A stretch of 37,683 nt of DNA, from positions 1-37,683 of IMG/VR virus record IMGVR_UViG_3300029717_000023; one strand, given 5' to 3'. How positions within the stretch are numbered: position 1 is the first letter of the stretch; each line of letters begins with the position of its first letter. The notes under the pieces are model-generated. The model was given only the letters and a program-made list of their open reading frames with translations. It did not search any database and was not told the origin of the DNA. The translations under genes were made by a program, and so were the position numbers. Source of the stretch: a virus. Positions 1 through 37,683 of this stretch are shown one piece after another.

Positions 1-99
1 CTTATGGACTGGCCCCTTTCGGCTGTATCTAATATCGCATAATCGGCAGCGAATGCTGCCGGAAAGGAGAACAGCTTGAGCGTACCAACGTGGAAGAGG
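1..99. repeat. Terminal overlap, identical to 37585-37683 (circularisation/assembly overlap)
   Basis: Base-for-base identity read directly. It contains the VR1 3' end, stop codon, hairpin, and the avd SD and start. Confidence 0.9.
44..61 (+). promoter_or_regulatory. Duplicate copy (assembly overlap) of the VR1-proximal hairpin
   Basis: cggcagc-gaat-gctgccg: 7-bp stem with a GAAT loop. Same sequence as 37628-37645. Confidence 0.7.
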
Positions 100-516
100 T
101 CCACTTCATCTGCAGACTATATATACTACTGCTTTGAGCTGAACTGTAAGCTTGGCGAGATAGTAATGAAGAAAGAAACGAAATATAGAAAAACATACGG
201 CGACCATCTGATCAAGACAGGGCTTGAAGCTCTGTCACATCTGCAGGTCGCCAATTCTATATTCATTGGCAAGACCGCAACGGAAGCTGAATTCAGACAA
301 AGACGTGTACATCTCAAAGAAGCCGTAGGACTTCTTGAACATCTGTCAACGACAGCGTACATATTCATCGAGCTTGTCCGTAACAATGGACAGGAGTCAA
401 ACCAGAAGCTCAACAATCAGGAGGAATATATAGGCTCCAAGGTTGAGGCGATAATCAGGAAGACCAAAGGCATAATAAAGAACGATGCGCAAATTTATAA
501 AAAGTATATTAAGTAA
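76..516 (+). CDS. avd: DGR accessory variability determinant (Avd)-like small helical protein
   Basis: 146-aa ORF between the VR1 hairpin and TR. TTG start 4 nt after SD AAAGGAGA (64-71); alternative ATG at 166. Basic and predicted helical, with size and position typical of Avd. No enzymatic motifs. Confidence 0.6.
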   Translation: MSVPTWKRSTSSADYIYYCFELNCKLGEIVMKKETKYRKTYGDHLIKTGLEALSHLQVANSIFIGKTATEAEFRQRRVHLKEAVGLLEHLSTTAYIFIELVRNNGQESNQKLNNQEEYIGSKVEAIIRKTKGIIKNDAQIYKKYIK

Positions 517-542
517 TTAATATAGCGGTTATGTTCTGCTTA

Positions 543-675
543 AGCGCGGCCAACTGGTGGGAGCGTTCTCCTAATTCGAGCAATTCGACTAATTTCTGCA
601 AAGTCAACTCGAACGGCAACGCCAACAACAACAACGCGTCGAACACTAATGGACTGGCCCCTTTCGGATATATCT
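543..675 (+). repeat. DGR template repeat (TR)
   Basis: Aligns without gaps to VR1 (133 nt) and VR2 (128 nt). All 19 and all 22 mismatches are at TR adenines. By my count the TR has 38 adenines and 13 AAY codons in the VR reading frame. Confidence 0.95.
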
Positions 676-713
676 GTTTTGGCAGGAAAAGTAGCGAAAG
701 CGAAATTAAAGCC

Positions 714-1925
714 ATGAAAAATGAAAAGATACAGGAGAACAATAACCGGGGCGAAAGCCGAAATTGCGCCGTAGTCTGCACCTCAGAGGAGACTGCAGCG
801 GCGGGAGCACCGCATACGGCGCCAACAATTAATGACGTTATATCATTTGACAAAATTCTGCAGGCGGGCATAGCCTGCTGCAGGGGGACGCGATGGAAAG
901 CATCAACGCAGATGTTTGAAGTAAACGTGCTGCGATGGGCAGCAAGCCTGTCCCGGGACCTGCAGGAAGAAGAATATGAAAGCAGAGGATTTAACACCTT
1001 TGAGATCAGCGAGCGTGGTAAACGCAGAAAGATCCAGTCGGTGCACATATCAGAGCGAACGGTTCAAAAGTCGCTTTGCAACAATGCCTTGAAGCCGGCA
1101 CTCACACCTAAGATGATATATGACAACTCGGCTACGCTGAAAGGCAAAGGCACAGAGTTCGCTATAGACAGACTGAAAGAGCACCTGCACAGGCATTATA
1201 GAAAACACGGACTAAAGGGTGGAATACTCATTATCGATTTTAAAGGATACTTCCCAAGCATTCCTCACGACAAGCTGATAAAAATGCTGTCTGCAGAAAT
1301 TGAGGACGAAAAAGTAATGAAGCTTGCAGCATACTTTGTAAACTGCTTTGACGGCGACAGAGGCCTTGGCCTTGGCAGTGAGATATCTCAGATATCAGCC
1401 ATATTTTACCCAACGTATAAGCTGGATAAATACATTAAGGAACAGCTGCATATTAAGGGGTATGGACGATATAACGATGACAGCTATCTCATTCATGAAG
1501 ATATTGAACATCTGAAACATTGTCTGCAGGAGATAGATAATCGCTGTCAGGAACTTGGAATAACGCTCAATGCAAAAAGAGTGAAGCTTATAAAGTTCAA
1601 GGACAGACAGGTGTTCACATTCCTTAAGAAAAGATTTCTACTGACTGTTTCAGGCAAGGTCGTGGTCAGGCTGTCGAAGAAGAATATCGTGAACCAGCGG
1701 AGAAGACTGAGAAAGTACAGGAAGCTCCTTGACGCAGGAGAAATAAAGGAAGAATCCATAATCCAGTCGTATGACTGCTGGCGAAGCTACGCGGAGAAAT
1801 ACAATTCCGAAATGACAGCGAGAAATATGGACAGGACATTCAAAGAATTATTCGGAAAAGAAATGCACAGGGAAGTAATGCGAAGAATGGAAAAGAGAAA
1901 AAGGAGGCGGAAAAATGACGGATGA
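714..1925 (+). CDS. DGR-type reverse transcriptase
   Basis: RT motifs: IIDFKGYFPSI, LGLGSEISQ (DGR-like [LI]GxxxSQ), YGRYNDDSYLI (YxDD). The track ORF starts at 531, but its first 61 codons are the TR read in frame. ATG 714 is the first plausible start; its SD is weak, so the start is uncertain. Confidence 0.9.
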   Translation: MKNEKIQENNNRGESRNCAVVCTSEETAAAGAPHTAPTINDVISFDKILQAGIACCRGTRWKASTQMFEVNVLRWAASLSRDLQEEEYESRGFNTFEISERGKRRKIQSVHISERTVQKSLCNNALKPALTPKMIYDNSATLKGKGTEFAIDRLKEHLHRHYRKHGLKGGILIIDFKGYFPSIPHDKLIKMLSAEIEDEKVMKLAAYFVNCFDGDRGLGLGSEISQISAIFYPTYKLDKYIKEQLHIKGYGRYNDDSYLIHEDIEHLKHCLQEIDNRCQELGITLNAKRVKLIKFKDRQVFTFLKKRFLLTVSGKVVVRLSKKNIVNQRRRLRKYRKLLDAGEIKEESIIQSYDCWRSYAEKYNSEMTARNMDRTFKELFGKEMHREVMRRMEKRKRRRKNDG

Positions 1926-2076
1926 ACAAATAACAAAACAGTTCAAAATGCTAGAAGACAAATACAATGACAAATTCAAAAGGATAGACGATGCCTTAAG
2001 ACTTCTAATAGAGGGAAACTCAAACGCCATAGATGATATTGTGGTATCAATGCTGGGAGGTGACGAGATTGTATAA
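1915..2076 (+). CDS. Small hypothetical protein (53 aa), coiled-coil-like
   Basis: ATG 7 nt after SD AAGGAGG (1901-1907). Overlaps the RT stop. Below the track size cut-off. Confidence 0.4.
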   Translation: MTDEQITKQFKMLEDKYNDKFKRIDDALRLLIEGNSNAIDDIVVSMLGGDEIV

Positions 2077-2212
2077 CAGACTGAAAAGATTATACGAAGA
2101 AGGCAGGATTGACTCTAATGGTCTGCAGGTCGCAGTCAATAAGGGGTGGATAACTCCAGAGGAGAAAGATGAGATCGAAAATGGAAACAGTGGCGGCCCT
2201 GATCAGAATTAA
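2069..2212 (+). CDS. XkdX-like small phage protein (47 aa)
   Basis: TTG start 8 nt after GGAGG. Sequence MYNRLKRLYEEGRIDSNGLQVAVNKGWITPEEKDEI matches the remembered XkdX pattern (...V.KGWIT.EE..EI). Confidence 0.55.
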   Translation: MYNRLKRLYEEGRIDSNGLQVAVNKGWITPEEKDEIENGNSGGPDQN

Positions 2213-2331
2213 CCACGAGCTGCTTGATCTTGTCGACAATCTGTACCTGCTGATCCAGGAGCACATATCTGTAGAGCAGGCAATGGATATTGAGGCAAGA
2301 ATTGAAGAAATTAAAGCGAAAGGAGCAGAAA

Positions 2332-3123
2332 ATGATTAAATGCGGATGGGCATCTCAGGATGAGAGAGGCAGAGCCAGCGGCGGCAAGGCCGGCGATCAG
2401 ACCGGCAGAGAAGTAAAGACTGGAAGCTGGTATAACTTCGGACAGAACTGCGTAATCAGATTTAAGAATGAAGACGAGGGCAGAAAATTTGCAAGGGTTA
2501 TAAAGTCATTATGCAATAATGACTGTGTGGGCTATGATCAAAGCCAGCGGACAACTCTATATGAAGAGCTAAAAAAGCAGGCCTTTGATTATACAAAGCT
2601 GAAGACAAAATGCGAAACAGATTGCTCCGCAATGATTGCTGCAGCTCTTGCGTGCATCGGAGTTAAGATATCGAAGAATGCTTGGACGGGAAACCTTGTT
2701 CCTCTGTGCAGAGCAACGGGCAAGTTCACGTTCCATACCGATGCCAAGTATCTTACAACAGACAAGTATCTGAAGACTGGAGACATTATTCTCAACACAG
2801 CAGCGCACGTTATAACAGCCCTTGAAGACGGTGAAGCGGCGAAGAAAAAAACGGTCAAAAAACCGAGAGTAAGTTACACCGGCAAACTCCCAAACCTTCC
2901 ACCGAAAGGATACATACAGAAAGGTGACACCGGGAGTAATGTAAAGCTGCTGCAGAGCTTCTTAAAGTGGTATGGAACATACACAGGAAGCATAGACGGT
3001 TCTGCGGGACCGAAAACCGATACGGCAATCAGAGACTTCCAGCGAGCTGAGAAGATAACTGTAGACGGAAGCTTTGGCAGGAAGTCACTGGCAACAGCAA
3101 AAAAATATAAGGAGTCAAAATGA
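2332..3123 (+). CDS. Endolysin: NlpC/P60-like cysteine peptidase plus PG_binding_1 domain
   Basis: ATG after SD AAGGAG. Has TDCSAMI (Cys) and GDIILNTAAHVITA (His) motifs. C-terminus GDTGSNVKLLQSFL...IDGSAGPKTDTAIRDFQ...VDGSFG matches a peptidoglycan-binding repeat. Confidence 0.8.
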   Translation: MIKCGWASQDERGRASGGKAGDQTGREVKTGSWYNFGQNCVIRFKNEDEGRKFARVIKSLCNNDCVGYDQSQRTTLYEELKKQAFDYTKLKTKCETDCSAMIAAALACIGVKISKNAWTGNLVPLCRATGKFTFHTDAKYLTTDKYLKTGDIILNTAAHVITALEDGEAAKKKTVKKPRVSYTGKLPNLPPKGYIQKGDTGSNVKLLQSFLKWYGTYTGSIDGSAGPKTDTAIRDFQRAEKITVDGSFGRKSLATAKKYKESK

Positions 3124-3380
3124 AAAAAGAATTTTCACAGCTACTCGTCGCCTTGGTCGTAGCATTTGCTTGCCTATGTGTCATCGCATATTATGTAGCC
3201 GTATTTGCGGGCAAGGAATGCGACAGCGCCATAGGCGTAACGGCACTTGGAACGATTGTAGGAGGTGTGCTGTCGTATCTGCTCTATCAGTTAGGCCTGA
3301 AGAACAGTCGTAATAGGTATGGAATAGACGCAGACGGACAGCCGTATAAAACAAAAATTGAGGAGGAAGAAGATGATTGA
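3120..3380 (+). CDS. Holin-like membrane protein (two TM segments, acidic C-terminus)
   Basis: 86 aa. Hydrophobic stretches LLVALVVAFACLCVIAYYVAVF and ALGTIVGGVLSYLLY. ATGA overlap with the endolysin stop. Confidence 0.5.
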   Translation: MKKEFSQLLVALVVAFACLCVIAYYVAVFAGKECDSAIGVTALGTIVGGVLSYLLYQLGLKNSRNRYGIDADGQPYKTKIEEEEDD

Positions 3381-3693
3381 CTGGACAGAAGTAATAATCG
3401 GGATCTGCAGTATAGTAATCACGGGAATAATGATCCCGCTGATTAATGCGAAAAGGAAGGAAGTAAAAAACAGGCTGACAGACGACCAGCTCGAAGCAGT
3501 AGAATACTGGACAGAAGTCGGAGTGCGCTGGGCTAAGCAGTGGCTCTGGTCAGAATCAGGCCAGAAGAAGAAAGCCGAGGTTACAGACTTCCTCAATAAG
3601 AAGCTAGCAGAGCTGAACCTCAATATGACAGCAGAGGACATAGACAAAATAATAGAAGCTATATATGAGAGAGTGAAAGCAGAGAGTGAATAA
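3373..3693 (+). CDS. Holin, LL-H-family-like
   Basis: ATG after SD GGAGGA. N-terminal TM segment (VIIGICSIVITGIMIPLI) followed by a helical soluble tail, as in LL-H holins. Confidence 0.55.
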   Translation: MIDWTEVIIGICSIVITGIMIPLINAKRKEVKNRLTDDQLEAVEYWTEVGVRWAKQWLWSESGQKKKAEVTDFLNKKLAELNLNMTAEDIDKIIEAIYERVKAESE

Positions 3694-3995
3694 TGGAAAC
3701 AGTAAGCACAATATTAAGCTTCATCGTTCTTCTGGGAGCTGCAGCGGCGGTAATCTTCAAGCTGATTAAGCCAACAGTGGACATCAGAAAAATGGTGAAA
3801 GACCACGATGACAGATTGAAACGGATTGAGCGCCACGAAAAGAATGACCTGCAGGCGCTGGACCACATACAGTACCTGCAGAAAAAGCAGATGCAGATGA
3901 TGGTTGCGCTGCTCAATCATTCAATCGACGGAAACGGAATCGCCCAGATGAAAGCAACAAGAGATGAGATAATAGATCTCATAGCAGAAGAATAG
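3693..3995 (+). CDS. Membrane-anchored coiled-coil protein, lysis-associated by position
   Basis: N-terminal TM segment (ILSFIVLLGAAAAVIF) plus a helical region. Start overlaps the upstream stop (TAATG). Confidence 0.4.
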   Translation: METVSTILSFIVLLGAAAAVIFKLIKPTVDIRKMVKDHDDRLKRIERHEKNDLQALDHIQYLQKKQMQMMVALLNHSIDGNGIAQMKATRDEIIDLIAEE

Positions 3996-4021
3996 AATAA
4001 CAAGATATATATTGACACATA

Positions 4022-4057
4022 GCCCTCTGATTGCGATGCATGACGAGGGCCTTTTTT
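4022..4057 (+). terminator. Rho-independent terminator closing the lysis operon
   Basis: gccctc (4022-4027) pairs with gagggc (4045-4050), followed by cTTTTTT. Confidence 0.6.
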
Positions 4058-4118
4058 AATATTATGCGATAAACACATAATATTGAGATGTGATATAGAA
4101 ATATACTAGATATAGTTG

Positions 4119-4147
4119 TTGACATGTATGATAAAATATAAATAAAA
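4119..4147 (+). promoter_or_regulatory. Candidate promoter of the AT-rich island
   Basis: TTGACA at 4119-4124 with A/T-rich -10-like hexamers about 16-18 nt downstream. The exact -10 is ambiguous. Confidence 0.3.
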
Positions 4148-4174
4148 TAGTTATTTAAATGAATGAGGTATATT

Positions 4175-4594
4175 ATGGCAAAAATTAAAAACTTTATATA
4201 TTGCTTGAATGCAACTTCGGACGATAAAATAGCCAATGCAATGGGTATTCTCTTAACAATTAACCCCGATTATATGCCGGGAAATTTTTCGTTTAGTATA
4301 TTTTTCACAATCGTTGACATTAAAGAAGACTTGCATAATCTTAAGATTGAATTTTTAGACCCAGATGGAGAAGAAGTAATTCCTGCGTTAAAGGGAGAGA
4401 TTCCATATAAGAAGAAAGAAGAAGATAATGAGCTCGATAGCGATTATTCAGGAGTGAATATATCTGCTAATCTGCAAAACGTGAATTTAAAGAAAAACGG
4501 AAAGTATAAAACCGTAATCACATTTGATGGAGCGAAACTAAATGAGTACGAAATACTTGTAAAAGGGAAGAAAATTTTGAAAGAAGATGAATAA
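4175..4594 (+). CDS. Hypothetical protein A of the accessory island (139 aa, probably all-beta)
   Basis: ATG 6 nt after GAGG. AT-rich codon usage. No TM segment and no motif I recognise. Confidence 0.6.
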   Translation: MAKIKNFIYCLNATSDDKIANAMGILLTINPDYMPGNFSFSIFFTIVDIKEDLHNLKIEFLDPDGEEVIPALKGEIPYKKKEEDNELDSDYSGVNISANLQNVNLKKNGKYKTVITFDGAKLNEYEILVKGKKILKEDE

Positions 4595-4596
4595 AT

Positions 4597-5166
4597 ATGA
4601 ATAAACAATTATGCATACATAGAAGTCCTCATATGAATTTTTCTTACGACTTATCTAAGTCTGTTGACAATCCTAGCACTAATGTAAATAAAATTAATTA
4701 TGGAAATGGAATAAATAGCGCAATGCCTAAATATAATAATTATAGCATAGGTAAAAATGATATGTTTGTTAGGTGGCGTTATGATGAATCAAAAGGAGTT
4801 AGCTGCATGGAGATGAATGCTAGGAGCAGCAATTTAAAAAAACTCTTTGAGATAAGCAAATTAGAAGAAGACTGGAATGGTTATAGTGCAAAGAAAATTT
4901 CTAATAGGATTATAGAACTTGCGAAGAGCATACTAGATATAGTTGAGCAACAACCAGAGATTTACCCGACAGGAAGAGGCACTATTAATATGCAGTATGA
5001 GTTGAAAGATAAAAGCTATCTTGAGTTTGAGCTTTTTGATAATAGGATTGAATGCTTAAAAGTGCCCAAAAGAGAGTATTCAAAAGCTGTTACAGAGTCT
5101 ATAAATGAAGAAAATATTGTTCGTGTGAGTAAAATTTTAAAGGAATTTTGTGCTAATAATGATTGA
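4597..5166 (+). CDS. Hypothetical protein B of the accessory island (189 aa, or 119 aa from ATG 4807)
   Basis: ORF starts 2 nt after the stop of A. The N-terminal 70 aa are N-rich and low-complexity. In-frame ATG 4807 has a strong SD AAAGGAG (4792-4798). The C-terminal half contains LEEDWNGYSAKKI.... Confidence 0.55.
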   Translation: MNKQLCIHRSPHMNFSYDLSKSVDNPSTNVNKINYGNGINSAMPKYNNYSIGKNDMFVRWRYDESKGVSCMEMNARSSNLKKLFEISKLEEDWNGYSAKKISNRIIELAKSILDIVEQQPEIYPTGRGTINMQYELKDKSYLEFELFDNRIECLKVPKREYSKAVTESINEENIVRVSKILKEFCANND

Positions 5167-5551
5167 GATAAAAGAAAAATTATACAGAGCGGTGAAAAGG
5201 TCTAAGCCTGATACTCTTAACGATAAAAATAAAGCCACGTCGGCGCTATTTAAAGGCGAAAAAGGAATTTCAGTTGATAGAGATATGGGCAGAGCAGAAA
5301 CGGAAGTGTTAGATGCACTAAAAAAACATTTTAAAGAAAGATGTAAGGCAATAGTGACTTTTCCTGCGCGTGAGTGTAAAGAGAATGGCATACTTATTGT
5401 ACCGACGCCTTCTCAAGGGAATGTATTTCACGCAGAATTGTATGATGGAGAAGAACGCAACGAACTGACAAGTGTACAGTGTTTGATTTTAGCAGACATA
5501 AGTACAACCGTTTACTATAACAATGAAATTCAGTGGACTAATGCTAGTTAG
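5150..5551 (+). CDS. Hypothetical protein C of the accessory island (133 aa)
   Basis: GTG start 5 nt after AGGA (5141-5144), or ATG 5159. Overlaps the 3' end of B by 17 nt, which suggests translational coupling. No recognised motif. Confidence 0.55.
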   Translation: MLIMIEIKEKLYRAVKRSKPDTLNDKNKATSALFKGEKGISVDRDMGRAETEVLDALKKHFKERCKAIVTFPARECKENGILIVPTPSQGNVFHAELYDGEERNELTSVQCLILADISTTVYYNNEIQWTNAS

Positions 5552-5571
5552 TACAGAGTAGAAATTGAAAT

Positions 5572-5606
5572 CCTACACATATATGTCATATGTGTAGGGC
5601 TTTTTT
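5572..5606 (+). terminator. Rho-independent terminator closing the accessory island
   Basis: 11-bp stem: cctacacatat (5572-5582) pairs with atatgtgtagg (5588-5598). Loop atgtc, then gcTTTTTTaTTT. Confidence 0.7.
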
Positions 5607-5622
5607 ATTTGCACTAATCGTC

Positions 5623-5650
5623 AAAGGCTACAAGATGAGAGCCTTTTATT
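5623..5650 (+). terminator. Second weaker hairpin/terminator
   Basis: aaaggct (5623-5629) pairs with agccttt (5640-5646), followed by tattta. Confidence 0.35.
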
Positions 5651-5674
5651 TATAAAATGAAGAAAAACGAAGAA

Positions 5675-5696
5675 TGTTGCACCACCTGTTGTACCT
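5675..5696 (+). repeat. Two copies of TGTTG(C/T)ACC, candidate integrase arm-type sites (left arm)
   Basis: tgttgcacc at 5675-5683 and tgttgtacc at 5687-5695. Same orientation as three copies at 5899-5928. Confidence 0.4.
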
Positions 5697-5730
5697 ATTG
5701 CTGTAGCCCTTGAAAAATAGCGGTTTGCAG

Positions 5731-5780
5731 TTGGTTTCCTAAACCGTGCGTCGGAGGTTCGAATCCTCTCGGGAGTGCCA
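5731..5780 (+). other. attP core: 3' portion of a tRNA-Arg(CCU)-like gene (anticodon arm to CCA)
   Basis: Anticodon stem ttggt/accgt with loop ttCCTaa; variable gcgtc; T arm ggagg-ttcgaat-cctct; acceptor 3' strand cgggagt; discriminator g; CCA. No matching 5' acceptor strand or D arm upstream, so this is a fragment. Flanked by the inverted repeat agcggtttg (5719-5727) / caaaccgct (5785-5793). Confidence 0.55.
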
Positions 5781-5862
5781 ATCTCAAACCGCTTGAAAAC
5801 ATTGATATTTCAGTGCTTTCGGCGGTTTTTATTTTGGTTTCAATTTGCCGTTTTTTGTAAAA

Positions 5863-6960
5863 TCATATGACTGAAAGGTCGTTTGAGGTCGTTTGAGGTG
5901 TTGTACCTAGTGTTGTACCTGTTGTACCGTTTATTAGTTTTGCCGCCTCTAAAATCGTAGAATTATCTGCGTGAGTGTAAATATTTGCGGTCAAAGATAT
6001 ATCGCTGTGCCCCATCAGGTATTGCGCTGTTCTGATGTCGATTCCCTTCTTCTGCAGGTCAGTGCAATAAGTATGCCGCAGGTCATACGGCACAAAATCT
6101 TCCGCCAGGGGGAATGGAGGTATAAGCTTGTTCCTATAAACTCTACAACCCATAGAAATATTCATTTCTCTGTACAGGCTTTTCGTTATTCTCCTGTATG
6201 AAGAGGCATCGTGCTTTTTACCGACATTGTTCGGAGAGATGTAATCAAATTTAGGCGTGTTTTTAATCCTTTGGCACAATATATCGGGGATTGGTACAAA
6301 ACGGTTTGCGTTGTCCGTTTTAGTTCCTCTGATATGCAACACAGGCTGACCTTCAAGCATCTTTACATCCATACCTTTGGCCTCTCTTGCCTCAGACGGT
6401 CTGCAACCACAGTACAGCATCAGAAGAAATAGCACAAATCTGTCGTCATTCTCACATACTTTAAGCAGATGATATCTCTCGCTGTCTGTGATTGATCTTC
6501 GGCAGATCTTAGTTCCGGCTGGCTTGGTTATTTTTTCGGCAGGATTTTTCAAGATCAACTCATTGCTAACAGCTGTCCTAAATATGAAATTGAGCGTTTG
6601 ATGAACTTCGTTAATCTGTCTTTTAGAATTACCTGCCTGCAGATTGAGCACATTCTGGCAGTGAAGAGGCTTCACCTGCTTAAGTTGCATATCTCCGATG
6701 TGCTCCAGTATGCAATGCTTCATACGCTGCACATACTTCTTCTGCGTTTCGTCTGTCTGGTTTGTCTTGTATACCTCTACAGCTCTAAGTGCCCAGTCTT
6801 TGACGAGCATAGTGTTGGCAATCGTAACTTTTCCTTCTTCGAGATCGCGAAGCTTGTTCGCGATTTTTCTTTCAACCAATTTTTCGTTTTCTGCGGTTAC
6901 ATAGTATCTCTTACCGTCAAAAGTAAAAGACCTTGTGATAGAACCTTTTTTTCTTGCCAT
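5863..6960 (-). CDS. int: Tyrosine recombinase / phage integrase
   Basis: C-terminal catalytic signature: RPSEA..., YDLRHTYCTDL, GHSDISLTANIYTH (R..H-x-x-R..Y). ATG 6960 lies 7 nt after AGGAGG; the track ORF runs upstream to 7029. Confidence 0.9.
   Translation of the reverse strand: MARKKGSITRSFTFDGKRYYVTAENEKLVERKIANKLRDLEEGKVTIANTMLVKDWALRAVEVYKTNQTDETQKKYVQRMKHCILEHIGDMQLKQVKPLHCQNVLNLQAGNSKRQINEVHQTLNFIFRTAVSNELILKNPAEKITKPAGTKICRRSITDSERYHLLKVCENDDRFVLFLLMLYCGCRPSEAREAKGMDVKMLEGQPVLHIRGTKTDNANRFVPIPDILCQRIKNTPKFDYISPNNVGKKHDASSYRRITKSLYREMNISMGCRVYRNKLIPPFPLAEDFVPYDLRHTYCTDLQKKGIDIRTAQYLMGHSDISLTANIYTHADNSTILEAAKLINGTTGTTLGTTPQTTSNDLSVI
5899..5928 (+). repeat. Three copies of TGTTGTACC, candidate integrase arm-type sites (right arm)
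   Basis: Copies at 5899-5907, 5911-5919 and 5920-5928. A tandem ggtcgtttga x2 lies at 5877-5896. They overlap the 3' end of the integrase ORF and encode its low-complexity GTTGTTLGTT tail. Confidence 0.4.
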
Positions 6961-7114
6961 TGTATCGCCTCCTATAAATCCGGGCATAAAAATGCCTATG
7001 ATTGACAATAGGGCTACAGCATGATACAATCTAACTGTGTTCGAGTGTTAGAGCCTATCGGCTGTAACCCGTCAGACGTTTCTGCGCCAACAGGAGCGTC
7101 TGTTTTTTATTTAA

Positions 7115-7669
7115 TTATAAGTTCAATAACTCTTTTTTCTTGGCATCAAACTCTTCTTGGGTCAAGATTCCCATATCAAGAAGTTCTTTGAATTCTTTTA
7201 ACTGCTCTGCAGCAGATTTATTGTCTGAAGATACTTGTGGAGCATCCACTTTGGATTTTTGTTCATGTAGTATATTATGAAGTTTAGGACCGATTACTTG
7301 AACCTGAAGACCGGGTAGACCAATTCTGATAATCTCATTTTTTGTGCTGATTGTAACAGTACCGAACATTACCTTGTTCTCAGTAGTTATATCATTAAGG
7401 TTGTCATACAGCAATGTGCTTACAGTTCTGCCTACCAGGTTTCTACGGCCGTAGATAATACGTTTGTTCGTAAAGGCGTAAGCGTAATAACCTTCGCTCT
7501 TCGTTAGCGAAGAAGCATTATGCATTCCGATAAAACAGAACAAAACATCTTCATTAGCCTCAAGAGCTTCTTCGACCAATTCGAAGTGAGCAAGCGTCAT
7601 CTTCTTAGTTTCGGCGATCAGGTATTTGTTCTCTTGGACAAAATCCATCATTTCTTTTGCAGTTCTCAT
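7115..7669 (-). CDS. Bacterial PH (YokE-like) domain protein with a C-terminal SHOCT domain
   Basis: FAFTNKRIIYG-type bPH pattern. C-terminus LKEFKELLDMGILTQEEFDAKKKELL matches the SHOCT consensus. SD GGAGGA 7 nt upstream. Confidence 0.55.
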   Translation of the reverse strand: MRTAKEMMDFVQENKYLIAETKKMTLAHFELVEEALEANEDVLFCFIGMHNASSLTKSEGYYAYAFTNKRIIYGRRNLVGRTVSTLLYDNLNDITTENKVMFGTVTISTKNEIIRIGLPGLQVQVIGPKLHNILHEQKSKVDAPQVSSDNKSAAEQLKEFKELLDMGILTQEEFDAKKKELLNL

Positions 7670-7822
7670 ATCATGTTCCTCCTAAATATAAATATATAAA
7701 AAAGTATATAATATAAACATATTAACAGATGTCGAAACCTGTCGAACTTCCACTATTTACTTGTATATTTATCGCCTGAAGAGGAGTATCCTATATTCAA
7801 GGCACCCAGCGGAAAGGGTGTA

Positions 7823-8005
7823 ATGAACGAAATAATAATCCTACAACAGAATAATAAAAGGTATCTATTCGAAATAACTGGTAAAGTGTATAAGCATTTC
7901 GGCGTAGATAATATCTATGCCGTAGCCGTATATTATACCGGTCACATCATATACAATCTTGACTTCGATGTAAAATACGAAGAAAAAATCATACTAACCA
8001 AATAG
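7823..8005 (+). CDS. Hypothetical small protein (60 aa)
   Basis: ORF only. AT-rich, no clear SD. Confidence 0.2.
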   Translation: MNEIIILQQNNKRYLFEITGKVYKHFGVDNIYAVAVYYTGHIIYNLDFDVKYEEKIILTK

Positions 8006-8029
8006 ACTATATAGCTGGGTGCTTATTCA

Positions 8030-8203
8030 TTAAGCCCCTTTTGTTTTACTGGCCAATTCTCTCGCCGTTCTCAATAGTGATTCCCGCTGCCCATCTGCGA
8101 GCAACCGGTAATAAGAAATCAATTCTTCATAGTAGAGGAAAATATCCTCATTCTTAAATTGTATTGTTAAGCTCTCAAAATCCGCCTTACTATCATTTAT
8201 CAT
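8030..8203 (-). CDS. HTH-less paralogue of the repressor's central domain (57 aa)
   Basis: Not in the track (<60 aa). Its ATG overlaps the repressor stop (TAATG). TIQFKNEDIFLYYEELISYYRLLADGQRESLLRTAREL aligns to repressor KIEFNNKDDFLYYNELFSYCKTLSAASRGKVVERARVL. Confidence 0.45.
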   Translation of the reverse strand: MINDSKADFESLTIQFKNEDIFLYYEELISYYRLLADGQRESLLRTARELASKTKGA

Positions 8204-8757
8204 TATTCAGCCTTATCCTTTACATCCAGAGCATCACGCTTAAGCAGCTCCGCATTACCCTTATTAATTAAATCATTAACTGTGGACTCAACATCATCGT
8301 CGCGTATTTTTTTAACAAGTTCCGCATCAGGACCGGAGTATTCTTCCGGAACCTCAACATCTATATCTTCTTCGTTCTCAAATTCACATAAGACACGAGC
8401 CCTTTCTACGACTTTTCCCCTTGATGCTGCCGACAATGTTTTACAGTAAGAAAACAGTTCGTTATAGTAAAGGAAATCATCTTTATTATTGAATTCAATT
8501 TTCCAAACTCCGTCTGTAGCACGAACGTTGGTCAGGCCGACCAGGTAATCTAAGTCGACATTAAAAAAGTCGGCAATGTTTTTAGCGTATTCTAAATAAG
8601 GATCACTTTTATCGTTCTCCCATTTAGAAATCATTGATTTGTTTATGCTCAAATCAAATTTTATGTTGAGCTGCTCTGCAAGTTCCTCCTGCGTTAGCCC
8701 TTGCTCTTTTCTCAAAAGTTTAATCCGCCCCCCTATTATAGTAGCCAATTTGTTCAT
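8203..8757 (-). CDS. CI-like repressor, XRE-family HTH
   Basis: GGRIKLLRKEQGLTQEELAEQLN...ISKWENDKSDP is a classic HTH_3 pattern. ATG 8757 follows SD GAGAGGA; the track ORF extends to 8826. Confidence 0.85.
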   Translation of the reverse strand: MNKLATIIGGRIKLLRKEQGLTQEELAEQLNIKFDLSINKSMISKWENDKSDPYLEYAKNIADFFNVDLDYLVGLTNVRATDGVWKIEFNNKDDFLYYNELFSYCKTLSAASRGKVVERARVLCEFENEEDIDVEVPEEYSGPDAELVKKIRDDDVESTVNDLINKGNAELLKRDALDVKDKAE

Positions 8758-8792
8758 TCCTCTCTTTTTTTTAGTATGACTAAAATATAACA

Positions 8793-8806
8793 CGAAAGTT
8801 TCGATA
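8793..8806. promoter_or_regulatory. Operator-like site 1 (cgAAAGTTTCGAta)
   Basis: Shares the AAAGTTTCGA core with sites at 8875-8888 and 9131-9144. Lies in the divergent CI/Cro intergenic region. Confidence 0.4.
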
Positions 8807-8841
8807 ATGCAATAAAATTTTAGCAAAAATTAAAAAAATTA

Positions 8842-8870
8842 TTGACAATGAAACAAATGAGGTGTACGAT
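8842..8870 (+). promoter_or_regulatory. Candidate rightward early promoter
   Basis: TTGACA at 8842-8847, 17-nt spacer, TACGAT at 8865-8870. Confidence 0.4.
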
Positions 8871-8874
8871 AAAT

Positions 8875-8888
8875 AAAAAGTTTCGAAA
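8875..8888. promoter_or_regulatory. Operator-like site 2 (AAAAAGTTTCGAAA)
   Basis: Contains the perfect palindrome tttcgaaa. Lies just downstream of the candidate -10. Confidence 0.4.
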
Positions 8889-8907
8889 ACAACAACAAAG
8901 GAGGGAT

Positions 8908-9132
8908 ATGATGCTTAGAAACGAAACGAAGCGGAAAAGAACACCATATACAAAGTTCTCGTTATTTCTCAGGGAACATAATATACCGCAGTCCGAGATA
9001 GCGGAACTTCTGAACAAAGGCGTTGCAGCTGTAAATCAGAACATCAATGGGACGGGTGGGGACTTCACTGTCAGCGAAGTAGTGAAGATCTGCAACAAAT
9101 ATGAGATATCCACAGAGATTTTTTTTAACTAA
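8908..9132 (+). CDS. Cro-like small DNA-binding protein
   Basis: ATG after SD AAGGAGGG. Divergent from the repressor. FSLFLREHNIPQSEIAELLNKGVAAVNQ is HTH-like. Confidence 0.55.
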   Translation: MMLRNETKRKRTPYTKFSLFLREHNIPQSEIAELLNKGVAAVNQNINGTGGDFTVSEVVKICNKYEISTEIFFN

Positions 9133-9144
9133 AAAGTTTCGAAA
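9131..9144. promoter_or_regulatory. Operator-like site 3 (AAAAAGTTTCGAAA)
   Basis: 14-nt identity with site 2, immediately after the Cro-like stop. Confidence 0.35.
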
Positions 9145-9172
9145 GTGACAACTTATTGAAGAGACTGACCGG

Positions 9173-9202
9173 ATTTTTATGTTACTCTCGTAACATAAAA
9201 AT
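9173..9202. promoter_or_regulatory. Perfect 13-bp inverted repeat with a 4-nt loop
   Basis: atttttatgttac-tctc-gtaacataaaaat. AT-only stem and no U tract, so it is more likely a protein-binding palindrome or RNA element than a strong terminator. Confidence 0.35.
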
Positions 9203-9226
9203 AATGATATGTATTGACATATCATT
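9203..9226. promoter_or_regulatory. 9-bp inverted repeat overlapping a TTGACA -35 box
   Basis: aatgatatg (9203-9211) pairs with catatcatt (9218-9226). TTGACA at 9214-9219, upstream of the 9251 HTH gene. Confidence 0.35.
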
Positions 9227-9250
9227 AAGAACAACATACAGGAGGGAAAT

Positions 9251-9445
9251 ATGAAATTCGGCGAAAACCTGAAAAGGGTACGGAATGAGAAAGGTTTTAC
9301 TTTGAAGCAGCTCAGCTTCCGTACAGGGATTGACGCCTCACAGCTCTCACGATATGAGAGCGGAGGCGCTCTCCCATCAATAGAAACTGCAGCCAAAATC
9401 GCAATCGGGCTAGGAACAACGCTTGATGTGATGACGAAGGAATAA
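9251..9445 (+). CDS. Second XRE-family HTH protein (64 aa)
   Basis: NLKRVRNEKGFTLKQLSFRTGIDASQLSRYESG is an HTH_3 pattern. SD AGGAGGG. Confidence 0.7.
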   Translation: MKFGENLKRVRNEKGFTLKQLSFRTGIDASQLSRYESGGALPSIETAAKIAIGLGTTLDVMTKE

Positions 9446-9458
9446 TGGAGGAAATAAG

Positions 9459-9644
9459 ATGAAGAGAGAAATGAGCAAAGAAGAAAGAGAATATCGGAGA
9501 TTTATGTACAACCCTAAAAATGTAAAAAAATGCGGGGCGTGCCCGGAGAACCAGGGGTGTGACGACTTCCAGCATCGCCTACCCTGTGGCCAGTGGTATT
9601 GCTGGGTAGAGCTACATTGTGGAGGTGAAGACGATGATGAATAG
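9459..9644 (+). CDS. Small Cys-rich hypothetical protein
   Basis: SD GGAGGA. Contains CGACPENQGC...CGQWYCWVELHC. Confidence 0.4.
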   Translation: MKREMSKEEREYRRFMYNPKNVKKCGACPENQGCDDFQHRLPCGQWYCWVELHCGGEDDDE

Positions 9645-9840
9645 AAAAGAAGTTATAAATCGGCTGGAAAGCTTCTCCGGCGGAGTATTCATAACGCGCA
9701 AGAAATTAACGGCGGCATTAGGCCGTAAAGACCCACACTCGGTAGACAAATACCTGAGGGATCTGCCAAGAGTAGATAAGGAACTGTACTTCATTCCTGA
9801 CGTGGCAGACGCTCTCATAGCGACAGCAGGAGGCAGATGA
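9634..9840 (+). CDS. Small hypothetical protein, possibly DNA-binding (Xis-like by position only)
   Basis: ATG 8 nt after GGAGG (9621-9625). 68 aa. Confidence 0.35.
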   Translation: MMNRKEVINRLESFSGGVFITRKKLTAALGRKDPHSVDKYLRDLPRVDKELYFIPDVADALIATAGGR

Positions 9841-10139
9841 TGAGAAAGAAATACAGAATAAGAAAATTAAGCCCGCTGTGGTGGGCAAGCCGTGTAGGAT
9901 TACTGCTGTTATTGGCAGCAGCAGTATACATAATAACAGGCGCTGCGGTAGCTCTGCAGTAGATAGACCCTAACATTCGAGCACAAGAAAGGAACTATAT
10001 ATGGGCAGGGCAAAAAGAAAATACAGACAGCGCAGACGAGCTGAAAGACCGCCGAAAGAACCTAGACGTACAACTTGGGAGCGTCTGGTCATAGAACGCG
10101 TAAGCTCTGAGTACAGCAGGTATGGGAGGACTGATAGAG

Positions 10140-10514
10140 ATGGCAAACTATTATGATTCCTGCCCGATACCTAAACCTCGGAGCGCAAAAAAGAAAAGAG
10201 CCTGCAATGGCTACAAGGACAAGAAGAGTAGATATTGCTACTACTGCGGCACTCCATATGCTGAGAGACACGAAGTGTATGGCGGGCCAAACAGGCAGAA
10301 ATCTATCCTGAACAAGTGGCAGGTGGATTTATGCCATAGCTGCCACGAAGAAATGCAGGCAAATATCACCGAGAGGGCGAAGCAGCGGAACGCATACTGG
10401 AGACAGAAGTTCCAGCGTGAATATGAAGAAAGGCTTACAGCTTCCGGAATAACACCGGAGCAGGCAAGAGACCTCTGGATTAAGGAGGTAGGAAGGAGTT
10501 ATTTAGATGTATGA
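10140..10514 (+). CDS. Zinc-ribbon phage protein (NinG/DUF968-like pattern)
   Basis: Basic N-terminus, then CYYCG...ERHEVYGGPNRQKS...LCHSCH. ATG follows GGAGGA. Confidence 0.35.
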   Translation: MANYYDSCPIPKPRSAKKKRACNGYKDKKSRYCYYCGTPYAERHEVYGGPNRQKSILNKWQVDLCHSCHEEMQANITERAKQRNAYWRQKFQREYEERLTASGITPEQARDLWIKEVGRSYLDV

Positions 10515-10893
10515 CGAAATGGAAATGATGAACGGCACTTGCTCGTACTGTGGGCAGGTAATAGCCGTCAAGGCTATGGATCAGCGAGATGCTGACCTCA
10601 AAGCCGCAGATGAGTGTAATTGTGAGAAAGCCGCAAGAGCAAGACGGTACAAGGGGGCAAACAGTTATCTGCAGCAGCTTATAGCGGGCGAACGCTGCAG
10701 AGCGGCAGGGTTTGTGGAGCTGAGCGAAAAACAGATACAGCTTGCAAGCCTTGCGCTTGAAAGCGTCTGCAAGGACGATGTGCCATCAGTGCAGATCAAC
10801 CTTGAAGACTCGGCCTTAAAGATTGCCGCGAAAGCGGAGGGTAAAATCGCAGTCACCAGAACCAAGAAGGTGCAGATGAGGGCAGAAGTGTGA
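10507..10893 (+). CDS. Hypothetical protein with an N-terminal CxxC
   Basis: ORF with overlapping start and stop on both sides. Confidence 0.4.
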   Translation: MYDEMEMMNGTCSYCGQVIAVKAMDQRDADLKAADECNCEKAARARRYKGANSYLQQLIAGERCRAAGFVELSEKQIQLASLALESVCKDDVPSVQINLEDSALKIAAKAEGKIAVTRTKKVQMRAEV

Positions 10894-11342
10894 TTTGCCC
10901 TCATTGTAAAACAGATACGGCTTGCAGCTGGTGGCACCAGTGCCCGATGCATAACGACAAACCAGTTTGCAGGGACTGTCACAGTTCCTGCAAATATAAC
11001 GCAGATACGCATAACGGTCCCGGCTGTTCATATCGCAGGCACAACCCGAAAGTAGATCACCGGGAAGAATTGATCAAACTGGATAACCAGATCAGGGCCA
11101 AGGTCAAGAAGCAGCAGTTCTATTACCATAGAGGCTGGATGAAAGGTGGCCACGAGATAGGACTGGAAGTGGCAAGACTTAAACGTCTTAGAAAAGAAGT
11201 AGAAAGGGGCGACAACGATGAAACAAATCTTTATAGCAATAGTCTTAGCGGCAGTGCTGACAATACCGTTCGCACCGCCGCTGGAAGAACCGGAAATCTA
11301 CGCAGCAGAACAGACAGAAGCAATAGAGAAGCAGGAATTTGA
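10890..11342 (+). CDS. Cys-rich hypothetical protein; 3' end uncertain
   Basis: GTG start overlaps the upstream stop. Many Cys/His residues in the first 50 aa. The last ~41 codons overlap the SLT gene and look like out-of-frame read-through. Confidence 0.35.
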   Translation: MICPHCKTDTACSWWHQCPMHNDKPVCRDCHSSCKYNADTHNGPGCSYRRHNPKVDHREELIKLDNQIRAKVKKQQFYYHRGWMKGGHEIGLEVARLKRLRKEVERGDNDETNLYSNSLSGSADNTVRTAAGRTGNLRSRTDRSNREAGI

Positions 11343-11751
11343 GTCATGGGATATACCGCTGTCAGATGACCTGCAGCAGCACATTCACAGACTGTGTGAG
11401 AAATACGACATTAGCTACGCACTGGTCATAGCAATGATAGATGTTGAGAGCAACTTCAACAGCAAGGCGGTAAGCAGCACCAGTGACTACGGTCTGATGC
11501 AGATTAACGCCATAAATCACAAAGGCAATGTGGATTACCTGGATCCATACGACAATGTAGAGCACGGCATCAAGGCGCTGCACAAACTGGCAAAGAAGTA
11601 TAACGAAGCTGACCTGGTGCTTATGTGCTGGAACTGCGGAGAAGCCGGAGCAAGGAAGCTCTGGCAGGAAGGCATATACAGCACGGAGTACAGCCGAAAA
11701 GTCCTTGAGACGAAACTGGAATACGAAAGAAAGAATGAGGGCAATTATTGA
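11218..11751 (+). CDS. Secreted or membrane-anchored lytic transglycosylase (SLT domain)
   Basis: Signal/TM segment MKQIFIAIVLAAVLTIPF. Catalytic pattern IAMIDVESNFNSKAVSSTSDYGLMQIN. Confidence 0.8.
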   Translation: MKQIFIAIVLAAVLTIPFAPPLEEPEIYAAEQTEAIEKQEFESWDIPLSDDLQQHIHRLCEKYDISYALVIAMIDVESNFNSKAVSSTSDYGLMQINAINHKGNVDYLDPYDNVEHGIKALHKLAKKYNEADLVLMCWNCGEAGARKLWQEGIYSTEYSRKVLETKLEYERKNEGNY

Positions 11752-12056
11752 TGAAACGGACAGCGTACATTATCGGCGATAAAAAAAGAATTGGAGCCGA
11801 TAAAGATTTTGCAAAAGCGGAGAGGCATCTTGAGAATTTCTTTTTTGTGGTTTTCAACCCAAAAGCGCATCATGCGACAGTGCTGAAAACTGCAGACTAT
11901 AACGAAAAGGAAGCCGCAGCAATCTTTAAATGTTATATGAGAGAGTGCGATATGGTATTCGTGCTTAACGGATATGAACAGTCGGCAGAGGCTCTCGAAG
12001 AATACAAAGAAGCAGAGTTTCTGGGAATGCCAATGAGTTTCCAGACGTGGAAGTAA
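11751..12056 (+). CDS. DUF4406-like (nucleoside deoxyribosyltransferase-like fold) protein
   Basis: TGATG overlap with the SLT stop. The pattern ...FNP...CDMVFVLNGYEQSAEALEEYKEAEFLGMP resembles the DUF4406 consensus. Confidence 0.45.
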   Translation: MKRTAYIIGDKKRIGADKDFAKAERHLENFFFVVFNPKAHHATVLKTADYNEKEAAAIFKCYMRECDMVFVLNGYEQSAEALEEYKEAEFLGMPMSFQTWK

Positions 12057-12103
12057 AACTATTAAACGACTTGCATAACGTTGAAGAATGAAAGGAGCAA
12101 TAA

Positions 12104-12412
12104 ATGAGCGAGAAAATTAATAAAGCAATAGCGCAAATAACAGATGAATGTAAAGGGAATGAGCACCTTATTCCTTTTGAAGAATATCTGACGTCAATCT
12201 GCACAACAGATGATGTGGCAGAAAAGATCCTGAACAGGGACAAGAGTTTAAAAGGCTGCTTCGAAAAAATGAAAAGCATTGCCCGCGGCCGGGCAAAAAA
12301 TAACTGCGCGTATATCCCGCCGGAAGAAGGCTTCCGGATTATAAAAGACTATTACGGGATAAAGGACAATAAAAAAGCTGGTCCCGCTATAGATATAATG
12401 GATCTTTTATAG
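12104..12412 (+). CDS. PcfK-like protein
   Basis: SD AAAGGAG. KSLKGCFEKMKSIARGRAKNNCAYIPPEEGFRIIKDYYGI resembles the PcfK-like family. Followed by a PcfJ-like gene, as in the pCF10 arrangement. Confidence 0.5.
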   Translation: MSEKINKAIAQITDECKGNEHLIPFEEYLTSICTTDDVAEKILNRDKSLKGCFEKMKSIARGRAKNNCAYIPPEEGFRIIKDYYGIKDNKKAGPAIDIMDLL

Positions 12413-12421
12413 GAGGCGGCC

Positions 12422-13897
12422 ATGGACAGACCATATAAGATAAAAAGACCTGCAAGAGTCGATAAGTTCATACTCGAAAAGGCAGACAAAGCATATCTGA
12501 TATTTGACAAAAAGAATGATTCTGTTTTCTGCACGATTAGAAATAAAATGATTAAATGCAGTGCAAAGCAATTCACTCACAATCGTCAGGAGCACTGTCA
12601 TAGGTGCAGCAAGGTTTGTATAAACGCGCTGCCCAAGGAAAGTAGATACGGCAGGAAAAGCCTTACGGAATGCGGGCGCATATTGTGGTTTACCAAAACC
12701 AAGAATGTCGTATACGCACAGTTGGACGAGTATATGATTGATTACTGCAATGAACAGCCCGAGATTGAATATAACCCCGTGCAGCAGTACAAGTTTTCGG
12801 GGAGTGAATGCGTCAGGTATGAAAAAGCATACCCTAACTACTTTGGAGGGAATGGACCTTGGCAGCAGCGCTCAAGCTTCAGATTGCCAAGGCCGGTGGG
12901 GATACCGTATTATTACACCGGATCGCCATTCGAAAAAACACTGCTTTACACGGGGAATATCAAAAAAATAAATGCCGGTCCATTAATCTATGCAGACACT
13001 TATGGCTTGGCAAAGCTGGTTGGCCTAAATCCATACAGTTACCTGCACATCCTGCATCAATGGTGTACCTACAGCTCAATAGAATTGCTGTACAAAGCAG
13101 GACTTACAAACATAGTGAAAGACAGAGCTGAGGAGAAAGGCTGCAGAGCTATAAACTGGCGGGCAAACTCCCTGCGCAGGATACTGAAATCCCCGCCTGC
13201 AGAAATCAAACAACTGCAGGCAGTAAACCCCACAATAGAAGGGTTTGAGTTGTACAAAAAAGCCAAAGGCATTTTTGACGGCATGCGACCGGAATTCATC
13301 CCGCTTATAGATGAATACAGAGCCATAGAGCGCATGGAAAAAATGTCGGAACAAATCAATATCCAAAAAGCTATGGAGTATATGTTCGAACAAGAAGTAA
13401 GAATTGGCGACTACGAAGACCATCTCAGGCTACTGGCCGAAACGGGTCAGCGCAGAAACAACAAGAATTTGTTTCCGGAAGATTTTGCCGCACAGCATGA
13501 ATTTTTGACACTTCTGTATGCAGACCGAAACAACCCAACTACGACAGAACTTATGAAAGCGGCCTTCAAAAAAGTAGAATACCTCAGTTATAGTTTTGAT
13601 GATTTGACTATATCGCCTGCAAAATCACCCTCAGACCTTGCAAAAGAGTCCAGCTATCTTCATCACTGTGTGAAAACGTACAGTGAAAGAGTTGCGGGTG
13701 GCAGGGCGTATATATTTTTCATAAGAAAAAAGGACAGGCCGGAAATGCCATACTATACACTCCAGCTCAGTCCGGACTTTAAGATTGTTCAATGCAGGGG
13801 TGATCACAACCGCGATATGACCGAAGAGGTGAAACAATTTGTGCAGAAATGGGCAGTCTTTGTAAACAAACAGACAAAAAAGAAAGGAGCAGCATAA
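12422..13897 (+). CDS. PcfJ-like protein
   Basis: C-terminal ESSYLHHCVKTYSERVAGGRAYIFFIRKKDRPEMPYYTLQL...IVQCRGDHN matches the remembered PcfJ domain signature. Confidence 0.6.
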   Translation: MDRPYKIKRPARVDKFILEKADKAYLIFDKKNDSVFCTIRNKMIKCSAKQFTHNRQEHCHRCSKVCINALPKESRYGRKSLTECGRILWFTKTKNVVYAQLDEYMIDYCNEQPEIEYNPVQQYKFSGSECVRYEKAYPNYFGGNGPWQQRSSFRLPRPVGIPYYYTGSPFEKTLLYTGNIKKINAGPLIYADTYGLAKLVGLNPYSYLHILHQWCTYSSIELLYKAGLTNIVKDRAEEKGCRAINWRANSLRRILKSPPAEIKQLQAVNPTIEGFELYKKAKGIFDGMRPEFIPLIDEYRAIERMEKMSEQINIQKAMEYMFEQEVRIGDYEDHLRLLAETGQRRNNKNLFPEDFAAQHEFLTLLYADRNNPTTTELMKAAFKKVEYLSYSFDDLTISPAKSPSDLAKESSYLHHCVKTYSERVAGGRAYIFFIRKKDRPEMPYYTLQLSPDFKIVQCRGDHNRDMTEEVKQFVQKWAVFVNKQTKKKGAA

Positions 13898-14848
13898 ATG
13901 AATGAAGTAGTAGATGTTGAATTCAAAGAAGTACAGGAAAGAACGTTGCCTGTAATAGCATCTGAAATAAAGACCATTGAGGAAGTTGTGTACAAGACAA
14001 CCCTTGAGGGTGTAATCCAAATAGGCAGGAGGTTGGAAGAGGCGAAAGGGAAGGTTGGCCACGGCAGCTTCTCGGACTGGTGCAAGGAATACCTGGGGTA
14101 CTCCCAGAGGCAGGCACAAAAATATATGGAAATATCATCGAAATACAGCGATGAAAACAGTCCTTTTTCAAATGCGAATATATCTTCGCATTTGAGTATT
14201 TCCAAGGCTTACAGCCTCTTGGCGCTTCCTGAGGAAGAAGTGGAAAACTTCACCGAAGAACACGACGTTGAGAGCCTGACTGTCAAACAGCTTGAGGAAG
14301 AAATAAGGAGTCTGAAAGAGGAAAAAACAAGGGAACTGGAACAAAAGGCAGAAGAAGTGCAGGAGCTCAAAAGCATAATGTTGCAGCTCGAGAACGAAAA
14401 AGCAAACATTCCAGACACTGAAGCACTGGAGGCAGAGCTCCGGCAGATGAGGGAAGCTCTGGAGCAGGCAGAAGCCGAAAAAGAAAAACTGGAGCAAAAG
14501 GTCGACAAATTCAAAGGCAAGATAGATAAGGCAGAAGAAGAAAAAGAAAAAGCGGTAAAAAAGGTAACTGACGAGAGAGACGATGCAATCAAGACTGCTG
14601 TCAACGAAGCAGTAGAAGAAACATACAAGGAAGCTCAGAGAGCTGCAGAGGAGGAAAAGGCGGAACTCAGAAAACAGTTAAACTCTGCAGACCCGGTACT
14701 GGTGAAATTCAAAGAACGTTTTGATGCCCTGCAGGTGTGCGTCGAAAACATCAAAGAAGCCATAGCGGAAAGCGGAGATGAACAGCAGAAGGAGAGCATG
14801 AAAAAAGCCCTAAAGACTGCGCTCTCCCAGATACAGGAGGCGATATAA
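13898..14848 (+). CDS. DUF3102-like protein with a long E/K-rich coiled coil
   Basis: N-terminus IQIGRRLEEAKGKVGHGSFSDWCKEYLGYSQRQAQKYMEI fits the DUF3102 pattern. The rest is an E/K coiled coil. Confidence 0.55.
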   Translation: MNEVVDVEFKEVQERTLPVIASEIKTIEEVVYKTTLEGVIQIGRRLEEAKGKVGHGSFSDWCKEYLGYSQRQAQKYMEISSKYSDENSPFSNANISSHLSISKAYSLLALPEEEVENFTEEHDVESLTVKQLEEEIRSLKEEKTRELEQKAEEVQELKSIMLQLENEKANIPDTEALEAELRQMREALEQAEAEKEKLEQKVDKFKGKIDKAEEEKEKAVKKVTDERDDAIKTAVNEAVEETYKEAQRAAEEEKAELRKQLNSADPVLVKFKERFDALQVCVENIKEAIAESGDEQQKESMKKALKTALSQIQEAI

Positions 14849-15231
14849 TGCCGGGCAAGATACCTATAACGGAGGAAGAGTTCAGAGAACTCTGCAGCAG
14901 ACACACAAAAGAAGAGATAGCACAGATGAAAGGCGCAACATACGGCTGGGTATGGAGCAAAACAAAGCAGTACGGTGTAAAACCTGTAGCAGCATGCGAA
15001 GTCTGTGAGAAAAGATTTACTCCGAAAGGAAGGGAGAAATGCTGCCCTTCCTGCAGGACAACCCCGCAAAAGGAAAGGTGCAAACCCGCCTATAAACCAA
15101 AAGAAGAAAATATAAGGAAATCGAATGCCTTCGAGATTGAAAGGCAAATGCGCAAACAAGGCAGAAGCTATGCAGACTACCAAAAGGCAAAGACAATCGA
15201 AGAATTTGCAAGAGTGAAGGTGATGAAATGA
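14848..15231 (+). CDS. Hypothetical zinc-ribbon protein
   Basis: CEVCEKRF...CCPSCR. TAATG overlap with the upstream gene. Confidence 0.4.
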   Translation: MPGKIPITEEEFRELCSRHTKEEIAQMKGATYGWVWSKTKQYGVKPVAACEVCEKRFTPKGREKCCPSCRTTPQKERCKPAYKPKEENIRKSNAFEIERQMRKQGRSYADYQKAKTIEEFARVKVMK

Positions 15232-15635
15232 AGAACAATCCGGCAAACACAATCAAAGATACCATGTGGCACTTCCTGATAGATGAAGGGCAAAAGGCAA
15301 ACATCGAAGTACTAAAAGAAGCGGTCTATGACCTTATAGGGATGACGACCCAGAAAAACGCAGGACAGCGCAAGGCAAAAAAAGATATAGACTGGGATAA
15401 TCTAGACATGACTATGATGACAATTGTCATAGAGGCTACAGCTCTTGTTCTGTCAGGGGAATTGGATAAAAAGGAAGAAAAGAAAGCACCTAAGGACGTC
15501 ACAGTCCTCAATGACGCACTTTGCGAAAACTACAAAATAGGTCTTTGCGGAAGCTGCAAAGCTGTCGTTGACAATACAGAAAACTACTGCCGTAAATGCG
15601 GACAGGCAATTTTATGGGAGAGTATAGAAGAATGA
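15228..15635 (+). CDS. Hypothetical protein with a C-terminal zinc ribbon
   Basis: CGSCKAVV...YCRKCG. ATGA overlap. Confidence 0.4.
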   Translation: MKNNPANTIKDTMWHFLIDEGQKANIEVLKEAVYDLIGMTTQKNAGQRKAKKDIDWDNLDMTMMTIVIEATALVLSGELDKKEEKKAPKDVTVLNDALCENYKIGLCGSCKAVVDNTENYCRKCGQAILWESIEE

Positions 15636-15757
15636 ATAAAGAAACCAAGATTAGTATAATAGTTGGATGCATTGCGGCATCGGCTTTAGATAACGGAATA
15701 AAGGCAGAACTTATAGATTTTATGTGGGAGCTTGAAGAGGCAGGTGAGCAGGAATGA
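15632..15757 (+). CDS. Small hypothetical protein (41 aa) ending in junction-repeat copy 1
   Basis: ATGA overlaps at both ends. C-terminus ...EEAGEQE is encoded by the repeat. Confidence 0.3.
   Translation: MNKETKISIIVGCIAASALDNGIKAELIDFMWELEEAGEQE
15738..15757 (+). repeat. Gene-junction repeat copy 1 (AGGCAGGTGAGCAGGAATGA)
   Basis: 20-nt unit containing SD AGGTGA, a 6-nt spacer and an overlapping ATG/TGA. The next gene starts at 15754. Confidence 0.85.
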
Positions 15758-15996
15758 AAACAATTAGAAAAAAGATTTTGCCAATATATTTTGAAGCTGT
15801 GGAAAGCAGACAGAAAAATTTTGAAATCAGAAAAGACGATGATGATGTGCAGGTGGGCGATAAGTTAGTTTTAGTAGAATGGAACGAAGAACAGCAACAC
15901 TACACTGGAAGATTCGCCACAAGAAAAGTGAAGTATGTTTTGCGTAATGTGCCTGAATATGGGTTGAATGAAGGCTATTGCATTATTGGTTGGTAA
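15754..15996 (+). CDS. DUF3850-like ASCH/PUA-fold protein
   Basis: KILPIYFEAVESRQKNFEIRKDDDDVQVGDKLVLVEW....TGR.....VKYVL fits the remembered DUF3850 pattern. Confidence 0.55.
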   Translation: MKTIRKKILPIYFEAVESRQKNFEIRKDDDDVQVGDKLVLVEWNEEQQHYTGRFATRKVKYVLRNVPEYGLNEGYCIIGW

Positions 15997-16016
15997 AGGC
16001 AGGTGAGCAGGAATGA
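15997..16016 (+). repeat. Gene-junction repeat copy 2
   Basis: Exact copy of AGGCAGGTGAGCAGGAATGA. The next gene starts at 16013. Confidence 0.85.
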
Positions 16017-16375
16017 ATCGTAAAACCATTAAAAAAGCCGAACGAGAAAGAGTTTATCTAAAATACAACGGACACTGTGTTTACTGTGGCAAGGAGATTG
16101 CGTACAAGGATATGCAGGTAGACCACCTGATGCCATTAGAGGGGTACTGCGAAAAAGGCACGAATGATTTTGACAACTTAATGCCTGCTTGCAGGCGATG
16201 CAATCACTATAAGCGGGCGAATAGTTTAGAGGGCTGGCGAAAGATGATTGAGCAAATACCTGAGAAATTGGAGCGGGACAGCTATATTTACAGAGTGGCA
16301 TTAGATTATGGGATAATCAATCCAAATCCACATAAAATTAAATTTTATTTTGAAAAGGTAAGTGAGCAGGAATGA
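16013..16375 (+). CDS. HNH endonuclease
   Basis: CVYCGKEI...VDHLMPLE...NDFDNLMPACRRCNHYK. Confidence 0.8.
   Translation: MNRKTIKKAERERVYLKYNGHCVYCGKEIAYKDMQVDHLMPLEGYCEKGTNDFDNLMPACRRCNHYKRANSLEGWRKMIEQIPEKLERDSYIYRVALDYGIINPNPHKIKFYFEKVSEQE
16356..16375 (+). repeat. Gene-junction repeat copy 3 (2 mismatches)
   Basis: AGGTAAGTGAGCAGGAATGA. The next gene starts at 16372. Confidence 0.8.
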
Positions 16376-16848
16376 AAATTTTAGATGCCTGTTGCGGAAG
16401 TAGAATGTTTTGGTTTGACAAGAACAATCCCTTGGTGACCTTTATGGATAATCGGGAGATTGAAGATGCTTTGTGTGACGGCCGAAGCCTGAGAGTAAAA
16501 CCTGATGTCTTGGGAGATTTCAGAAGAATTCCGTATGACAGCGGAACATTTGACATTGTAGTCTTTGATCCGCCACATTTGCTAAAAGTCGGAGAAAAAT
16601 CGTGGCTTGCTAAAAAGTATGGCAAGCTTAATCAGTCAACATGGAAAGACGATTTAAAGCAGGGCTTTTCAGAGTGCTTCAGAGTTTTAAAGCTGAATGG
16701 AATACTGGTGTTTAAATGGAATGAGACTGATATTCCCGTTTCTGAGATTTTAAAACTTACTGAACAAAGCCCATTAATAGGACACAAAAGTGGAAAACTT
16801 AATAAGACACATTGGATATTGTTTTTTAAGGCAGGTGAGCAGGAATGA
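16372..16848 (+). CDS. SAM-dependent methyltransferase, probably a DNA methyltransferase
   Basis: Motif I-like ILDACCGS and motif IV-like VVFDPPHL. Small phage-type enzyme. The target base is unknown. Confidence 0.6.
   Translation: MKILDACCGSRMFWFDKNNPLVTFMDNREIEDALCDGRSLRVKPDVLGDFRRIPYDSGTFDIVVFDPPHLLKVGEKSWLAKKYGKLNQSTWKDDLKQGFSECFRVLKLNGILVFKWNETDIPVSEILKLTEQSPLIGHKSGKLNKTHWILFFKAGEQE
16829..16848 (+). repeat. Gene-junction repeat copy 4
   Basis: Exact copy. It starts a 23-codon ORF at 16845-16916. Confidence 0.85.
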
Positions 16849-16973
16849 ATTATAACGACTATGCAAAGCTGAGAGAGCGCGCAATAAGAAAGGTGGGCAA
16901 TCAGAATGTTCTATAACGAAGCTATGACACTAATAGGACGAAGCTATAAACCTATGGAACAGGAGAGCGGGTA

Positions 16974-17147
16974 ATGAAGATGAACAAGAAAGAAGCAATG
17001 GACAAGCTGTACGAGCATAAAAATATGCTTACGTATCAGCAGTACAGGACATTCAGAGGTCAGATATGCTCAGGAGATATAGTAGGATTTCACAAGGGTT
17101 TAGATAGGATATTGAAAAGAAAAGGAGAAGTAAAATGTCAGAGATAA
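16974..17147 (+). CDS. Small hypothetical protein (57 aa)
   Basis: ATG 7 nt after AGGAGA. Overlaps the DGR target 2 start by 13 nt. Below the track cut-off. Confidence 0.3.
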   Translation: MKMNKKEAMDKLYEHKNMLTYQQYRTFRGQICSGDIVGFHKGLDRILKRKGEVKCQR

Positions 17148-17962
17148 AGATAGGAACAATCAATATTATTTTTAACGGCAATATGAATAGCGCGCAGGAA
17201 ATGATACCGGCAGCGGAGCGTTGTGAGAACAGCCCAGCTAAAGCGCCGGTGAAAATTGTAACATGGGCAGACGGAACAGACGAAGAAATAGTTGCAATGG
17301 TTAAGGCAGCAGACAAGGGACTGATCGATTTGAAAGATTACTGGAATATTGGAGATGCAAGAAAGGTTATGCTGTCTGAGACAGAAGGCTGCGAATGGTA
17401 TACGTCCCACAGCAGACAGGAGACTGAATTCGTATTGATGAACGCTGGCGGGAAGATGTTGCTAACACCTACCGAGTCAGGCAGGACAACCTGTAGCTTT
17501 GTGGTTGGGTTGAAAGATTGTCTCAAAGAAGAGGACAAAATCAACAGAGAAGATACAAATGAAGGCGGCTGGGAAAGTTCAGATATAAGGGAATGGTGCA
17601 ATGACTGGTTTGCACAGTCAATTCCCCAGACCCTGCAGCCGATATTCAAAAACTTTGTAAACAGTACATATGCAGACGGGAAGATTGTTGAAACGACAGA
17701 CCTGTTTGCGCTTCCGGCAGAGGTTGAGGTGTACGGAAGCACCAAATACTCTGCACAGGGAGAAGGCACACAATTTGAGCTTTATAAAAATCCGCTTAAC
17801 AGAATTAAGTGTATAGGCTCCGGAGGATATCAGGCCCACTGGTGGGAGCGTTCTCCTTGTTCGAGCAGTTCGGCTGGTTTCTGCATAGTCGACTCGGACG
17901 GCGACGCCGACGTCAGCAGCGCGTCGGTCACTTTTGGACTGGCCCCTTTCGGCTGTATCTAA
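17135..17962 (+). CDS. DGR target protein 2 (C-type-lectin-like variable domain only, 275 aa)
   Basis: Paralogous to residues ~185-421 of target 1 (KIVTWA.GTD.EI..MV.AADKGLI.L.DYW..GD...). C-terminus carries VR2 (HWWERSP...GLAPFGCI*). SD AAGGAG. Confidence 0.85.
   Translation: MSEIKIGTINIIFNGNMNSAQEMIPAAERCENSPAKAPVKIVTWADGTDEEIVAMVKAADKGLIDLKDYWNIGDARKVMLSETEGCEWYTSHSRQETEFVLMNAGGKMLLTPTESGRTTCSFVVGLKDCLKEEDKINREDTNEGGWESSDIREWCNDWFAQSIPQTLQPIFKNFVNSTYADGKIVETTDLFALPAEVEVYGSTKYSAQGEGTQFELYKNPLNRIKCIGSGGYQAHWWERSPCSSSSAGFCIVDSDGDADVSSASVTFGLAPFGCI
17833..17960 (+). repeat. DGR variable repeat 2 (VR2)
   Basis: 128 nt align gap-free to TR 548-675. All 22 mismatches are at TR adenines. Confidence 0.95.
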
Positions 17963-17973
17963 TATCAATTAAT

Positions 17974-17991
17974 CAGCAGCGAATGCTGCAG
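17974..17991 (+). promoter_or_regulatory. VR2-proximal hairpin (GAAT loop), DGR target-recognition element candidate
   Basis: gcagc-gaat-gctgc core, plus an outer c-g pair across an a/a mismatch. Begins 13 nt after VR2, the same offset as at VR1. Confidence 0.6.
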
Positions 17992-18005
17992 GAAGGAATT
18001 AAGAA

Positions 18006-18266
18006 ATGGAAAAATTAAAAGTAGGATCATCAACGAAACCCAACCTGGCTGCAGGAGCGATTGCAGGAATCATAAGAAGAGATAAAAAAATAGAGATTCA
18101 GGCTATAGGAGCGGGAGCAGTTAATCAGTCAATTAAGGCGGTAGCTATAGCAAGAGGCTATGTAGCTGCCGGTGGACTGGATATAATCTGCAGACCTGCA
18201 TTTATAGATATCGACACGGGCGATAAGGAAACCACAGCTATAAGAATAATAGTCGAGGCAATTTGA
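18006..18266 (+). CDS. spoVS: SpoVS-like protein (stage V sporulation protein S homologue)
   Basis: MEKLKVGSSTKPNLAAGAIAGIIR....EIQAIGAGAVNQSIKAVAIARGYVA..G.D.IC.PAF.DI......TAIR.IVE closely follows the SpoVS sequence as I recall it. Confidence 0.8.
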   Translation: MEKLKVGSSTKPNLAAGAIAGIIRRDKKIEIQAIGAGAVNQSIKAVAIARGYVAAGGLDIICRPAFIDIDTGDKETTAIRIIVEAI

Positions 18267-18499
18267 TGATCATCGGGACAAGCGAAGATGGCGCAGTACG
18301 CCAGTGCGAACATTGCCAAACCGTATACAAAGGAAACCATTGCCCGCATTGTGCACTTGTGGCGATGAACAGGTATAAGCGGCCAAAAAGAACGAAGAAA
18401 AAGAAAACATACGCGCAGAAGCAAATAAAAAGCACCTTGGAGCTTTCCGAAGAGCAGGAAAAGTTCTTGAAAACACAAGAAAAATGCAACAATAAATAA
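18266..18499 (+). CDS. Zinc-ribbon protein with a basic tail
   Basis: CEHCQTVYKGNHCPHC, then a K/R-rich segment. TGATG overlap with the spoVS-like stop. Confidence 0.4.
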   Translation: MIIGTSEDGAVRQCEHCQTVYKGNHCPHCALVAMNRYKRPKRTKKKKTYAQKQIKSTLELSEEQEKFLKTQEKCNNK

Positions 18500-18562
18500 C
18501 CATTAAGCAAGCCTGGGACAAGCAGTAAAAAGCAGCCCCAGGCATAACCAACGGAGGAGAAA

Positions 18563-18772
18563 ATGGAATTTAAAGTAACAGAGCACATCGCAGTGCTTGG
18601 CGACAGATCGAAGGGGTGGCAGGCAGAGCTCAATAAAATAAGCTGGAACGGCAACCCGGAAAAGTATGATATTAGAGTATGGTCTGAAGGACACGAAAAG
18701 ATGACTAAAGGCATAACCCTATCAACTGAAGAGGTCAAAGCGTTATACCAAGCACTTGGAGAAGTATTATAG
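18563..18772 (+). CDS. YdbC/PC4-like ssDNA-binding protein
   Basis: KGWQAELNKISWNGNPEKYDIRVWSEGHEKMTKGITLSTEE matches the remembered YdbC family pattern. SD GGAGGAG. Confidence 0.6.
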   Translation: MEFKVTEHIAVLGDRSKGWQAELNKISWNGNPEKYDIRVWSEGHEKMTKGITLSTEEVKALYQALGEVL

Positions 18773-18868
18773 CGACAAAACAAAAGCTACTATATAAGGT
18801 AAGAAGATGAGCTCGTATATAGAGCATATGAGCTTGATTAGAGTATTAATAATAGAACAGGTGAGAAT

Positions 18869-19714
18869 ATGAAAGTTGTAAGAGAAACGTGCGTGGCAGG
18901 AAAAGTGATTGACGTAACCATCAAGGTTCCATCAGGGAATCATTCAGGAAAGCGTGCCGCTAAAACCCGCGTCACTTCGGAAAAGGTAGAAAAAAACAAT
19001 GAGAGGATTGCTGAGAAGGAACTGGCAAGACTCTTTAATGCTAATTTCACATCGAAAGACGCTCACGTTGTTCTCACCTACAAGGAGAAACCTACGCAGA
19101 AGCAGGCAGCCGCAGCACTTAAAAAAATCTTGCGAAAACTGCGCAGCGAATTCAAGAAGCAAGGCAAAACCTTAAAGTATATTGCGGTGACCGAGTACAT
19201 AGGAAAAAGAATACATCACCATATTGTTATTAATACACAGGATACAACAATGCTGGTAAGGTTATGGGAAGAAGGCTATGTCAACATGAAGGCTCTTGAT
19301 GAGAGCGGCGACTACACCAAACTCGCAAAGTACTTCATCAAGGAAAGCAGACACACTTTCAGATACGAAGAAAGTCAGCACAAAAGGAGATACAGTTGCA
19401 GTCGAAACCTTACAAGACCCGTAGTCAAAAGGGAAATGGTCAGTGAAAAACAACTTTGGGAAGACCCGAAGCCAATCCAAGGATACTACATACCAAGGGA
19501 CTCTGTGAGAAGATATGAGCATCCCATAACAGAGCTTGAACATCTTGAATACCGAATGATTGCAATAGACGAACCAAGAGCATATGGCGTATGGCCTAGG
19601 GGAAAGAAAGTCAGCGGAAAAGAGAATTTTAAAGTTAACTACAGAGAAGAACAGGAAGCCTTTATGACGGATGACATACAGGCTATCTTGAAGTGCGGAA
19701 AGGAGAGCGAATGA
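18869..19714 (+). CDS. HUH-type (rolling-circle Rep-like) endonuclease candidate
   Basis: Three ordered motifs: AHVVLTYKE (motif I uuTu), RIHHHIVINT (HxH plus hydrophobics), DYTKLAKYFIKES (Y..K). Confidence 0.4.
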   Translation: MKVVRETCVAGKVIDVTIKVPSGNHSGKRAAKTRVTSEKVEKNNERIAEKELARLFNANFTSKDAHVVLTYKEKPTQKQAAAALKKILRKLRSEFKKQGKTLKYIAVTEYIGKRIHHHIVINTQDTTMLVRLWEEGYVNMKALDESGDYTKLAKYFIKESRHTFRYEESQHKRRYSCSRNLTRPVVKREMVSEKQLWEDPKPIQGYYIPRDSVRRYEHPITELEHLEYRMIAIDEPRAYGVWPRGKKVSGKENFKVNYREEQEAFMTDDIQAILKCGKESE

Positions 19715-20139
19715 CAAAACAAAAGCTCAAGAGCTACTACTGGCTGCAGCACGAAATTAGGCAGCAGAGAGGAAGACTTTACAGGCTAAGAAAAAAGCAG
19801 GAACTGTCTGGTGAGATTGTGGGTGACATTGTAAATGACTACAAGACCGGTAACGCTATCCCATTGATGATACAAGGCATAGCCGACGAAGATTTTAAGC
19901 TGCCGATGATGATTCACCTGTTGGAAGCTGAAATAGAGCAAAATATCATTGAGGCTCAGGAGAGAGTGAAGGAGATCGAAGAATTCGTGCAGACGGTAGA
20001 AGATCCGCGTATGAGAGAACTGCTCCGCAGTAGATTTATAGATTGCAAACGCTGGGAAGATGTAGCGGCCAGTAACTACATAAGCACAGCTCATGCGAGG
20101 AAGCTCATTAGAGAATATCTGCAGAACTTGCCGCAATAG
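19711..20139 (+). CDS. Late-gene activator candidate (RinA/ArpU/sigma region-4-like)
   Basis: ATGA overlap. The pattern YYWLQHEIRQQRGRLYRL...C-terminal HTH-like WEDVAASNYISTAHARKLI and its position just upstream of the packaging genes. Confidence 0.45.
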   Translation: MTKQKLKSYYWLQHEIRQQRGRLYRLRKKQELSGEIVGDIVNDYKTGNAIPLMIQGIADEDFKLPMMIHLLEAEIEQNIIEAQERVKEIEEFVQTVEDPRMRELLRSRFIDCKRWEDVAASNYISTAHARKLIREYLQNLPQ

Positions 20140-20223
20140 CTAAACTTAATCACTTATAATCACTTTTTCTGTGGTATAGTTATATTGTCATAGAGACTAA
20201 ATGAACAAGGATATACAGAAAGG

Positions 20224-20245
20224 CACTGCTTCGGCGGTGTTTTTC
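20224..20245 (+). terminator. Rho-independent terminator
   Basis: cactgc-ttcg-gcggtg (one G-U pair), followed by TTTTT. Confidence 0.5.
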
Positions 20246-20256
20246 TTATTGGAAAA

Positions 20257-20580
20257 ATGGCAAAAGACTTTTCGAAGAAATTCTACAACTCAAAAGAATG
20301 GCAAGCAGCGAGAGCCGCATACATAGCAGAACGCATAGGCATTGACGGCGGACTGTGTGAACGATGTCACAAGGAGCTCGGCAAGATAGTTCACCACAAG
20401 GTGATACTCAATGCTATAAACATTAACGATGCTGACATAACGCTCAACAAGTGCAGGCTTGAGTACCTGTGCAAAGACTGTCACGACGAGGAACACTACA
20501 AGGATATGTTTGGCAGGGAGCGGAAACCGTCAAGATGCTTTTTCGACAAGCGCGGCAATCCTGTTATAAAAAACGAATAG
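20257..20580 (+). CDS. Packaging-associated HNH endonuclease
   Basis: CERCHKE...VHHKV...N....LCKDCHDEEH. Located immediately upstream of terS/terL. Confidence 0.8.
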   Translation: MAKDFSKKFYNSKEWQAARAAYIAERIGIDGGLCERCHKELGKIVHHKVILNAININDADITLNKCRLEYLCKDCHDEEHYKDMFGRERKPSRCFFDKRGNPVIKNE

Positions 20581-20680
20581 CCCCCCTATCTGACGAACAG
20601 GGGCTCCGGGGCGAAGACCGCATGCCTCAGAATACTTTTGACGGGTGATACGCACGCAGGAAAGGGGGTCATAAAATAAA

Positions 20681-21040
20681 ATGGGAAATAGAAAAGAGAA
20701 AACAAAAGAAGAGCGCATTTTAGCAGAGGAGCGAAAACTTAAAAGAATTTTTAAGATTTTGGAGAAAGATAAGCTTACGATTGCAGCAAAGCTGTGTAAA
20801 AAAGCTGCGTTTATGGATGTGACCCTCGATGATATGCAGGTCCAGATTACAGCGGAGGGCTTCACCAAGAAGGCTGTAAACGGAAACGGATTCACAGTGG
20901 AAATGGACCACCCGGCGCTGAAGAGTTACAACACGATGATTAAAAATTACAACACCGTCATGAAACAGCTCATAGACCTTCTTCCGGAAGACACTGAAGA
21001 GGTTGACGAGCTGCTTCTTCACATCAGAGGTAAGCAATGA
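20681..21040 (+). CDS. terS: Terminase small subunit (P27-family-like)
   Basis: 119 aa. Its position and the pattern ...AAFMDVTLDDMQVQI...HPALKSYNTMIKNYNTVMKQL support the call. Confidence 0.65.
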   Translation: MGNRKEKTKEERILAEERKLKRIFKILEKDKLTIAAKLCKKAAFMDVTLDDMQVQITAEGFTKKAVNGNGFTVEMDHPALKSYNTMIKNYNTVMKQLIDLLPEDTEEVDELLLHIRGKQ

Positions 21041-22695
21041 CATACCTTGAGGAATACTTCACAGCGCTGCTTGACGGCAAGATTATGGCCTGCGAAAAAA
21101 TGAAACTTGTATCGGAAAAAATCCTGCAGGATCTGTACAAACCGGGAGAGTATCACTTCGATGAGGAAATCGCAAACAAACATATAGAATTCATAGAAAA
21201 GTTTTGCAAGACTCCTTCCGGAAGACTGGGCACACCATTGAAACTGCAGCTTTTTCAGAAGGCAAGGCTGCAGGCAGTGTTCGGCTTTGTAGATGACAAT
21301 GACCTGCGAAAATACAACGAAGTCTTGGTTGTCGAGGGACGTAAAAATGGTAAGACAACGGAATGCGCTGCAACGGAACTGGATATGCTCGTAAATGATG
21401 GCGAGGGAGCGCCTCAGATATATAACGTGGCAACCCAAAGAGAGCAGGCCACACTTGGCTTTAACGCTTGTCACAAGATGAGAAACCAGTCGCCTCTACT
21501 CAGAAAGCACATACGAAAAAGAGCCGCAGATTTATACTGCAGCCTGAACTTCGGCTATATCAAAGCCCTTGCGAGCAACACAACGGCTCTTGATGGCCTC
21601 GATGTTCATATGGCAACCATAGATGAATTGTCGGCAATCAAAAATAGAGATTTATATGATTTAGTGAAGCAGGGAATGGGCGCAAGAAGCCAGCCTCTGC
21701 TTTTTTGCATATCGACAAACGGTTTCGTCAGGAATGGGATATTCGATGCCCAGTATCAGTATGCATCAGACATTCTGCATGGCAAAGCTGTAAATGATAG
21801 ATTTCTGCCGCTCATATACGAGCTCGACGATGCCGATGAATGGGACAAAGAAGAATGCTGGGTTAAAGCAAACCCGGGCATAGACACAATCAAATCACGA
21901 GATTACCTTAGGCAGATGGTTCAGAAGGCGAAAGATGATATATCGTTCAAGCCTACCGTAATGGTTAAAGATTTCAATATTCCACAGAACAGAGCATCAT
22001 CGTGGCTTAAGTGGGAGGAGATTGCCAATGACTATAAAACGCCTGCTGATGCGAAGTTCAGATATTGCATTGGCGGAATGGACGCTGCAGACTCCATAGA
22101 CCTTAATGCGGCCAAGATACTGTGCATGAGACCGGGAGATGAACATATCTACCTGAAATCTATGTACTGGATCCCGCAGGAAGCCATAGACAGATTCGAG
22201 GATTCGGGCAAGAGACAGGGACGAGACAATGTGCCATATAAGCTCTGGAAAGACCAGGGTTATCTCAGAACAGTACCGGGCAACAAGGTGGATAAGGAAG
22301 TGTTTTTAGACTGGTTTTGTGAAGTCAGAGATGAAGAGGATATATATGTGCTGTACATCGGCTACGACCCTTGGCACATAGATGAAAGCTTGCTTCGGAA
22401 ATTCAGAAATGAATTCGGGCAGGAAAGTATGATACCTATAAGACAGGGCGTAAAAACTCTGAGCAATCCGATGAAAGACATGAGAGCCGACATGGGCAAA
22501 CACCTTATAGTCCATGACGGCAATCCTATTGATATATGGAATCTTGCCAATATGGAAGTCACCGTCGACATCAACGGGAATATCCAGCCGGTTAAAGGGC
22601 TGGATCAGCGCAATAGGATTGACGGTGGCATGGCACTAATTGATGGATATGTCGTTTTAAAAAATAAATATGACGAATATCAAAGTGTAATTTAA
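21037..22695 (+). CDS. terL: Terminase large subunit
   Basis: 552 aa. Walker-A-like VVEGRKNGKTT; MATIDEL (Walker B-like); C-terminal nuclease region. ATGA overlap with terS. Confidence 0.9.
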   Translation: MTYLEEYFTALLDGKIMACEKMKLVSEKILQDLYKPGEYHFDEEIANKHIEFIEKFCKTPSGRLGTPLKLQLFQKARLQAVFGFVDDNDLRKYNEVLVVEGRKNGKTTECAATELDMLVNDGEGAPQIYNVATQREQATLGFNACHKMRNQSPLLRKHIRKRAADLYCSLNFGYIKALASNTTALDGLDVHMATIDELSAIKNRDLYDLVKQGMGARSQPLLFCISTNGFVRNGIFDAQYQYASDILHGKAVNDRFLPLIYELDDADEWDKEECWVKANPGIDTIKSRDYLRQMVQKAKDDISFKPTVMVKDFNIPQNRASSWLKWEEIANDYKTPADAKFRYCIGGMDAADSIDLNAAKILCMRPGDEHIYLKSMYWIPQEAIDRFEDSGKRQGRDNVPYKLWKDQGYLRTVPGNKVDKEVFLDWFCEVRDEEDIYVLYIGYDPWHIDESLLRKFRNEFGQESMIPIRQGVKTLSNPMKDMRADMGKHLIVHDGNPIDIWNLANMEVTVDINGNIQPVKGLDQRNRIDGGMALIDGYVVLKNKYDEYQSVI

Positions 22696-22710
22696 GAAAG
22701 GAGGTAAAGC

Positions 22711-23889
22711 TTGGGACTATTCCAAAGATTGAAAAATGCGAGAAAGTCAGACAGATTCAAGATGGTGACAACGACAGGCAATTCGTACTACGCATGGGAC
22801 GGCAAACTGTACAACTCGGACATCATCCGAGCGTGCATTAAACCGCAGACCAAGGCGATAGGTAAAGCTGTAGCAAAGCATATAAGAAAGACCATTGATG
22901 AAGAGGGTAACAGAAAGATTGAAGTCAATCCGCAGCCGTATATGAGACTGCTTCTGGAAGATCCTAACCCATATATGACCGGTCAGATGCTTCAGGAAAA
23001 AATGTGTAATCAGCTCATCTTGTCGGGAAATGCCTTTATTCTGATAATCAGAGATGAAAACGGTTATCCGGTGGAACTATATCCGATTCCCTGCACCAAC
23101 GTTGAAACGAAGTATACTGACACAGGCAGGTTGTGGCTCAGGTTCTGGTATCAGAACGGCAAGTATGGAGATTTTCCGTATGAAGACGTGATCCACATCA
23201 GAGATGACTACAAGACGAATGACATATTCGGCGAAGCTCCGATGATTGCCCTAGAACCGCTGATGAAGTGCGTGACAACTATAGACCAGGGCATTATAAA
23301 AGCAATAAAGAACTCGGGAGCCGTTAGGTGGCTGCTGAAATTCAGCAATGCGTTAAGACCGGAAGACCTGAAAGAAAAGACAGCAGAATTTGCACAGAAC
23401 TATTTAGACATTGAGTCTGAAACTTTCGGAGTTGCCGGAACTGATGCCAAGGCAGAGGCGCAGAGAATTGAGGCGAAGGACTATGTTCCGAACGCAGCGC
23501 TCATAGACCGTATAACCAAGAGAATTTATGCATTCTTCGGAGTCAACGAGGCAATCGTACATTCTGAGTTCACAGAGGAAGAATGGAACGCATTTTATGA
23601 GGCAAGGTGTGAACCGGTCATAACTCAGATGTCTAGAGAATTTACAAAAAAGCTGTTCAGCCGCAAGCAGAGAGCTTTCGGAAATGAGATTGTGTTTGAA
23701 GCGTCAAATCTGATGTTCGCAAACACAAAGACAAAGCTTGAATTCGTGGCGATGGTTGACAGGGGCGCAATGACACCTAATGAATGGCGTTATCTGTTCA
23801 ATATGACACCGGTTGAGGGTGGCGATACACCTATAATGAGACTGGATACTGCAAAGATAGGAGGTGATGAAGGAAATGGAAACGGTTAA
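22711..23889 (+). CDS. Portal protein (HK97-family-like)
   Basis: TTG start after AAGGAGG. 392 aa. Sequence pattern and position after terL. Confidence 0.85.
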   Translation: MGLFQRLKNARKSDRFKMVTTTGNSYYAWDGKLYNSDIIRACIKPQTKAIGKAVAKHIRKTIDEEGNRKIEVNPQPYMRLLLEDPNPYMTGQMLQEKMCNQLILSGNAFILIIRDENGYPVELYPIPCTNVETKYTDTGRLWLRFWYQNGKYGDFPYEDVIHIRDDYKTNDIFGEAPMIALEPLMKCVTTIDQGIIKAIKNSGAVRWLLKFSNALRPEDLKEKTAEFAQNYLDIESETFGVAGTDAKAEAQRIEAKDYVPNAALIDRITKRIYAFFGVNEAIVHSEFTEEEWNAFYEARCEPVITQMSREFTKKLFSRKQRAFGNEIVFEASNLMFANTKTKLEFVAMVDRGAMTPNEWRYLFNMTPVEGGDTPIMRLDTAKIGGDEGNGNG

Positions 23890-24583
23890 AGTTACAGGCC
23901 CCATTGTTCCAAACAGCAGCAAGTGGATTTACGACTGGCTCGAGATAGAGGCGACAGCTCCTCAGGATTTGGAAAAAGCTTTCGAAAAAGCCGGGGGCGA
24001 AGATGTTACAATCTGGATTAATTCCGGAGGCGGTGATGTGGGTGCCGGTAATGAAATGGCATACATTATAGGCAGCTACAAAGGGAAGACAATAGCGGAC
24101 ATTGCCGGATACTGCTGCAGCGCTGCAACGCTTGTATCGTGTGCGGCTGATAAAGCTAGAATGATGCCCAGTGCGCTGTATATGATTCATAATGTCTCAT
24201 CATATGCGGAAGGCGATCATCAGGTATTCGGGCACGAGGCAAATGTTCTCAAGGCTGCCAGCGAAGCCATTGCGGAAGCCTACCACAGAAAAACAGGCAA
24301 GAGCATAAAGGAACTGGCAAAGCTTATGGACAATGAAACATGGCTGAATGCAAGGCAGGCAAAAGAAGAAGGTTTTATAGATGAGATCATAGAAAACAAA
24401 AATAACATGTCGCTCATTAATGGCATAGAGCCGATGCTGAGCGAGGAAACGATTGAAAAAATAAGGAGTCAGATTAAGCTTACCGTAATCCCTACAGAGG
24501 ATAAGGAGGCTTTTTTAAATGCAAAAAAGCAGGCCAAGGCAAAACTTGAACTGCTGAAAATGAAAGGAGAAATGAATGTTTAA
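23867..24583 (+). CDS. ClpP-like head maturation protease
   Basis: WINSGGGDVGAGNEMAYII...AGYCCSAATLVSCAADKARMMPSALYMIHN (Ser/His of the S14 family). Start ambiguous: GTG 23864, ATG 23867 or ATG 23876. Confidence 0.85.
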   Translation: MKEMETVKVTGPIVPNSSKWIYDWLEIEATAPQDLEKAFEKAGGEDVTIWINSGGGDVGAGNEMAYIIGSYKGKTIADIAGYCCSAATLVSCAADKARMMPSALYMIHNVSSYAEGDHQVFGHEANVLKAASEAIAEAYHRKTGKSIKELAKLMDNETWLNARQAKEEGFIDEIIENKNNMSLINGIEPMLSEETIEKIRSQIKLTVIPTEDKEAFLNAKKQAKAKLELLKMKGEMNV

Positions 24584-25793
24584 GAACAAAAAAGAGTATT
24601 TGGAGCTAAGAGCAGGACTTATAGCAGAGGCGCAGAGCCTTATTGACGAAGGCAAACTTGAAGAGGGCACAGCTAAAATGGACGAAGTAAAAGAACTCGA
24701 CAACAAATATGAATCATACGCAGAAATGCAGGCTAATCTCAATGCGCTTAACAATCTTCCGGCAGGCGGCGTGTTATCTGCGGCAATGGGCGCAGGGAAC
24801 CCGGAAAGACTTGTTCCGGAACTGACCGACGATATGTACGATACTGTTGAGTACAGAAGAGCATTTATGAACAATGTTGTAGGAGGCGAACCGATTCCTG
24901 CAAAATTCACAAATGCGGACGCAAACACAAAGACAACAGATGTAGGCTCAGTAATTCCGACAACCATCATGAACAGGATAGTTGAGAAGCTTGAGTCTGT
25001 GGGCAAAATCTACAACAAAGTAACAAAGACCTTCTATAAGGGTGGGTTAAGCATTCCGACATCTTCGGCAAAACCTACAGCTACATGGGTGGCAGAAGGC
25101 GCAGGATCGGATAAACAGAAGAAGCCTACAGGCTCAATAACGTTCGCATACTACAAGCTCAGATGCGCAATTTCAATGTCACTTGAAACTACAGTTGTAA
25201 CTCTTGACATCTTCGAAACAACTTTCGTAAACAATGTCGTTGAGGCGATGATTAAGGCAATCGAAAAATCAATATTCACAGGAACCGGTTCAACCGGCAA
25301 GCAGCCGACAGGCTTCCTTACAGAAACAGTAGTTACAGGCCAGAATATTGATATTGCTAAAACAGCAGCAATCAAATATGCGGATCTGTGCAAAATGGAA
25401 GCGGCACTGCCTGAGGAGTATGAGGTAGATGCAGAATGGTTTATGAGAAAGTCTACCTTCTTCAACCAGATTGTAGGAATGGTGGATACAGACGGTCAGC
25501 CTATAGCAAGAGTCAATTACGGACTTGCAGGCAAGCCTGAATATATGCTTTTCGGAAGGCCTGTAAACTTCACAAACCATATGGAAGCTTATGCCGACAC
25601 AGTTTCTGCTGACACAATCGTTGCCTGCATATTCAATCTTAAAGACTACCTGCTCAACATCAACCTTAATATGACGGTTAAGCAGTATGAGGATAACGAA
25701 ACAGACGATCAGGTAACAAAGGCAATTATGCTTGTGGATGGCAAGACTGTAGATAAGAACAGCCTTGTGACAATGACCAAGAAATCAGCCTAG
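24576..25793 (+). CDS. Major capsid protein, HK97 fold, with an N-terminal scaffold-like delta domain
   Basis: 405 aa. Coiled-coil N-terminus followed by the capsid core. SD AAAGGAGA. Confidence 0.9.
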   Translation: MFKNKKEYLELRAGLIAEAQSLIDEGKLEEGTAKMDEVKELDNKYESYAEMQANLNALNNLPAGGVLSAAMGAGNPERLVPELTDDMYDTVEYRRAFMNNVVGGEPIPAKFTNADANTKTTDVGSVIPTTIMNRIVEKLESVGKIYNKVTKTFYKGGLSIPTSSAKPTATWVAEGAGSDKQKKPTGSITFAYYKLRCAISMSLETTVVTLDIFETTFVNNVVEAMIKAIEKSIFTGTGSTGKQPTGFLTETVVTGQNIDIAKTAAIKYADLCKMEAALPEEYEVDAEWFMRKSTFFNQIVGMVDTDGQPIARVNYGLAGKPEYMLFGRPVNFTNHMEAYADTVSADTIVACIFNLKDYLLNINLNMTVKQYEDNETDDQVTKAIMLVDGKTVDKNSLVTMTKKSA

Positions 25794-25803
25794 GAGGTAA
25801 ATA

Positions 25804-26124
25804 ATGCTCACCCAGAAAATGAAAGACGAACTGCTTGAATATATCAAGGCAGACAGCGATGATGAAGAAGCGGAAGGGCTGTTTGAGGCAGCTGTGCGAC
25901 TGGCCGAAACTCAGACCGGCAAAGAATTCATAATTGAAGAGGACCAGCCAAAAGACCAGTTGTACTGGATGGCTATAAAACAGCTTGTCTGTCACTGGTA
26001 TGATAACCGCGGAGCGATAGACGAAAAAGCGGTGAACAAAATCCCGTATAATGCGGAAATGATTTTAAATCACATAAGCCTTTGCAGTCAGTTCCCGAAG
26101 AAAAGCGAGGAGGCCGGAATATGA
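25804..26124 (+). CDS. Head-tail connector (gp6/QLRG-like)
   Basis: Size, position and N-terminal pattern ...LLEYIKADSDDEEAEGLFEAAVRLAE. Confidence 0.6.
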   Translation: MLTQKMKDELLEYIKADSDDEEAEGLFEAAVRLAETQTGKEFIIEEDQPKDQLYWMAIKQLVCHWYDNRGAIDEKAVNKIPYNAEMILNHISLCSQFPKKSEEAGI

Positions 26125-26465
26125 ACATAGGTGAGCTTGACGAGAAGATATATATCTATGGTAATACAAAATCAAAGAACAGATTAGGCGAGACAGAGGT
26201 AAAGCCCATACTGATAAAAACGGTATGGGCTAAAGTTGTATCCAGGACAGGCTCACTTCTCGCAGGAAGGCCGGCAGATACAATGCTGTCAAAGACCACC
26301 CATGCAGTCACAGTGAGAGCTAAATCCATAGAGGGCATAACCTATGAGAACTGGATTGAATGGACCGACATCACGGGTGTAAAGCACAGATTTGACATAG
26401 ACTATATCATGCCGCCTGTACGAACCAGCCCGACCACGACCATATATGCTCAGGAGGTGATCTGA
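26121..26465 (+). CDS. Head closure / head-tail adaptor protein
   Basis: ATG 26121 after GAGGAGG (the track ORF starts at 26082). Pattern IGELDEKIYIY...VWAKV... is typical of the SPP1 gp16-like family. Confidence 0.6.
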   Translation: MNIGELDEKIYIYGNTKSKNRLGETEVKPILIKTVWAKVVSRTGSLLAGRPADTMLSKTTHAVTVRAKSIEGITYENWIEWTDITGVKHRFDIDYIMPPVRTSPTTTIYAQEVI

Positions 26466-26863
26466 TGAAGGAAGGCTTGACGGATATCGCAAGAAACATT
26501 GTAAGAACCGGTGTGATGTTCCCCAAGGAAACAAAAAAATTCATGAAAGAGCACGCCAGAGAGCTTGCCAAGGAAACAAAGGCCAAAGCAAGAGGAACGG
26601 TTCGCAAGAGGACGGGAAACCTGCTTAAAGGCATCAAAGCCGGCAAGATTGTGTATGAATTTGATGACACGTTGAACGTCAGAGTCATATACGGATCTCC
26701 TGCAAGGCATGGTCACCTTATCGAATACGGGCACAAAACAAGAACCGGCTTCGTCAGAGCGTATAACATAATGCGTGACACGCTGCAGGCATATGAGAAC
26801 AAATGGGCAAGGGCTGTTGAAGATGACCTGTGCGATTTCATAGTAAAGGAGCTTGAACGATGA
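26465..26863 (+). CDS. HK97 gp10-family tail-completion protein
   Basis: RTGNLLKGI....ARHGHLIEYGHK pattern. Confidence 0.6.
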   Translation: MKEGLTDIARNIVRTGVMFPKETKKFMKEHARELAKETKAKARGTVRKRTGNLLKGIKAGKIVYEFDDTLNVRVIYGSPARHGHLIEYGHKTRTGFVRAYNIMRDTLQAYENKWARAVEDDLCDFIVKELER

Positions 26864-27279
26864 AAACAGTAGCAGATTTGATTACAGCAGTAACTGCAAA
26901 GCTGACGGAAAAATTTCCGGACATAGATATCAGATCTACAGACCTTGATAAACACCCTGAGAAATGTTTCTATACAGAGTATACAGTAAATCGTGACGGC
27001 ACACCCGACTTCGTGCACGATTCGGGCAGAATAACTCTGTTTTACTTTCCTGAGAATAAAAAAGTGAACAGGGTGGAGCTTGTTGACATGCAGGCAAAGC
27101 TTTCGCAGGTGTTTGTTTACAGTCTTGCTCTGGATGACAACTTTGCGGTACCGGTTGTAAATCTGGACTTCACACTAGAAGACGACGTGCTTGTAATGGA
27201 GTTTGATTTTGAAATGCATCAATTCGTTGACAACGACAAAGATGCTGCCGAGATGGAATATATCGAAGTGCAGGAATAG
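26860..27279 (+). CDS. Structural protein, tail terminator/completion by position
   Basis: ORF between the gp10-like and sheath genes. ATGA overlap. Confidence 0.35.
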   Translation: MKTVADLITAVTAKLTEKFPDIDIRSTDLDKHPEKCFYTEYTVNRDGTPDFVHDSGRITLFYFPENKKVNRVELVDMQAKLSQVFVYSLALDDNFAVPVVNLDFTLEDDVLVMEFDFEMHQFVDNDKDAAEMEYIEVQE

Positions 27280-27288
27280 GAGGTAAGA

Positions 27289-28332
27289 ATGGGCAGACCC
27301 AATATAGTAGTTAATTTCCTGACCGCAGCCAAGACGGCGATCACAAGGTCAGAAAGAGGCATAGTAGCGTTGGTTGTGACGGACGCTACCAAGACAGGAA
27401 TACTGACGACATACAAAAGCGTCACAGAGGTTAAAAGCAGTGATTGGACGGCGGAGAACTACCAGATAATCAAAGATACATTCATGGACGGAGCAAGCTG
27501 CGTCTACGTTGTAAGAGCGGCAGATTTTTCTGATGCTACAGCGACACTTGACGCGCTAAAAATAAACTGGCTTGCGCACATCGACTCAACACAGACTGAC
27601 ATTGTAGAATACGTCAAAACGAGAAACGAAGGCGCTGCATCAGCAAAGATTAAGGCGGTGGTATACTCCGCATCAGCGCCGGACGATGACCACATCGTTA
27701 ATTTTGCAAACACAAAGGTAAAAAGAACAGACGGTACAGAAGTAGACGGATACAAATACCTTGGAAGAATAGCAGGAATGCTCGCAGCACTTCCGCTGAA
27801 TAAGTCAGCGACATATTATACGTTCACAGACCTTGAAAGCGTGACAGACGTCGACAAAATAGATGAAGCTGTTGATTCAGGCAAATTCGTGTTGTTCAAC
27901 GATTACGGCAAGGTAAGATGCGCAAGAGCTGTCAACTCGTCAACAACAGCCACAAAAGCAGACCTGAAAAAAATCACAATCATCGAAGGAATGGACCTTG
28001 TAAGAGAGGATATAATCGAAACTTTCAAAAACGACTACGTGGGCAAATACAAAAACACACTGGACAATCAGACTGTATTCATCGCTGCAGTGAACACATA
28101 CCTGAGACAGCTTGCATCAGAAGGGGTGTTGTCGCCTGACTATGAGAACAAAGCAGAAATTGACATTGAAACGCAAAGATCAGCGTTAATCAGCGCAAGC
28201 GTCAAAGGCGCAGAGGACTTCGATGATACAGCAGTCAAGAATCACCCGTACAGCTCGTTCGTATATGTGCTGGCAGATGTGCTGTTCGTAGACGCTATTG
28301 AAGATTTGCAGTTCAACTGCTACATGAACTAG
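27289..28332 (+). CDS. Tail sheath protein (XkdK-like)
   Basis: N-terminus VVNFLTAAKTAITRSERGIVALVVTD. Followed by tube and chaperone genes. Confidence 0.7.
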   Translation: MGRPNIVVNFLTAAKTAITRSERGIVALVVTDATKTGILTTYKSVTEVKSSDWTAENYQIIKDTFMDGASCVYVVRAADFSDATATLDALKINWLAHIDSTQTDIVEYVKTRNEGAASAKIKAVVYSASAPDDDHIVNFANTKVKRTDGTEVDGYKYLGRIAGMLAALPLNKSATYYTFTDLESVTDVDKIDEAVDSGKFVLFNDYGKVRCARAVNSSTTATKADLKKITIIEGMDLVREDIIETFKNDYVGKYKNTLDNQTVFIAAVNTYLRQLASEGVLSPDYENKAEIDIETQRSALISASVKGAEDFDDTAVKNHPYSSFVYVLADVLFVDAIEDLQFNCYMN

Positions 28333-28342
28333 GAGGTAATCA

Positions 28343-28786
28343 ATGAAAGTCAACAAAGCAAAAATGAGCGCCAATGACACCATTAACGGCACTTTCGGCT
28401 CGCTCTGGATGAATGGAATTAAGTTTGCTAATGTCAAGTCGTTCGAAAGCAAACTGAACTTCAACTATGAGTCGGTAGACATAGCAGAAGATGCGGGAGA
28501 GCATCAGAGATATATGGGATATGCCGGAGAAGGTACAATGACCTTTAACAAGGTGGACAGCACAGTTCTGGATATGCTCATAGAGGACATTAAGGCCGGC
28601 AGGTTCCCGGAAGTAATCCTCATTGGAAAACTGCAGGACTCAACAGGAACTCAGGCGGAGCGTATACAGTACAACGAGGTTACATTTGACTCAATCACAC
28701 TTCAGAAGTTTGAACAGAAGAAACTGGTTGAAGAAGAAATACCGTTCAAGTTTGCATCGCTCGACGTGCTCGACAAAATATCGTAG
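28343..28786 (+). CDS. Tail tube protein (XkdM-like)
   Basis: INGTFGSLWMNG...YAGEGTMTFNKVDS pattern. 147 aa. Confidence 0.7.
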   Translation: MKVNKAKMSANDTINGTFGSLWMNGIKFANVKSFESKLNFNYESVDIAEDAGEHQRYMGYAGEGTMTFNKVDSTVLDMLIEDIKAGRFPEVILIGKLQDSTGTQAERIQYNEVTFDSITLQKFEQKKLVEEEIPFKFASLDVLDKIS

Positions 28787-28797
28787 GAGGGAAACGC

Positions 28798-29175
28798 ATG
28801 AAAAAGAACATCGCCAAAGCAACAAAAGAAGCTCTGCTTGAAAGAGCATCAAATAAAAGTGACAAAACATATTCCGAATATACAAGCGAGGCTCTGGGTC
28901 TCGCTTTCACAGTTAAAAGGCTACCGATAAGCAGAGTGCTGCAAATCTCAGATATGGGCGAGGAGACAGCGCTAGGAGGCCTTGAGACAAGCAAGCAGCT
29001 TATATACGAGTCAATCCCGATGCTGCAGGACAAGGAGCTCCAGGCAGCATATAACTGCGTCGAACCGCACGACATAGTCCTCGCGGTGCTTGACGACAAT
29101 CTTGGCGAGGTAGAGAAGCTCGTCGAGTTCATCAACAGGCAGTATGGATTGACAATCGAAGATGTAAAAAACTAA
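28798..29175 (+). CDS. Tail assembly chaperone (XkdN-like), 0-frame product
   Basis: Lies directly before the tape measure gene and ends at the slippery site. Confidence 0.6.
   Translation: MKKNIAKATKEALLERASNKSDKTYSEYTSEALGLAFTVKRLPISRVLQISDMGEETALGGLETSKQLIYESIPMLQDKELQAAYNCVEPHDIVLAVLDDNLGEVEKLVEFINRQYGLTIEDVKN
29166..29172 (+). promoter_or_regulatory. -1 programmed frameshift slippery heptamer A_AAA_AAC
   Basis: Canonical X_XXY_YYZ in the 0 frame (gtA AAA AAC taa). The -1 frame stays open to 29321. Confidence 0.6.
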
Positions 29176-29321
29176 TGAAGCAGGATATAGAGGCTGCTCT
29201 GATAGGCTTCTATATCCTGCGAGGACATACGTTAGAAGAAATGCTGTCGCTGGGCACAACGGATAAGCTGATTTATGCGGCAGCTATGGAGCTGGAAGGG
29301 GAAATGATGAAAAATGGCTAA
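29175..29321 (+). CDS. Frameshift extension of the tail chaperone (G-T analogue)
   Basis: A 48-codon -1-frame ORF ending inside the tape measure start region. Has no independent SD. Confidence 0.5.
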   Translation: MKQDIEAALIGFYILRGHTLEEMLSLGTTDKLIYAAAMELEGEMMKNG

Positions 29322-30978
29322 AACCGCATATGTGCTACTGAAACTCAACCCCAAGGATTTCACAAAAGGATTAAAAACAGCAGAAAAAGGCACGAAACAA
29401 TTTGACAAAAATATAGCCCTGACCAAAAAACGAATAGGCACGCTGACAAATGCAGCGATGAAAGACCTGACCACATTCGGCAAACGAACCGCCAAGGTTC
29501 TCGGCGGTGCAGCTGCAGCCTTTGCAGGCGTGGCCATTGCAAAGGGCTGGTCGAGAATGACTCAGATTGATGAAGCAAAAGTCAAACTTGAAGCGATCGG
29601 CAACAGCTCCAAGAACGTTGCTAAAATAATGGATAACGCAATGGAATCTGTTAAGGGCACAGCCTATGGCATGAATGATGCCGCAACAACAGCTGCAAGT
29701 GCAGTCGCTGCCGGCATCAAGCCTGGGCAGGATCTGACCAAATATCTATCTACCGCAGCAGACGCGGCAGCTGTCGCAGGCGTAGACCTGCAGGAAATGG
29801 GCGCTATATTCAACAAAGTTGCCACAAAGAATAAAGCGACAAACGAAGTACTGACCCAGCTTGCAGAACGAGGGATACCCGTATATCAATATATAGCCGA
29901 CAGCATAGGCAAGACCACCGAAGAAGTCACCAACATGGCATCAAAGGGGCAGATAGATCTAAAGACATTCCAGACGGCTGTCGAAAGCCATATAGGAGGC
30001 GCCGCCAAGAGCATAGGAAGCAAGACGATTACAGGAGCCATCAAGAACATAGGAGCATCAATATCCCGAATTGGTGCGAACTTCCTCGGCTCTGCAGATG
30101 ACGGTAACAGCTTTGCTGCAAGGGTACTCCCGGCTCTCAACAGAATCACAGAGAACCTGGGCAAGGTAGAAGTCAAGGCCAAGGAGTGGGGCGCTAAATT
30201 CGGAACCACAGTAGGCAAGGCTCTGGACTGGATCACCACCCACATAGGTACGATCAGAAAAGCAATAAAGATAGCCATACCTATAGCAGCGGGCTTTTAT
30301 GCCACCATAATGGCATATGCAGCCATAACTAAGATAGTTGGAGTATTTAGAGCACTAAAATCAATTATCGATATGGTTAAGATTTCACAGATCGGATTGA
30401 ATGCGGTATTTATGGCAAACCCTATCTTTTGGATAGCCATGGCAATCGGAGTTCTTGTGGCTGCATTCATAGCTCTGTGGCAGCGGTCAGAAAAATTCAG
30501 AGCAATCTGTAAAAAAGTATGGGCCGTAATGAAAAAAGTCGGCGGATATATATGGAATTACCTTGTCGGGTATTTTAAGGTGCTGAAAACCGTAATCGAT
30601 GCAGTGCTCTGGCCAATCAAACAGGTAGCCAAAGGCTTGAAAAAGATATTTGGCTATAACGGCAAAACTGCCAACGTGACGGTCAAAGAAACTAGCACAG
30701 GAGGCAGCGGAGAGACCAAGCCGACAAAGAAACACAATGCCCTTGGCACATCATTCTTCTCAGGTGGTACAACAACAATCAACGAATTTGGCAAGGAGCA
30801 GATCAACCTGCCGTCTGGGACTGAGATTATACCGGCGGACAAGGTGGGGAAGAACAGCGGAACAAACATCATAGTGAACTGCACAATTCAGGGTAACGTC
30901 ATAGGCAACCAGGAATACATGGAACAGACAGGAAACTATATTGCTGCAAGAATAAAGTCAGCTCTTGCGAATTCATAG
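29314..30978 (+). CDS. Tail tape measure protein
   Basis: 554 aa. Ala/Gly-rich helical core with hydrophobic segments. Pattern ...GMNDAATTAASAVAAGIKPGQDL.... Confidence 0.9.
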   Translation: MAKTAYVLLKLNPKDFTKGLKTAEKGTKQFDKNIALTKKRIGTLTNAAMKDLTTFGKRTAKVLGGAAAAFAGVAIAKGWSRMTQIDEAKVKLEAIGNSSKNVAKIMDNAMESVKGTAYGMNDAATTAASAVAAGIKPGQDLTKYLSTAADAAAVAGVDLQEMGAIFNKVATKNKATNEVLTQLAERGIPVYQYIADSIGKTTEEVTNMASKGQIDLKTFQTAVESHIGGAAKSIGSKTITGAIKNIGASISRIGANFLGSADDGNSFAARVLPALNRITENLGKVEVKAKEWGAKFGTTVGKALDWITTHIGTIRKAIKIAIPIAAGFYATIMAYAAITKIVGVFRALKSIIDMVKISQIGLNAVFMANPIFWIAMAIGVLVAAFIALWQRSEKFRAICKKVWAVMKKVGGYIWNYLVGYFKVLKTVIDAVLWPIKQVAKGLKKIFGYNGKTANVTVKETSTGGSGETKPTKKHNALGTSFFSGGTTTINEFGKEQINLPSGTEIIPADKVGKNSGTNIIVNCTIQGNVIGNQEYMEQTGNYIAARIKSALANS

Positions 30979-30987
30979 GAGGCAGAT

Positions 30988-31404
30988 ATGAACATAACAG
31001 CTAGCATAGACAACAACAAAACAATAGTTAATATGCCATTCGTACCTGCAAGCGGGCTGACAATCGATTACGGATCATCCACAAACGAAAACGTGGACAG
31101 CGTTAAATACGGACAGATAAAAAAACTGGGGAAAGAACCGCTTGCAACAGTGAGCATCGACAGCTTCTTCCCAGCTTCCAAAACAGGTTATGACAGAGGA
31201 AGCTTTGAAGACCCATATAAGTATGTCCAGTTCTTCAGAAATGCCAGAAAAAAAAGAAAACCTGTAAGAATCGTAATAACGGACAACAACGACAGAGAAA
31301 TATTCAATAGACTCATGGCGATCGAGACTTTTTTGTGGACGATAGACAAAGTCGGAGGCATTGACTACAGCCTGAGCCTTGAGCAGTATAGAAAGGTGAA
31401 GTGA
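30988..31404 (+). CDS. XkdP-like tail/baseplate protein (no LysM seen)
   Basis: Position after the tape measure gene. Contains PVRIVITDNN. Confidence 0.45.
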   Translation: MNITASIDNNKTIVNMPFVPASGLTIDYGSSTNENVDSVKYGQIKKLGKEPLATVSIDSFFPASKTGYDRGSFEDPYKYVQFFRNARKKRKPVRIVITDNNDREIFNRLMAIETFLWTIDKVGGIDYSLSLEQYRKVK

Positions 31405-32372
31405 TGAAATTCAAAATCGTACGTGTGCACAACGGTGCAAAAGAAACGATAACCAAAAAAGTCGGAAGCCTGTCATGGACAGACAGCATGGACTCGCTGG
31501 GAGTTGAGTTTTCGTTCACCTTTCCGTACTCATACTGGGACTCGCAATTCAAGAATAAGCTGCAGCTTGGAGACCTTATTATCATCAAGTCAGGGAAAAA
31601 GGAGATCACAAGAGGAATTATAACTCAGACACCGATTAATGGAGATGATTATAGAGGTTACGATTATGCTTTTTATCTGAACAAGTCAGAAGCAATCTTC
31701 CAGTGCAAGAAGATAGGAGCGTCAAAAGCAATAACCCAGCTGCTTGCAAGGTATGGCGTGCCGATTGGTGAAATGCCAAAGCTCACAACGGCAATCAATA
31801 AGCTCTACAAGGACGTGGCAGTGTCTGAGATCATAAAGTCTATCCTGTCAGAGGTGCATGACGAAACGGGCAAGTCCTACAGAATGGAAATGACAAGAGG
31901 CAAGTTCTGCATCAGGCGTTCCGGTTATATCAAGATCAAACCAAAATATGTTGATGAGCTGGGAGAAAAGGTGTCCTGCACCAAAGCATGCTCAGTTACA
32001 GGCACAAGGTCAATTGAGGACATGCGCAACCAGATTATAATTGCAGGAACGGGCGACAAAAAAGCGCAGATTAAGGCAACGGTCAAAGACTCCAAGAGTA
32101 TTAAGAAATACGGACTGCTGTCGCAGGTTGAAACTGTAGAAAAAACAAATCAGGCAAAAGCGAAACAGAAGGGCAAAAACCTTTTAAAGAAGCTCAACAA
32201 AAAGACGGTATCATTCACCTGCGAGATGCCGGGGAGCACAATAATAAGGGCTGGAAGAAAAATATATTTCAACAGACCCGAAGCAGGAATAAAAGGCTGG
32301 TACAAGGTGAAGTCAGCTACGCACAACGTAACAGAAGGAAAATATACAGTAAGTCTGGAAATGGAGGCATAG
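31404..32372 (+). CDS. XkdQ-like baseplate hub protein
   Basis: Size and synteny. TGATG overlap. Confidence 0.5.
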   Translation: MKFKIVRVHNGAKETITKKVGSLSWTDSMDSLGVEFSFTFPYSYWDSQFKNKLQLGDLIIIKSGKKEITRGIITQTPINGDDYRGYDYAFYLNKSEAIFQCKKIGASKAITQLLARYGVPIGEMPKLTTAINKLYKDVAVSEIIKSILSEVHDETGKSYRMEMTRGKFCIRRSGYIKIKPKYVDELGEKVSCTKACSVTGTRSIEDMRNQIIIAGTGDKKAQIKATVKDSKSIKKYGLLSQVETVEKTNQAKAKQKGKNLLKKLNKKTVSFTCEMPGSTIIRAGRKIYFNRPEAGIKGWYKVKSATHNVTEGKYTVSLEMEA

Positions 32373-32375
32373 GAT

Positions 32376-32654
32376 ATGTGGAACGAGGAAATTGCGAAAG
32401 CCATAAAAGAAAATGCCCGTTCGGCCAGAATAAAAGCAGTAGGCGAGGCATCCGGATCTATCGGAGTGATAGAACAGGTCTCGCCTTTAATCATATCTGC
32501 GGAGGCAGGCGCTGTAATGTATGAAGACGACCTTATAATCAAATCTGAAACTTTTGCGAGGTATACAAAACCGAAACTGGCCAAAGGAAAAGAAGTAATC
32601 ATAGTACCGATAGACAGCGCAACAACAATCGCTGTAATAGATCTAGTGGGGTGA
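32376..32654 (+). CDS. DUF2577/XkdR-like baseplate protein
   Basis: GVIEQVSPLIISAEAGAVMYEDDLII pattern. Confidence 0.55.
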   Translation: MWNEEIAKAIKENARSARIKAVGEASGSIGVIEQVSPLIISAEAGAVMYEDDLIIKSETFARYTKPKLAKGKEVIIVPIDSATTIAVIDLVG

Positions 32655-32658
32655 TAGT

Positions 32659-33111
32659 ATGGATGATATGTTCCCGGAAATCGATATGGAAATTGAAGAA
32701 GAGGAAGATGTTGAAGAGGAAGAAACCCTGCAGTCTACGACTATAGGGAGAACTCCTCTTTTCAATTTTTCTACCGGAAAATATGAAATCAAAGACGGAA
32801 AAATAATTGAATGTACACAGGAAGAAGCCGTAAGGCAATGGGTAGGATTCCTCGTCAAAACCTTTGTGGGAAAGTACAGAGTTTACGATAACACAGACTT
32901 CGGCACTTATATAGAAAACTATATCGGAGAAAAAAACAGAGGTTTCGTACTGTCGGAGATTAAAAGAGAGCTCGAAGAAAAGGCAGAAGACAATAGAGCA
33001 ATCGAAGATATAACCGATATCGAAGGCAAGACGAAAGGCGACAAAATGACAATCAGCCTGACCATAGTAATGACAGACAAAACAGAAGTGGAGGTGGAAG
33101 TAGATGTCTAG
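32659..33111 (+). CDS. DUF2634/XkdS-like (gp25-like) baseplate wedge protein
   Basis: Acidic N-terminus, then FNFSTGKYEI...QWVGFLVKTFVGKYRVY. Confidence 0.55.
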   Translation: MDDMFPEIDMEIEEEEDVEEEETLQSTTIGRTPLFNFSTGKYEIKDGKIIECTQEEAVRQWVGFLVKTFVGKYRVYDNTDFGTYIENYIGEKNRGFVLSEIKRELEEKAEDNRAIEDITDIEGKTKGDKMTISLTIVMTDKTEVEVEVDV

Positions 33112-34141
33112 AGCAGACGACATCAGGAATAGAATATCTGATGAATACGAAAAAACACCGGGTTATCTGCTGTGGGACGTGTCGGAAGCTGTAGGGCAGG
33201 AAATGGACCTGCAGGACATAACCGCAGCAGAAACAAAAAGCATGTTCTACGTTGACAACCTCACCGGAGATTACCTGACGAGCTTCGTCAAGGAGCGAAA
33301 GGGGATTGAACGGCGCGCTGCCACATATGCGATAGGCAGTCTGACAATCACAGGCAACGGCACCATAACCACCGGGGATATATTCGAAACGGCAGGCGGC
33401 GTGCAATTTTCCGCAACAGAAACAAAAACAATAGCAGAAGAGGGAACTGTAAGTATAAAGGCTATGATAGCCGGCAACAGCGGAGTGGTTGGAGCCGGAA
33501 GCATAGTGCAGATGCCGGTAACAATTGAAGGCATAGTATCCTGCACCAATGAGGCTGCTACATATAACGGCTACGATGAAGAGGATGATGCTTCTTTAAG
33601 AGAAAGATACTATACTGCCCTTCAGACACCTGCCAACGGCGCGAACAAAGCCTCGTACGAAAAGTGGGCACTGGAGGTATCCGGGGTGGGAGCTGCAAAA
33701 GTATATCCCCTAGGACATGGTGACAATACAGTTGACGTAGTTATAATTGACCAGGATATGCAGCCTGCCAACAGCACACTCGTTAATACTGTGCAGGATT
33801 ATATAGACCCTGACAGCGCGGGGAAAGGGGAAGGTGAGGCAATGATAGGAGCTCATTGCTATGTATCATCGGCAACCGGAACCGCGATAAATATAACAGG
33901 AAAACTCAGTTATACCGGCAGCAAGGATACGGTGGTAGAAAATGTGAAGACAAGCATAAAAGTATATCTTGCGACGATTGCATTCACAGGGAAGAATGTA
34001 TCATATGCGCAGATAGCCAATGCAATAATAGAGTCGGAAGGAGTTCTCGATGTGGAAAATTTTAAAATAAACAACGGAACAGCCAACATATCAATCGCAG
34101 AAAGACATGTAGCAGTTCTGGGAACGGTGGTGTTCACATGA
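33104..34141 (+). CDS. Baseplate J-like protein (XkdT-like)
   Basis: 345 aa. Contains ERKGIERRAATYAIGSLTITGNGTI..GDIFETAGGVQF. Confidence 0.8.
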   Translation: MSRADDIRNRISDEYEKTPGYLLWDVSEAVGQEMDLQDITAAETKSMFYVDNLTGDYLTSFVKERKGIERRAATYAIGSLTITGNGTITTGDIFETAGGVQFSATETKTIAEEGTVSIKAMIAGNSGVVGAGSIVQMPVTIEGIVSCTNEAATYNGYDEEDDASLRERYYTALQTPANGANKASYEKWALEVSGVGAAKVYPLGHGDNTVDVVIIDQDMQPANSTLVNTVQDYIDPDSAGKGEGEAMIGAHCYVSSATGTAINITGKLSYTGSKDTVVENVKTSIKVYLATIAFTGKNVSYAQIANAIIESEGVLDVENFKINNGTANISIAERHVAVLGTVVFT

Positions 34142-34668
34142 AAGCTAATGAAATTGCAGTGAGAATTAATAAACTGAACTCCGACGATGACATGGTCAAG
34201 AACCTTATTAGCGCAATAGGTGGCTGCATGGACCTGACAGACGCAAAAAACGAGCAGATTATAAAAGACATGTTTATATCGACCTGTTCGGCAGAAAGGC
34301 TTGGAGAATATGAAAAAGAAGCAGGGGTATCGCCGGCGGCCTCGCAGTCTGAAGATGACAGGCGATCTGCGGTAATAGCGAGGTGGAGAAGTGAGGGCAA
34401 GTGCGACATAGAACTGCTGAAAATAACGGCCGATTCGTGGAAATACGGCAAAACAAACATCGACTTTGTGAGCAATAAGTTGCAGATATCATTCAACGAC
34501 AAAGGTATACCTACAGATCTGGATGGATTGAAAGCAGCTATTGAAGAGGTTAAACCTGCACATATAGATACAGTATATATTTTCGTATACACAACATGGG
34601 ACGAGGTCAAAACGAAGACATGGAATGAAGTCAAAACAATGACGTGGGATGAATTGAAAGTGAGGTGA
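34138..34668 (+). CDS. DUF2313/XkdU-like tail protein
   Basis: AERLGEYEKEAGV......RRSAVIARW pattern. C-terminal TW(D/N)E(V/L)K repeats. Confidence 0.6.
   Translation: MKANEIAVRINKLNSDDDMVKNLISAIGGCMDLTDAKNEQIIKDMFISTCSAERLGEYEKEAGVSPAASQSEDDRRSAVIARWRSEGKCDIELLKITADSWKYGKTNIDFVSNKLQISFNDKGIPTDLDGLKAAIEEVKPAHIDTVYIFVYTTWDEVKTKTWNEVKTMTWDELKVR
34594..34665 (+). repeat. 3 x 24-nt in-frame tandem repeat
   Basis: Units at 34594-34617, 34618-34641 and 34642-34665, encoding TWDEVKTK / TWNEVKTM / TWDELKVR. Confidence 0.8.
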
Positions 34669-34675
34669 TGATTGC

Positions 34676-35206
34676 ATGGAAACGACAGATAAGTACGGAT
34701 TAAGGCTTCCGGCGGGCAATGAGAACGCAGACGTGGAAGATCTGAATTATAACGCTCAAAAAATAGACGCACTGCTAAGGGAAGCAATAATTAAAGACGC
34801 AGATGCTTCTAACACGATAGCACAGACTGACTATTTTGGGTTGGTGAAATCGGATAACAGCTTCAAGAAAGTAGCCTTTTCCAAAATCGTAGAGAAAGCA
34901 AAAGAAACGATGGGCGGGGTAAACACTAAGACTGTTAGGGCGTCAAACATTGCAGTGCCATTGTCAGCATGGAGTCAGGAATCAAGCCCAACTGTTGCAG
35001 ATTATCCATGGAAGGCAGAGATAACTGTGAGTGGAATTGATTCCACATATAAACCGAATAATCTAGTGTCATTAACCGAGGGATTTATGGATTTACTGTA
35101 CGAATTCGCGAACACATCAACGAACAAATTAATACTCTACGCATCGGAAAAACCTGCAACAGCGGTAACAATTGACAGCGTAGATTTCACAAAGGTGGTG
35201 ACATAA
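34676..35206 (+). CDS. Tail fibre protein (N-terminal fibre-anchor pattern)
   Basis: METTDKYGLRLPAGNENADVEDLNYNAQKID resembles the N-termini of Xkd-type fibre proteins. Confidence 0.45.
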   Translation: METTDKYGLRLPAGNENADVEDLNYNAQKIDALLREAIIKDADASNTIAQTDYFGLVKSDNSFKKVAFSKIVEKAKETMGGVNTKTVRASNIAVPLSAWSQESSPTVADYPWKAEITVSGIDSTYKPNNLVSLTEGFMDLLYEFANTSTNKLILYASEKPATAVTIDSVDFTKVVT

Positions 35207-36060
35207 TGCTGGGAAGAGTAAAAAGCGCTAAACCTGAAGAAGAAATAACGGTAACGGCCGGGACAGAAACAAAAGAAGTACTGCCCTCATCGGGGAAGAC
35301 AATCAAGAAGGCGACAGTAAATCCTACCCCAAGCCAGGCGAAGACCATTATCCCATCCGAAGTACAGCAGGAAGTGGCGCCAGACGATGGAAGCTTATTA
35401 AGCAAGGTGATTGTGACAGGGGATCCCAACCTCACGGAAGAAAACATTAAAAAAGGCGTTAGTATCTTCGGCAGGGAGGGGACTTACTCAGGACCACCAG
35501 CCATGTTTTATTTAGACGATTACGAAAACCCCACAGAAATTACCTTCACCGGTGAGTCTATACCGAACAGAATGTTTTACATAAACAACCTTATGAGAAC
35601 AATAGACTCATTTCGGACTCATAAGAAGATTAAGACAATTGGAGAGGAAGCGTTCAGTTCGGTGTACTATCCCATGTACACATACCCGCTAAAAAATGTT
35701 TTCCCTGACGTTTTGGAGGCCGACAACATAAAAGGTGGAGCCTTTTATTACTTTTTCTACAACTACGCACCAGCAAAAATAAAAATACATAAGACAATTG
35801 CGGGGTGCCCATTCAGTAGGTGCTTTGGGTATTTTTTTAACGGCAGCAGCAAGCTGTGGCTTTCGGCACAAATCAAAACAATAAGCCAGGGCATTGTGGA
35901 TCCGCAGGATTCATCGTGCGCATTGACTATTTACTGTGAAGCAGCAGAAAAGCCAAGTGGGTGGGCTAGTAATTGGAACCAGTGGAATTACCCTAGCAGT
36001 ACAATAAACACGGTAACGACGATGTGGGGCGTAGATGAAGAGCAATTCAATAATCTGTAG
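35206..36060 (+). CDS. Fibre-module protein with a BspA-like leucine-rich-repeat character
   Basis: Repeated I(K/G)xxAF-type segments (IKTIGEEAFSS, IKGGAFYY, IKTISQGI) and a C-terminal ...IYCEA..KPSGWASNWN. Confidence 0.35.
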   Translation: MLGRVKSAKPEEEITVTAGTETKEVLPSSGKTIKKATVNPTPSQAKTIIPSEVQQEVAPDDGSLLSKVIVTGDPNLTEENIKKGVSIFGREGTYSGPPAMFYLDDYENPTEITFTGESIPNRMFYINNLMRTIDSFRTHKKIKTIGEEAFSSVYYPMYTYPLKNVFPDVLEADNIKGGAFYYFFYNYAPAKIKIHKTIAGCPFSRCFGYFFNGSSKLWLSAQIKTISQGIVDPQDSSCALTIYCEAAEKPSGWASNWNQWNYPSSTINTVTTMWGVDEEQFNNL

Positions 36061-36070
36061 GAGGTAAGAA

Positions 36071-36274
36071 GTGAAAAAAGAATACACAAAACATACGATT
36101 GAGAAAATGGATGAAAATATGCAGCCGACAGGCGAAAAGGAAGAAAAAATTTTTGTTAGCCTTATAGCTGATGAAGGGAAGAGAATAAGAGAAAAAGGCA
36201 CAGGCATACTGGGCACAAGAGTTGATATCGGAGATGGAAGCTCTGAAGATGATTTTGAAGAAGTGGCGGTTTAA
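36071..36274 (+). CDS. Small acidic hypothetical protein
   Basis: GTG start after TAGGAGGTAAGAA. 67 aa. Confidence 0.35.
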   Translation: MKKEYTKHTIEKMDENMQPTGEKEEKIFVSLIADEGKRIREKGTGILGTRVDIGDGSSEDDFEEVAV

Positions 36275-36289
36275 TGATAGGAGAATAAA

Positions 36290-36349
36290 ATGAAAATACG
36301 CAAAAATCTAGGGGGGGGGCGGCCCTTAATCGCTCTCCGGAGGTGCTAG
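36290..36349 (+). CDS. 19-codon upstream ORF containing the G9 tract
   Basis: ATG 5-6 nt after TAGGAGA. Ends (tag) 1 nt before the target 1 ATG. Translation is speculative. Confidence 0.2.
   Translation: MKIRKNLGGGRPLIALRRC
36311..36319 (+). repeat. Homopolymeric G9 tract
   Basis: ctaGGGGGGGGGcggccc, read directly. Lies 32 nt upstream of the DGR target 1 start. Confidence 0.9.
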
Positions 36350-36350
36350 A

Positions 36351-37616
36351 ATGTGGGGACAAATAAAAAAGAGAAGCGGCGGCATCAAGTCAATTCCAAC
36401 AGGTATCTATGTCGCCACAGCACCGAACAAGACATCATATAAGGCAGGGGAGACGCTTGCAATAGCTGGAATGGTGGTTAAAGTCAAGTTCTCAGATAAC
36501 ACTGAAAAAGACATAACATCTGAGTGTACGCTTTCACCTGCCGCAGGAACAGTCATATATGAGAATACAACCAAAATAGATATAAGCTGGGAGTGGAATG
36601 AGCTGGGAGCTGCAATTGCATATTCAGCTGAACAGCCTGTAACAGTTCAGAGAGTGTTAAGCTCAATCGCCGTTACAACGCAACCAACCAAAACTACATA
36701 TTATAAAAATGAAACTCTTAACCTTGCCGGAATGGTGGTTAAGGGAACGTTTAATTCGGGGACGACTGCAGTTGTTACAGGCTGGACAACCAGTCCTGCA
36801 AACGGAGTAGCGCTGTCTATACTCGGCACTCAAACAGTGACAGTATCATACACCGAGAATGGAGTGACAAAGACAGCGACATTCACAGTACAGGTAAATG
36901 TGAAGATTGTAACCTGGGCTGCCGGCACGGATGCAGAGATCGCCTCAATGGTAGAGGCTGCGGACAAAGGATTGATTACCCTGTCAGACTATTGGACAGT
37001 GGGAGATGAACGGTCTGTGAGCCTGTCTGCTATGGCAGCCACAGGAGTAGGCGAAAGCCACGCGGCACAGACCGCGAAGTTCGTGCTAATGAACGCCGGC
37101 GGAAAGGACCTCGTGACAGCGACTGAGTCAGGCAGAACAATCTGCAGCTTCGTGGTGGGATTGAAAGACTGCCTGAATGAAGCGGGATACATGAATTCGT
37201 CAAATACCAACGCAAATGGTTGGGACGGCTGCGCAAGAAGAACGTGGTGTAACGGCATTTTCAGAAACGCCATTCCGTCAGCGCTGAGAGGAATATTCAA
37301 GCAGCATAAGAATAAGGCTTCTGCAGGAAGCGGTAGCTCAGCAATAAATACATCTAACGACTATTTCGCACTGCCGGCAGAAATTGAAGTGTTTGGAACC
37401 AGGAGTTACTCAGCCTCGGGCGAAGGTTCGCAGTTCAAATACTATGAGACAGCATCGAACAGAATTAAGAATGTTAATGGTAGCGCGGCCAACTGGTGGG
37501 AGCGTTCTCCTTATTCGAGCAGTTCGACTAATTTCTGCGGAGTCTTCTCGAACGGCTTCGCCGACCTCTACTCCGCGTCGCACGCTTATGGACTGGCCCC
37601 TTTCGGCTGTATCTAA
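36351..37616 (+). CDS. DGR target protein 1: two Ig-like repeats plus a C-type-lectin-like variable domain
   Basis: Two ~90-aa repeats (..T.Y..GETL..AGMVVK..F.....) at about 36390-36900. Then a domain paralogous to target 2, ending in VR1 (NWWERSP...GLAPFGCI*). Last gene of the fibre module. Confidence 0.9.
   Translation: MWGQIKKRSGGIKSIPTGIYVATAPNKTSYKAGETLAIAGMVVKVKFSDNTEKDITSECTLSPAAGTVIYENTTKIDISWEWNELGAAIAYSAEQPVTVQRVLSSIAVTTQPTKTTYYKNETLNLAGMVVKGTFNSGTTAVVTGWTTSPANGVALSILGTQTVTVSYTENGVTKTATFTVQVNVKIVTWAAGTDAEIASMVEAADKGLITLSDYWTVGDERSVSLSAMAATGVGESHAAQTAKFVLMNAGGKDLVTATESGRTICSFVVGLKDCLNEAGYMNSSNTNANGWDGCARRTWCNGIFRNAIPSALRGIFKQHKNKASAGSGSSAINTSNDYFALPAEIEVFGTRSYSASGEGSQFKYYETASNRIKNVNGSAANWWERSPYSSSSTNFCGVFSNGFADLYSASHAYGLAPFGCI
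37482..37614 (+). repeat. DGR variable repeat 1 (VR1)
   Basis: 133 nt align gap-free to TR 543-675. All 19 mismatches are at TR adenines. Confidence 0.95.
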
Positions 37617-37627
37617 TATCGCATAAT

Positions 37628-37645
37628 CGGCAGCGAATGCTGCCG
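37628..37645 (+). promoter_or_regulatory. VR1-proximal hairpin (GAAT loop), DGR target-recognition element candidate
   Basis: cggcagc-gaat-gctgccg: perfect 7-bp stem. Begins 13 nt after VR1. Absent downstream of TR. Confidence 0.65.
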
Positions 37646-37683
37646 GAAAGGAGAACAGCTTGAGCGTACCAACGTGGAAGAGG

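Follow-up and report, generated by a model that had tools for sequence, protein, structure and literature searches.

Evidence for a two-target diversity-generating retroelement in an uncultured temperate phage of the human gut

The viral DNA analysed here (the window, 37,683 nucleotides) very probably carries a complete and recently active diversity-generating retroelement (DGR) with an avd-TR-RT core of architecture 'B1'. This was judged together with the nature of its carrier, in all likelihood a temperate, contractile-tailed, myovirus-like phage of gut Clostridia with a genome of about 37.6 kb. We found that two VRs, each at the 3' end of a different gene, differ from one template repeat (TR) only where TR has an adenine: all 19 mismatches of VR1 (hypergeometric p = 7e-13) and all 22 of VR2 (p = 3e-15) fall on TR adenines. 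The activity of the element we infer from sequence differences between assemblies. The architecture has already been described in gut Firmicutes phages, and the window adds a good further case to a kind of system that is well known.

Organization of the element on the closed genome

The original prediction was that the element is split across the window ends, which share a 99-bp overlap, and this was borne out. The ends overlap exactly over 99 bp, and the genome closes to a 37,584-bp circle. Closing the circle is correct because three independent contigs (L001, L002 and L021) run uninterrupted over the junction, from target 1 and VR1 through the hairpin and avd to TR and RT. The shared stretch, which takes in the VR1 3' end with the IMH and hairpin as well as the first part of avd, is an assembly overlap, and the genome is circular or terminally redundant. 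It had also been suggested that a linear annotation could miss the DGR. The adjacency of target 1 and avd is indeed cut by the ends, but both TR/VR pairs can be found on the linear sequence. The features are as follows.

1..99 (= 37585-37683), no strand: terminal overlap; the longest exact match of the ends is 99
76..516, + strand: accessory gene, Avd-like; 146 aa, TTG start, AAGGAG RBS, pI 9.43
543..675, + strand: TR; 38 A, 13 AAY codons and one AAA codon; 651-675 is IMH*
690..706, + strand: spacer motif, AGTA-(short stem-loop)-GAAAT, just 3' of TR; kept in 7 of 8 relatives
714..1925, + strand: DGR RT (403 aa); LGLGSEISQ (motif 4), RYNDD (motif 5)
17135..17962, + strand: target gene 2 (275 aa); stand-alone DUF6273 (PF19789 2.7e-12), carries VR2
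17833..17960, + strand: VR2, inside ORF 17135-17962
17936..17989, + strand: IMH and hairpin at VR2; IMH 17936-17966, hairpin 17976-17989 with a 5-bp stem and GAAT loop
36351..37616, + strand: target gene 1 (421 aa); N-terminal Big_3 Ig-like domain(s) (PF07523 1.5e-10), C-terminal DUF6273 (PF19789 1.9e-14) with VR1
37482..37614, + strand: VR1; mutagenised part 37482-37589, last 25 nt are the IMH start
37590..37620, + strand: IMH at VR1, GGACTGGCCCCTTTCGGCTGTATCTAATATC; the same at VR2, differing from the IMH* of TR beyond the GC-rich core
37628..37645 (also 44-61), + strand: GC-rich hairpin 3' of VR1, CGGCAGC-GAAT-GCTGCCG, 7-bp stem, GAAT loop

The ORFs expected at 76-516, 714-1925 and 36351-37616 were all present, and the order target/VR, IMH, hairpin, accessory gene, TR and RT reproduces the BPP-1 type layout that had been proposed. 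Baseplate J and Mu-gp48-like genes lie just 5' of target 1, in keeping with the proposed siting at the end of the tail-fibre module. Recounting TR gave the 38 adenines and 13 AAY codons (in the VR frame) of the original prediction, as well as its theoretical repertoire of 15^13 = 1.9e15. The claim that no stops can arise holds for the AAY codons but not for TR codon 20, an AAA that is able to mutate to stop codons. When we realigned the repeats to look for mismatches off TR adenines, there were none within the homology. The homology of TR and VR1 may start one base sooner, at 542. An in-frame opening (531-1925) spans TR and raised the idea that TR is translated within the RT; this opening is not conserved in seven relatives, and we read it as chance. 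Rfam and tRNA scans of the whole window gave no matches.

Both VRs share the IMH and the hairpin, which TR lacks. In eight related DGRs a hairpin follows every VR and never TR, its structure being kept while the stem sequences differ. In sequence and structure, the window has the arrangement by which a DGR is recognized: each VR has an IMH at its 3' end, the counterpart in TR is a divergent IMH*, and a GC hairpin occurs only 3' of the VRs. A hand-specified 2-bp core helix of the spacer motif was paired in 15 of 16 cells, with compensatory changes in both pairs, which gives modest covariation support; RNAalifold returned no consensus structure for the motif. We tentatively suggest that the motif may belong to the DGR RNA.

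By analogy with BPP-1, the RT and the basic helical-bundle accessory protein would bind a transcript spanning TR and the spacer. Reverse transcription of TR would be faithful except for random nucleotides opposite adenines, and the cDNA would replace the homologous VR wherever the shared IMH and the downstream GC hairpin mark a recipient. TR itself, carrying IMH* and lacking the hairpin, would be protected. One putative recipient is VR1, at the 3' end of the Ig-domain/DUF6273 protein that closes the baseplate/tail-fibre module, and the other is VR2, at the 3' end of the stand-alone DUF6273 paralogue. Randomisation of 14 codons (13 AAY and one AAA) would vary the surface of a lectin-like ligand-binding domain, and the diversified surfaces may bind host receptors.

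The two target proteins

In a DGR target, the VR is expected to code for the exposed face of a C-terminal binding fold of the C-type-lectin (or Ig) type. Target 1 has a GGAGG RBS 8 nt 5' of its start. A phase-variable start, considered on account of a G9 run upstream, was rejected: an in-frame TAA at 36327-36329 blocks extension. Target 2 is a paralogue of the C-terminal part of target 1, and the two genes lie about 17-20 kb apart. The target 2 gene is flanked by DNA methyltransferase and SpoVS genes, and its synteny upstream of the SpoVS moron is kept in an integrated prophage. A related prophage lies on a 355-kb contig (ERZ28761834 contig_1576). Its predicted structure (AF2 pLDDT 87), which follows a 35-residue disordered N-terminus, matched DUF6273 and tail-collar fibre proteins in BFVD. 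When this model was searched against the PDB with Foldseek, Mtd, TvpA and other DGR targets of the C-type-lectin type were missing from the matches, and the sole clear PDB match was the DUF6273 N-terminal domain of IgA peptidase. DUF6273 has been modelled as C-type-lectin-like and described as a C-type-lectin-like DGR target (PMC10743442, PMC11792537).

The position and domain type of the targets suggest that the diversification concerns receptor binding, a less secure reading than that of the element itself. It is possible, at rather unfavourable odds, that the targets are not receptor-binding fibres at all. Target 1 might be a Hoc-like Ig adhesin for mucus or glycans and target 2 an early or moron non-virion protein, with diversification serving environmental adherence or a lysogen function and not host-range switching. 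Target 1 does have Big_3 Ig-like domains, a weak Hoc-like PHROG match and no recognisable tail-attachment domain, and two unannotated ORFs between the baseplate genes and target 1 (34676-36060) could include the true fibre. The target 2 gene, beside its methyltransferase and SpoVS neighbours, is distant from the tail genes, and the role of paired DUF6273 targets has been called unclear (PMC11792537). However, target 1 occupies the same position as the tail-fibre target of Roseburia phage Shimadzu (LR596903), some structural neighbours of the target 2 model carry the names 'tail-collar fibre' and 'receptor-binding protein', and target 2 lacks both a signal peptide and a membrane anchor.

We consider it improbable, taking two proposals jointly, that target 2 is an early- or lysogen-expressed, DGR-diversified protein that binds on or in the host cell and is not a virion receptor-binding protein, and that the avd-TR-RT block, nearly invariant within genomes that are mosaic elsewhere, may be passed among phages by recombination as one module, along with the conserved spacer RNA motif.

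Alleles in related genomes and activity of the element

TR was identical in seven independent copies, namely that of the window and six from other human-gut assemblies (one of them partial). The nine VR alleles from related genomes (four VR1 alleles and five VR2 DNA alleles) were all distinct, with 153 of 153 mismatches to TR at TR adenines, and 32 of the 38 TR adenines were substituted in at least one allele. Across 57 target 2 protein alleles, 15 columns exceeded 1.5 bits, and 14 of these coincide exactly with the 13 AAY codons and the AAA codon. An earlier proposal had been to map reads and look for polymorphism confined to TR adenines. Approximated with public assemblies, this comparison gave an invariant TR in the seven copies, while the nine VR and 57 protein alleles varied at TR-adenine codons. 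Invariance of TR against variation of the VRs among related genomes, compared between assemblies, points to directional transfer. The two 3'-most 'A' differences, GGA>GGC and TAT>TGT, are identical in all nine VR alleles; therefore they are fixed differences between IMH and IMH* and not products of mutagenesis. A>C changes are rare, and some TR adenines are never substituted.

The same alleles might be old standing variation of diverged phages around a fossil cassette that no longer diversifies. The genomes compared are not clonal, their flanks being only 88-92% identical, which speaks for such a history. Against it, every ORF is intact and the RT catalytic motifs are kept; avd, TR and RT are 99-100% identical across genomes while all nine VRs differ; two contigs of one sample differ in both their VR1 and VR2 alleles; and target 2 has dozens of 90%-identity clusters that differ mainly in the VR. 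We therefore judge a fossil element very unlikely and favour a recently active DGR. One invariant template with dozens of public VR alleles could be used to benchmark DGR finders and to study the mutational spectrum and selection.

Reverse transcriptase, accessory protein and known systems

The YNDD and LGxxxSQ motifs claimed for the RT can be read in its translation, as RYNDD and LGLGSEISQ. The protein matches Pfam RVT_1 and, at 3e-72, PHROG phrog_1423. A phylogenetic placement had been recommended, and we assessed affinity by match scores. The nearest solved relative is 8ub7_A, the Brt of Bordetella phage BPP-1 (E = 2.6e-11), whereas the group II intron RT GsI-IIC reached only E 0.09 and retron RTs among solved structures gave no match. 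The nearest phage RTs, from Shimadzu and Faecalibacterium phages, belong to described DGRs or DGR-type cassettes, and plasmid ltrA genes matched at E 4e-6 or worse, covering 30-59% of the protein. An RT from another retroelement or defence system (group II intron, retron or DRT/Abi), with the three repeats as ordinary paralogous gene ends, is already effectively refuted: the top NCBIfam model is group_II_RT_mat and there are weak matches to retron_St85, Drt3a and generic RT and UG models, but the scores are well under the curated cut-offs (73 bits against 300 for the group II RT/maturase model TIGR04416, 36 against 235 for retron_St85), PADLOC retron and UG models reach at most 43 bits, the Rfam scan gives no flanking group II intron or retron RNA, the control protein BPP-1 Brt shows an equally weak profile, and a non-coding TR copy with adenine-only differences would be left unexplained (p about 1e-13).

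Avd, the accessory variability determinant, is a small, basic, pentameric four-helix bundle that binds the RT. The accessory protein of the window was likewise modelled as a four-helix bundle (AF2 pLDDT 86), with 2gsc and 2rld as the closest PDB folds at weak Foldseek E-values (0.08-0.2) and a generic-looking helical-bundle shape. It had no match in Pfam (PF05635, PF22296), NCBIfam, PHROGs or PADLOC, and a PDB phmmer search, a 48-sequence profile against the PDB and hhalign against bAvd (BPP-1 Avd) were all negative. By hhalign it aligned with the 'Avd' of Shimadzu at 96% probability (E 4e-9), and five of five genomic homologues lay between a DUF6273 target and TR-RT. The 'avd-like' label of the original prediction draws on fold, charge, position and homology to the annotated Avd of Shimadzu, but similarity to BPP-1 Avd is undetectable, and the label is less secure than the rest of the anatomy. 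Current Pfam and NCBIfam Avd models miss the protein of this clade, and about 208 clusters at 50% identity, mostly unannotated, could take their label from it.

The exact IMH pattern was absent from GTDB species genomes in a host search, where distant Avd homologues in Eubacterium, Clostridia and Bacillota MAGs were the only host-side matches. Nucleotide matches to INPHARED phages were limited to short TR-like stretches.

The BPP-1 DGR (mtd-avd-TR-brt) shares with the window its gene order and orientation, a VR at the target 3' end, a TR of about 134 nt, IMH and IMH*, a GC hairpin with a 4-nt loop after the VR, adenine-only differences, a TR dominated by AAY codons and a small basic accessory protein (pI 9.4 here, 9.55 there). 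It differs in that the window RT is 24% identical to Brt and 75 aa longer, the accessory protein lacks detectable similarity to bAvd, the target domain is DUF6273 and by sequence not of the Mtd fold family, there are two targets instead of one, and the TR-RT spacer measures 38 nt as against 144 nt. The phage here is also myovirus-like, from a Gram-positive anaerobe-type host lineage.

Closer at the protein level is Shimadzu, whose RT (40.7% identity) is the top match in a set of 50,697 phage records and for which two diversified proteins have been reported (PMC11792537). Both phages have the order Baseplate J, P2-I/Mu-gp48-like, target, Avd, TR, RT, endolysin and integrase, a DUF6273 target C-terminus and an Avd homologous at profile level. 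In contrast, there is zero nucleotide-level similarity, the Shimadzu target begins with a tail-collar fibre domain where the window has Ig-like Big_3, and its RT has YMDD where the window has YNDD. A single DGR with paired DUF6273 targets has been described in Faecalibacterium phages Lelie/CP11 and in phages nd4/nd12 ('tentaclins') (PMC11792537, PMC10743442). These phages likewise pair a large Ig-domain-containing DUF6273 target with a small DUF6273-only one, but their RTs are about 30-38% identical to that of the window. Tentaclins carry VR and DUF6273 at the N-terminus; both VRs of the window are C-terminal, and its small target differs from those of all these phages in lying in the early/moron region beside SpoVS. 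The window leaves the current understanding of DGRs unchanged and provides a clean natural example of a two-target DGR.

Closure and layout of the retroelement

The original prediction placed a complete diversity-generating retroelement (DGR), split across the window ends, in a circular genome with a 99-bp terminal overlap. We found that window bases 1-99 are exactly the last 99 bases, 99 being the longest terminal overlap. Furthermore, three independent contigs in public data (L001 and L002, both IMG/VR; L021, a human-gut assembly) extend unbroken from target 1 through VR1, a hairpin, the avd-like ORF and the template repeat (TR) to the reverse transcriptase (RT). Because these contigs cross the junction without a break, the end-joining is correct, and the unique genome after closure is 37,584 bp. 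The overlap and circular order were thus borne out, and every ORF that had been named was found in the window. The components are:

76-516, accessory (avd-like) ORF, TTG start with AAGGAG RBS upstream
543-675, TR
714-1925, RT
17135-17962, target 2, with variable region VR2 at its 3' end (homology from 17833)
36351-37616, target 1, with variable region VR1 (37482-37614) at its 3' end

On comparison, the predicted BPP-1-type gene order was equal to that of BPP-1. The suggestion that a linear annotation could easily miss the element needs correcting, as both TR/VR pairs would still be picked up by linear scan. Roseburia phage Shimadzu, which is closer than BPP-1, also has this gene order; its RT is the top match (40.7% identity), and the neighbours from Baseplate J to integrase are the same. 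Previous studies have described Faecalibacterium phages and nd4/nd12 in which one DGR serves two targets, one large and Ig-containing, the other a small DUF6273 protein (PMC11792537, PMC10743442), and non-adjacent DGR targets within one prophage are common (PMC5758913). The window's DGR belongs to an already described kind of system; at the nucleotide level, no match to deposited phages was found.

Adenine-directed variation in the repeats

When recomputed, the TR values agreed with the prediction: 38 adenines, 13 AAY codons when read in the VR frame, and 15^13 = 1.9e15. An ungapped scan of both window strands revealed exactly two TR-like copies besides TR. All differences from TR lie at TR adenines, 19/19 in VR1 (p = 7e-13) and 22/22 in VR2 (p = 3e-15), and non-adenine mismatches, which would have spoken against a DGR, were absent within the homology. 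In the raw scan, VR2 had four such mismatches, all in its first five bases and outside the VR2 homology. The mutagenised stretch holds only 36 of the 38 TR adenines. The claim that stop codons are impossible fails for TR codon 20 (AAA), which is able to yield them; its third A was unaltered in 8/8 complete VR alleles.

Activity was judged from public assemblies, using pattern searches of IMG/VR and metagenome contigs as an approximation of the read mapping originally proposed. Six further TR copies (one partial) were all identical to the window TR, and among nine VR alleles (4 VR1, 5 VR2; one partial) no two were alike. Across these alleles 153/153 TR/VR mismatches fell at TR adenines; substitutions, in one allele or more, affected 32 of the 38. 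The two 3'-most differences were the same in every allele, and are therefore differences between IMH, the element at the VR 3' end, and IMH*, its diverged counterpart at TR. A protein search extended these findings to 57 target-2 alleles (79-100% identity, mostly singleton 90% clusters). When aligned, these alleles gave 15 columns above 1.5 bits, of which 14 (residues 235, 242, 245, 248, 251, 253, 255, 257, 259-262, 265 and 267) were exactly the 13 AAY codons of TR plus the AAA codon, and mean entropy was 1.01 bits in the VR versus 0.23 bits elsewhere.

Within the mutagenised stretch, TR adenines 562, 579 and 602 were never substituted in VR alleles covering them; they belong to the GAG of WWERSP, the AGC of SS and position three of the AAA codon. 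A>C substitutions numbered 15, a quarter of the count for A>T (60) or A>G (60). Together these suggest purifying selection, RT sequence-context bias, or both. In L001 and L002, VR1 (around 9270-9290) carries one extra NNC codon in the (AAC)4 run (window TR 624-635), despite their own TR having four AAC and their VR2 being of normal length. The extra codon also occurs in 4/57 target-2 alleles (P0159, P0161, P0189, P0209) and fits a 3-nt template slippage by the RT, as proposed earlier for AAC repeats (PMC12875486).

VR1 and VR2 share a 31-nt IMH, GGACTGGCCCCTTTCGGCTGTATCTAATATC, from which TR departs after the GC-rich core. Downstream of both VRs lies a GC hairpin whose loop is GAAT (stem 7 bp after VR1, 5 bp after VR2), and none follows TR in the window. 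In eight related DGRs a GC hairpin likewise follows every VR and no TR, with stem sequences that differ among elements. Such VR-only, element-specific hairpins are what one would predict if they act like the target-recognition hairpin known from BPP-1 (see the summary in PMC5758913).

The TR-RT spacer is 38 nt here versus about 80-340 nt in relatives. At window 690-706, 15-31 nt 3' of TR, it contains a motif, AGTA-(short GC stem-loop)-GAAAT, kept among relatives whose RTs share only 38-56% identity. Among them the stem differs in both length and sequence (GC/GC, GGCC/GGCC, AGCGC/GCGCT, GA/TC), with 15/16 cells paired and compensatory changes in the 2-bp core helix. RNAalifold returned no consensus structure for the motif, and it is not present in the BPP-1 spacer; we regard it as a candidate DGR-RNA element. 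TR is also in frame with the RT ORF, giving a 464-aa ORF without an intervening stop (531-1925); between TR and the conserved RT core, ATG 714 is the sole canonical start. This read-through is probably due to chance, because it is not kept in seven relatives.

Reverse transcriptase and accessory protein

The RT matches RVT_1 and the phage RT family phrog_1423 (3e-72). Its translation contains both motifs previously noted, YNDD (as RYNDD) and the DGR-type LGxxxSQ (as LGLGSEISQ), and relatives have YMDD or YNDD. The closest relative of solved structure is 8ub7_A (E = 2.6e-11); the sequence aligned there is that of the BPP-1 RT, Brt. The group II intron RT GsI-IIC gave E = 0.09, and no retron RT appeared among solved relatives at E <= 10. 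Scores were far below the curated thresholds for the group II RT/maturase model (73 bits, threshold 300) and the retron RT model (36 bits, threshold 235). All PADLOC retron, DRT and UG models scored only weakly for the RT and likewise for the Brt control, and an Rfam scan of the window gave neither intron nor retron RNA.

The accessory protein had no sequence match in Pfam, NCBIfam, PADLOC or PDB, and a profile of its family (48 sequences) failed to reach the BPP-1 accessory protein, bAvd. Its AlphaFold model is a four-helix bundle (pLDDT 86) whose closest PDB matches are 2gsc and 2rld (target-normalised TM 0.7-0.8, weak E-values). Both belong to the 23S-rRNA-IVS/S23 bundle family, with which Avd was first compared. 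Its pI is 9.43 versus 9.55 for bAvd. In a survey of 372 DGRs, Avd proteins had a pI of 9.5 +/- 0.7 and were very poorly conserved (PMC5758913). The family profile aligned end-to-end with the annotated Avd of phage Shimadzu (96% probability, E = 4e-9). Furthermore, 5/5 loci fetched via the accessory protein alone (Eubacterium, Clostridia and Bacillota MAGs) contained a DUF6273 target/VR, the accessory protein, TR and RT, with adenine-biased mismatches. On the grounds of fold, charge, position and clade homology we accept ORF 76-516 as the DGR accessory protein. The label avd-like stands on fold and context but not on sequence, and homology to bAvd is putative.

Targets and genome context

Both targets are C-terminally DUF6273 (PF19789), and target 1 additionally has Ig-like Big_3 domains. 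The target-2 model, confident from residue 40 on (pLDDT 87), matches many phage DUF6273 proteins, some named tail-collar fibre or receptor-binding protein, and also, in the PDB, an N-terminal DUF6273 domain from an IgA peptidase. Receptor binding is a plausible putative role of the diversified targets. The short interval ahead of target 1 contains a G9 homopolymer (36311-36319), within a 25-codon ORF (36290-36367) with a strong RBS. The homopolymer could be slippage-prone or error-prone in sequencing; it is unable to extend target 1 because of an in-frame TAA at 36327.

The genome encodes TerL, portal, major capsid protein, tail sheath, tape measure, Baseplate J and a Mu-gp48/P2-I-like protein, after which come two unannotated ORFs, target 1 and the DGR. 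It also encodes an endolysin and, on the minus strand, a tyrosine integrase and a repressor. From this gene content we infer a temperate, contractile-tailed phage. Target 2 is placed among early and moron genes, away from the tail genes. Directly 3' of it is a homologue of SpoVS (stage V sporulation protein S; 18006-18266; Pfam 2.4e-32), and a related prophage, located on a 355-kb contig, retains the pair. This phage moron and its synteny, together with the MAG hosts of relatives, point to a spore-forming gut Clostridia host.

We compared window 1-1925 with 35001-36300, 36351-37584 and 1926-5000 across L001, L002 and L021. The avd-TR-RT block was 99.7-100% identical to that of the window (4-6 differences per 1,925 nt between genomes), and target 1 showed 88-92% identity. 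Essentially no homology was seen in the genes immediately preceding target 1 (putative fibre ORFs) or in genes past about position 4000. These are mosaic genomes in which the DGR core hardly varies.

Four successive small genes of one family (15730-16855) share, at their starts, a repeat of about 35 nt, AAGGCAGGTGAGCAGGAATGAA; it is a shared RBS/start-region motif or, possibly, a regulatory or recombination element. Two HNH endonuclease genes were also found, one (16013-16375) adjoining a DNA methyltransferase and the other (20257-20580) just upstream of the terminase genes, the latter arrangement being typical of HNH-assisted cos packaging.

Follow-up and report, generated by a model that had tools for sequence, protein, structure and literature searches.

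The window analysed here, a 37,683-nt stretch of viral DNA, contains a discrete, self-contained cassette at positions 4008 to 5634, in which a terminator, a promoter, three genes (A, B and C) and a second terminator follow one another on the forward strand. It lies 3' of the endolysin and holin genes and 5' of a tRNA-like attP and the integrase gene. The original prediction had described an AT-rich island at this place, and the contrast persists in sliding windows: GC content is 0.32 at 4060-5610 versus 0.44 elsewhere in the window, the lowest of 723 equal-length windows (mean 0.433, sd 0.031, about -3.6 sd). Third-position GC is likewise 0.27-0.31 for A, B and C, compared with 0.45-0.53 for the RT, endolysin and integrase genes. 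Searches of the island for Rfam families and tRNAs found none. The cassette is 81-97% identical to an integrated relative, L001, over exactly 4008-5634, and its flanks are unrelated to that locus, with other lysis genes upstream and another integration module or host DNA downstream. In L001, the homology stops about 80 nt past the stop codon of C, at the prophage/host junction.

Both borders carry terminator signals, as originally proposed. Upstream, an intrinsic terminator-like hairpin at 4022-4057 (GCCCTC...GAGGGC followed by six T) folds at -14 kcal/mol (z -3.0; none of 200 shuffled sequences was as stable); it is kept in L001, was missed by the terminator scan because its loop is long, and would insulate the cassette from late and lysis transcription. 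Downstream, a bidirectional intrinsic terminator with a 12-bp stem and a T-run occupies 5571-5606; the scan detected it on both strands, calling 5571-5599 plus the T-run, and it is kept in L001 save for a 7-nt deletion in the loop. Two promoters had also been put forward. The one at 4119-4148, a sigma-70-type candidate with an 18-nt spacer (TTGACA-18-TAAAAT, 11 of 12 positions matched), is the top scorer within 3600-6200, and the surrounding 4100-4200 segment is 97% identical to L001, above the conservation of the coding sequences. The other, at 4664, is not supported; with the last T missing from its -10 hexamer, it was passed over by the scan.

The three tightly packed reading frames are real genes under purifying selection, with dN/dS values against the L001 relative of 0.16 for A, 0.05 for the conserved domain of B and 0.10 for C; the N-terminal extension of B evolves at 0.42. 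Prophage morons are autonomous promoter-gene-terminator units located near lysis genes or att sites and expressed in lysogens. The cassette resembles them in having its own promoter, terminators on both sides, deviant composition, a position between lysis and attP, differing flanking modules and a presence that varies between related phages. Within phages, the insertion sites lie after the lysis genes (the window, L001 and L027) or before the terminase (L034). Together with the sharp homology borders, these features support the proposal of a self-contained, horizontally mobile, moron-like cassette at the end of a gut-bacterial prophage. The term moron, however, describes the packaging and says nothing on the function of the cargo.

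The most constant feature of the cargo is the association of B with C. Gene C spans 5159-5551 on the forward strand when read from its ATG (130 aa), and an alternative GTG at 5150 would give 133 aa, so that it overlaps B by 8 or 17 nt, respectively. Among 82 loci recovered with C as the seed, B lies directly upstream in 79 and a contig edge intervenes in the remaining three; C was never found without B. In 71 dereplicated pairs, the two genes overlap at 61 of 67 junctions, the other gaps being at most 10 nt, and the pairwise identities of B and C correlate (r 0.82, a value reached in none of 2000 Mantel permutations). These data show an obligate link between B and C, with translational coupling and co-evolution of the two genes. 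B does occur without C, at L025 and L044 and in the large lytic-type phages L029-L036 and L047, beside thyX; the lytic-type phages carry B only.

Gene B (4597-5166, forward strand) encodes a 189-aa protein, the proposed neutraliser or adaptor of C. Its AlphaFold model shows a predicted disordered tail (4597-4806; pLDDT below 50 for residues 1-62) followed by a conserved α/β domain (4807-5166; residues ~70-189, block-mean pLDDT 85-98). The long form starting at 4597 is supported by gene A, as the stop codon of A lies between -1 and +3 nt from the start of B in 17 of 17 dereplicated trios. An untranslated leader made of the first 70 codons was considered and rejected, since no trio lacks the abutment of A and B and the extensions of different family members are recognisable homologues (NCVRLSND...VVMFIYNSRSG). 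At 4807, AAAGGAG-8-ATG may serve as an internal start and would yield the core domain, which is the whole protein in two-gene modules (115-121 aa at L005, L008 and L025). Nearly all of 18 trios examined have an in-frame methionine 5-8 residues ahead of the domain, preceded by a Shine-Dalgarno-like motif in about 8 of them. A profile search with the B domain retrieved 777 relatives (clusters at 90% identity), with invariant polar residues; the PTGR/YLEFE surface is among the invariant parts of B. B is better conserved than C (dN/dS 0.05 for the domain against 0.10), an uncommon pattern for an antitoxin. It also departs from classical type II antitoxins in having no recognisable DNA-binding domain, as no HTH, RHH or AbrB family was matched.

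The model of C is a compact α/β protein (pLDDT 95, pTM 0.89). It belongs to a family of 691 clusters at 50% identity, whose members, among the 150 listed, are standalone proteins of about 77-158 aa. R10, S38, D40, R41, R45 and H91 are near-invariant. C is a small, well-folded protein whose conserved polar residues cluster in the manner of enzyme active sites, and we propose it as the enzymatic effector or toxin. No Pfam family was assigned in 146 diverse members, and no ART, RES or PTS_2-RNA family appeared among the top-ranked weak matches listed for 54 and 146 family members. Fold comparison of the predicted structures, suggested along with the original prediction, yielded no significant PDB match for either B or C. 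For B, the best hit was the KhtT N-domain (E 0.08 over 67 columns), with CdiI and SycT ranking lower. For C, neither the PDB nor the viral fold library returned a significant match or an established toxin fold. Nine of its top 50 PDB matches are Tpt1/KptA entries, the best KptA reaching only E 0.14 and TM 0.44; Tpt1 and ART-PolyVal matches in the viral library were weak, and hhalign gave a probability of 0.3% against E. coli KptA. The resemblance of the C model to the Tpt1/ADP-ribosyltransferase fold is weak. Catalytic signatures of that superfamily read R-H-R-R, H-Y-E or R-S-E; the conserved R10, S38, R41, R45 and H91 of C are at most candidates for such a signature. One unnamed protein in the viral fold search (E 0.015) was uninterpretable, and identities as RES, DarT, ParT, HEPN or RelE-type toxins were discarded, as neither Pfam, NCBIfam nor PADLOC backed them. 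PDB sequences, searched with profiles built from the alignments of A, B and C, brought no credible matches.

Comparison with PADLOC models linked the pair to PDC-M32, one of the phage defence candidates (PDCs), which were nominated for lying inside BREX, DISARM or type I RM loci. The B domain matches PDC-M32A (PDLC04576; E 1.9e-6), only over positions 263-356 of 375, and C of the window has no match to PDC-M32B at E<=0.1. The first ~260 positions of PDC-M32A are unmatched in every B tested. PDC-M32B (PDLC04579) is matched by 25 of 54 C relatives (best 4.1e-9), and the C homologue of L011 covers positions 5-114 of its 123; C-family proteins align with it end to end. The homology of the window's own C, which falls below detection by the model, is transitive through these relatives. 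PDC-M32 likewise consists of two neighbouring same-strand genes, which in the window overlap by 8 nt; the B domain corresponds to the last ~100 positions of PDC-M32A, and the candidate has also been reported from prophages, in Sinorhizobium. PDC-M32A differs in being one protein of ~375 positions, while B has a short disordered tail as its N-terminal part and the cassette a separate DUF6941 gene (A) ahead of it. By profile similarity, B-C is most probably a distant, split, Firmicutes-type relative of PDC-M32. The overlapping pair had been interpreted from its architecture as a toxin-antitoxin or defence module, an interpretation that is strengthened by the linkage, overlap, co-divergence and orphan B genes described above and by this homology. 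The cassette is a real, fairly widespread module, because B always accompanies C and the pair matches a candidate anti-phage system.

Members of the family are common among human-gut Lachnospiraceae/Clostridiales and the prophages of these bacteria. Most full modules recovered reside in bacterial chromosomes and ICEs unrelated to phages. A survey of the neighbourhoods gave a divided answer: some modules lie beside McrBC, DUF1848, SIR2, MADS, Lamassu, type I RM or PIN toxin-antitoxin genes, and others are in prophages, on ICEs or between housekeeping genes, like selfish cassettes. Many neighbourhoods consist of housekeeping genes, so that any enrichment in defence islands is at most tentative, and no operonic link to any pathway was seen in those examined. 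A contig profile search with a narrower B alignment found 7 loci. Annotated phage and plasmid collections, searched at the DNA and protein levels, returned nothing useful beyond one unannotated, B-only match in a 484-kb uncultured phage.

Gene A (4175-4594, forward strand), with GAGG 6 nt 5' of its start, encodes an acidic 139-aa protein (pI 4.9) of the DUF6941 family (Pfam PF22091; E 2e-16, 60.9 bits against a gathering cut-off of 27, profile positions 3-124 of 125), and also matches phrog_5881. It had been regarded as an independent gene. This is not supported: DUF6941 genes accompany B-C at chromosomal, ICE and phage sites that are unrelated to one another, their stop abutting the start of B. 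All 13 A homologues adjoining B match DUF6941, and A is present in 19 of 71 dereplicated modules, abutting B every time. The two genes are joined by this abutment, and B is long-tailed wherever A is present, with N-extensions of 64-92 aa in 17 of 17 dereplicated cases. An interaction between A, as an accessory component, and the tail of B can only be inferred, because long extensions also exist without DUF6941 in 28 dereplicated loci. The slot 5' of B can instead hold unrelated proteins of 83 aa or of ~210-220 aa. A DUF6941 pattern search of viral contigs found none. A match of DUF6941 to the sarbecovirus spike RBD (E 4e-6) was confined to a 46-residue local motif and was rejected as chance, the score being inflated by a tandem construct and hundreds of near-identical entries; matches to small heat-shock proteins or IgV domains were non-significant (E 0.2-0.8).

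The module is reminiscent of type II toxin-antitoxin systems with ART-fold toxins (DarT-DarG, ParT-ParS and RES-Xre), which share small, overlapping, co-directional and translationally coupled genes with the neutraliser upstream, a toxin that is never alone, mobility, and occurrence in defence islands. The possible ADP-ribosyltransferase/Tpt1-like fold of the C effector may be a further likeness, the structural similarity being non-significant. By contrast, C has no sequence relationship to DarT, ParT, RES or Tpt1, and B is neither a macrodomain nor an HTH protein. In toxin-antitoxin-chaperone (TAC) systems, the antitoxin has a disordered extension to which a SecB-like chaperone binds. Here too, the putative antitoxin has a disordered extension when the third gene is present, and two-gene versions can lack both. 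However, A matches DUF6941 only and does not resemble SecB, the extension is at the N-terminus instead of the C-terminus, the order is third gene-antitoxin-toxin, and the slot 5' of B may carry unrelated proteins. The extension accompanies A throughout, but the converse fails at the 28 loci mentioned above.

Taken together, these results lead us to favour, as somewhat probable, the view that the cassette is a tripartite toxin-antitoxin-like defence or addiction moron, a split relative of PDC-M32. C would be an effector that arrests growth, with NAD+ or RNA as its possible target, and the B domain would bind and neutralise C. A would bind the disordered tail of B and act as a trigger-sensor or stabiliser; when a phage infects or the element is lost, A-B would be disturbed and C set free, resulting in abortive-infection-type protection of the lysogen and/or prophage addiction. 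Expression in the lysogen would come from the cassette's own promoter, insulated by the terminators on both sides. The orphan B of lytic-type phages would be the expected appearance of an antidote borrowed as counter-defence, for which a phage-encoded DarG mimic provides a precedent (PMC11481870).

A bolder proposal, which we consider rather unlikely, is that A-B-C represents a new kind of tripartite conditional-toxin system, sensor slot and phage-captured B included. The β-rich DUF6941 protein would grip the N-terminal tail of B and so control the release of C; C would be the first member of an uncharacterised family of enzymes whose shape distantly recalls NAD+-dependent RNA 2'-phosphotransferases/ADP-ribosyltransferases. 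The slot 5' of B would be an exchangeable sensor position, filled by DUF6941, 83-aa or ~210-220-aa proteins, and the bare B domain of lytic phages would be a captured mimic of the antidote.

The linkage, overlap and orphan-B signatures would equally fit a pure addiction or stabilisation system that prevents loss of a prophage, ICE or chromosomal islet and has no anti-phage role, and many copies indeed sit between housekeeping genes or on ICEs, outside defence islands. This is quite unlikely in view of the homology to PDC-M32, a candidate nominated from its embedding in defence systems, and of the lone B in lytic-type phages, which is hard to explain unless C-type effectors threaten phages. We find it similarly improbable that B and C form a two-subunit complex without toxicity, enzymatic or regulatory, to which A adds a third subunit; it might, for example, carry out RNA- or NAD-linked modification or repair to the benefit of phage or host. 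The high conservation of B, with its invariant polar residues and a dN/dS below that of C, agrees with such a complex, as do the weak likeness of C to RNA 2'-phosphotransferases, which are repair enzymes, and its near-neutral charge (median pI 6.1), not basic like many toxins. An obligate heteromer, however, would not be expected to leave B without C yet never C without B; the patchy, cassette-like distribution with anomalous GC and the absence of an operonic link to any pathway among the neighbourhoods examined also speak against it. Phage counter-defence or superinfection control, in which C disarms a host defence or a component of an incoming phage and B regulates C, would suit a lysis/attP-adjacent position, which is an accessory-gene hotspot, and the B-domain genes of lytic-type phages; it is very improbable, as those phages have B without C and most full modules recovered lie in chromosomes and ICEs unrelated to phages. 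Finally, that the three frames are chance products of AT-rich filler is effectively refuted: low GC is all that favours it, against hundreds of B and C homologues, the assignment of A to a Pfam family, structure models of high confidence and strong purifying selection.

If the favoured reading is true, PDC-M32, so far an entry among database predictions, would become a defined module whose minimal core consists of a ~115-aa B domain and a ~130-aa C protein, and the family would offer testable catalytic residues together with natural two-gene and three-gene variants. Few defence systems have been characterised in human-gut Lachnospiraceae/Clostridiales, where the family is common. The exchangeable upstream partner and the phage-borne orphan B would make it a system for studying infection sensing and phage escape, and C may represent a new effector chemistry.

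The AT-rich three-gene island between the lysis genes and attP is real. GC content over 4060-5610 is 0.32 against 0.44 for the remainder of the window, and the low GC claimed in the original prediction held in sliding windows, with the island as the minimum among 723 equal-length windows, about 3.6 sd under the mean. At third codon positions, GC is 0.27-0.31 in the island, while the genes for reverse transcriptase, endolysin and integrase have 0.45-0.53. Both proposed terminators were recovered: upstream, a G+C-rich hairpin followed by T6 (4022-4057) that folds at -14 kcal/mol (z -3.0), and downstream, in a terminator scan, a 12-bp stem at 5571-5599. The three ORFs are present as predicted: A, a DUF6941 protein (4175-4594), B (4597-5166) and C (5159-5551, with an alternative GTG start at 5150). 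The promoter proposed at 4119 (TTGACA-18-TAAAAT, 11/12) is the best of the region; that proposed at 4664 was absent from the scan output. The interval separating the upstream terminator from the -35 box holds a 9-nt perfect inverted repeat, AATATTATG N9 CATAATATT (4058-4084), and a 33-nt imperfect direct repeat (4099-4166) spans the promoter. Positions 4100-4200 are 97% identical to L001, a related integrated prophage, exceeding the conservation of the coding sequences. These repeats may be operators; since the region is AT-rich, a chance origin is likely.

The same three genes are carried by this related prophage (L001-L004). Nucleotide homology (81-97%) sets in at about 4008, immediately ahead of the upstream terminator, and stops at about 5634, some 35 nt past the downstream one. 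Outside this span, the window carries an ELLD/PG_binding_1 endolysin with three small membrane proteins and, after the cassette, a tRNA-like attP and a tyrosine integrase, whereas L001 carries an SPP1-type holin and an Amidase_2 endolysin, then directly host genes. Because the cassette is homologous and the flanks differ, the island has moved between phages as a promoter-genes-terminator unit. Such a transferred unit is by definition a moron, and the island is one, a discrete, self-contained and mobile cassette. Its genes are under purifying selection: against L001, dN/dS is 0.05 in the B domain, 0.10 in C and 0.16 in A, with 0.42 in the N-terminal extension of B. Synonymous divergence from L001 climbs along 4175-5551 (dS 0.24 for A, 0.43 for the B domain, 0.71 for C), a gradient that suggests recombination within the module.

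Elsewhere in the window, positions 1-99 and 37585-37683 are an identical 99 nt, which marks the window as a circularly closed assembly, with a phage genome of about 37.58 kb. A complete diversity-generating retroelement (76-1925, 17833-17994, 37487-37648) comprises an Avd-like ORF (76-516), a template repeat (548-709), a reverse transcriptase (531-1925) and two variable repeats, at the 3' ends of ORFs 17135-17962 (17833-17994) and 36351-37616 (37487-37648; Big_3 and DUF6273 in the L001 equivalent), with mismatches between template and variable repeats located at template adenines. A tRNA-like element at 5706-5777, placed after the cassette and before the integrase gene (5863-7029, minus strand), has a perfect T-arm, GGTTCGAATCC, and a sub-threshold Rfam tRNA score (19.8 bits, threshold 29); ARAGORN called no tRNA there. 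The attP core is probably this element, with a tRNA 3' end as its source; the integration site of L001 differs. Adjoining the integrase in the lysogeny region, a bPH_3 and SHOCT domain protein (7115-7669, minus strand) may be a further accessory or exclusion gene; 7500-9000 in this region, with a GC of 0.35-0.38, is the genome's second low-GC stretch.

B and C form an obligate, coupled and co-evolving pair. A single-sequence search yielded 55 C homologues and an exhaustive profile search 691 cluster representatives at 50% identity, of which the best 150 all stand alone as proteins of about 77-158 aa; the B domain profile matches 777 proteins. We scanned 129 related loci with HMMs made from the A, B-domain and C alignments. 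In the 82 C-seeded loci, B lies directly upstream on the same strand in 79, the other three meet a contig edge, and C without B was never seen. Among the 71 distinct B-C pairs left after dereplication, the B stop overlaps the C start in 61 of 67 junctions, other gaps being at most 10 nt. Pairwise identities of the B domain and C correlate (r 0.82), with none of 2000 Mantel permutations as high. Orphan B genes do occur: beside a conjugation coupling protein (L025), in L044 beside Fic and a PIN toxin-antitoxin pair, in an uncultured phage of 484 kb (L047, 2956-3282), and after thyX(-like) genes, among early-type genes, in viral contigs of 73-145 kb (L029-L036; 120 aa, about 5983-6345 in each). 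An asymmetry of this kind, in which C never occurs without B while B sometimes occurs without C, is the classical mark of a toxin and its antidote. The standalone B-domain genes of the large lytic-type viral contigs (L029-L036, L047; 108-120 aa, without C) are candidate antidote mimics, for which a phage-encoded DarG mimic offers a precedent (PMC11481870).

In the PADLOC check foreseen by the original prediction, the sole library match of B is PDC-M32A (E 1.9e-6, profile positions 263-356 of 375 only), and the window's own C matched no PADLOC model. Among 54 C homologues, 25 hit PDC-M32B (best 4.1e-9), and in L011, a distant B-C pair, both models are matched. By these profile matches, A-B-C appears to be a new three-gene variant of a catalogued, uncharacterised candidate system. 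PDC candidates were nominated because they are embedded in BREX, DISARM or type I RM loci (10.1101/2024.01.29.577857); PDC-M32 is named in one paper only, in Sinorhizobium prophages (PMC12429752). Neighbours in some of our loci include McrBC, a DISARM-like helicase, DUF1848, SIR2, MADS, Lamassu LmuB, type I or IIG RM and PIN toxin-antitoxin pairs. Other modules lie in prophages, past the lysis genes or ahead of terminase, or on ICEs, and many are flanked by housekeeping genes, among them trmD, dapF, EF-Tu/EF-G and rml genes.

The AlphaFold model of C (pLDDT 95, pTM 0.89) is a compact α/β fold of six strands and four helices. Across 146 representatives, one per 50%-identity cluster, R10, A29, F31, G36, S38, V39, D40, R41, R45, H91 and L111 are near-invariant; the conserved polar cluster is typical of an active site, suggesting that C is enzyme-like. 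No C member scanned matched a Pfam family, C matched no PDB sequence, and Foldseek of the model against the PDB returned nothing significant. Nine of its top 50 entries are Tpt1/KptA (best only E 0.14, TM 0.44), RNA 2'-phosphotransferases with an ADP-ribosyltransferase-type fold, and a viral fold library gave weak Tpt1 and ART-PolyVal matches. As these fold matches are non-significant and sequence matches are lacking, a possible activity on NAD+ or RNA is a lead, not a finding. By every sequence test run, including an hhalign comparison of its profile with E. coli KptA (probability 0.3%), C falls outside the Tpt1 and ADP-ribosyltransferase families.

A had been taken for an independent gene; it belongs to the module, and its physical linkage to B is conserved. 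DUF6941 genes lie ahead of B-C in polysaccharide loci of the chromosome, in housekeeping loci, on an ICE and a viral contig, and in several MAGs of Lachnospiraceae and Clostridiales; their identity to A is 40-47% in most trios and 28% in L037, which is viral and divergent. Of the 71 dereplicated modules, 19 include DUF6941. In each of the 17 dereplicated trios compared, A stops -1 to +3 nt from the B start and B bears an N-terminal extension of 64-92 aa, divergent with homology still recognisable. Several two-gene modules have a B of just 115-121 aa (L005, L008). B also has a long extension in 28 dereplicated loci that lack DUF6941, and in those inspected a different gene abuts B: a clearly homologous family of about 220 aa (L038, 5052-5714; L118, 3697-4368), a 549-aa AAA ATPase with a 210-aa protein (L011, 3076-5446), or an 83-aa protein behind holin and endolysin (L027, 5552-5803), none of these alternatives receiving a family assignment. 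Since DUF6941 or another gene abuts long-tailed B, we read this position as an exchangeable accessory slot and the disordered tail as a putative docking site. The closest functional analogy is with toxin-antitoxin-chaperone systems, although their partner is SecB-like and A is not. A repeatable 46-residue local match of the DUF6941 profile to the sarbecovirus spike RBD (N-x-LPD...G-x-V-A-x-N-x-x-N-x-D-x-K-x-x-G-x-Y) was judged to be chance, amplified by database redundancy.

B itself is a two-part protein in its AlphaFold model, with residues 1-62 predicted disordered (pLDDT <50) and residues ~70-189 forming a confident domain of two helices, a five-stranded sheet and a C-terminal helix. A PDB fold search with this domain found no significant relative. 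Its invariant residues group in WNGYGA, P-x-I-x-PTGR and YLEFE motifs. Unlike classical type II antitoxins, B has no DNA-binding domain that we could find. Directly ahead of the conserved domain lies a strong internal ribosome-binding site and ATG (AAAGGAG-8-ATG at 4807; 4791-4809). Nearly all trios have an in-frame Met at the tail/domain boundary, and about 8 of 18 also show an SD-like motif; such a site was noted in L001, L020, L037, L041, L052, L059, L063 and L065 besides the window. A short, tail-less B isoform may thus be produced beside the full-length protein.

The most likely reading of A-B-C, which we hold with moderate confidence, is a toxin-antitoxin-like release mechanism. C would arrest growth, the B domain would sequester C, and A would hold or monitor the B tail; infection or loss of the element would then free C, which would protect the population of lysogens, stabilise the prophage, or do both. 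Three rival readings, in which the cassette is purely an addiction module, encodes a heteromeric enzyme without toxicity, or serves the phage as counter-defence, would each fit less well, either with the asymmetry between C and B or with the distribution of the module. The toxin-antitoxin or defence reading first proposed for B-C thus stands as the best available, with the independence of A and the 4664 promoter corrected. The cassette is of moderate interest, which would be greater if the chemistry of C or sensing of the B tail by A proved to be new.

Follow-up and report, generated by a model that had tools for sequence, protein, structure and literature searches.

T2, a 275-aa DUF6273 protein encoded in the replication region of a temperate gut phage, is very probably a functional and currently active target of the single DGR of this phage, although it is not adjacent to the DGR. 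The 3′ end of its gene carries VR2, a copy of the template repeat (TR) that differs from TR at adenines only; ~100 T2 orthologues carry nearly as many different VR2 sequences.

The window (the whole stretch of DNA that was analysed, 37,683 nt) begins with bases 1–99 that are an exact copy of 37585–37683; thus, the window represents a phage genome that forms a circle of 37,584 bp.

The DGR, its two targets and the elements at VR2

The components of the DGR and the two target genes are as follows.

76–516, + strand: Avd-like accessory gene (146 aa) between target 1 and TR, identified by position and size only
548–675, + strand: TR, between the Avd-like gene and the reverse transcriptase gene; adenine-rich, with AAY codons in the VR frame
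714–1925, + strand: DGR reverse transcriptase (RT; RVT_1, E 8e-14), with TR directly upstream
17135–17962, + strand: target 2 (T2), a 275-aa DUF6273/C-type-lectin-like ORF (Pfam DUF6273, E 2.7e-12)
17833–17960, + strand: VR2, at the 3′ end of T2, aligned to TR 548–675; the mutagenised part is ~17837–17934
17936–17966, + strand: IMH-like element, GGACTGGCCCCTTTCGGCTGTATCTAATATC (31 nt), identical in the VR1 and VR2 copies
17974–17991, + strand: GC-rich hairpin 3′ of VR2, with stem GCAGC/GCTGC and loop GAAT; beyond the stem there is an A.A mismatch, then a C-G pair
36351–37616, + strand: target 1 (T1), 421 aa, with Big_3 Ig-like and DUF6273 domains; carries VR1 (37487–37614)
37628–37645, + strand: VR1 hairpin (7-bp stem), 3′ of VR1

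TR, VR2 and VR1 are the three copies of a repeat of ~128 nt. The RT gene is intact, and its translation has the LGSEISQ (I/LGxxxSQ-type) and YNDD motifs expected of DGR RTs. A longer ORF at 531–1925 was rejected as an artefact in which the in-frame TR is fused to RT; this fusion explains a DUF6273 match at the N-terminus of the ‘RT’. Searches of Pfam, NCBIfam and PADLOC with the Avd-like ORF gave no match; its pairwise similarity to the Avd of phage Shimadzu is weak (E 0.004).

Adenines occupy 37 of the 128 nt of TR. Each of the 22 mismatches between VR2 and TR is at a TR adenine (22/22, hypergeometric P 3e-15), exactly as counted in the first-pass annotation of this DNA; the 19 mismatches between VR1 and TR are each at an A. 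Thirteen A positions are changed in both VRs, nine in VR2 only and six in VR1 only. These differing site sets bear out the earlier claim that VR2 was diversified independently of VR1, and they rule out gene conversion from VR1 as the source of VR2 variation. The changes at TR 668 and 670, common to VR1 and VR2, are located inside the IMH; with two of the 22 VR2 mismatches falling there, ~20 true mutagenesis sites are left. Around the circle VR2 is 17,285 bp from TR one way and 20,299 bp the other way, in agreement with the distances of ~17 and ~20 kb given previously.

The IMH-like element shows no variation across the VR1 and VR2 copies of relatives, while the TR copy (IMH*) departs from it at TR 668, at TR 670 and at all points beyond 675. 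Both VRs, but not TR, have a hairpin downstream. The VR2 hairpin has a 5-bp stem (DNA fold −5.8 kcal/mol, z −2.4) and is kept in loci L001, L002, L003, L009 and L011. The VR1 hairpin, with the 7-bp stem and the same GAAT loop, is the stronger of the two (−9.6 kcal/mol). With the A-only mismatches and these cis elements in place at VR2, the description of T2 as a second, remote target of a single DGR stands.

In Bordetella phage BPP-1, the differences between VR and TR arise by adenine mutagenesis, the asymmetry between IMH and IMH* directs homing and a GC hairpin is located 3′ of the VR. The BPP-1 DGR has a single target, adjacent to the cassette; the VR is at the C-terminus of a C-type-lectin-fold domain of Mtd, a proven tail-fibre receptor-binding protein. 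The window resembles BPP-1 in its A-only TR/VR differences, in the IMH/IMH* difference, in the hairpins at the VRs and in having the VR at the C-terminus of a putative C-type-lectin-like binding domain; unlike the BPP-1 target, T2 is 17 kb from the cassette and outside the tail module.

By analogy with BPP-1, the IMH/IMH* asymmetry and the hairpin may function as homing marks. In such a mechanism the TR RNA would be reverse-transcribed by RT, probably with the Avd-like protein, and misincorporation would occur opposite adenines; the mutated cDNA would then replace VR2 as well as VR1. VR2 would be replaceable because it retains its own IMH and downstream GC hairpin. These two elements would mark the recipient, TR having neither of them. 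The predicted outcome is a randomised patch of 14 residues on the C-terminal face of the DUF6273 (C-type-lectin-like) domain.

Residues 39–275 of T2 align with residues 184–421 of T1 (56% identity over 240 aa, E 3e-90), so the earlier identification of T2 as a 275-aa paralogue of the T1 C-terminal domain is correct. The Big_3 Ig-like domain of T1 is absent from T2, also as stated before. At the DNA level, the two genes are 59% identical before the VR and only 48% identical at third positions of conserved residues; in the VR, by comparison, identity is 82%, third positions agree in 29 of 29 cases and all non-A positions are identical. Since synonymous sites outside the VR are saturated, T2 is an old paralogue of the C-terminal domain of T1. 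Saturated flanks around VRs identical at all non-A positions are the pattern that repeated copying of TR into two old paralogues would produce.

The first-pass annotation had argued for ongoing homing, as against a recent duplication, from the near identity of VR, IMH and hairpin at the two sites. The argument holds for the VRs, given the saturated flanks. It does not hold for the IMH and the hairpin: their near identity at both sites points to selection on the cis elements and not to homing, because TR lacks them.

Variation of VR2 and selection on T2 among orthologues

A protein search produced 57 clusters of full-length T2 orthologues (79–90% identity). In the alignment of these 57 sequences only 14 columns are hypervariable (2.4–3.5 bits, the mean elsewhere being 0.23 bits), and these 14 coincide precisely with the TR codons AAY and AAA. 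We found 22 pairs of orthologues with identical 232-aa backbones; the members of these pairs differ at 9–13 of the 14 VR sites. VR distance shows no relation to backbone distance (r = −0.09), although clustering of the database may push pairwise VR distances upward, with near-identical variants possibly removed. Among 45 further members of three 90% clusters there are 45 distinct VR2 strings, and one 90% cluster combines four backbones with 15 VRs. VR1 is hypervariable among T1 orthologues as well.

The same variation is seen with the template held constant. Two IMG/VR contigs have TR and RT 100% identical to those of the window (L004 and L005 for TR). VR2 is different in each of the three genomes, and every difference is at an A; the VR2 sequences of the two IMG/VR genomes carry 17–18 different A-only substitutions. 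The exact T2 protein of the window was found on six contigs from several assemblies, so VR2 can stay stable in the short term. The evidence for VR2 activity consists of population sequences, from which we infer that VR2 is probably active in the window genome too. Invariance of VR2 had been named earlier as the mark of a relic; what is found among ~100 orthologues is a VR2 that differs even between identical backbones.

The T2 scaffold is under purifying selection (backbone dN/dS 0.10–0.29 at dS 0.15–0.64). Of the 102 full-length orthologue sequences read (57 + 45), 101 have an undamaged frame; the exception, P0133, is frameshifted. At the VR sites Tyr makes up 23% of all residues; Asn, Gly and Ser are also frequent, and Pro, Cys and Ala are scarce. 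At the AAY-derived sites usage differs from site to site (chi2 537, 168 d.f., P 3e-40): Arg is frequent at 242 and 248, Asp is frequent at 259 and 265, and Tyr is dominant at 267. Uniform mutational bias cannot give such between-site differences; hence, VR2 variants appear to be filtered by function.

The T2 protein, its gene neighbourhood and comparable phages

The T2 protein has an invariant N-terminal peptide (residues 1–13), a variable disordered linker (~14–38) and a globular domain (39–275); it has no signal peptide. In the AF2 model (pLDDT 87.5, pTM 0.82) residues 36–275 are confident and residues 1–35 are disordered. Searched against BFVD, the model matched phage DUF6273 and tail-fibre proteins (best E 9e-16). 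Against PDB, Foldseek matched 9qa6, a gut IgA peptidase, in its N-terminal DUF6273 domain (E 2.8e-3), and matched canonical C-type lectins weakly (E > 1); the assignment of DUF6273 to the C-type-lectin fold comes from the literature (PMC10743442). A PDB sequence search with the T2 family profile gave nothing meaningful. A search of 1.8 billion representatives with the first 40 residues of T2 matched T2 fragments only; the N-terminal peptide is therefore not a shared docking module. Homologues with ~52% identity (P0107 and P0117; 265–279 aa) have a short N-terminal extension and are found in phages with no DGR nearby. They are encoded at the very end of the tail module, just before holin/lysin genes.

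The genes next to T2 are the following.

16013–16375, + strand: HNH endonuclease, upstream of T2, in a swappable cassette (16013–16848)
16372–16848, + strand: orphan/type II DNA methyltransferase, in the same swappable cassette
16974–17147, + strand: 57-aa ORF, overlapping the T2 start by 13 nt and immediately upstream of T2 in 8/8 loci
18006–18266, + strand: SpoVS homologue (Pfam SpoVS, E 2.4e-32), the downstream neighbour of T2 in all relatives examined

SpoVS is followed by a 78-aa ORF, a PC4-like DNA-binding protein, a Rep_ORF2/G2P replication initiator and an ArpU-like regulator, then by HNH, TerS, TerL, portal, protease and capsid genes. This confirms the placement of T2 between a methyltransferase and SpoVS and upstream of the packaging genes. 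T2 is located five genes upstream of the ArpU-like late regulator, and its ‘early’ timing is suggested by gene order only. Family searches with the 57-aa and 78-aa ORFs gave nothing significant. When 15600–20700 was scanned for promoters and terminators, promoter-like sites were less numerous than in shuffled sequence and the + strand had no terminator; the scan thus gave no evidence for an autonomous T2 transcription unit.

The block 57-aa ORF–T2–SpoVS–Rep is present in 8/8 loci examined. The slot upstream of the 57-aa ORF varies: in L001 and L020 it is occupied by a Lar-like gene for restriction alleviation, in the window by the HNH and methyltransferase genes and elsewhere by small ORFs. 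A 3′ remnant of the Lar-like gene is still present in the window at ~16935–16973. The larger block T1–Avd–TR–RT–lysis–lysogeny–early (T2) is found with two different head-tail modules, both myovirus-like but unrelated to each other. One has a 552-aa TerL and an HK97-type capsid (the window, L009 and L019), the other a GpA-type terminase and Phage_portal_2 (L001–L003 and L020). The position of T2 is constant across both modules; T2 is therefore not a recent rearrangement out of a tail module. The first-pass annotation had raised such a rearrangement for the case of synteny with tail genes in relatives; what is found in the 8/8 loci is T2 in front of SpoVS.

The host is, by loose inference from SpoVS and from the relatives in Roseburia and Faecalibacterium, a spore-forming gut Firmicute. 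Two scans of genome contigs for a host produced a distant Bacilli MAG match only, and an exact look-up of the integrase produced only excised/circular phage contigs with no host flank. Among phages, megablast of 15700–19800 against GenBank gave no match, and tblastn of T2 gave three distant matches only, Shimadzu among them. As judged by these sequence searches, the lineage of the window is absent from deposited phage genomes.

Layouts of two targets with a distal second VR are already on record: in Shimadzu, in Toutatisvirus and in further gut prophages. Shimadzu, which is temperate and myovirus-like, infects Roseburia, a gut member of the Clostridia, and read data have shown that both of its VRs are diversified (Cornuault et al., bioRxiv 10.1101/575076). 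In Shimadzu the tail-fibre target, Avd, TR (19582–19710) and RT are adjacent, with VR1 in the tail-fibre gene orf22. VR2 (33466–33594) is in orf43, 13.9 kb from TR; this gene encodes a 209-aa DUF6273 protein and, within the replication region, comes immediately behind a DNA methyltransferase gene. Both orf43 and T2 belong to PHROG 21980 (34% identity over 138 aa). The differences are also clear. The neighbours of orf43 are Erf/SSB and those of T2 are SpoVS, the PC4-like protein and Rep; orf43 has no coupled 57-aa ORF; T2 is 56% identical to its own T1, orf43 33% identical to orf22; and the Shimadzu genome is otherwise unrelated to the window at the DNA level. T2 and orf43 might form one orthologous lineage of ‘early targets’; T2 is far closer to its own T1 (56%) than to orf43 (34%).

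In Toutatisvirus a second DUF6273 target, ~17.5 kb from TR, is core to the genus (bioRxiv 10.1101/2024.10.15.618418), and phages Lelie and CP11 have a large and a small DUF6273 target (PMC11792537); in phages of the Toutatis/Lelie/CP11 type both VRs vary among cognate genomes. As in the window, Toutatis has a single DGR with two DUF6273 targets, the small one being distant from TR in the early region. This small target, gp24 of Faecalibacterium phage FP_Toutatis (215 aa), is encoded downstream of two DNA methyltransferases and upstream of a replication initiator. It has no detectable pairwise similarity to T2 and cannot be aligned to orf43 either. Unlike in T2, the VR of gp24 is not at the extreme C-terminus; the adjacent target of Toutatis is Hoc-like and is located downstream of RT.

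Further reports describe a distal second VR near DNA methyltransferases in four gut prophage species (Nature 2025, PMC12629997) and many phage-associated DGRs that pair an adjacent target with a non-adjacent one inside the prophage (Wu et al. 2018, PMC5758913). These two reports differ from the present case in being mostly on Bacteroidota phages and in having no target-protein analysis. Large metagenome surveys search only beside RT and thus miss non-adjacent targets (Roux et al. 2021), so the biology of such targets is poorly sampled.

Against this background our results are a further example with better population evidence; they introduce no new principle. What we add is strong population evidence for activity of VR2 and for selection, a partner ORF of 57 aa that is conserved, an association with an anti-restriction slot of swappable content and the persistence of T2 across two virion backgrounds. 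The lineage retains under selection, and continually rewrites, a small lectin-like protein whose gene is surrounded by genes for replication and anti-restriction, and recurrence of the arrangement in Shimadzu and Toutatis-like phages suggests a conserved function. The lineage also offers an abundant natural data set, with ~100 VR2 haplotypes, identical TR across genomes and two virion backgrounds.

Possible roles of T2

Tentatively, we favour a role of T2 as a ligand-binding accessory adhesin or receptor-binding protein that acts extracellularly, either on the virion or after release at lysis; such a role comes close to an even chance. The tip of T1 and the short tail-end proteins of other phages have the same domain as T2, and the layout of anchor, linker and head with no signal peptide fits as well. 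Homology to tail tips is seen in three comparisons: with the C-terminus of T1 (56%), with the tail-end proteins (~52%) and with the tail-fibre proteins in BFVD. Several observations speak against a role in the virion. In 8/8 loci T2 is in the replication/anti-restriction region and not in the tail module; its N-terminal peptide stays the same even where the head-tail module of a relative is unrelated, and this peptide has no counterpart outside T2 orthologues; and in Shimadzu the VR2 alleles were diversified but not selected in mice, while VR1 alleles were selected (bioRxiv 10.1101/575076).

Some of these observations would be accommodated if T2 were a hypervariable binder that is expressed together with the early/replication genes and acts inside the cell, not in the virion; we regard this, the main alternative, as unlikely. 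Such a protein might serve in counter-defence or host takeover, and diversification of its binding site would let it follow variable host proteins. A conserved early-gene position beside a swappable anti-restriction slot (orphan methyltransferase, HNH or Lar) would be in line with this, as would the association with DNA methyltransferases, which recurs in Shimadzu and Toutatis and also in the four gut prophages, for which the authors suggested an arms-race role (PMC12629997). The missing signal peptide, the independence of the N-terminal peptide from the virion module and the lack of selection for infectivity on Shimadzu VR2 point the same way. However, T2 has no homology to known defence or anti-defence families in PADLOC, Pfam and NCBIfam (DUF6273 being the only match), and the closest relatives of its domain are tail-tip proteins. 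A paratope rich in Tyr, Ser, Gly and Asn fits binding of a surface glycan or protein equally well, and gene order alone cannot fix timing or location.

At least three lineages of Clostridia phages, unrelated to one another, have a small DUF6273 target of a DGR in the early operon, by anti-restriction genes. It is conceivable, if rather doubtful, that these targets form a distinct functional class of non-virion hypervariable binders, a DGR-driven ‘antibody-like’ counter-defence and not a second receptor-binding protein. If so, their site of action would be the interior of the infected or lysogenic cell, or the cell surface after lysis, and they would neutralise, for example, variable host defence or surface proteins. 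A non-structural function of T2 would extend what phage DGRs are thought to serve.

It is quite improbable that VR2 is a bystander that receives cDNA through its IMH and hairpin, with variation of no adaptive value in a dispensable protein. The Shimadzu isolates, each with a different VR2 allele and none dominant, would be expected of such a bystander, and so would the shorter hairpin at VR2. Yet purifying selection acts on the T2 backbone, a single orthologue has lost its frame, T2 is retained with both virion modules, the IMH and the hairpin are kept between paralogues with saturated synonymous sites, and residue preferences at the VR codons are strongly site-specific.

Finally, the reading of VR2 as an inactive relic or a recent duplicate of the 3′ end of T1, no longer rewritten, could draw on the six contigs with identical T2 but is already effectively refuted by the saturated divergence outside the VR, by VR2 variation unrelated to backbone distance and by the three genomes in which an identical TR is paired with different VR2 sequences.

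Length variation in the variable repeats

In the related genomes and in orthologues of target 2 (T2, window 17135-17962), some variable repeats carry one additional in-frame codon inside the CGCC(AAC)4 tract.

Variable repeats with the additional codon
L004, 9180-9332: VR1
L005, 9180-9332: VR1
L019, 10692-10844: VR2
T2 orthologues P0004, P0006, P0034 and P0054: variable repeat

L004 and L005 have a cognate template repeat (TR) with 100% identity to that of the window, and this TR has no such codon; since VR1 of these two genomes has it, the sequences suggest slippage at the AAC repeat, either at cDNA synthesis or at homing, as its source. Given the additional codon, variation produced by the diversity-generating retroelement (DGR) comprises length changes here as well as A substitutions.

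The longest ORF at window 531-1925 is the in-frame TR fused to the reverse transcriptase; the DUF6273 match at the N-terminus of the 'reverse transcriptase' comes from the TR and was rejected as spurious. The reverse transcriptase itself probably begins with the ATG at position 714.

Genes flanking target 2

Features immediately upstream of T2
Window 16935-16973: 3' remnant (~27 codons) of a Lar-like restriction-alleviation gene, upstream of the 57-aa ORF
Window 16974-17147: conserved 57-aa ORF (MKMNKKEAMDKLYEHKNMLTYQQYRTFRGQICSGDIVGFHKGLDRILKRKGEV...)

The Lar-like gene is intact in L001 and L020; in the window, a cassette of HNH and orphan methyltransferase genes (16013-16848) took the place of its 5' part. 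This replacement marks the position directly upstream of T2 as a hot spot for accessory genes.

The 57-aa ORF, which had no match in family searches, overlaps the T2 start codon in seven of the eight loci compared and ends just short of it in L002; this ORF and T2 may be partners whose translation is coupled. Downstream, the neighbour of T2 is, without exception among these loci, a phage-borne SpoVS homologue (window 18006-18266; Pfam E-value 2.4e-32). Its presence points to a spore-forming Firmicute as host, whose development the phage may manipulate.

Modular exchange and the early region

The window shares with L001-L004 and L020 a block ordered as target 1, Avd-like gene, TR, reverse transcriptase, lysis genes, lysogeny genes and early region, whose proteins are 85-100% identical between genomes. 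When window 20200-36300 is compared with these genomes, two unrelated myovirus-like head-tail modules are seen joined to this block; this arrangement is a clear case of modular exchange.

Other early-region genes of the window
11218-11751: SLT-domain protein
12422-13897: PcfJ-like protein
13898-14848: DUF3102 protein

These three families are, in general, commoner on conjugative elements than in phages.

In FP_Toutatis, a phage of Faecalibacterium which has its own two-target DGR, a GC-rich ~78-nt repeat unrelated to the DGR occurs in three copies between minus-strand genes of the primase region (19886-22176).

Follow-up and report, generated by a model that had tools for sequence, protein, structure and literature searches.

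A DGR variable repeat at the 3′ end of an Ig-like/DUF6273 target gene in a temperate human-gut phage

Genome context and organization of the DGR cassette

The analyzed sequence (hereafter the window, 37,683 nt; IMG/VR record IMGVR_UViG_3300029717_000023) represents a circular 37.6-kb temperate phage with a contractile tail. Owing to a 99-bp direct repeat at the contig ends, the last 30 nt of the variable repeat described below (VR1) are present again at positions 1-30; one genome unit measures 37,584 bp, in either a circular or a terminally redundant form. Besides genes encoding endolysin, integrase, sheath, tape-measure, portal and terminase proteins, the window contains a complete diversity-generating retroelement (DGR) cassette with the layout target gene, accessory gene, template repeat (TR) and reverse transcriptase (RT) gene. 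Directly upstream of the large target gene there are genes encoding baseplate wedge and tail proteins, and lysis genes follow it; the target gene is the last one of the tail/baseplate module. Features of the locus are summarized in Table 1.

Comparison of positions 30000-37584 with a phage collection by megablast produced no match. By tblastn, the best match in the collection was 35% identical, and Faecalibacterium phages reached 27%. A scan of species genomes identified a single relative, 50% identical and carried by a MAG of uncultured Clostridiales. No Rfam family was found anywhere in the window.

Table 1. Coordinates of the features distinguished in the window
Feature	Position	Strand	Basis or properties
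Large DGR target gene, 421 aa: two Ig-like domains, DUF6273 globular domain, VR1 at the end	36351-37616	+	Pfam Big_3, DUF6273
VR1, 3′-terminal variable repeat of the large target gene (encodes residues 378-421)	37482-37614	+	match to TR
Diversified tract of VR1 (= TR 552-653)	37491-37592	+	adenines variable among 12 VRs
IMH-like 3′ boundary element (CTGGCCCCTTTCGG CTGTATCTAATATC), common to VR1 and VR2	37593-37620	+	identical in 12/12 VRs
Hairpin/cruciform candidate CGGCAGC-GAAT-GCTGCCG	37628-37645	+	DNA fold -9.6 kcal/mol, z = -2.85
Terminal direct repeat, 99 bp, identical to 1-99	37585-37683		contig ends
Accessory gene in Avd position, 146 aa, TTG start, pI 9.4	76-516	+	between target gene and TR
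Template repeat (TR)	543-675	+	38 adenines; 13 AAY codons when read in the VR frame
DGR reverse transcriptase, 403 aa	714-1925	+	Pfam RVT_1; PHROG 1423, E 3e-72
Small DGR target gene, 275 aa: disordered N-terminus and DUF6273 domain	17135-17962	+	Pfam DUF6273
VR2, second variable repeat (= TR 548-675)	17833-17960	+	adenine-only mismatches
Hairpin after VR2, GCAGC-GAAT-GCTGC	17976-17989	+	DNA fold -5.8 kcal/mol, z = -2.66

The RT gene is intact, and its predicted product carries the motifs LGSEISQ (at residue 220) and YNDD (at residue 253); [ILV]GxxxSQ is the signature motif of DGR reverse transcriptases. BLASTP aligned residues 39-385 of the protein with residues 9-328 of Brt of Bordetella phage BPP-1 (24% identity over 348 aligned columns, E 1e-16), and its best PDB match was 8ub7, a 328-aa reverse transcriptase. 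Within NCBIfam only group II, retron and Drt3a models were recovered, all of them under their cut-offs.

The accessory protein fits Avd in position, size and pI, the average pI of Avd proteins being 9.5 ± 0.7 (PMC5758913). Its homologues align from residue 1 and form a family of about 120 clusters at 50% identity, with the conserved N-terminus MSVPxWxR. The protein has no match in Pfam or NCBIfam. Only one of 53 family members matched the Pfam bAvd model (E 0.007), and hhalign of the family against bAvd gave a probability of 0.1.

The small target gene does not belong to the tail module: it lies approximately 17.2 kb from the TR and is flanked by a DNA methyltransferase gene and a SpoVS-like gene. 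Its product and residues 184-421 of the large target are paralogues (about 56% identity). An adenine-tolerant scan of both strands of the window revealed no third VR. Two further readings seem unlikely to us. The accessory protein may belong to a family unrelated to bAvd, in which case this branch of gut-phage DGRs would use a different RT partner. Separately, the small VR2 target, given its place outside the tail module and beside a SpoVS-like gene, may not be a virion protein.

Adenine-restricted variation and its 3′ boundary

Realignment of the TR with VR1 (offset 36939) exactly reproduced the gap-free match of 133 nt reported in the first-pass annotation, including its observation that all 19 mismatches fall at TR adenines (positions 573, 583, 600, 601, 606, 607, 618, 619, 624, 627, 628, 630, 633, 634, 642, 645, 648, 668 and 670). 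With 38 adenines in the 133-nt TR, the chance of this outcome is C(38,19)/C(133,19) = 7.4e-13. The same annotation extended VR1 to 37645; the span 37482-37614 stands, while the remainder covers the stop codon of the target gene (37614-37616) and a hairpin (37628-37645). VR2 has 22 mismatches, each of them at an adenine of the TR; from TR 548 on, no other base differs.

VR1 lies in frame at the 3′ end of its ORF. The TR adenines occupy the first, second and third codon positions in 19, 16 and 3 cases, respectively. Their placement at codon positions 1 and 2, including the 13 AAY codons, means that approximately 14-18 residues of a β-hairpin and its flanking loops vary; the number of possible VR1 peptides calculated from the TR codons is about 1e19, and each related contig that was examined has its own.

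Related human-gut contigs provided 12 distinct VRs, six of VR1 and six of VR2. Over this set 202 substitutions were located at adenines inside TR 552-653, against 3 at other bases (3/205), and 33 of the 34 TR adenines of this tract were variable in at least one VR. Comparison between contigs gave 82% identity within the VRs, versus 94% over the 300 nt upstream and 99% downstream. Since non-adenine divergence within the VRs is almost nil, the VRs were rewritten after their flanks had diverged. VR peptides were unique in 17/17 close relatives of the VR1 target and in 26/26 close relatives of the VR2 target. Columns with at least four states were coded by AAY or AAA in 14/14 cases in the VR1 set and in 15/16 cases in the VR2 set.

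The variable columns (entropy 2.5-3.6 bits) accept Y, R, D, N, S and G and are interleaved with invariant scaffold residues, as had been proposed from the window: WW.RSP, FC.V, G.A and GLAPFG are fixed (W382, W383, S386, P387, F395, C396, V398, G402, A409, P417, F418 and G419). This alternation, within a confidently modelled hairpin, is indirect evidence that the variable residues may be exposed to solvent. The accompanying proposal that the changes fall between WWERSP and GLAPFG applies to 17 of the 19 sites; TR 668 and 670 are located after GLAPF. At the former, the change is a silent one in the third position of codon G419 (GGA>GGC); the latter alters codon 420 (TAT>TGT, Y>C). All 12 VRs have C and G at these two sites, as does the VR of a divergent relative, L004, whose target protein is 73% identical. 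They are thus fixed IMH/IMH* markers and not products of adenine mutagenesis, and the earlier reading of all 19 mismatches as diversification holds for the other 17. A543 and A672, like the 668/670 pair, are constant among the 12 VRs.

The last variable adenine is TR 653, and the IMH-like element begins directly beyond the diversified tract. In all 12 VRs this element differs from the TR at 668 and 670, and then from 676 on. Its TR counterpart is an IMH*-like variant (...CGGATATATCTGTTTT): CTGGCCCCTTTCGG is common to the TR and the VRs, followed by CTGTATCTAATATC in the VRs and by ATATATCTGTTTTG in the TR (12/12 VRs and L004). The same contrast is seen within L004, where the TR has GGATATAT and the VR GGCTGTAT. 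We propose that the element marks the limit of mutagenesis, and we name it by analogy to BPP-1 (PMC5758913).

The hairpins described for DGRs (PMC3240598) are GC-rich, with a 7-10 bp stem and a GRNA loop of 4 nt, and follow the VR at a distance of 4-34 bp; no more than about one DGR in three has such a downstream inverted repeat (PMC5758913). The hairpin after VR1 (7-bp stem, 4-nt loop, 13 nt beyond the VR1 end) fits this description in stem, loop size and spacing, while its loop, GAAT, departs from GRNA at the last base. The stem after VR2 has only five contiguous pairs. No hairpin was predicted 3′ of the TR (DNA fold, z = 0.09); L004 has one of different sequence at the place equivalent to that after VR1. 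A terminator function of the VR1 hairpin was considered and rejected, as no T-run follows it and the ribosome-binding site of the accessory gene lies within a few bases.

Domain structure of the target proteins

The AF2 model of the large target has a mean pLDDT of 94.1. The two Ig-like repeats that the first-pass annotation recognized in the N-terminal half were confirmed as β-sandwiches (residues 16-100 and 103-183, pLDDT approximately 95), with Pfam Big_3 and with Foldseek, in which Ig-like matches dominated the full-length search and the Ig-like domains of LigA ranked first. The DUF6273 domain (PF19789) extends over residues 185-421, approximately. The VR1 segment is modelled with pLDDT 96-98 and comprises a strand (382-387) and a hairpin (394-398/404-408). 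Against a DUF6273 gathering cut-off of 23.5, the VR1 target scored 54.4 bits and the VR2 target 47.3 bits, and all 97 aligned relatives matched this family. Neither target had a match in NCBIfam.

Because the Ig-like domains swamped the full-length search, the DUF6273-only paralogue (the VR2 target; mean pLDDT 87.2) was modelled and used as the Foldseek query. It matched PDB entry 9qa6 (prob 1.00, E 2e-3, TM 0.43 normalised to the query). Many DUF6273 phage proteins in BFVD matched as well, with E values down to 1e-10. DUF6273 is itself among the published folds of DGR targets; a fold unrelated to these would have spoken against the first-pass annotation. A significant Foldseek link of the domain to Mtd or to canonical C-type lectins was not found, and hhalign of the target family profile against Mtd gave a probability of 0.1. 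A Pfam scan of the 97 relatives (E<=1) revealed no C-lectin-type family (FGE-sulfatase, DUF1566, Lectin_C), and a search of PDB sequences with the family profile gave matches for the N-terminal Ig-like part and none for the DUF6273 part.

The only solved structure matched confidently, 9qa6, is the N-terminal DUF6273 domain of the Thomasclavelia ramosa IgA peptidase (PMC12402451). In contrast to the targets described here, it is a domain of a bacterial secreted protease without DGR diversification; it is 11% identical.

Mechanism, role of the target and relation to known DGRs

The adenine-specific pattern, the complete cassette and the variation across related contigs support VR1 as a DGR variable repeat. 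We consider it very probable that VR1 is the recipient of a canonical phage DGR, with both the mechanism and the tail role set out below.

Following the BPP-1 paradigm, an RNA containing the TR would be copied by the RT, probably joined by the small basic accessory protein, and the template adenines would be copied unfaithfully. The resulting cDNA would replace not only VR1 but also, some 17 kb off, VR2. The IMH-like element would set the 3′ limit of this replacement, and the GC-rich hairpin after VR1 may aid the replacement step.

The BPP-1 DGR has the same gene order (mtd - avd - TR - brt). In both systems the VR occupies the final ~130 nt of a gene in the tail module, the TR has ~133 nt and the differences are adenine-only. 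The RTs are homologous, with xGxxxSQ and YxDD motifs in both. In either system the IMH-like element starts G/C-rich and is followed by a GC-rich hairpin whose loop has 4 nt (PMC3240598, PMC5758913), GAAT here and GAAA in BPP-1. Unlike its BPP-1 counterpart, the large target (Ig-Ig-DUF6273) has no detectable sequence relation to Mtd, the accessory protein has none to bAvd, and a second, non-adjacent VR is present.

Gene position and domain type indicate that the large target most likely serves in receptor binding or adhesion at a distal position, with a specificity that the phage could re-draw. Alternatively, it might be an adhesin acting in the gut environment (on mucus, host cells or other microbes) or a protein of the lysogen, and no tail fibre directed at a host receptor. 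Such roles have been proposed for Ig-domain Hoc-like proteins and tentaclins, and the two Ig-like domains of the target, as well as the location of the small VR2 target gene outside the tail module, are in line with them. Binding to intestinal or immune cells is among the published hypotheses for DUF6273/Ig DGR targets (PMC10743442), and, according to a preprint, proteins of this kind occur in the bacterial secretome (10.64898/2026.05.08.723808). Against this, the VR1 target gene, placed after the baseplate wedge and tail genes and before the lysis genes, occupies the usual tail-fibre slot; the top matches by structure in BFVD carry the annotation tail-collar fibre or receptor-binding protein, and a 60%-identical homologue adjoins a Peptidase_S74 tail-fibre gene. 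We therefore regard the adhesin or lysogen role as possible though rather unlikely, and favour the receptor-binding tail protein.

Judged from sequence, the DGR acting on VR1 is probably active. The pattern could also be that of a fossil, recording past diversification by a system that no longer runs in this phage lineage. VR1 proteins are identical on four contigs (P0001), and read-level VR variation was absent in several two-VR Faecalibacterium prophages (Lelie, Lagaffe_CP and CP11; PMC11792537); in the same study, cognate-genome alignments revealed VR variation for Lagaffe_CP and CP11. An extinct system is, however, at odds with the intact RT ORF and its catalytic motifs, with a TR that is identical in four independent contigs (the window, L001, L002 and L021) whose VRs all differ, and with only 3 non-adenine substitutions among 205 in VRs whose flanks are 94% identical. 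We consider it improbable, and more so than the adhesin role. A duplication that diverged in the ordinary way, or a hotspot of recombination, with an adenine bias due to coincidence or selection, has nothing but the existence of paralogous target genes to recommend it. This reading is refuted by the TR/VR1 alignment (P about 7e-13 for this pair alone) and by the substitution counts over 12 VRs (202 vs 3); the DGR-type RT directly beside the TR also speaks against it, and its probability is negligible.

Two-target DUF6273 DGRs have already been published for human-gut phages, namely nd4/nd12-like phages (PMC10743442), Toutatisvirus (bioRxiv 10.1101/2024.10.15.618418) and the Faecalibacterium prophages Lelie and CP11 (PMC11792537), and the VR1 case leaves general knowledge of DGRs unchanged. 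As in the system described here, those systems are of human-gut origin and use one TR for two VRs, with one large target carrying Ig-like domains and one small DUF6273-only target; in either target the VR closes the DUF6273 domain on its C-terminal side. With the window, these published targets gain a new lineage and the new domain order Ig-Ig-DUF6273. It offers a clean, complete and apparently live case of an uncultured temperate phage from the human gut that targets protein sequences for hypervariation, one template serving two paralogous DUF6273 targets; the fixed 668/670 markers are a natural illustration of the mutagenesis end point.

Tentaclins (PMC10743442) are likewise gut-phage DGR targets that combine DUF6273/C-lectin-like and Ig-like domains, with a hypermutated β-hairpin and flanking loops. 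They have an N-terminal C-lectin-like domain, then Ig-like domains, and a conserved C-terminal anchoring Ig domain, an order that is reversed here. With two Ig-like domains followed by DUF6273 and the VR at the C-terminus, the large target is not a tentaclin by the published definition.

The distance from the second target to the TR is 17,480 nt in Toutatisvirus, close to that in the window. The large target gene is located downstream of the RT gene in Toutatisvirus, whereas here it lies upstream of the accessory gene.

Template and variable repeats

The template repeat (TR) of the diversity-generating retroelement (DGR) and the variable repeat of the large target gene (VR1) align without gaps over 133 nt. 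Each of the 19 mismatches is an A in TR (P = 7.4e-13 for 19/19 by chance, with 38 A among the 133 TR bases), and realignment returned the same positions and count as the first-pass annotation. VR1 encodes, in frame, residues 378-421 of its target protein. An adenine-tolerant scan of both strands of the window revealed another variable repeat, VR2, at the end of a 275-aa ORF, and no third one. Features of the element and the surrounding genome are summarized in the table.

Features of the DGR and of the phage genome
Feature	Position	Strand	Properties
Terminal direct repeat	1-99 = 37585-37683		99 bp
Accessory ORF	76-516		146 aa; TTG start; AAGGAG ribosome-binding site; pI 9.4
TR	543-675		
Reverse transcriptase (RT)	714-1925		403 aa; Pfam RVT_1; PHROG 1423, E 3e-72; LGSEISQ and YNDD
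Endolysin	2290-3123		
Tyrosine-type integrase	5863-7029	minus	PHROG 1, E 1e-58
VR2 target (small target)	17135-17962		275 aa
VR2	17833-17960		counterpart TR 548-675; 22 mismatches, all at TR adenines
SpoVS-like	18006-18266		stage V sporulation protein S homologue; Pfam E 2e-32
Baseplate wedge	33104-34141		
Tail protein	34138-34668		
VR1 target (large target)	36351-37616		421 aa
VR1	37482-37614		aligned with TR 543-675
Hairpin after VR1	37628-37645		CGGCAGC-GAAT-GCTGCCG; 13 nt after VR1; -9.6 kcal/mol, z = -2.85 (DNA fold)
Hairpin after VR2			GCAGC-GAAT-GCTGC; z = -2.66 (DNA fold)

At the sequence level, the between-sample evidence for diversification by this element is strong. Related human-gut contigs, retrieved from viral and metagenome collections by pattern scans, yielded six distinct VR1 and six distinct VR2 sequences; the window and contigs L001, L002 and L021 share an identical 133-nt TR. 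Relative to TR, the 12 VRs carry 202 adenine substitutions within TR positions 552-653 (96 A>G, 84 A>T and 22 A>C) and only three non-adenine substitutions, all C>T, while 33 of the 34 adenines in this interval vary in at least one VR. For VR1, mean pairwise identity is 82% in the repeat, compared with 94% over the preceding 300 nt and 99% in the sequence that follows. The VR peptide is unique in every close relative of the VR1 target (17/17) and of the VR2 target (26/26). Columns of the VR1 target with at least four states (381, 388, 391, 394, 397, 399, 401, 403, 405-408, 411 and 413) are all coded by AAY or AAA.

In the VR reading frame, 19, 16 and 3 TR adenines occupy codon positions 1, 2 and 3, respectively, and 13 codons are AAY; the number of possible VR1 peptides computed from the TR codons is ~1e19 (15^13 x 20 x 4^4). 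The VR1 of the window differs from the TR translation at 12 residues (388, 391, 397, 399, 403, 405-408 and 411-413).

The first mutable adenine, TR 552, varies among VR2 copies, though it is located 4 nt (GGCC) inside the 5′ homology edge. In L001 and L002, VR1 (about 5120-5270 in each) is one codon longer than its own TR, which is that of the window, and has five diversified codons opposite (AAC)4 of TR; PMC5758913 mentions that indels occur opposite AAC repeats. One member of a VR2-type cluster has a frameshift inside the VR.

VR boundary and cassette organization

The changes had previously been placed between the segments NWWERSP and GLAPFG, which holds for 17 of the 19 mismatches; those at TR 668 and 670 are located after GLAPF. 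At these positions TR has A, and all 12 VRs have C in codon 419 (TR 668, silent) and G in codon 420 (TR 670, Y>C). The same contrast was found in L004, a divergent relative with only 73% identity in its target (TR GGATATAT, VR GGCTGTAT). Since 668, 670 and A672 are fixed among VRs and A653 is the last adenine to vary, the mutagenised, transferred tract ends inside GGACTGGCCCCTTTCGG. The differences at 668 and 670 are fixed markers by which the two ends, of VR and of TR, can be told apart. This is the IMH/IMH* arrangement known from BPP-1 and from most DGRs (PMC5758913). The mismatches due to diversification therefore number 17.

Both VRs are followed by a hairpin. DNA folding predicted none after TR (z = 0.09), and in L004 a hairpin of another sequence occupies the equivalent place (z = -2.35). 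DGR target-site hairpins have a GC-rich stem of 7-10 bp and a 4-nt GRNA loop, and are located 4-34 bp away (PMC3240598). The VR1 hairpin fits this description in stem, loop length and distance, but its loop is GAAT. A role for it as an intrinsic terminator was rejected, because a T-run is absent downstream.

The cassette has the target-avd-TR-RT order of architecture B1 (PMC5758913), with the accessory ORF downstream of the large target gene, across the contig junction. The RT shares 24% identity with Brt, the BPP-1 reverse transcriptase (E 1e-16, 348 columns; RT residues 39-385, Brt 9-328). Its closest solved structure is 8ub7, a reverse transcriptase of 328 aa, which we infer to be Brt from the matching length and alignment range. 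The RT probably starts at ATG 714. A 464-aa ORF starting from an upstream ATG (531-1925) passes through TR in the VR frame and continues in frame into RT; TR could be translated as an N-terminal extension.

The accessory protein family comprises ~120 clusters at 50% identity, over which the N-terminus (MSVPxWxR...) is conserved; the TTG start is supported by alignments that begin at residue 1. Searches of Pfam and NCBIfam and a profile search of PDB gave no matches for the accessory protein. One of 53 relatives matched the Pfam model of bAvd, the BPP-1 accessory protein (E 0.007), and hhalign of the family against bAvd gave a probability of 0.1. Because Avd proteins are basic and very poorly conserved (PMC5758913), a divergent Avd is the provisional default reading of this protein.

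Target proteins

In Pfam, the large target matches Big_3 (residues 110-182) and DUF6273 (280-417; 54.4 bits, cut-off 23.5). Its AF2 model (128 sequences, mean pLDDT 94.1) has beta-sandwich domains at 16-100 and 103-183, followed by a globular domain of mixed alpha/beta structure at about 185-421. Within the latter, the VR forms strand 382-387, hairpin 394-398/404-408 and terminal strand 418-420 (pLDDT 96-98). The sandwiches bear out the two Ig-like repeats noticed earlier in the N-terminal half, as does Foldseek with the whole model, which retrieved Ig-like tandem domains (top match LigA 8gyr, E 7e-8).

For a query with the variable domain alone, we modelled the VR2 protein (mean pLDDT 87.2, residues 1-36 disordered), which is paralogous to residues 184-421 of the large target (~56% identical). 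The first-pass annotation had expected a C-type-lectin-like fold. The only confident PDB match was 9qa6 (prob 1.00, E 2e-3, TM 0.43), a Thomasclavelia ramosa IgA peptidase whose N-terminal domain is annotated as DUF6273 (PMC12402451). C-type lectins (CD23, MBP-A/C, SP-A, MGL and a snaclec) and EgtB recurred weakly (E 0.8-3.4, prob <=0.13), and Mtd, the BPP-1 target protein, was absent from the PDB matches. The target-family profile scored a probability of 0.1 against Mtd, and none of 97 relatives matched C-lectin-type Pfam families, even at E<=1. BFVD matches were phage DUF6273 proteins (E down to 8e-15), among them proteins with tail-collar fibre or receptor-binding annotations.

Variable columns, with an entropy of 2.5-3.6 bits, tolerate Y, R, D, N, S and G. 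Between them lie residues that hardly vary (W382, W383, S386, P387, F395, C396, V398, G402, A409, P417, F418 and G419), as would be expected of a fixed scaffold showing exposed variable side chains.

Phage genome and related systems

The 99-bp terminal repeat defines a circular or terminally redundant genome unit of 37,584 bp and fits a complete circular assembly. The contig junction cuts across the region of VR1, its hairpin and the accessory gene start. Further predicted genes encode the terminase large subunit, portal protein, major head protein, tail sheath, tape-measure protein, a DNA methyltransferase and an HNH endonuclease. The phage is therefore contractile-tailed and, given its integrase, temperate. 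The VR1 target gene closes the tail module, with the DGR between it and the lysis genes; we infer that the large target is probably a distal tail receptor-binding or adhesion protein. The VR2 target gene is ~17 kb from TR, outside the tail module and upstream of the packaging genes, between the methyltransferase and SpoVS-like genes.

DGRs in which a single TR serves two DUF6273 targets, a large one with Ig domains and a small one with DUF6273 only, ~17 kb off, have been described in nd4/nd12-like gut phages (PMC10743442), Toutatisvirus (10.1101/2024.10.15.618418) and the Faecalibacterium prophages Lelie and CP11 (PMC11792537), and the window phage shares all these features. For the specialist, its DGR would be a good, clean example rather than a surprise. 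No close relative of the phage was present in the phage collection searched. Tentaclins, gut-phage DGR targets, have an N-terminal C-lectin-like domain followed by Ig-like domains (PMC10743442); the large target has the reverse domain order and is thus not a tentaclin.

In contig L024 (NCBI GCA_948280255.1), a large-target homologue (3001-4287, 60% identical) directly follows a Peptidase_S74-type tail-fibre gene and is followed by lysis genes; an RT is absent within 3 kb. In some relatives an adjacent DGR may be missing, which has also been reported for Toutatisvirus.

In this phage genome, the gene immediately following the VR2 target encodes a SpoVS homologue, which suggests spore-forming Clostridia as the host. 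Contigs 108-375 kb long also encode VR2-type proteins. These contigs presumably represent prophages integrated in bacterial chromosomes and could reveal the host.
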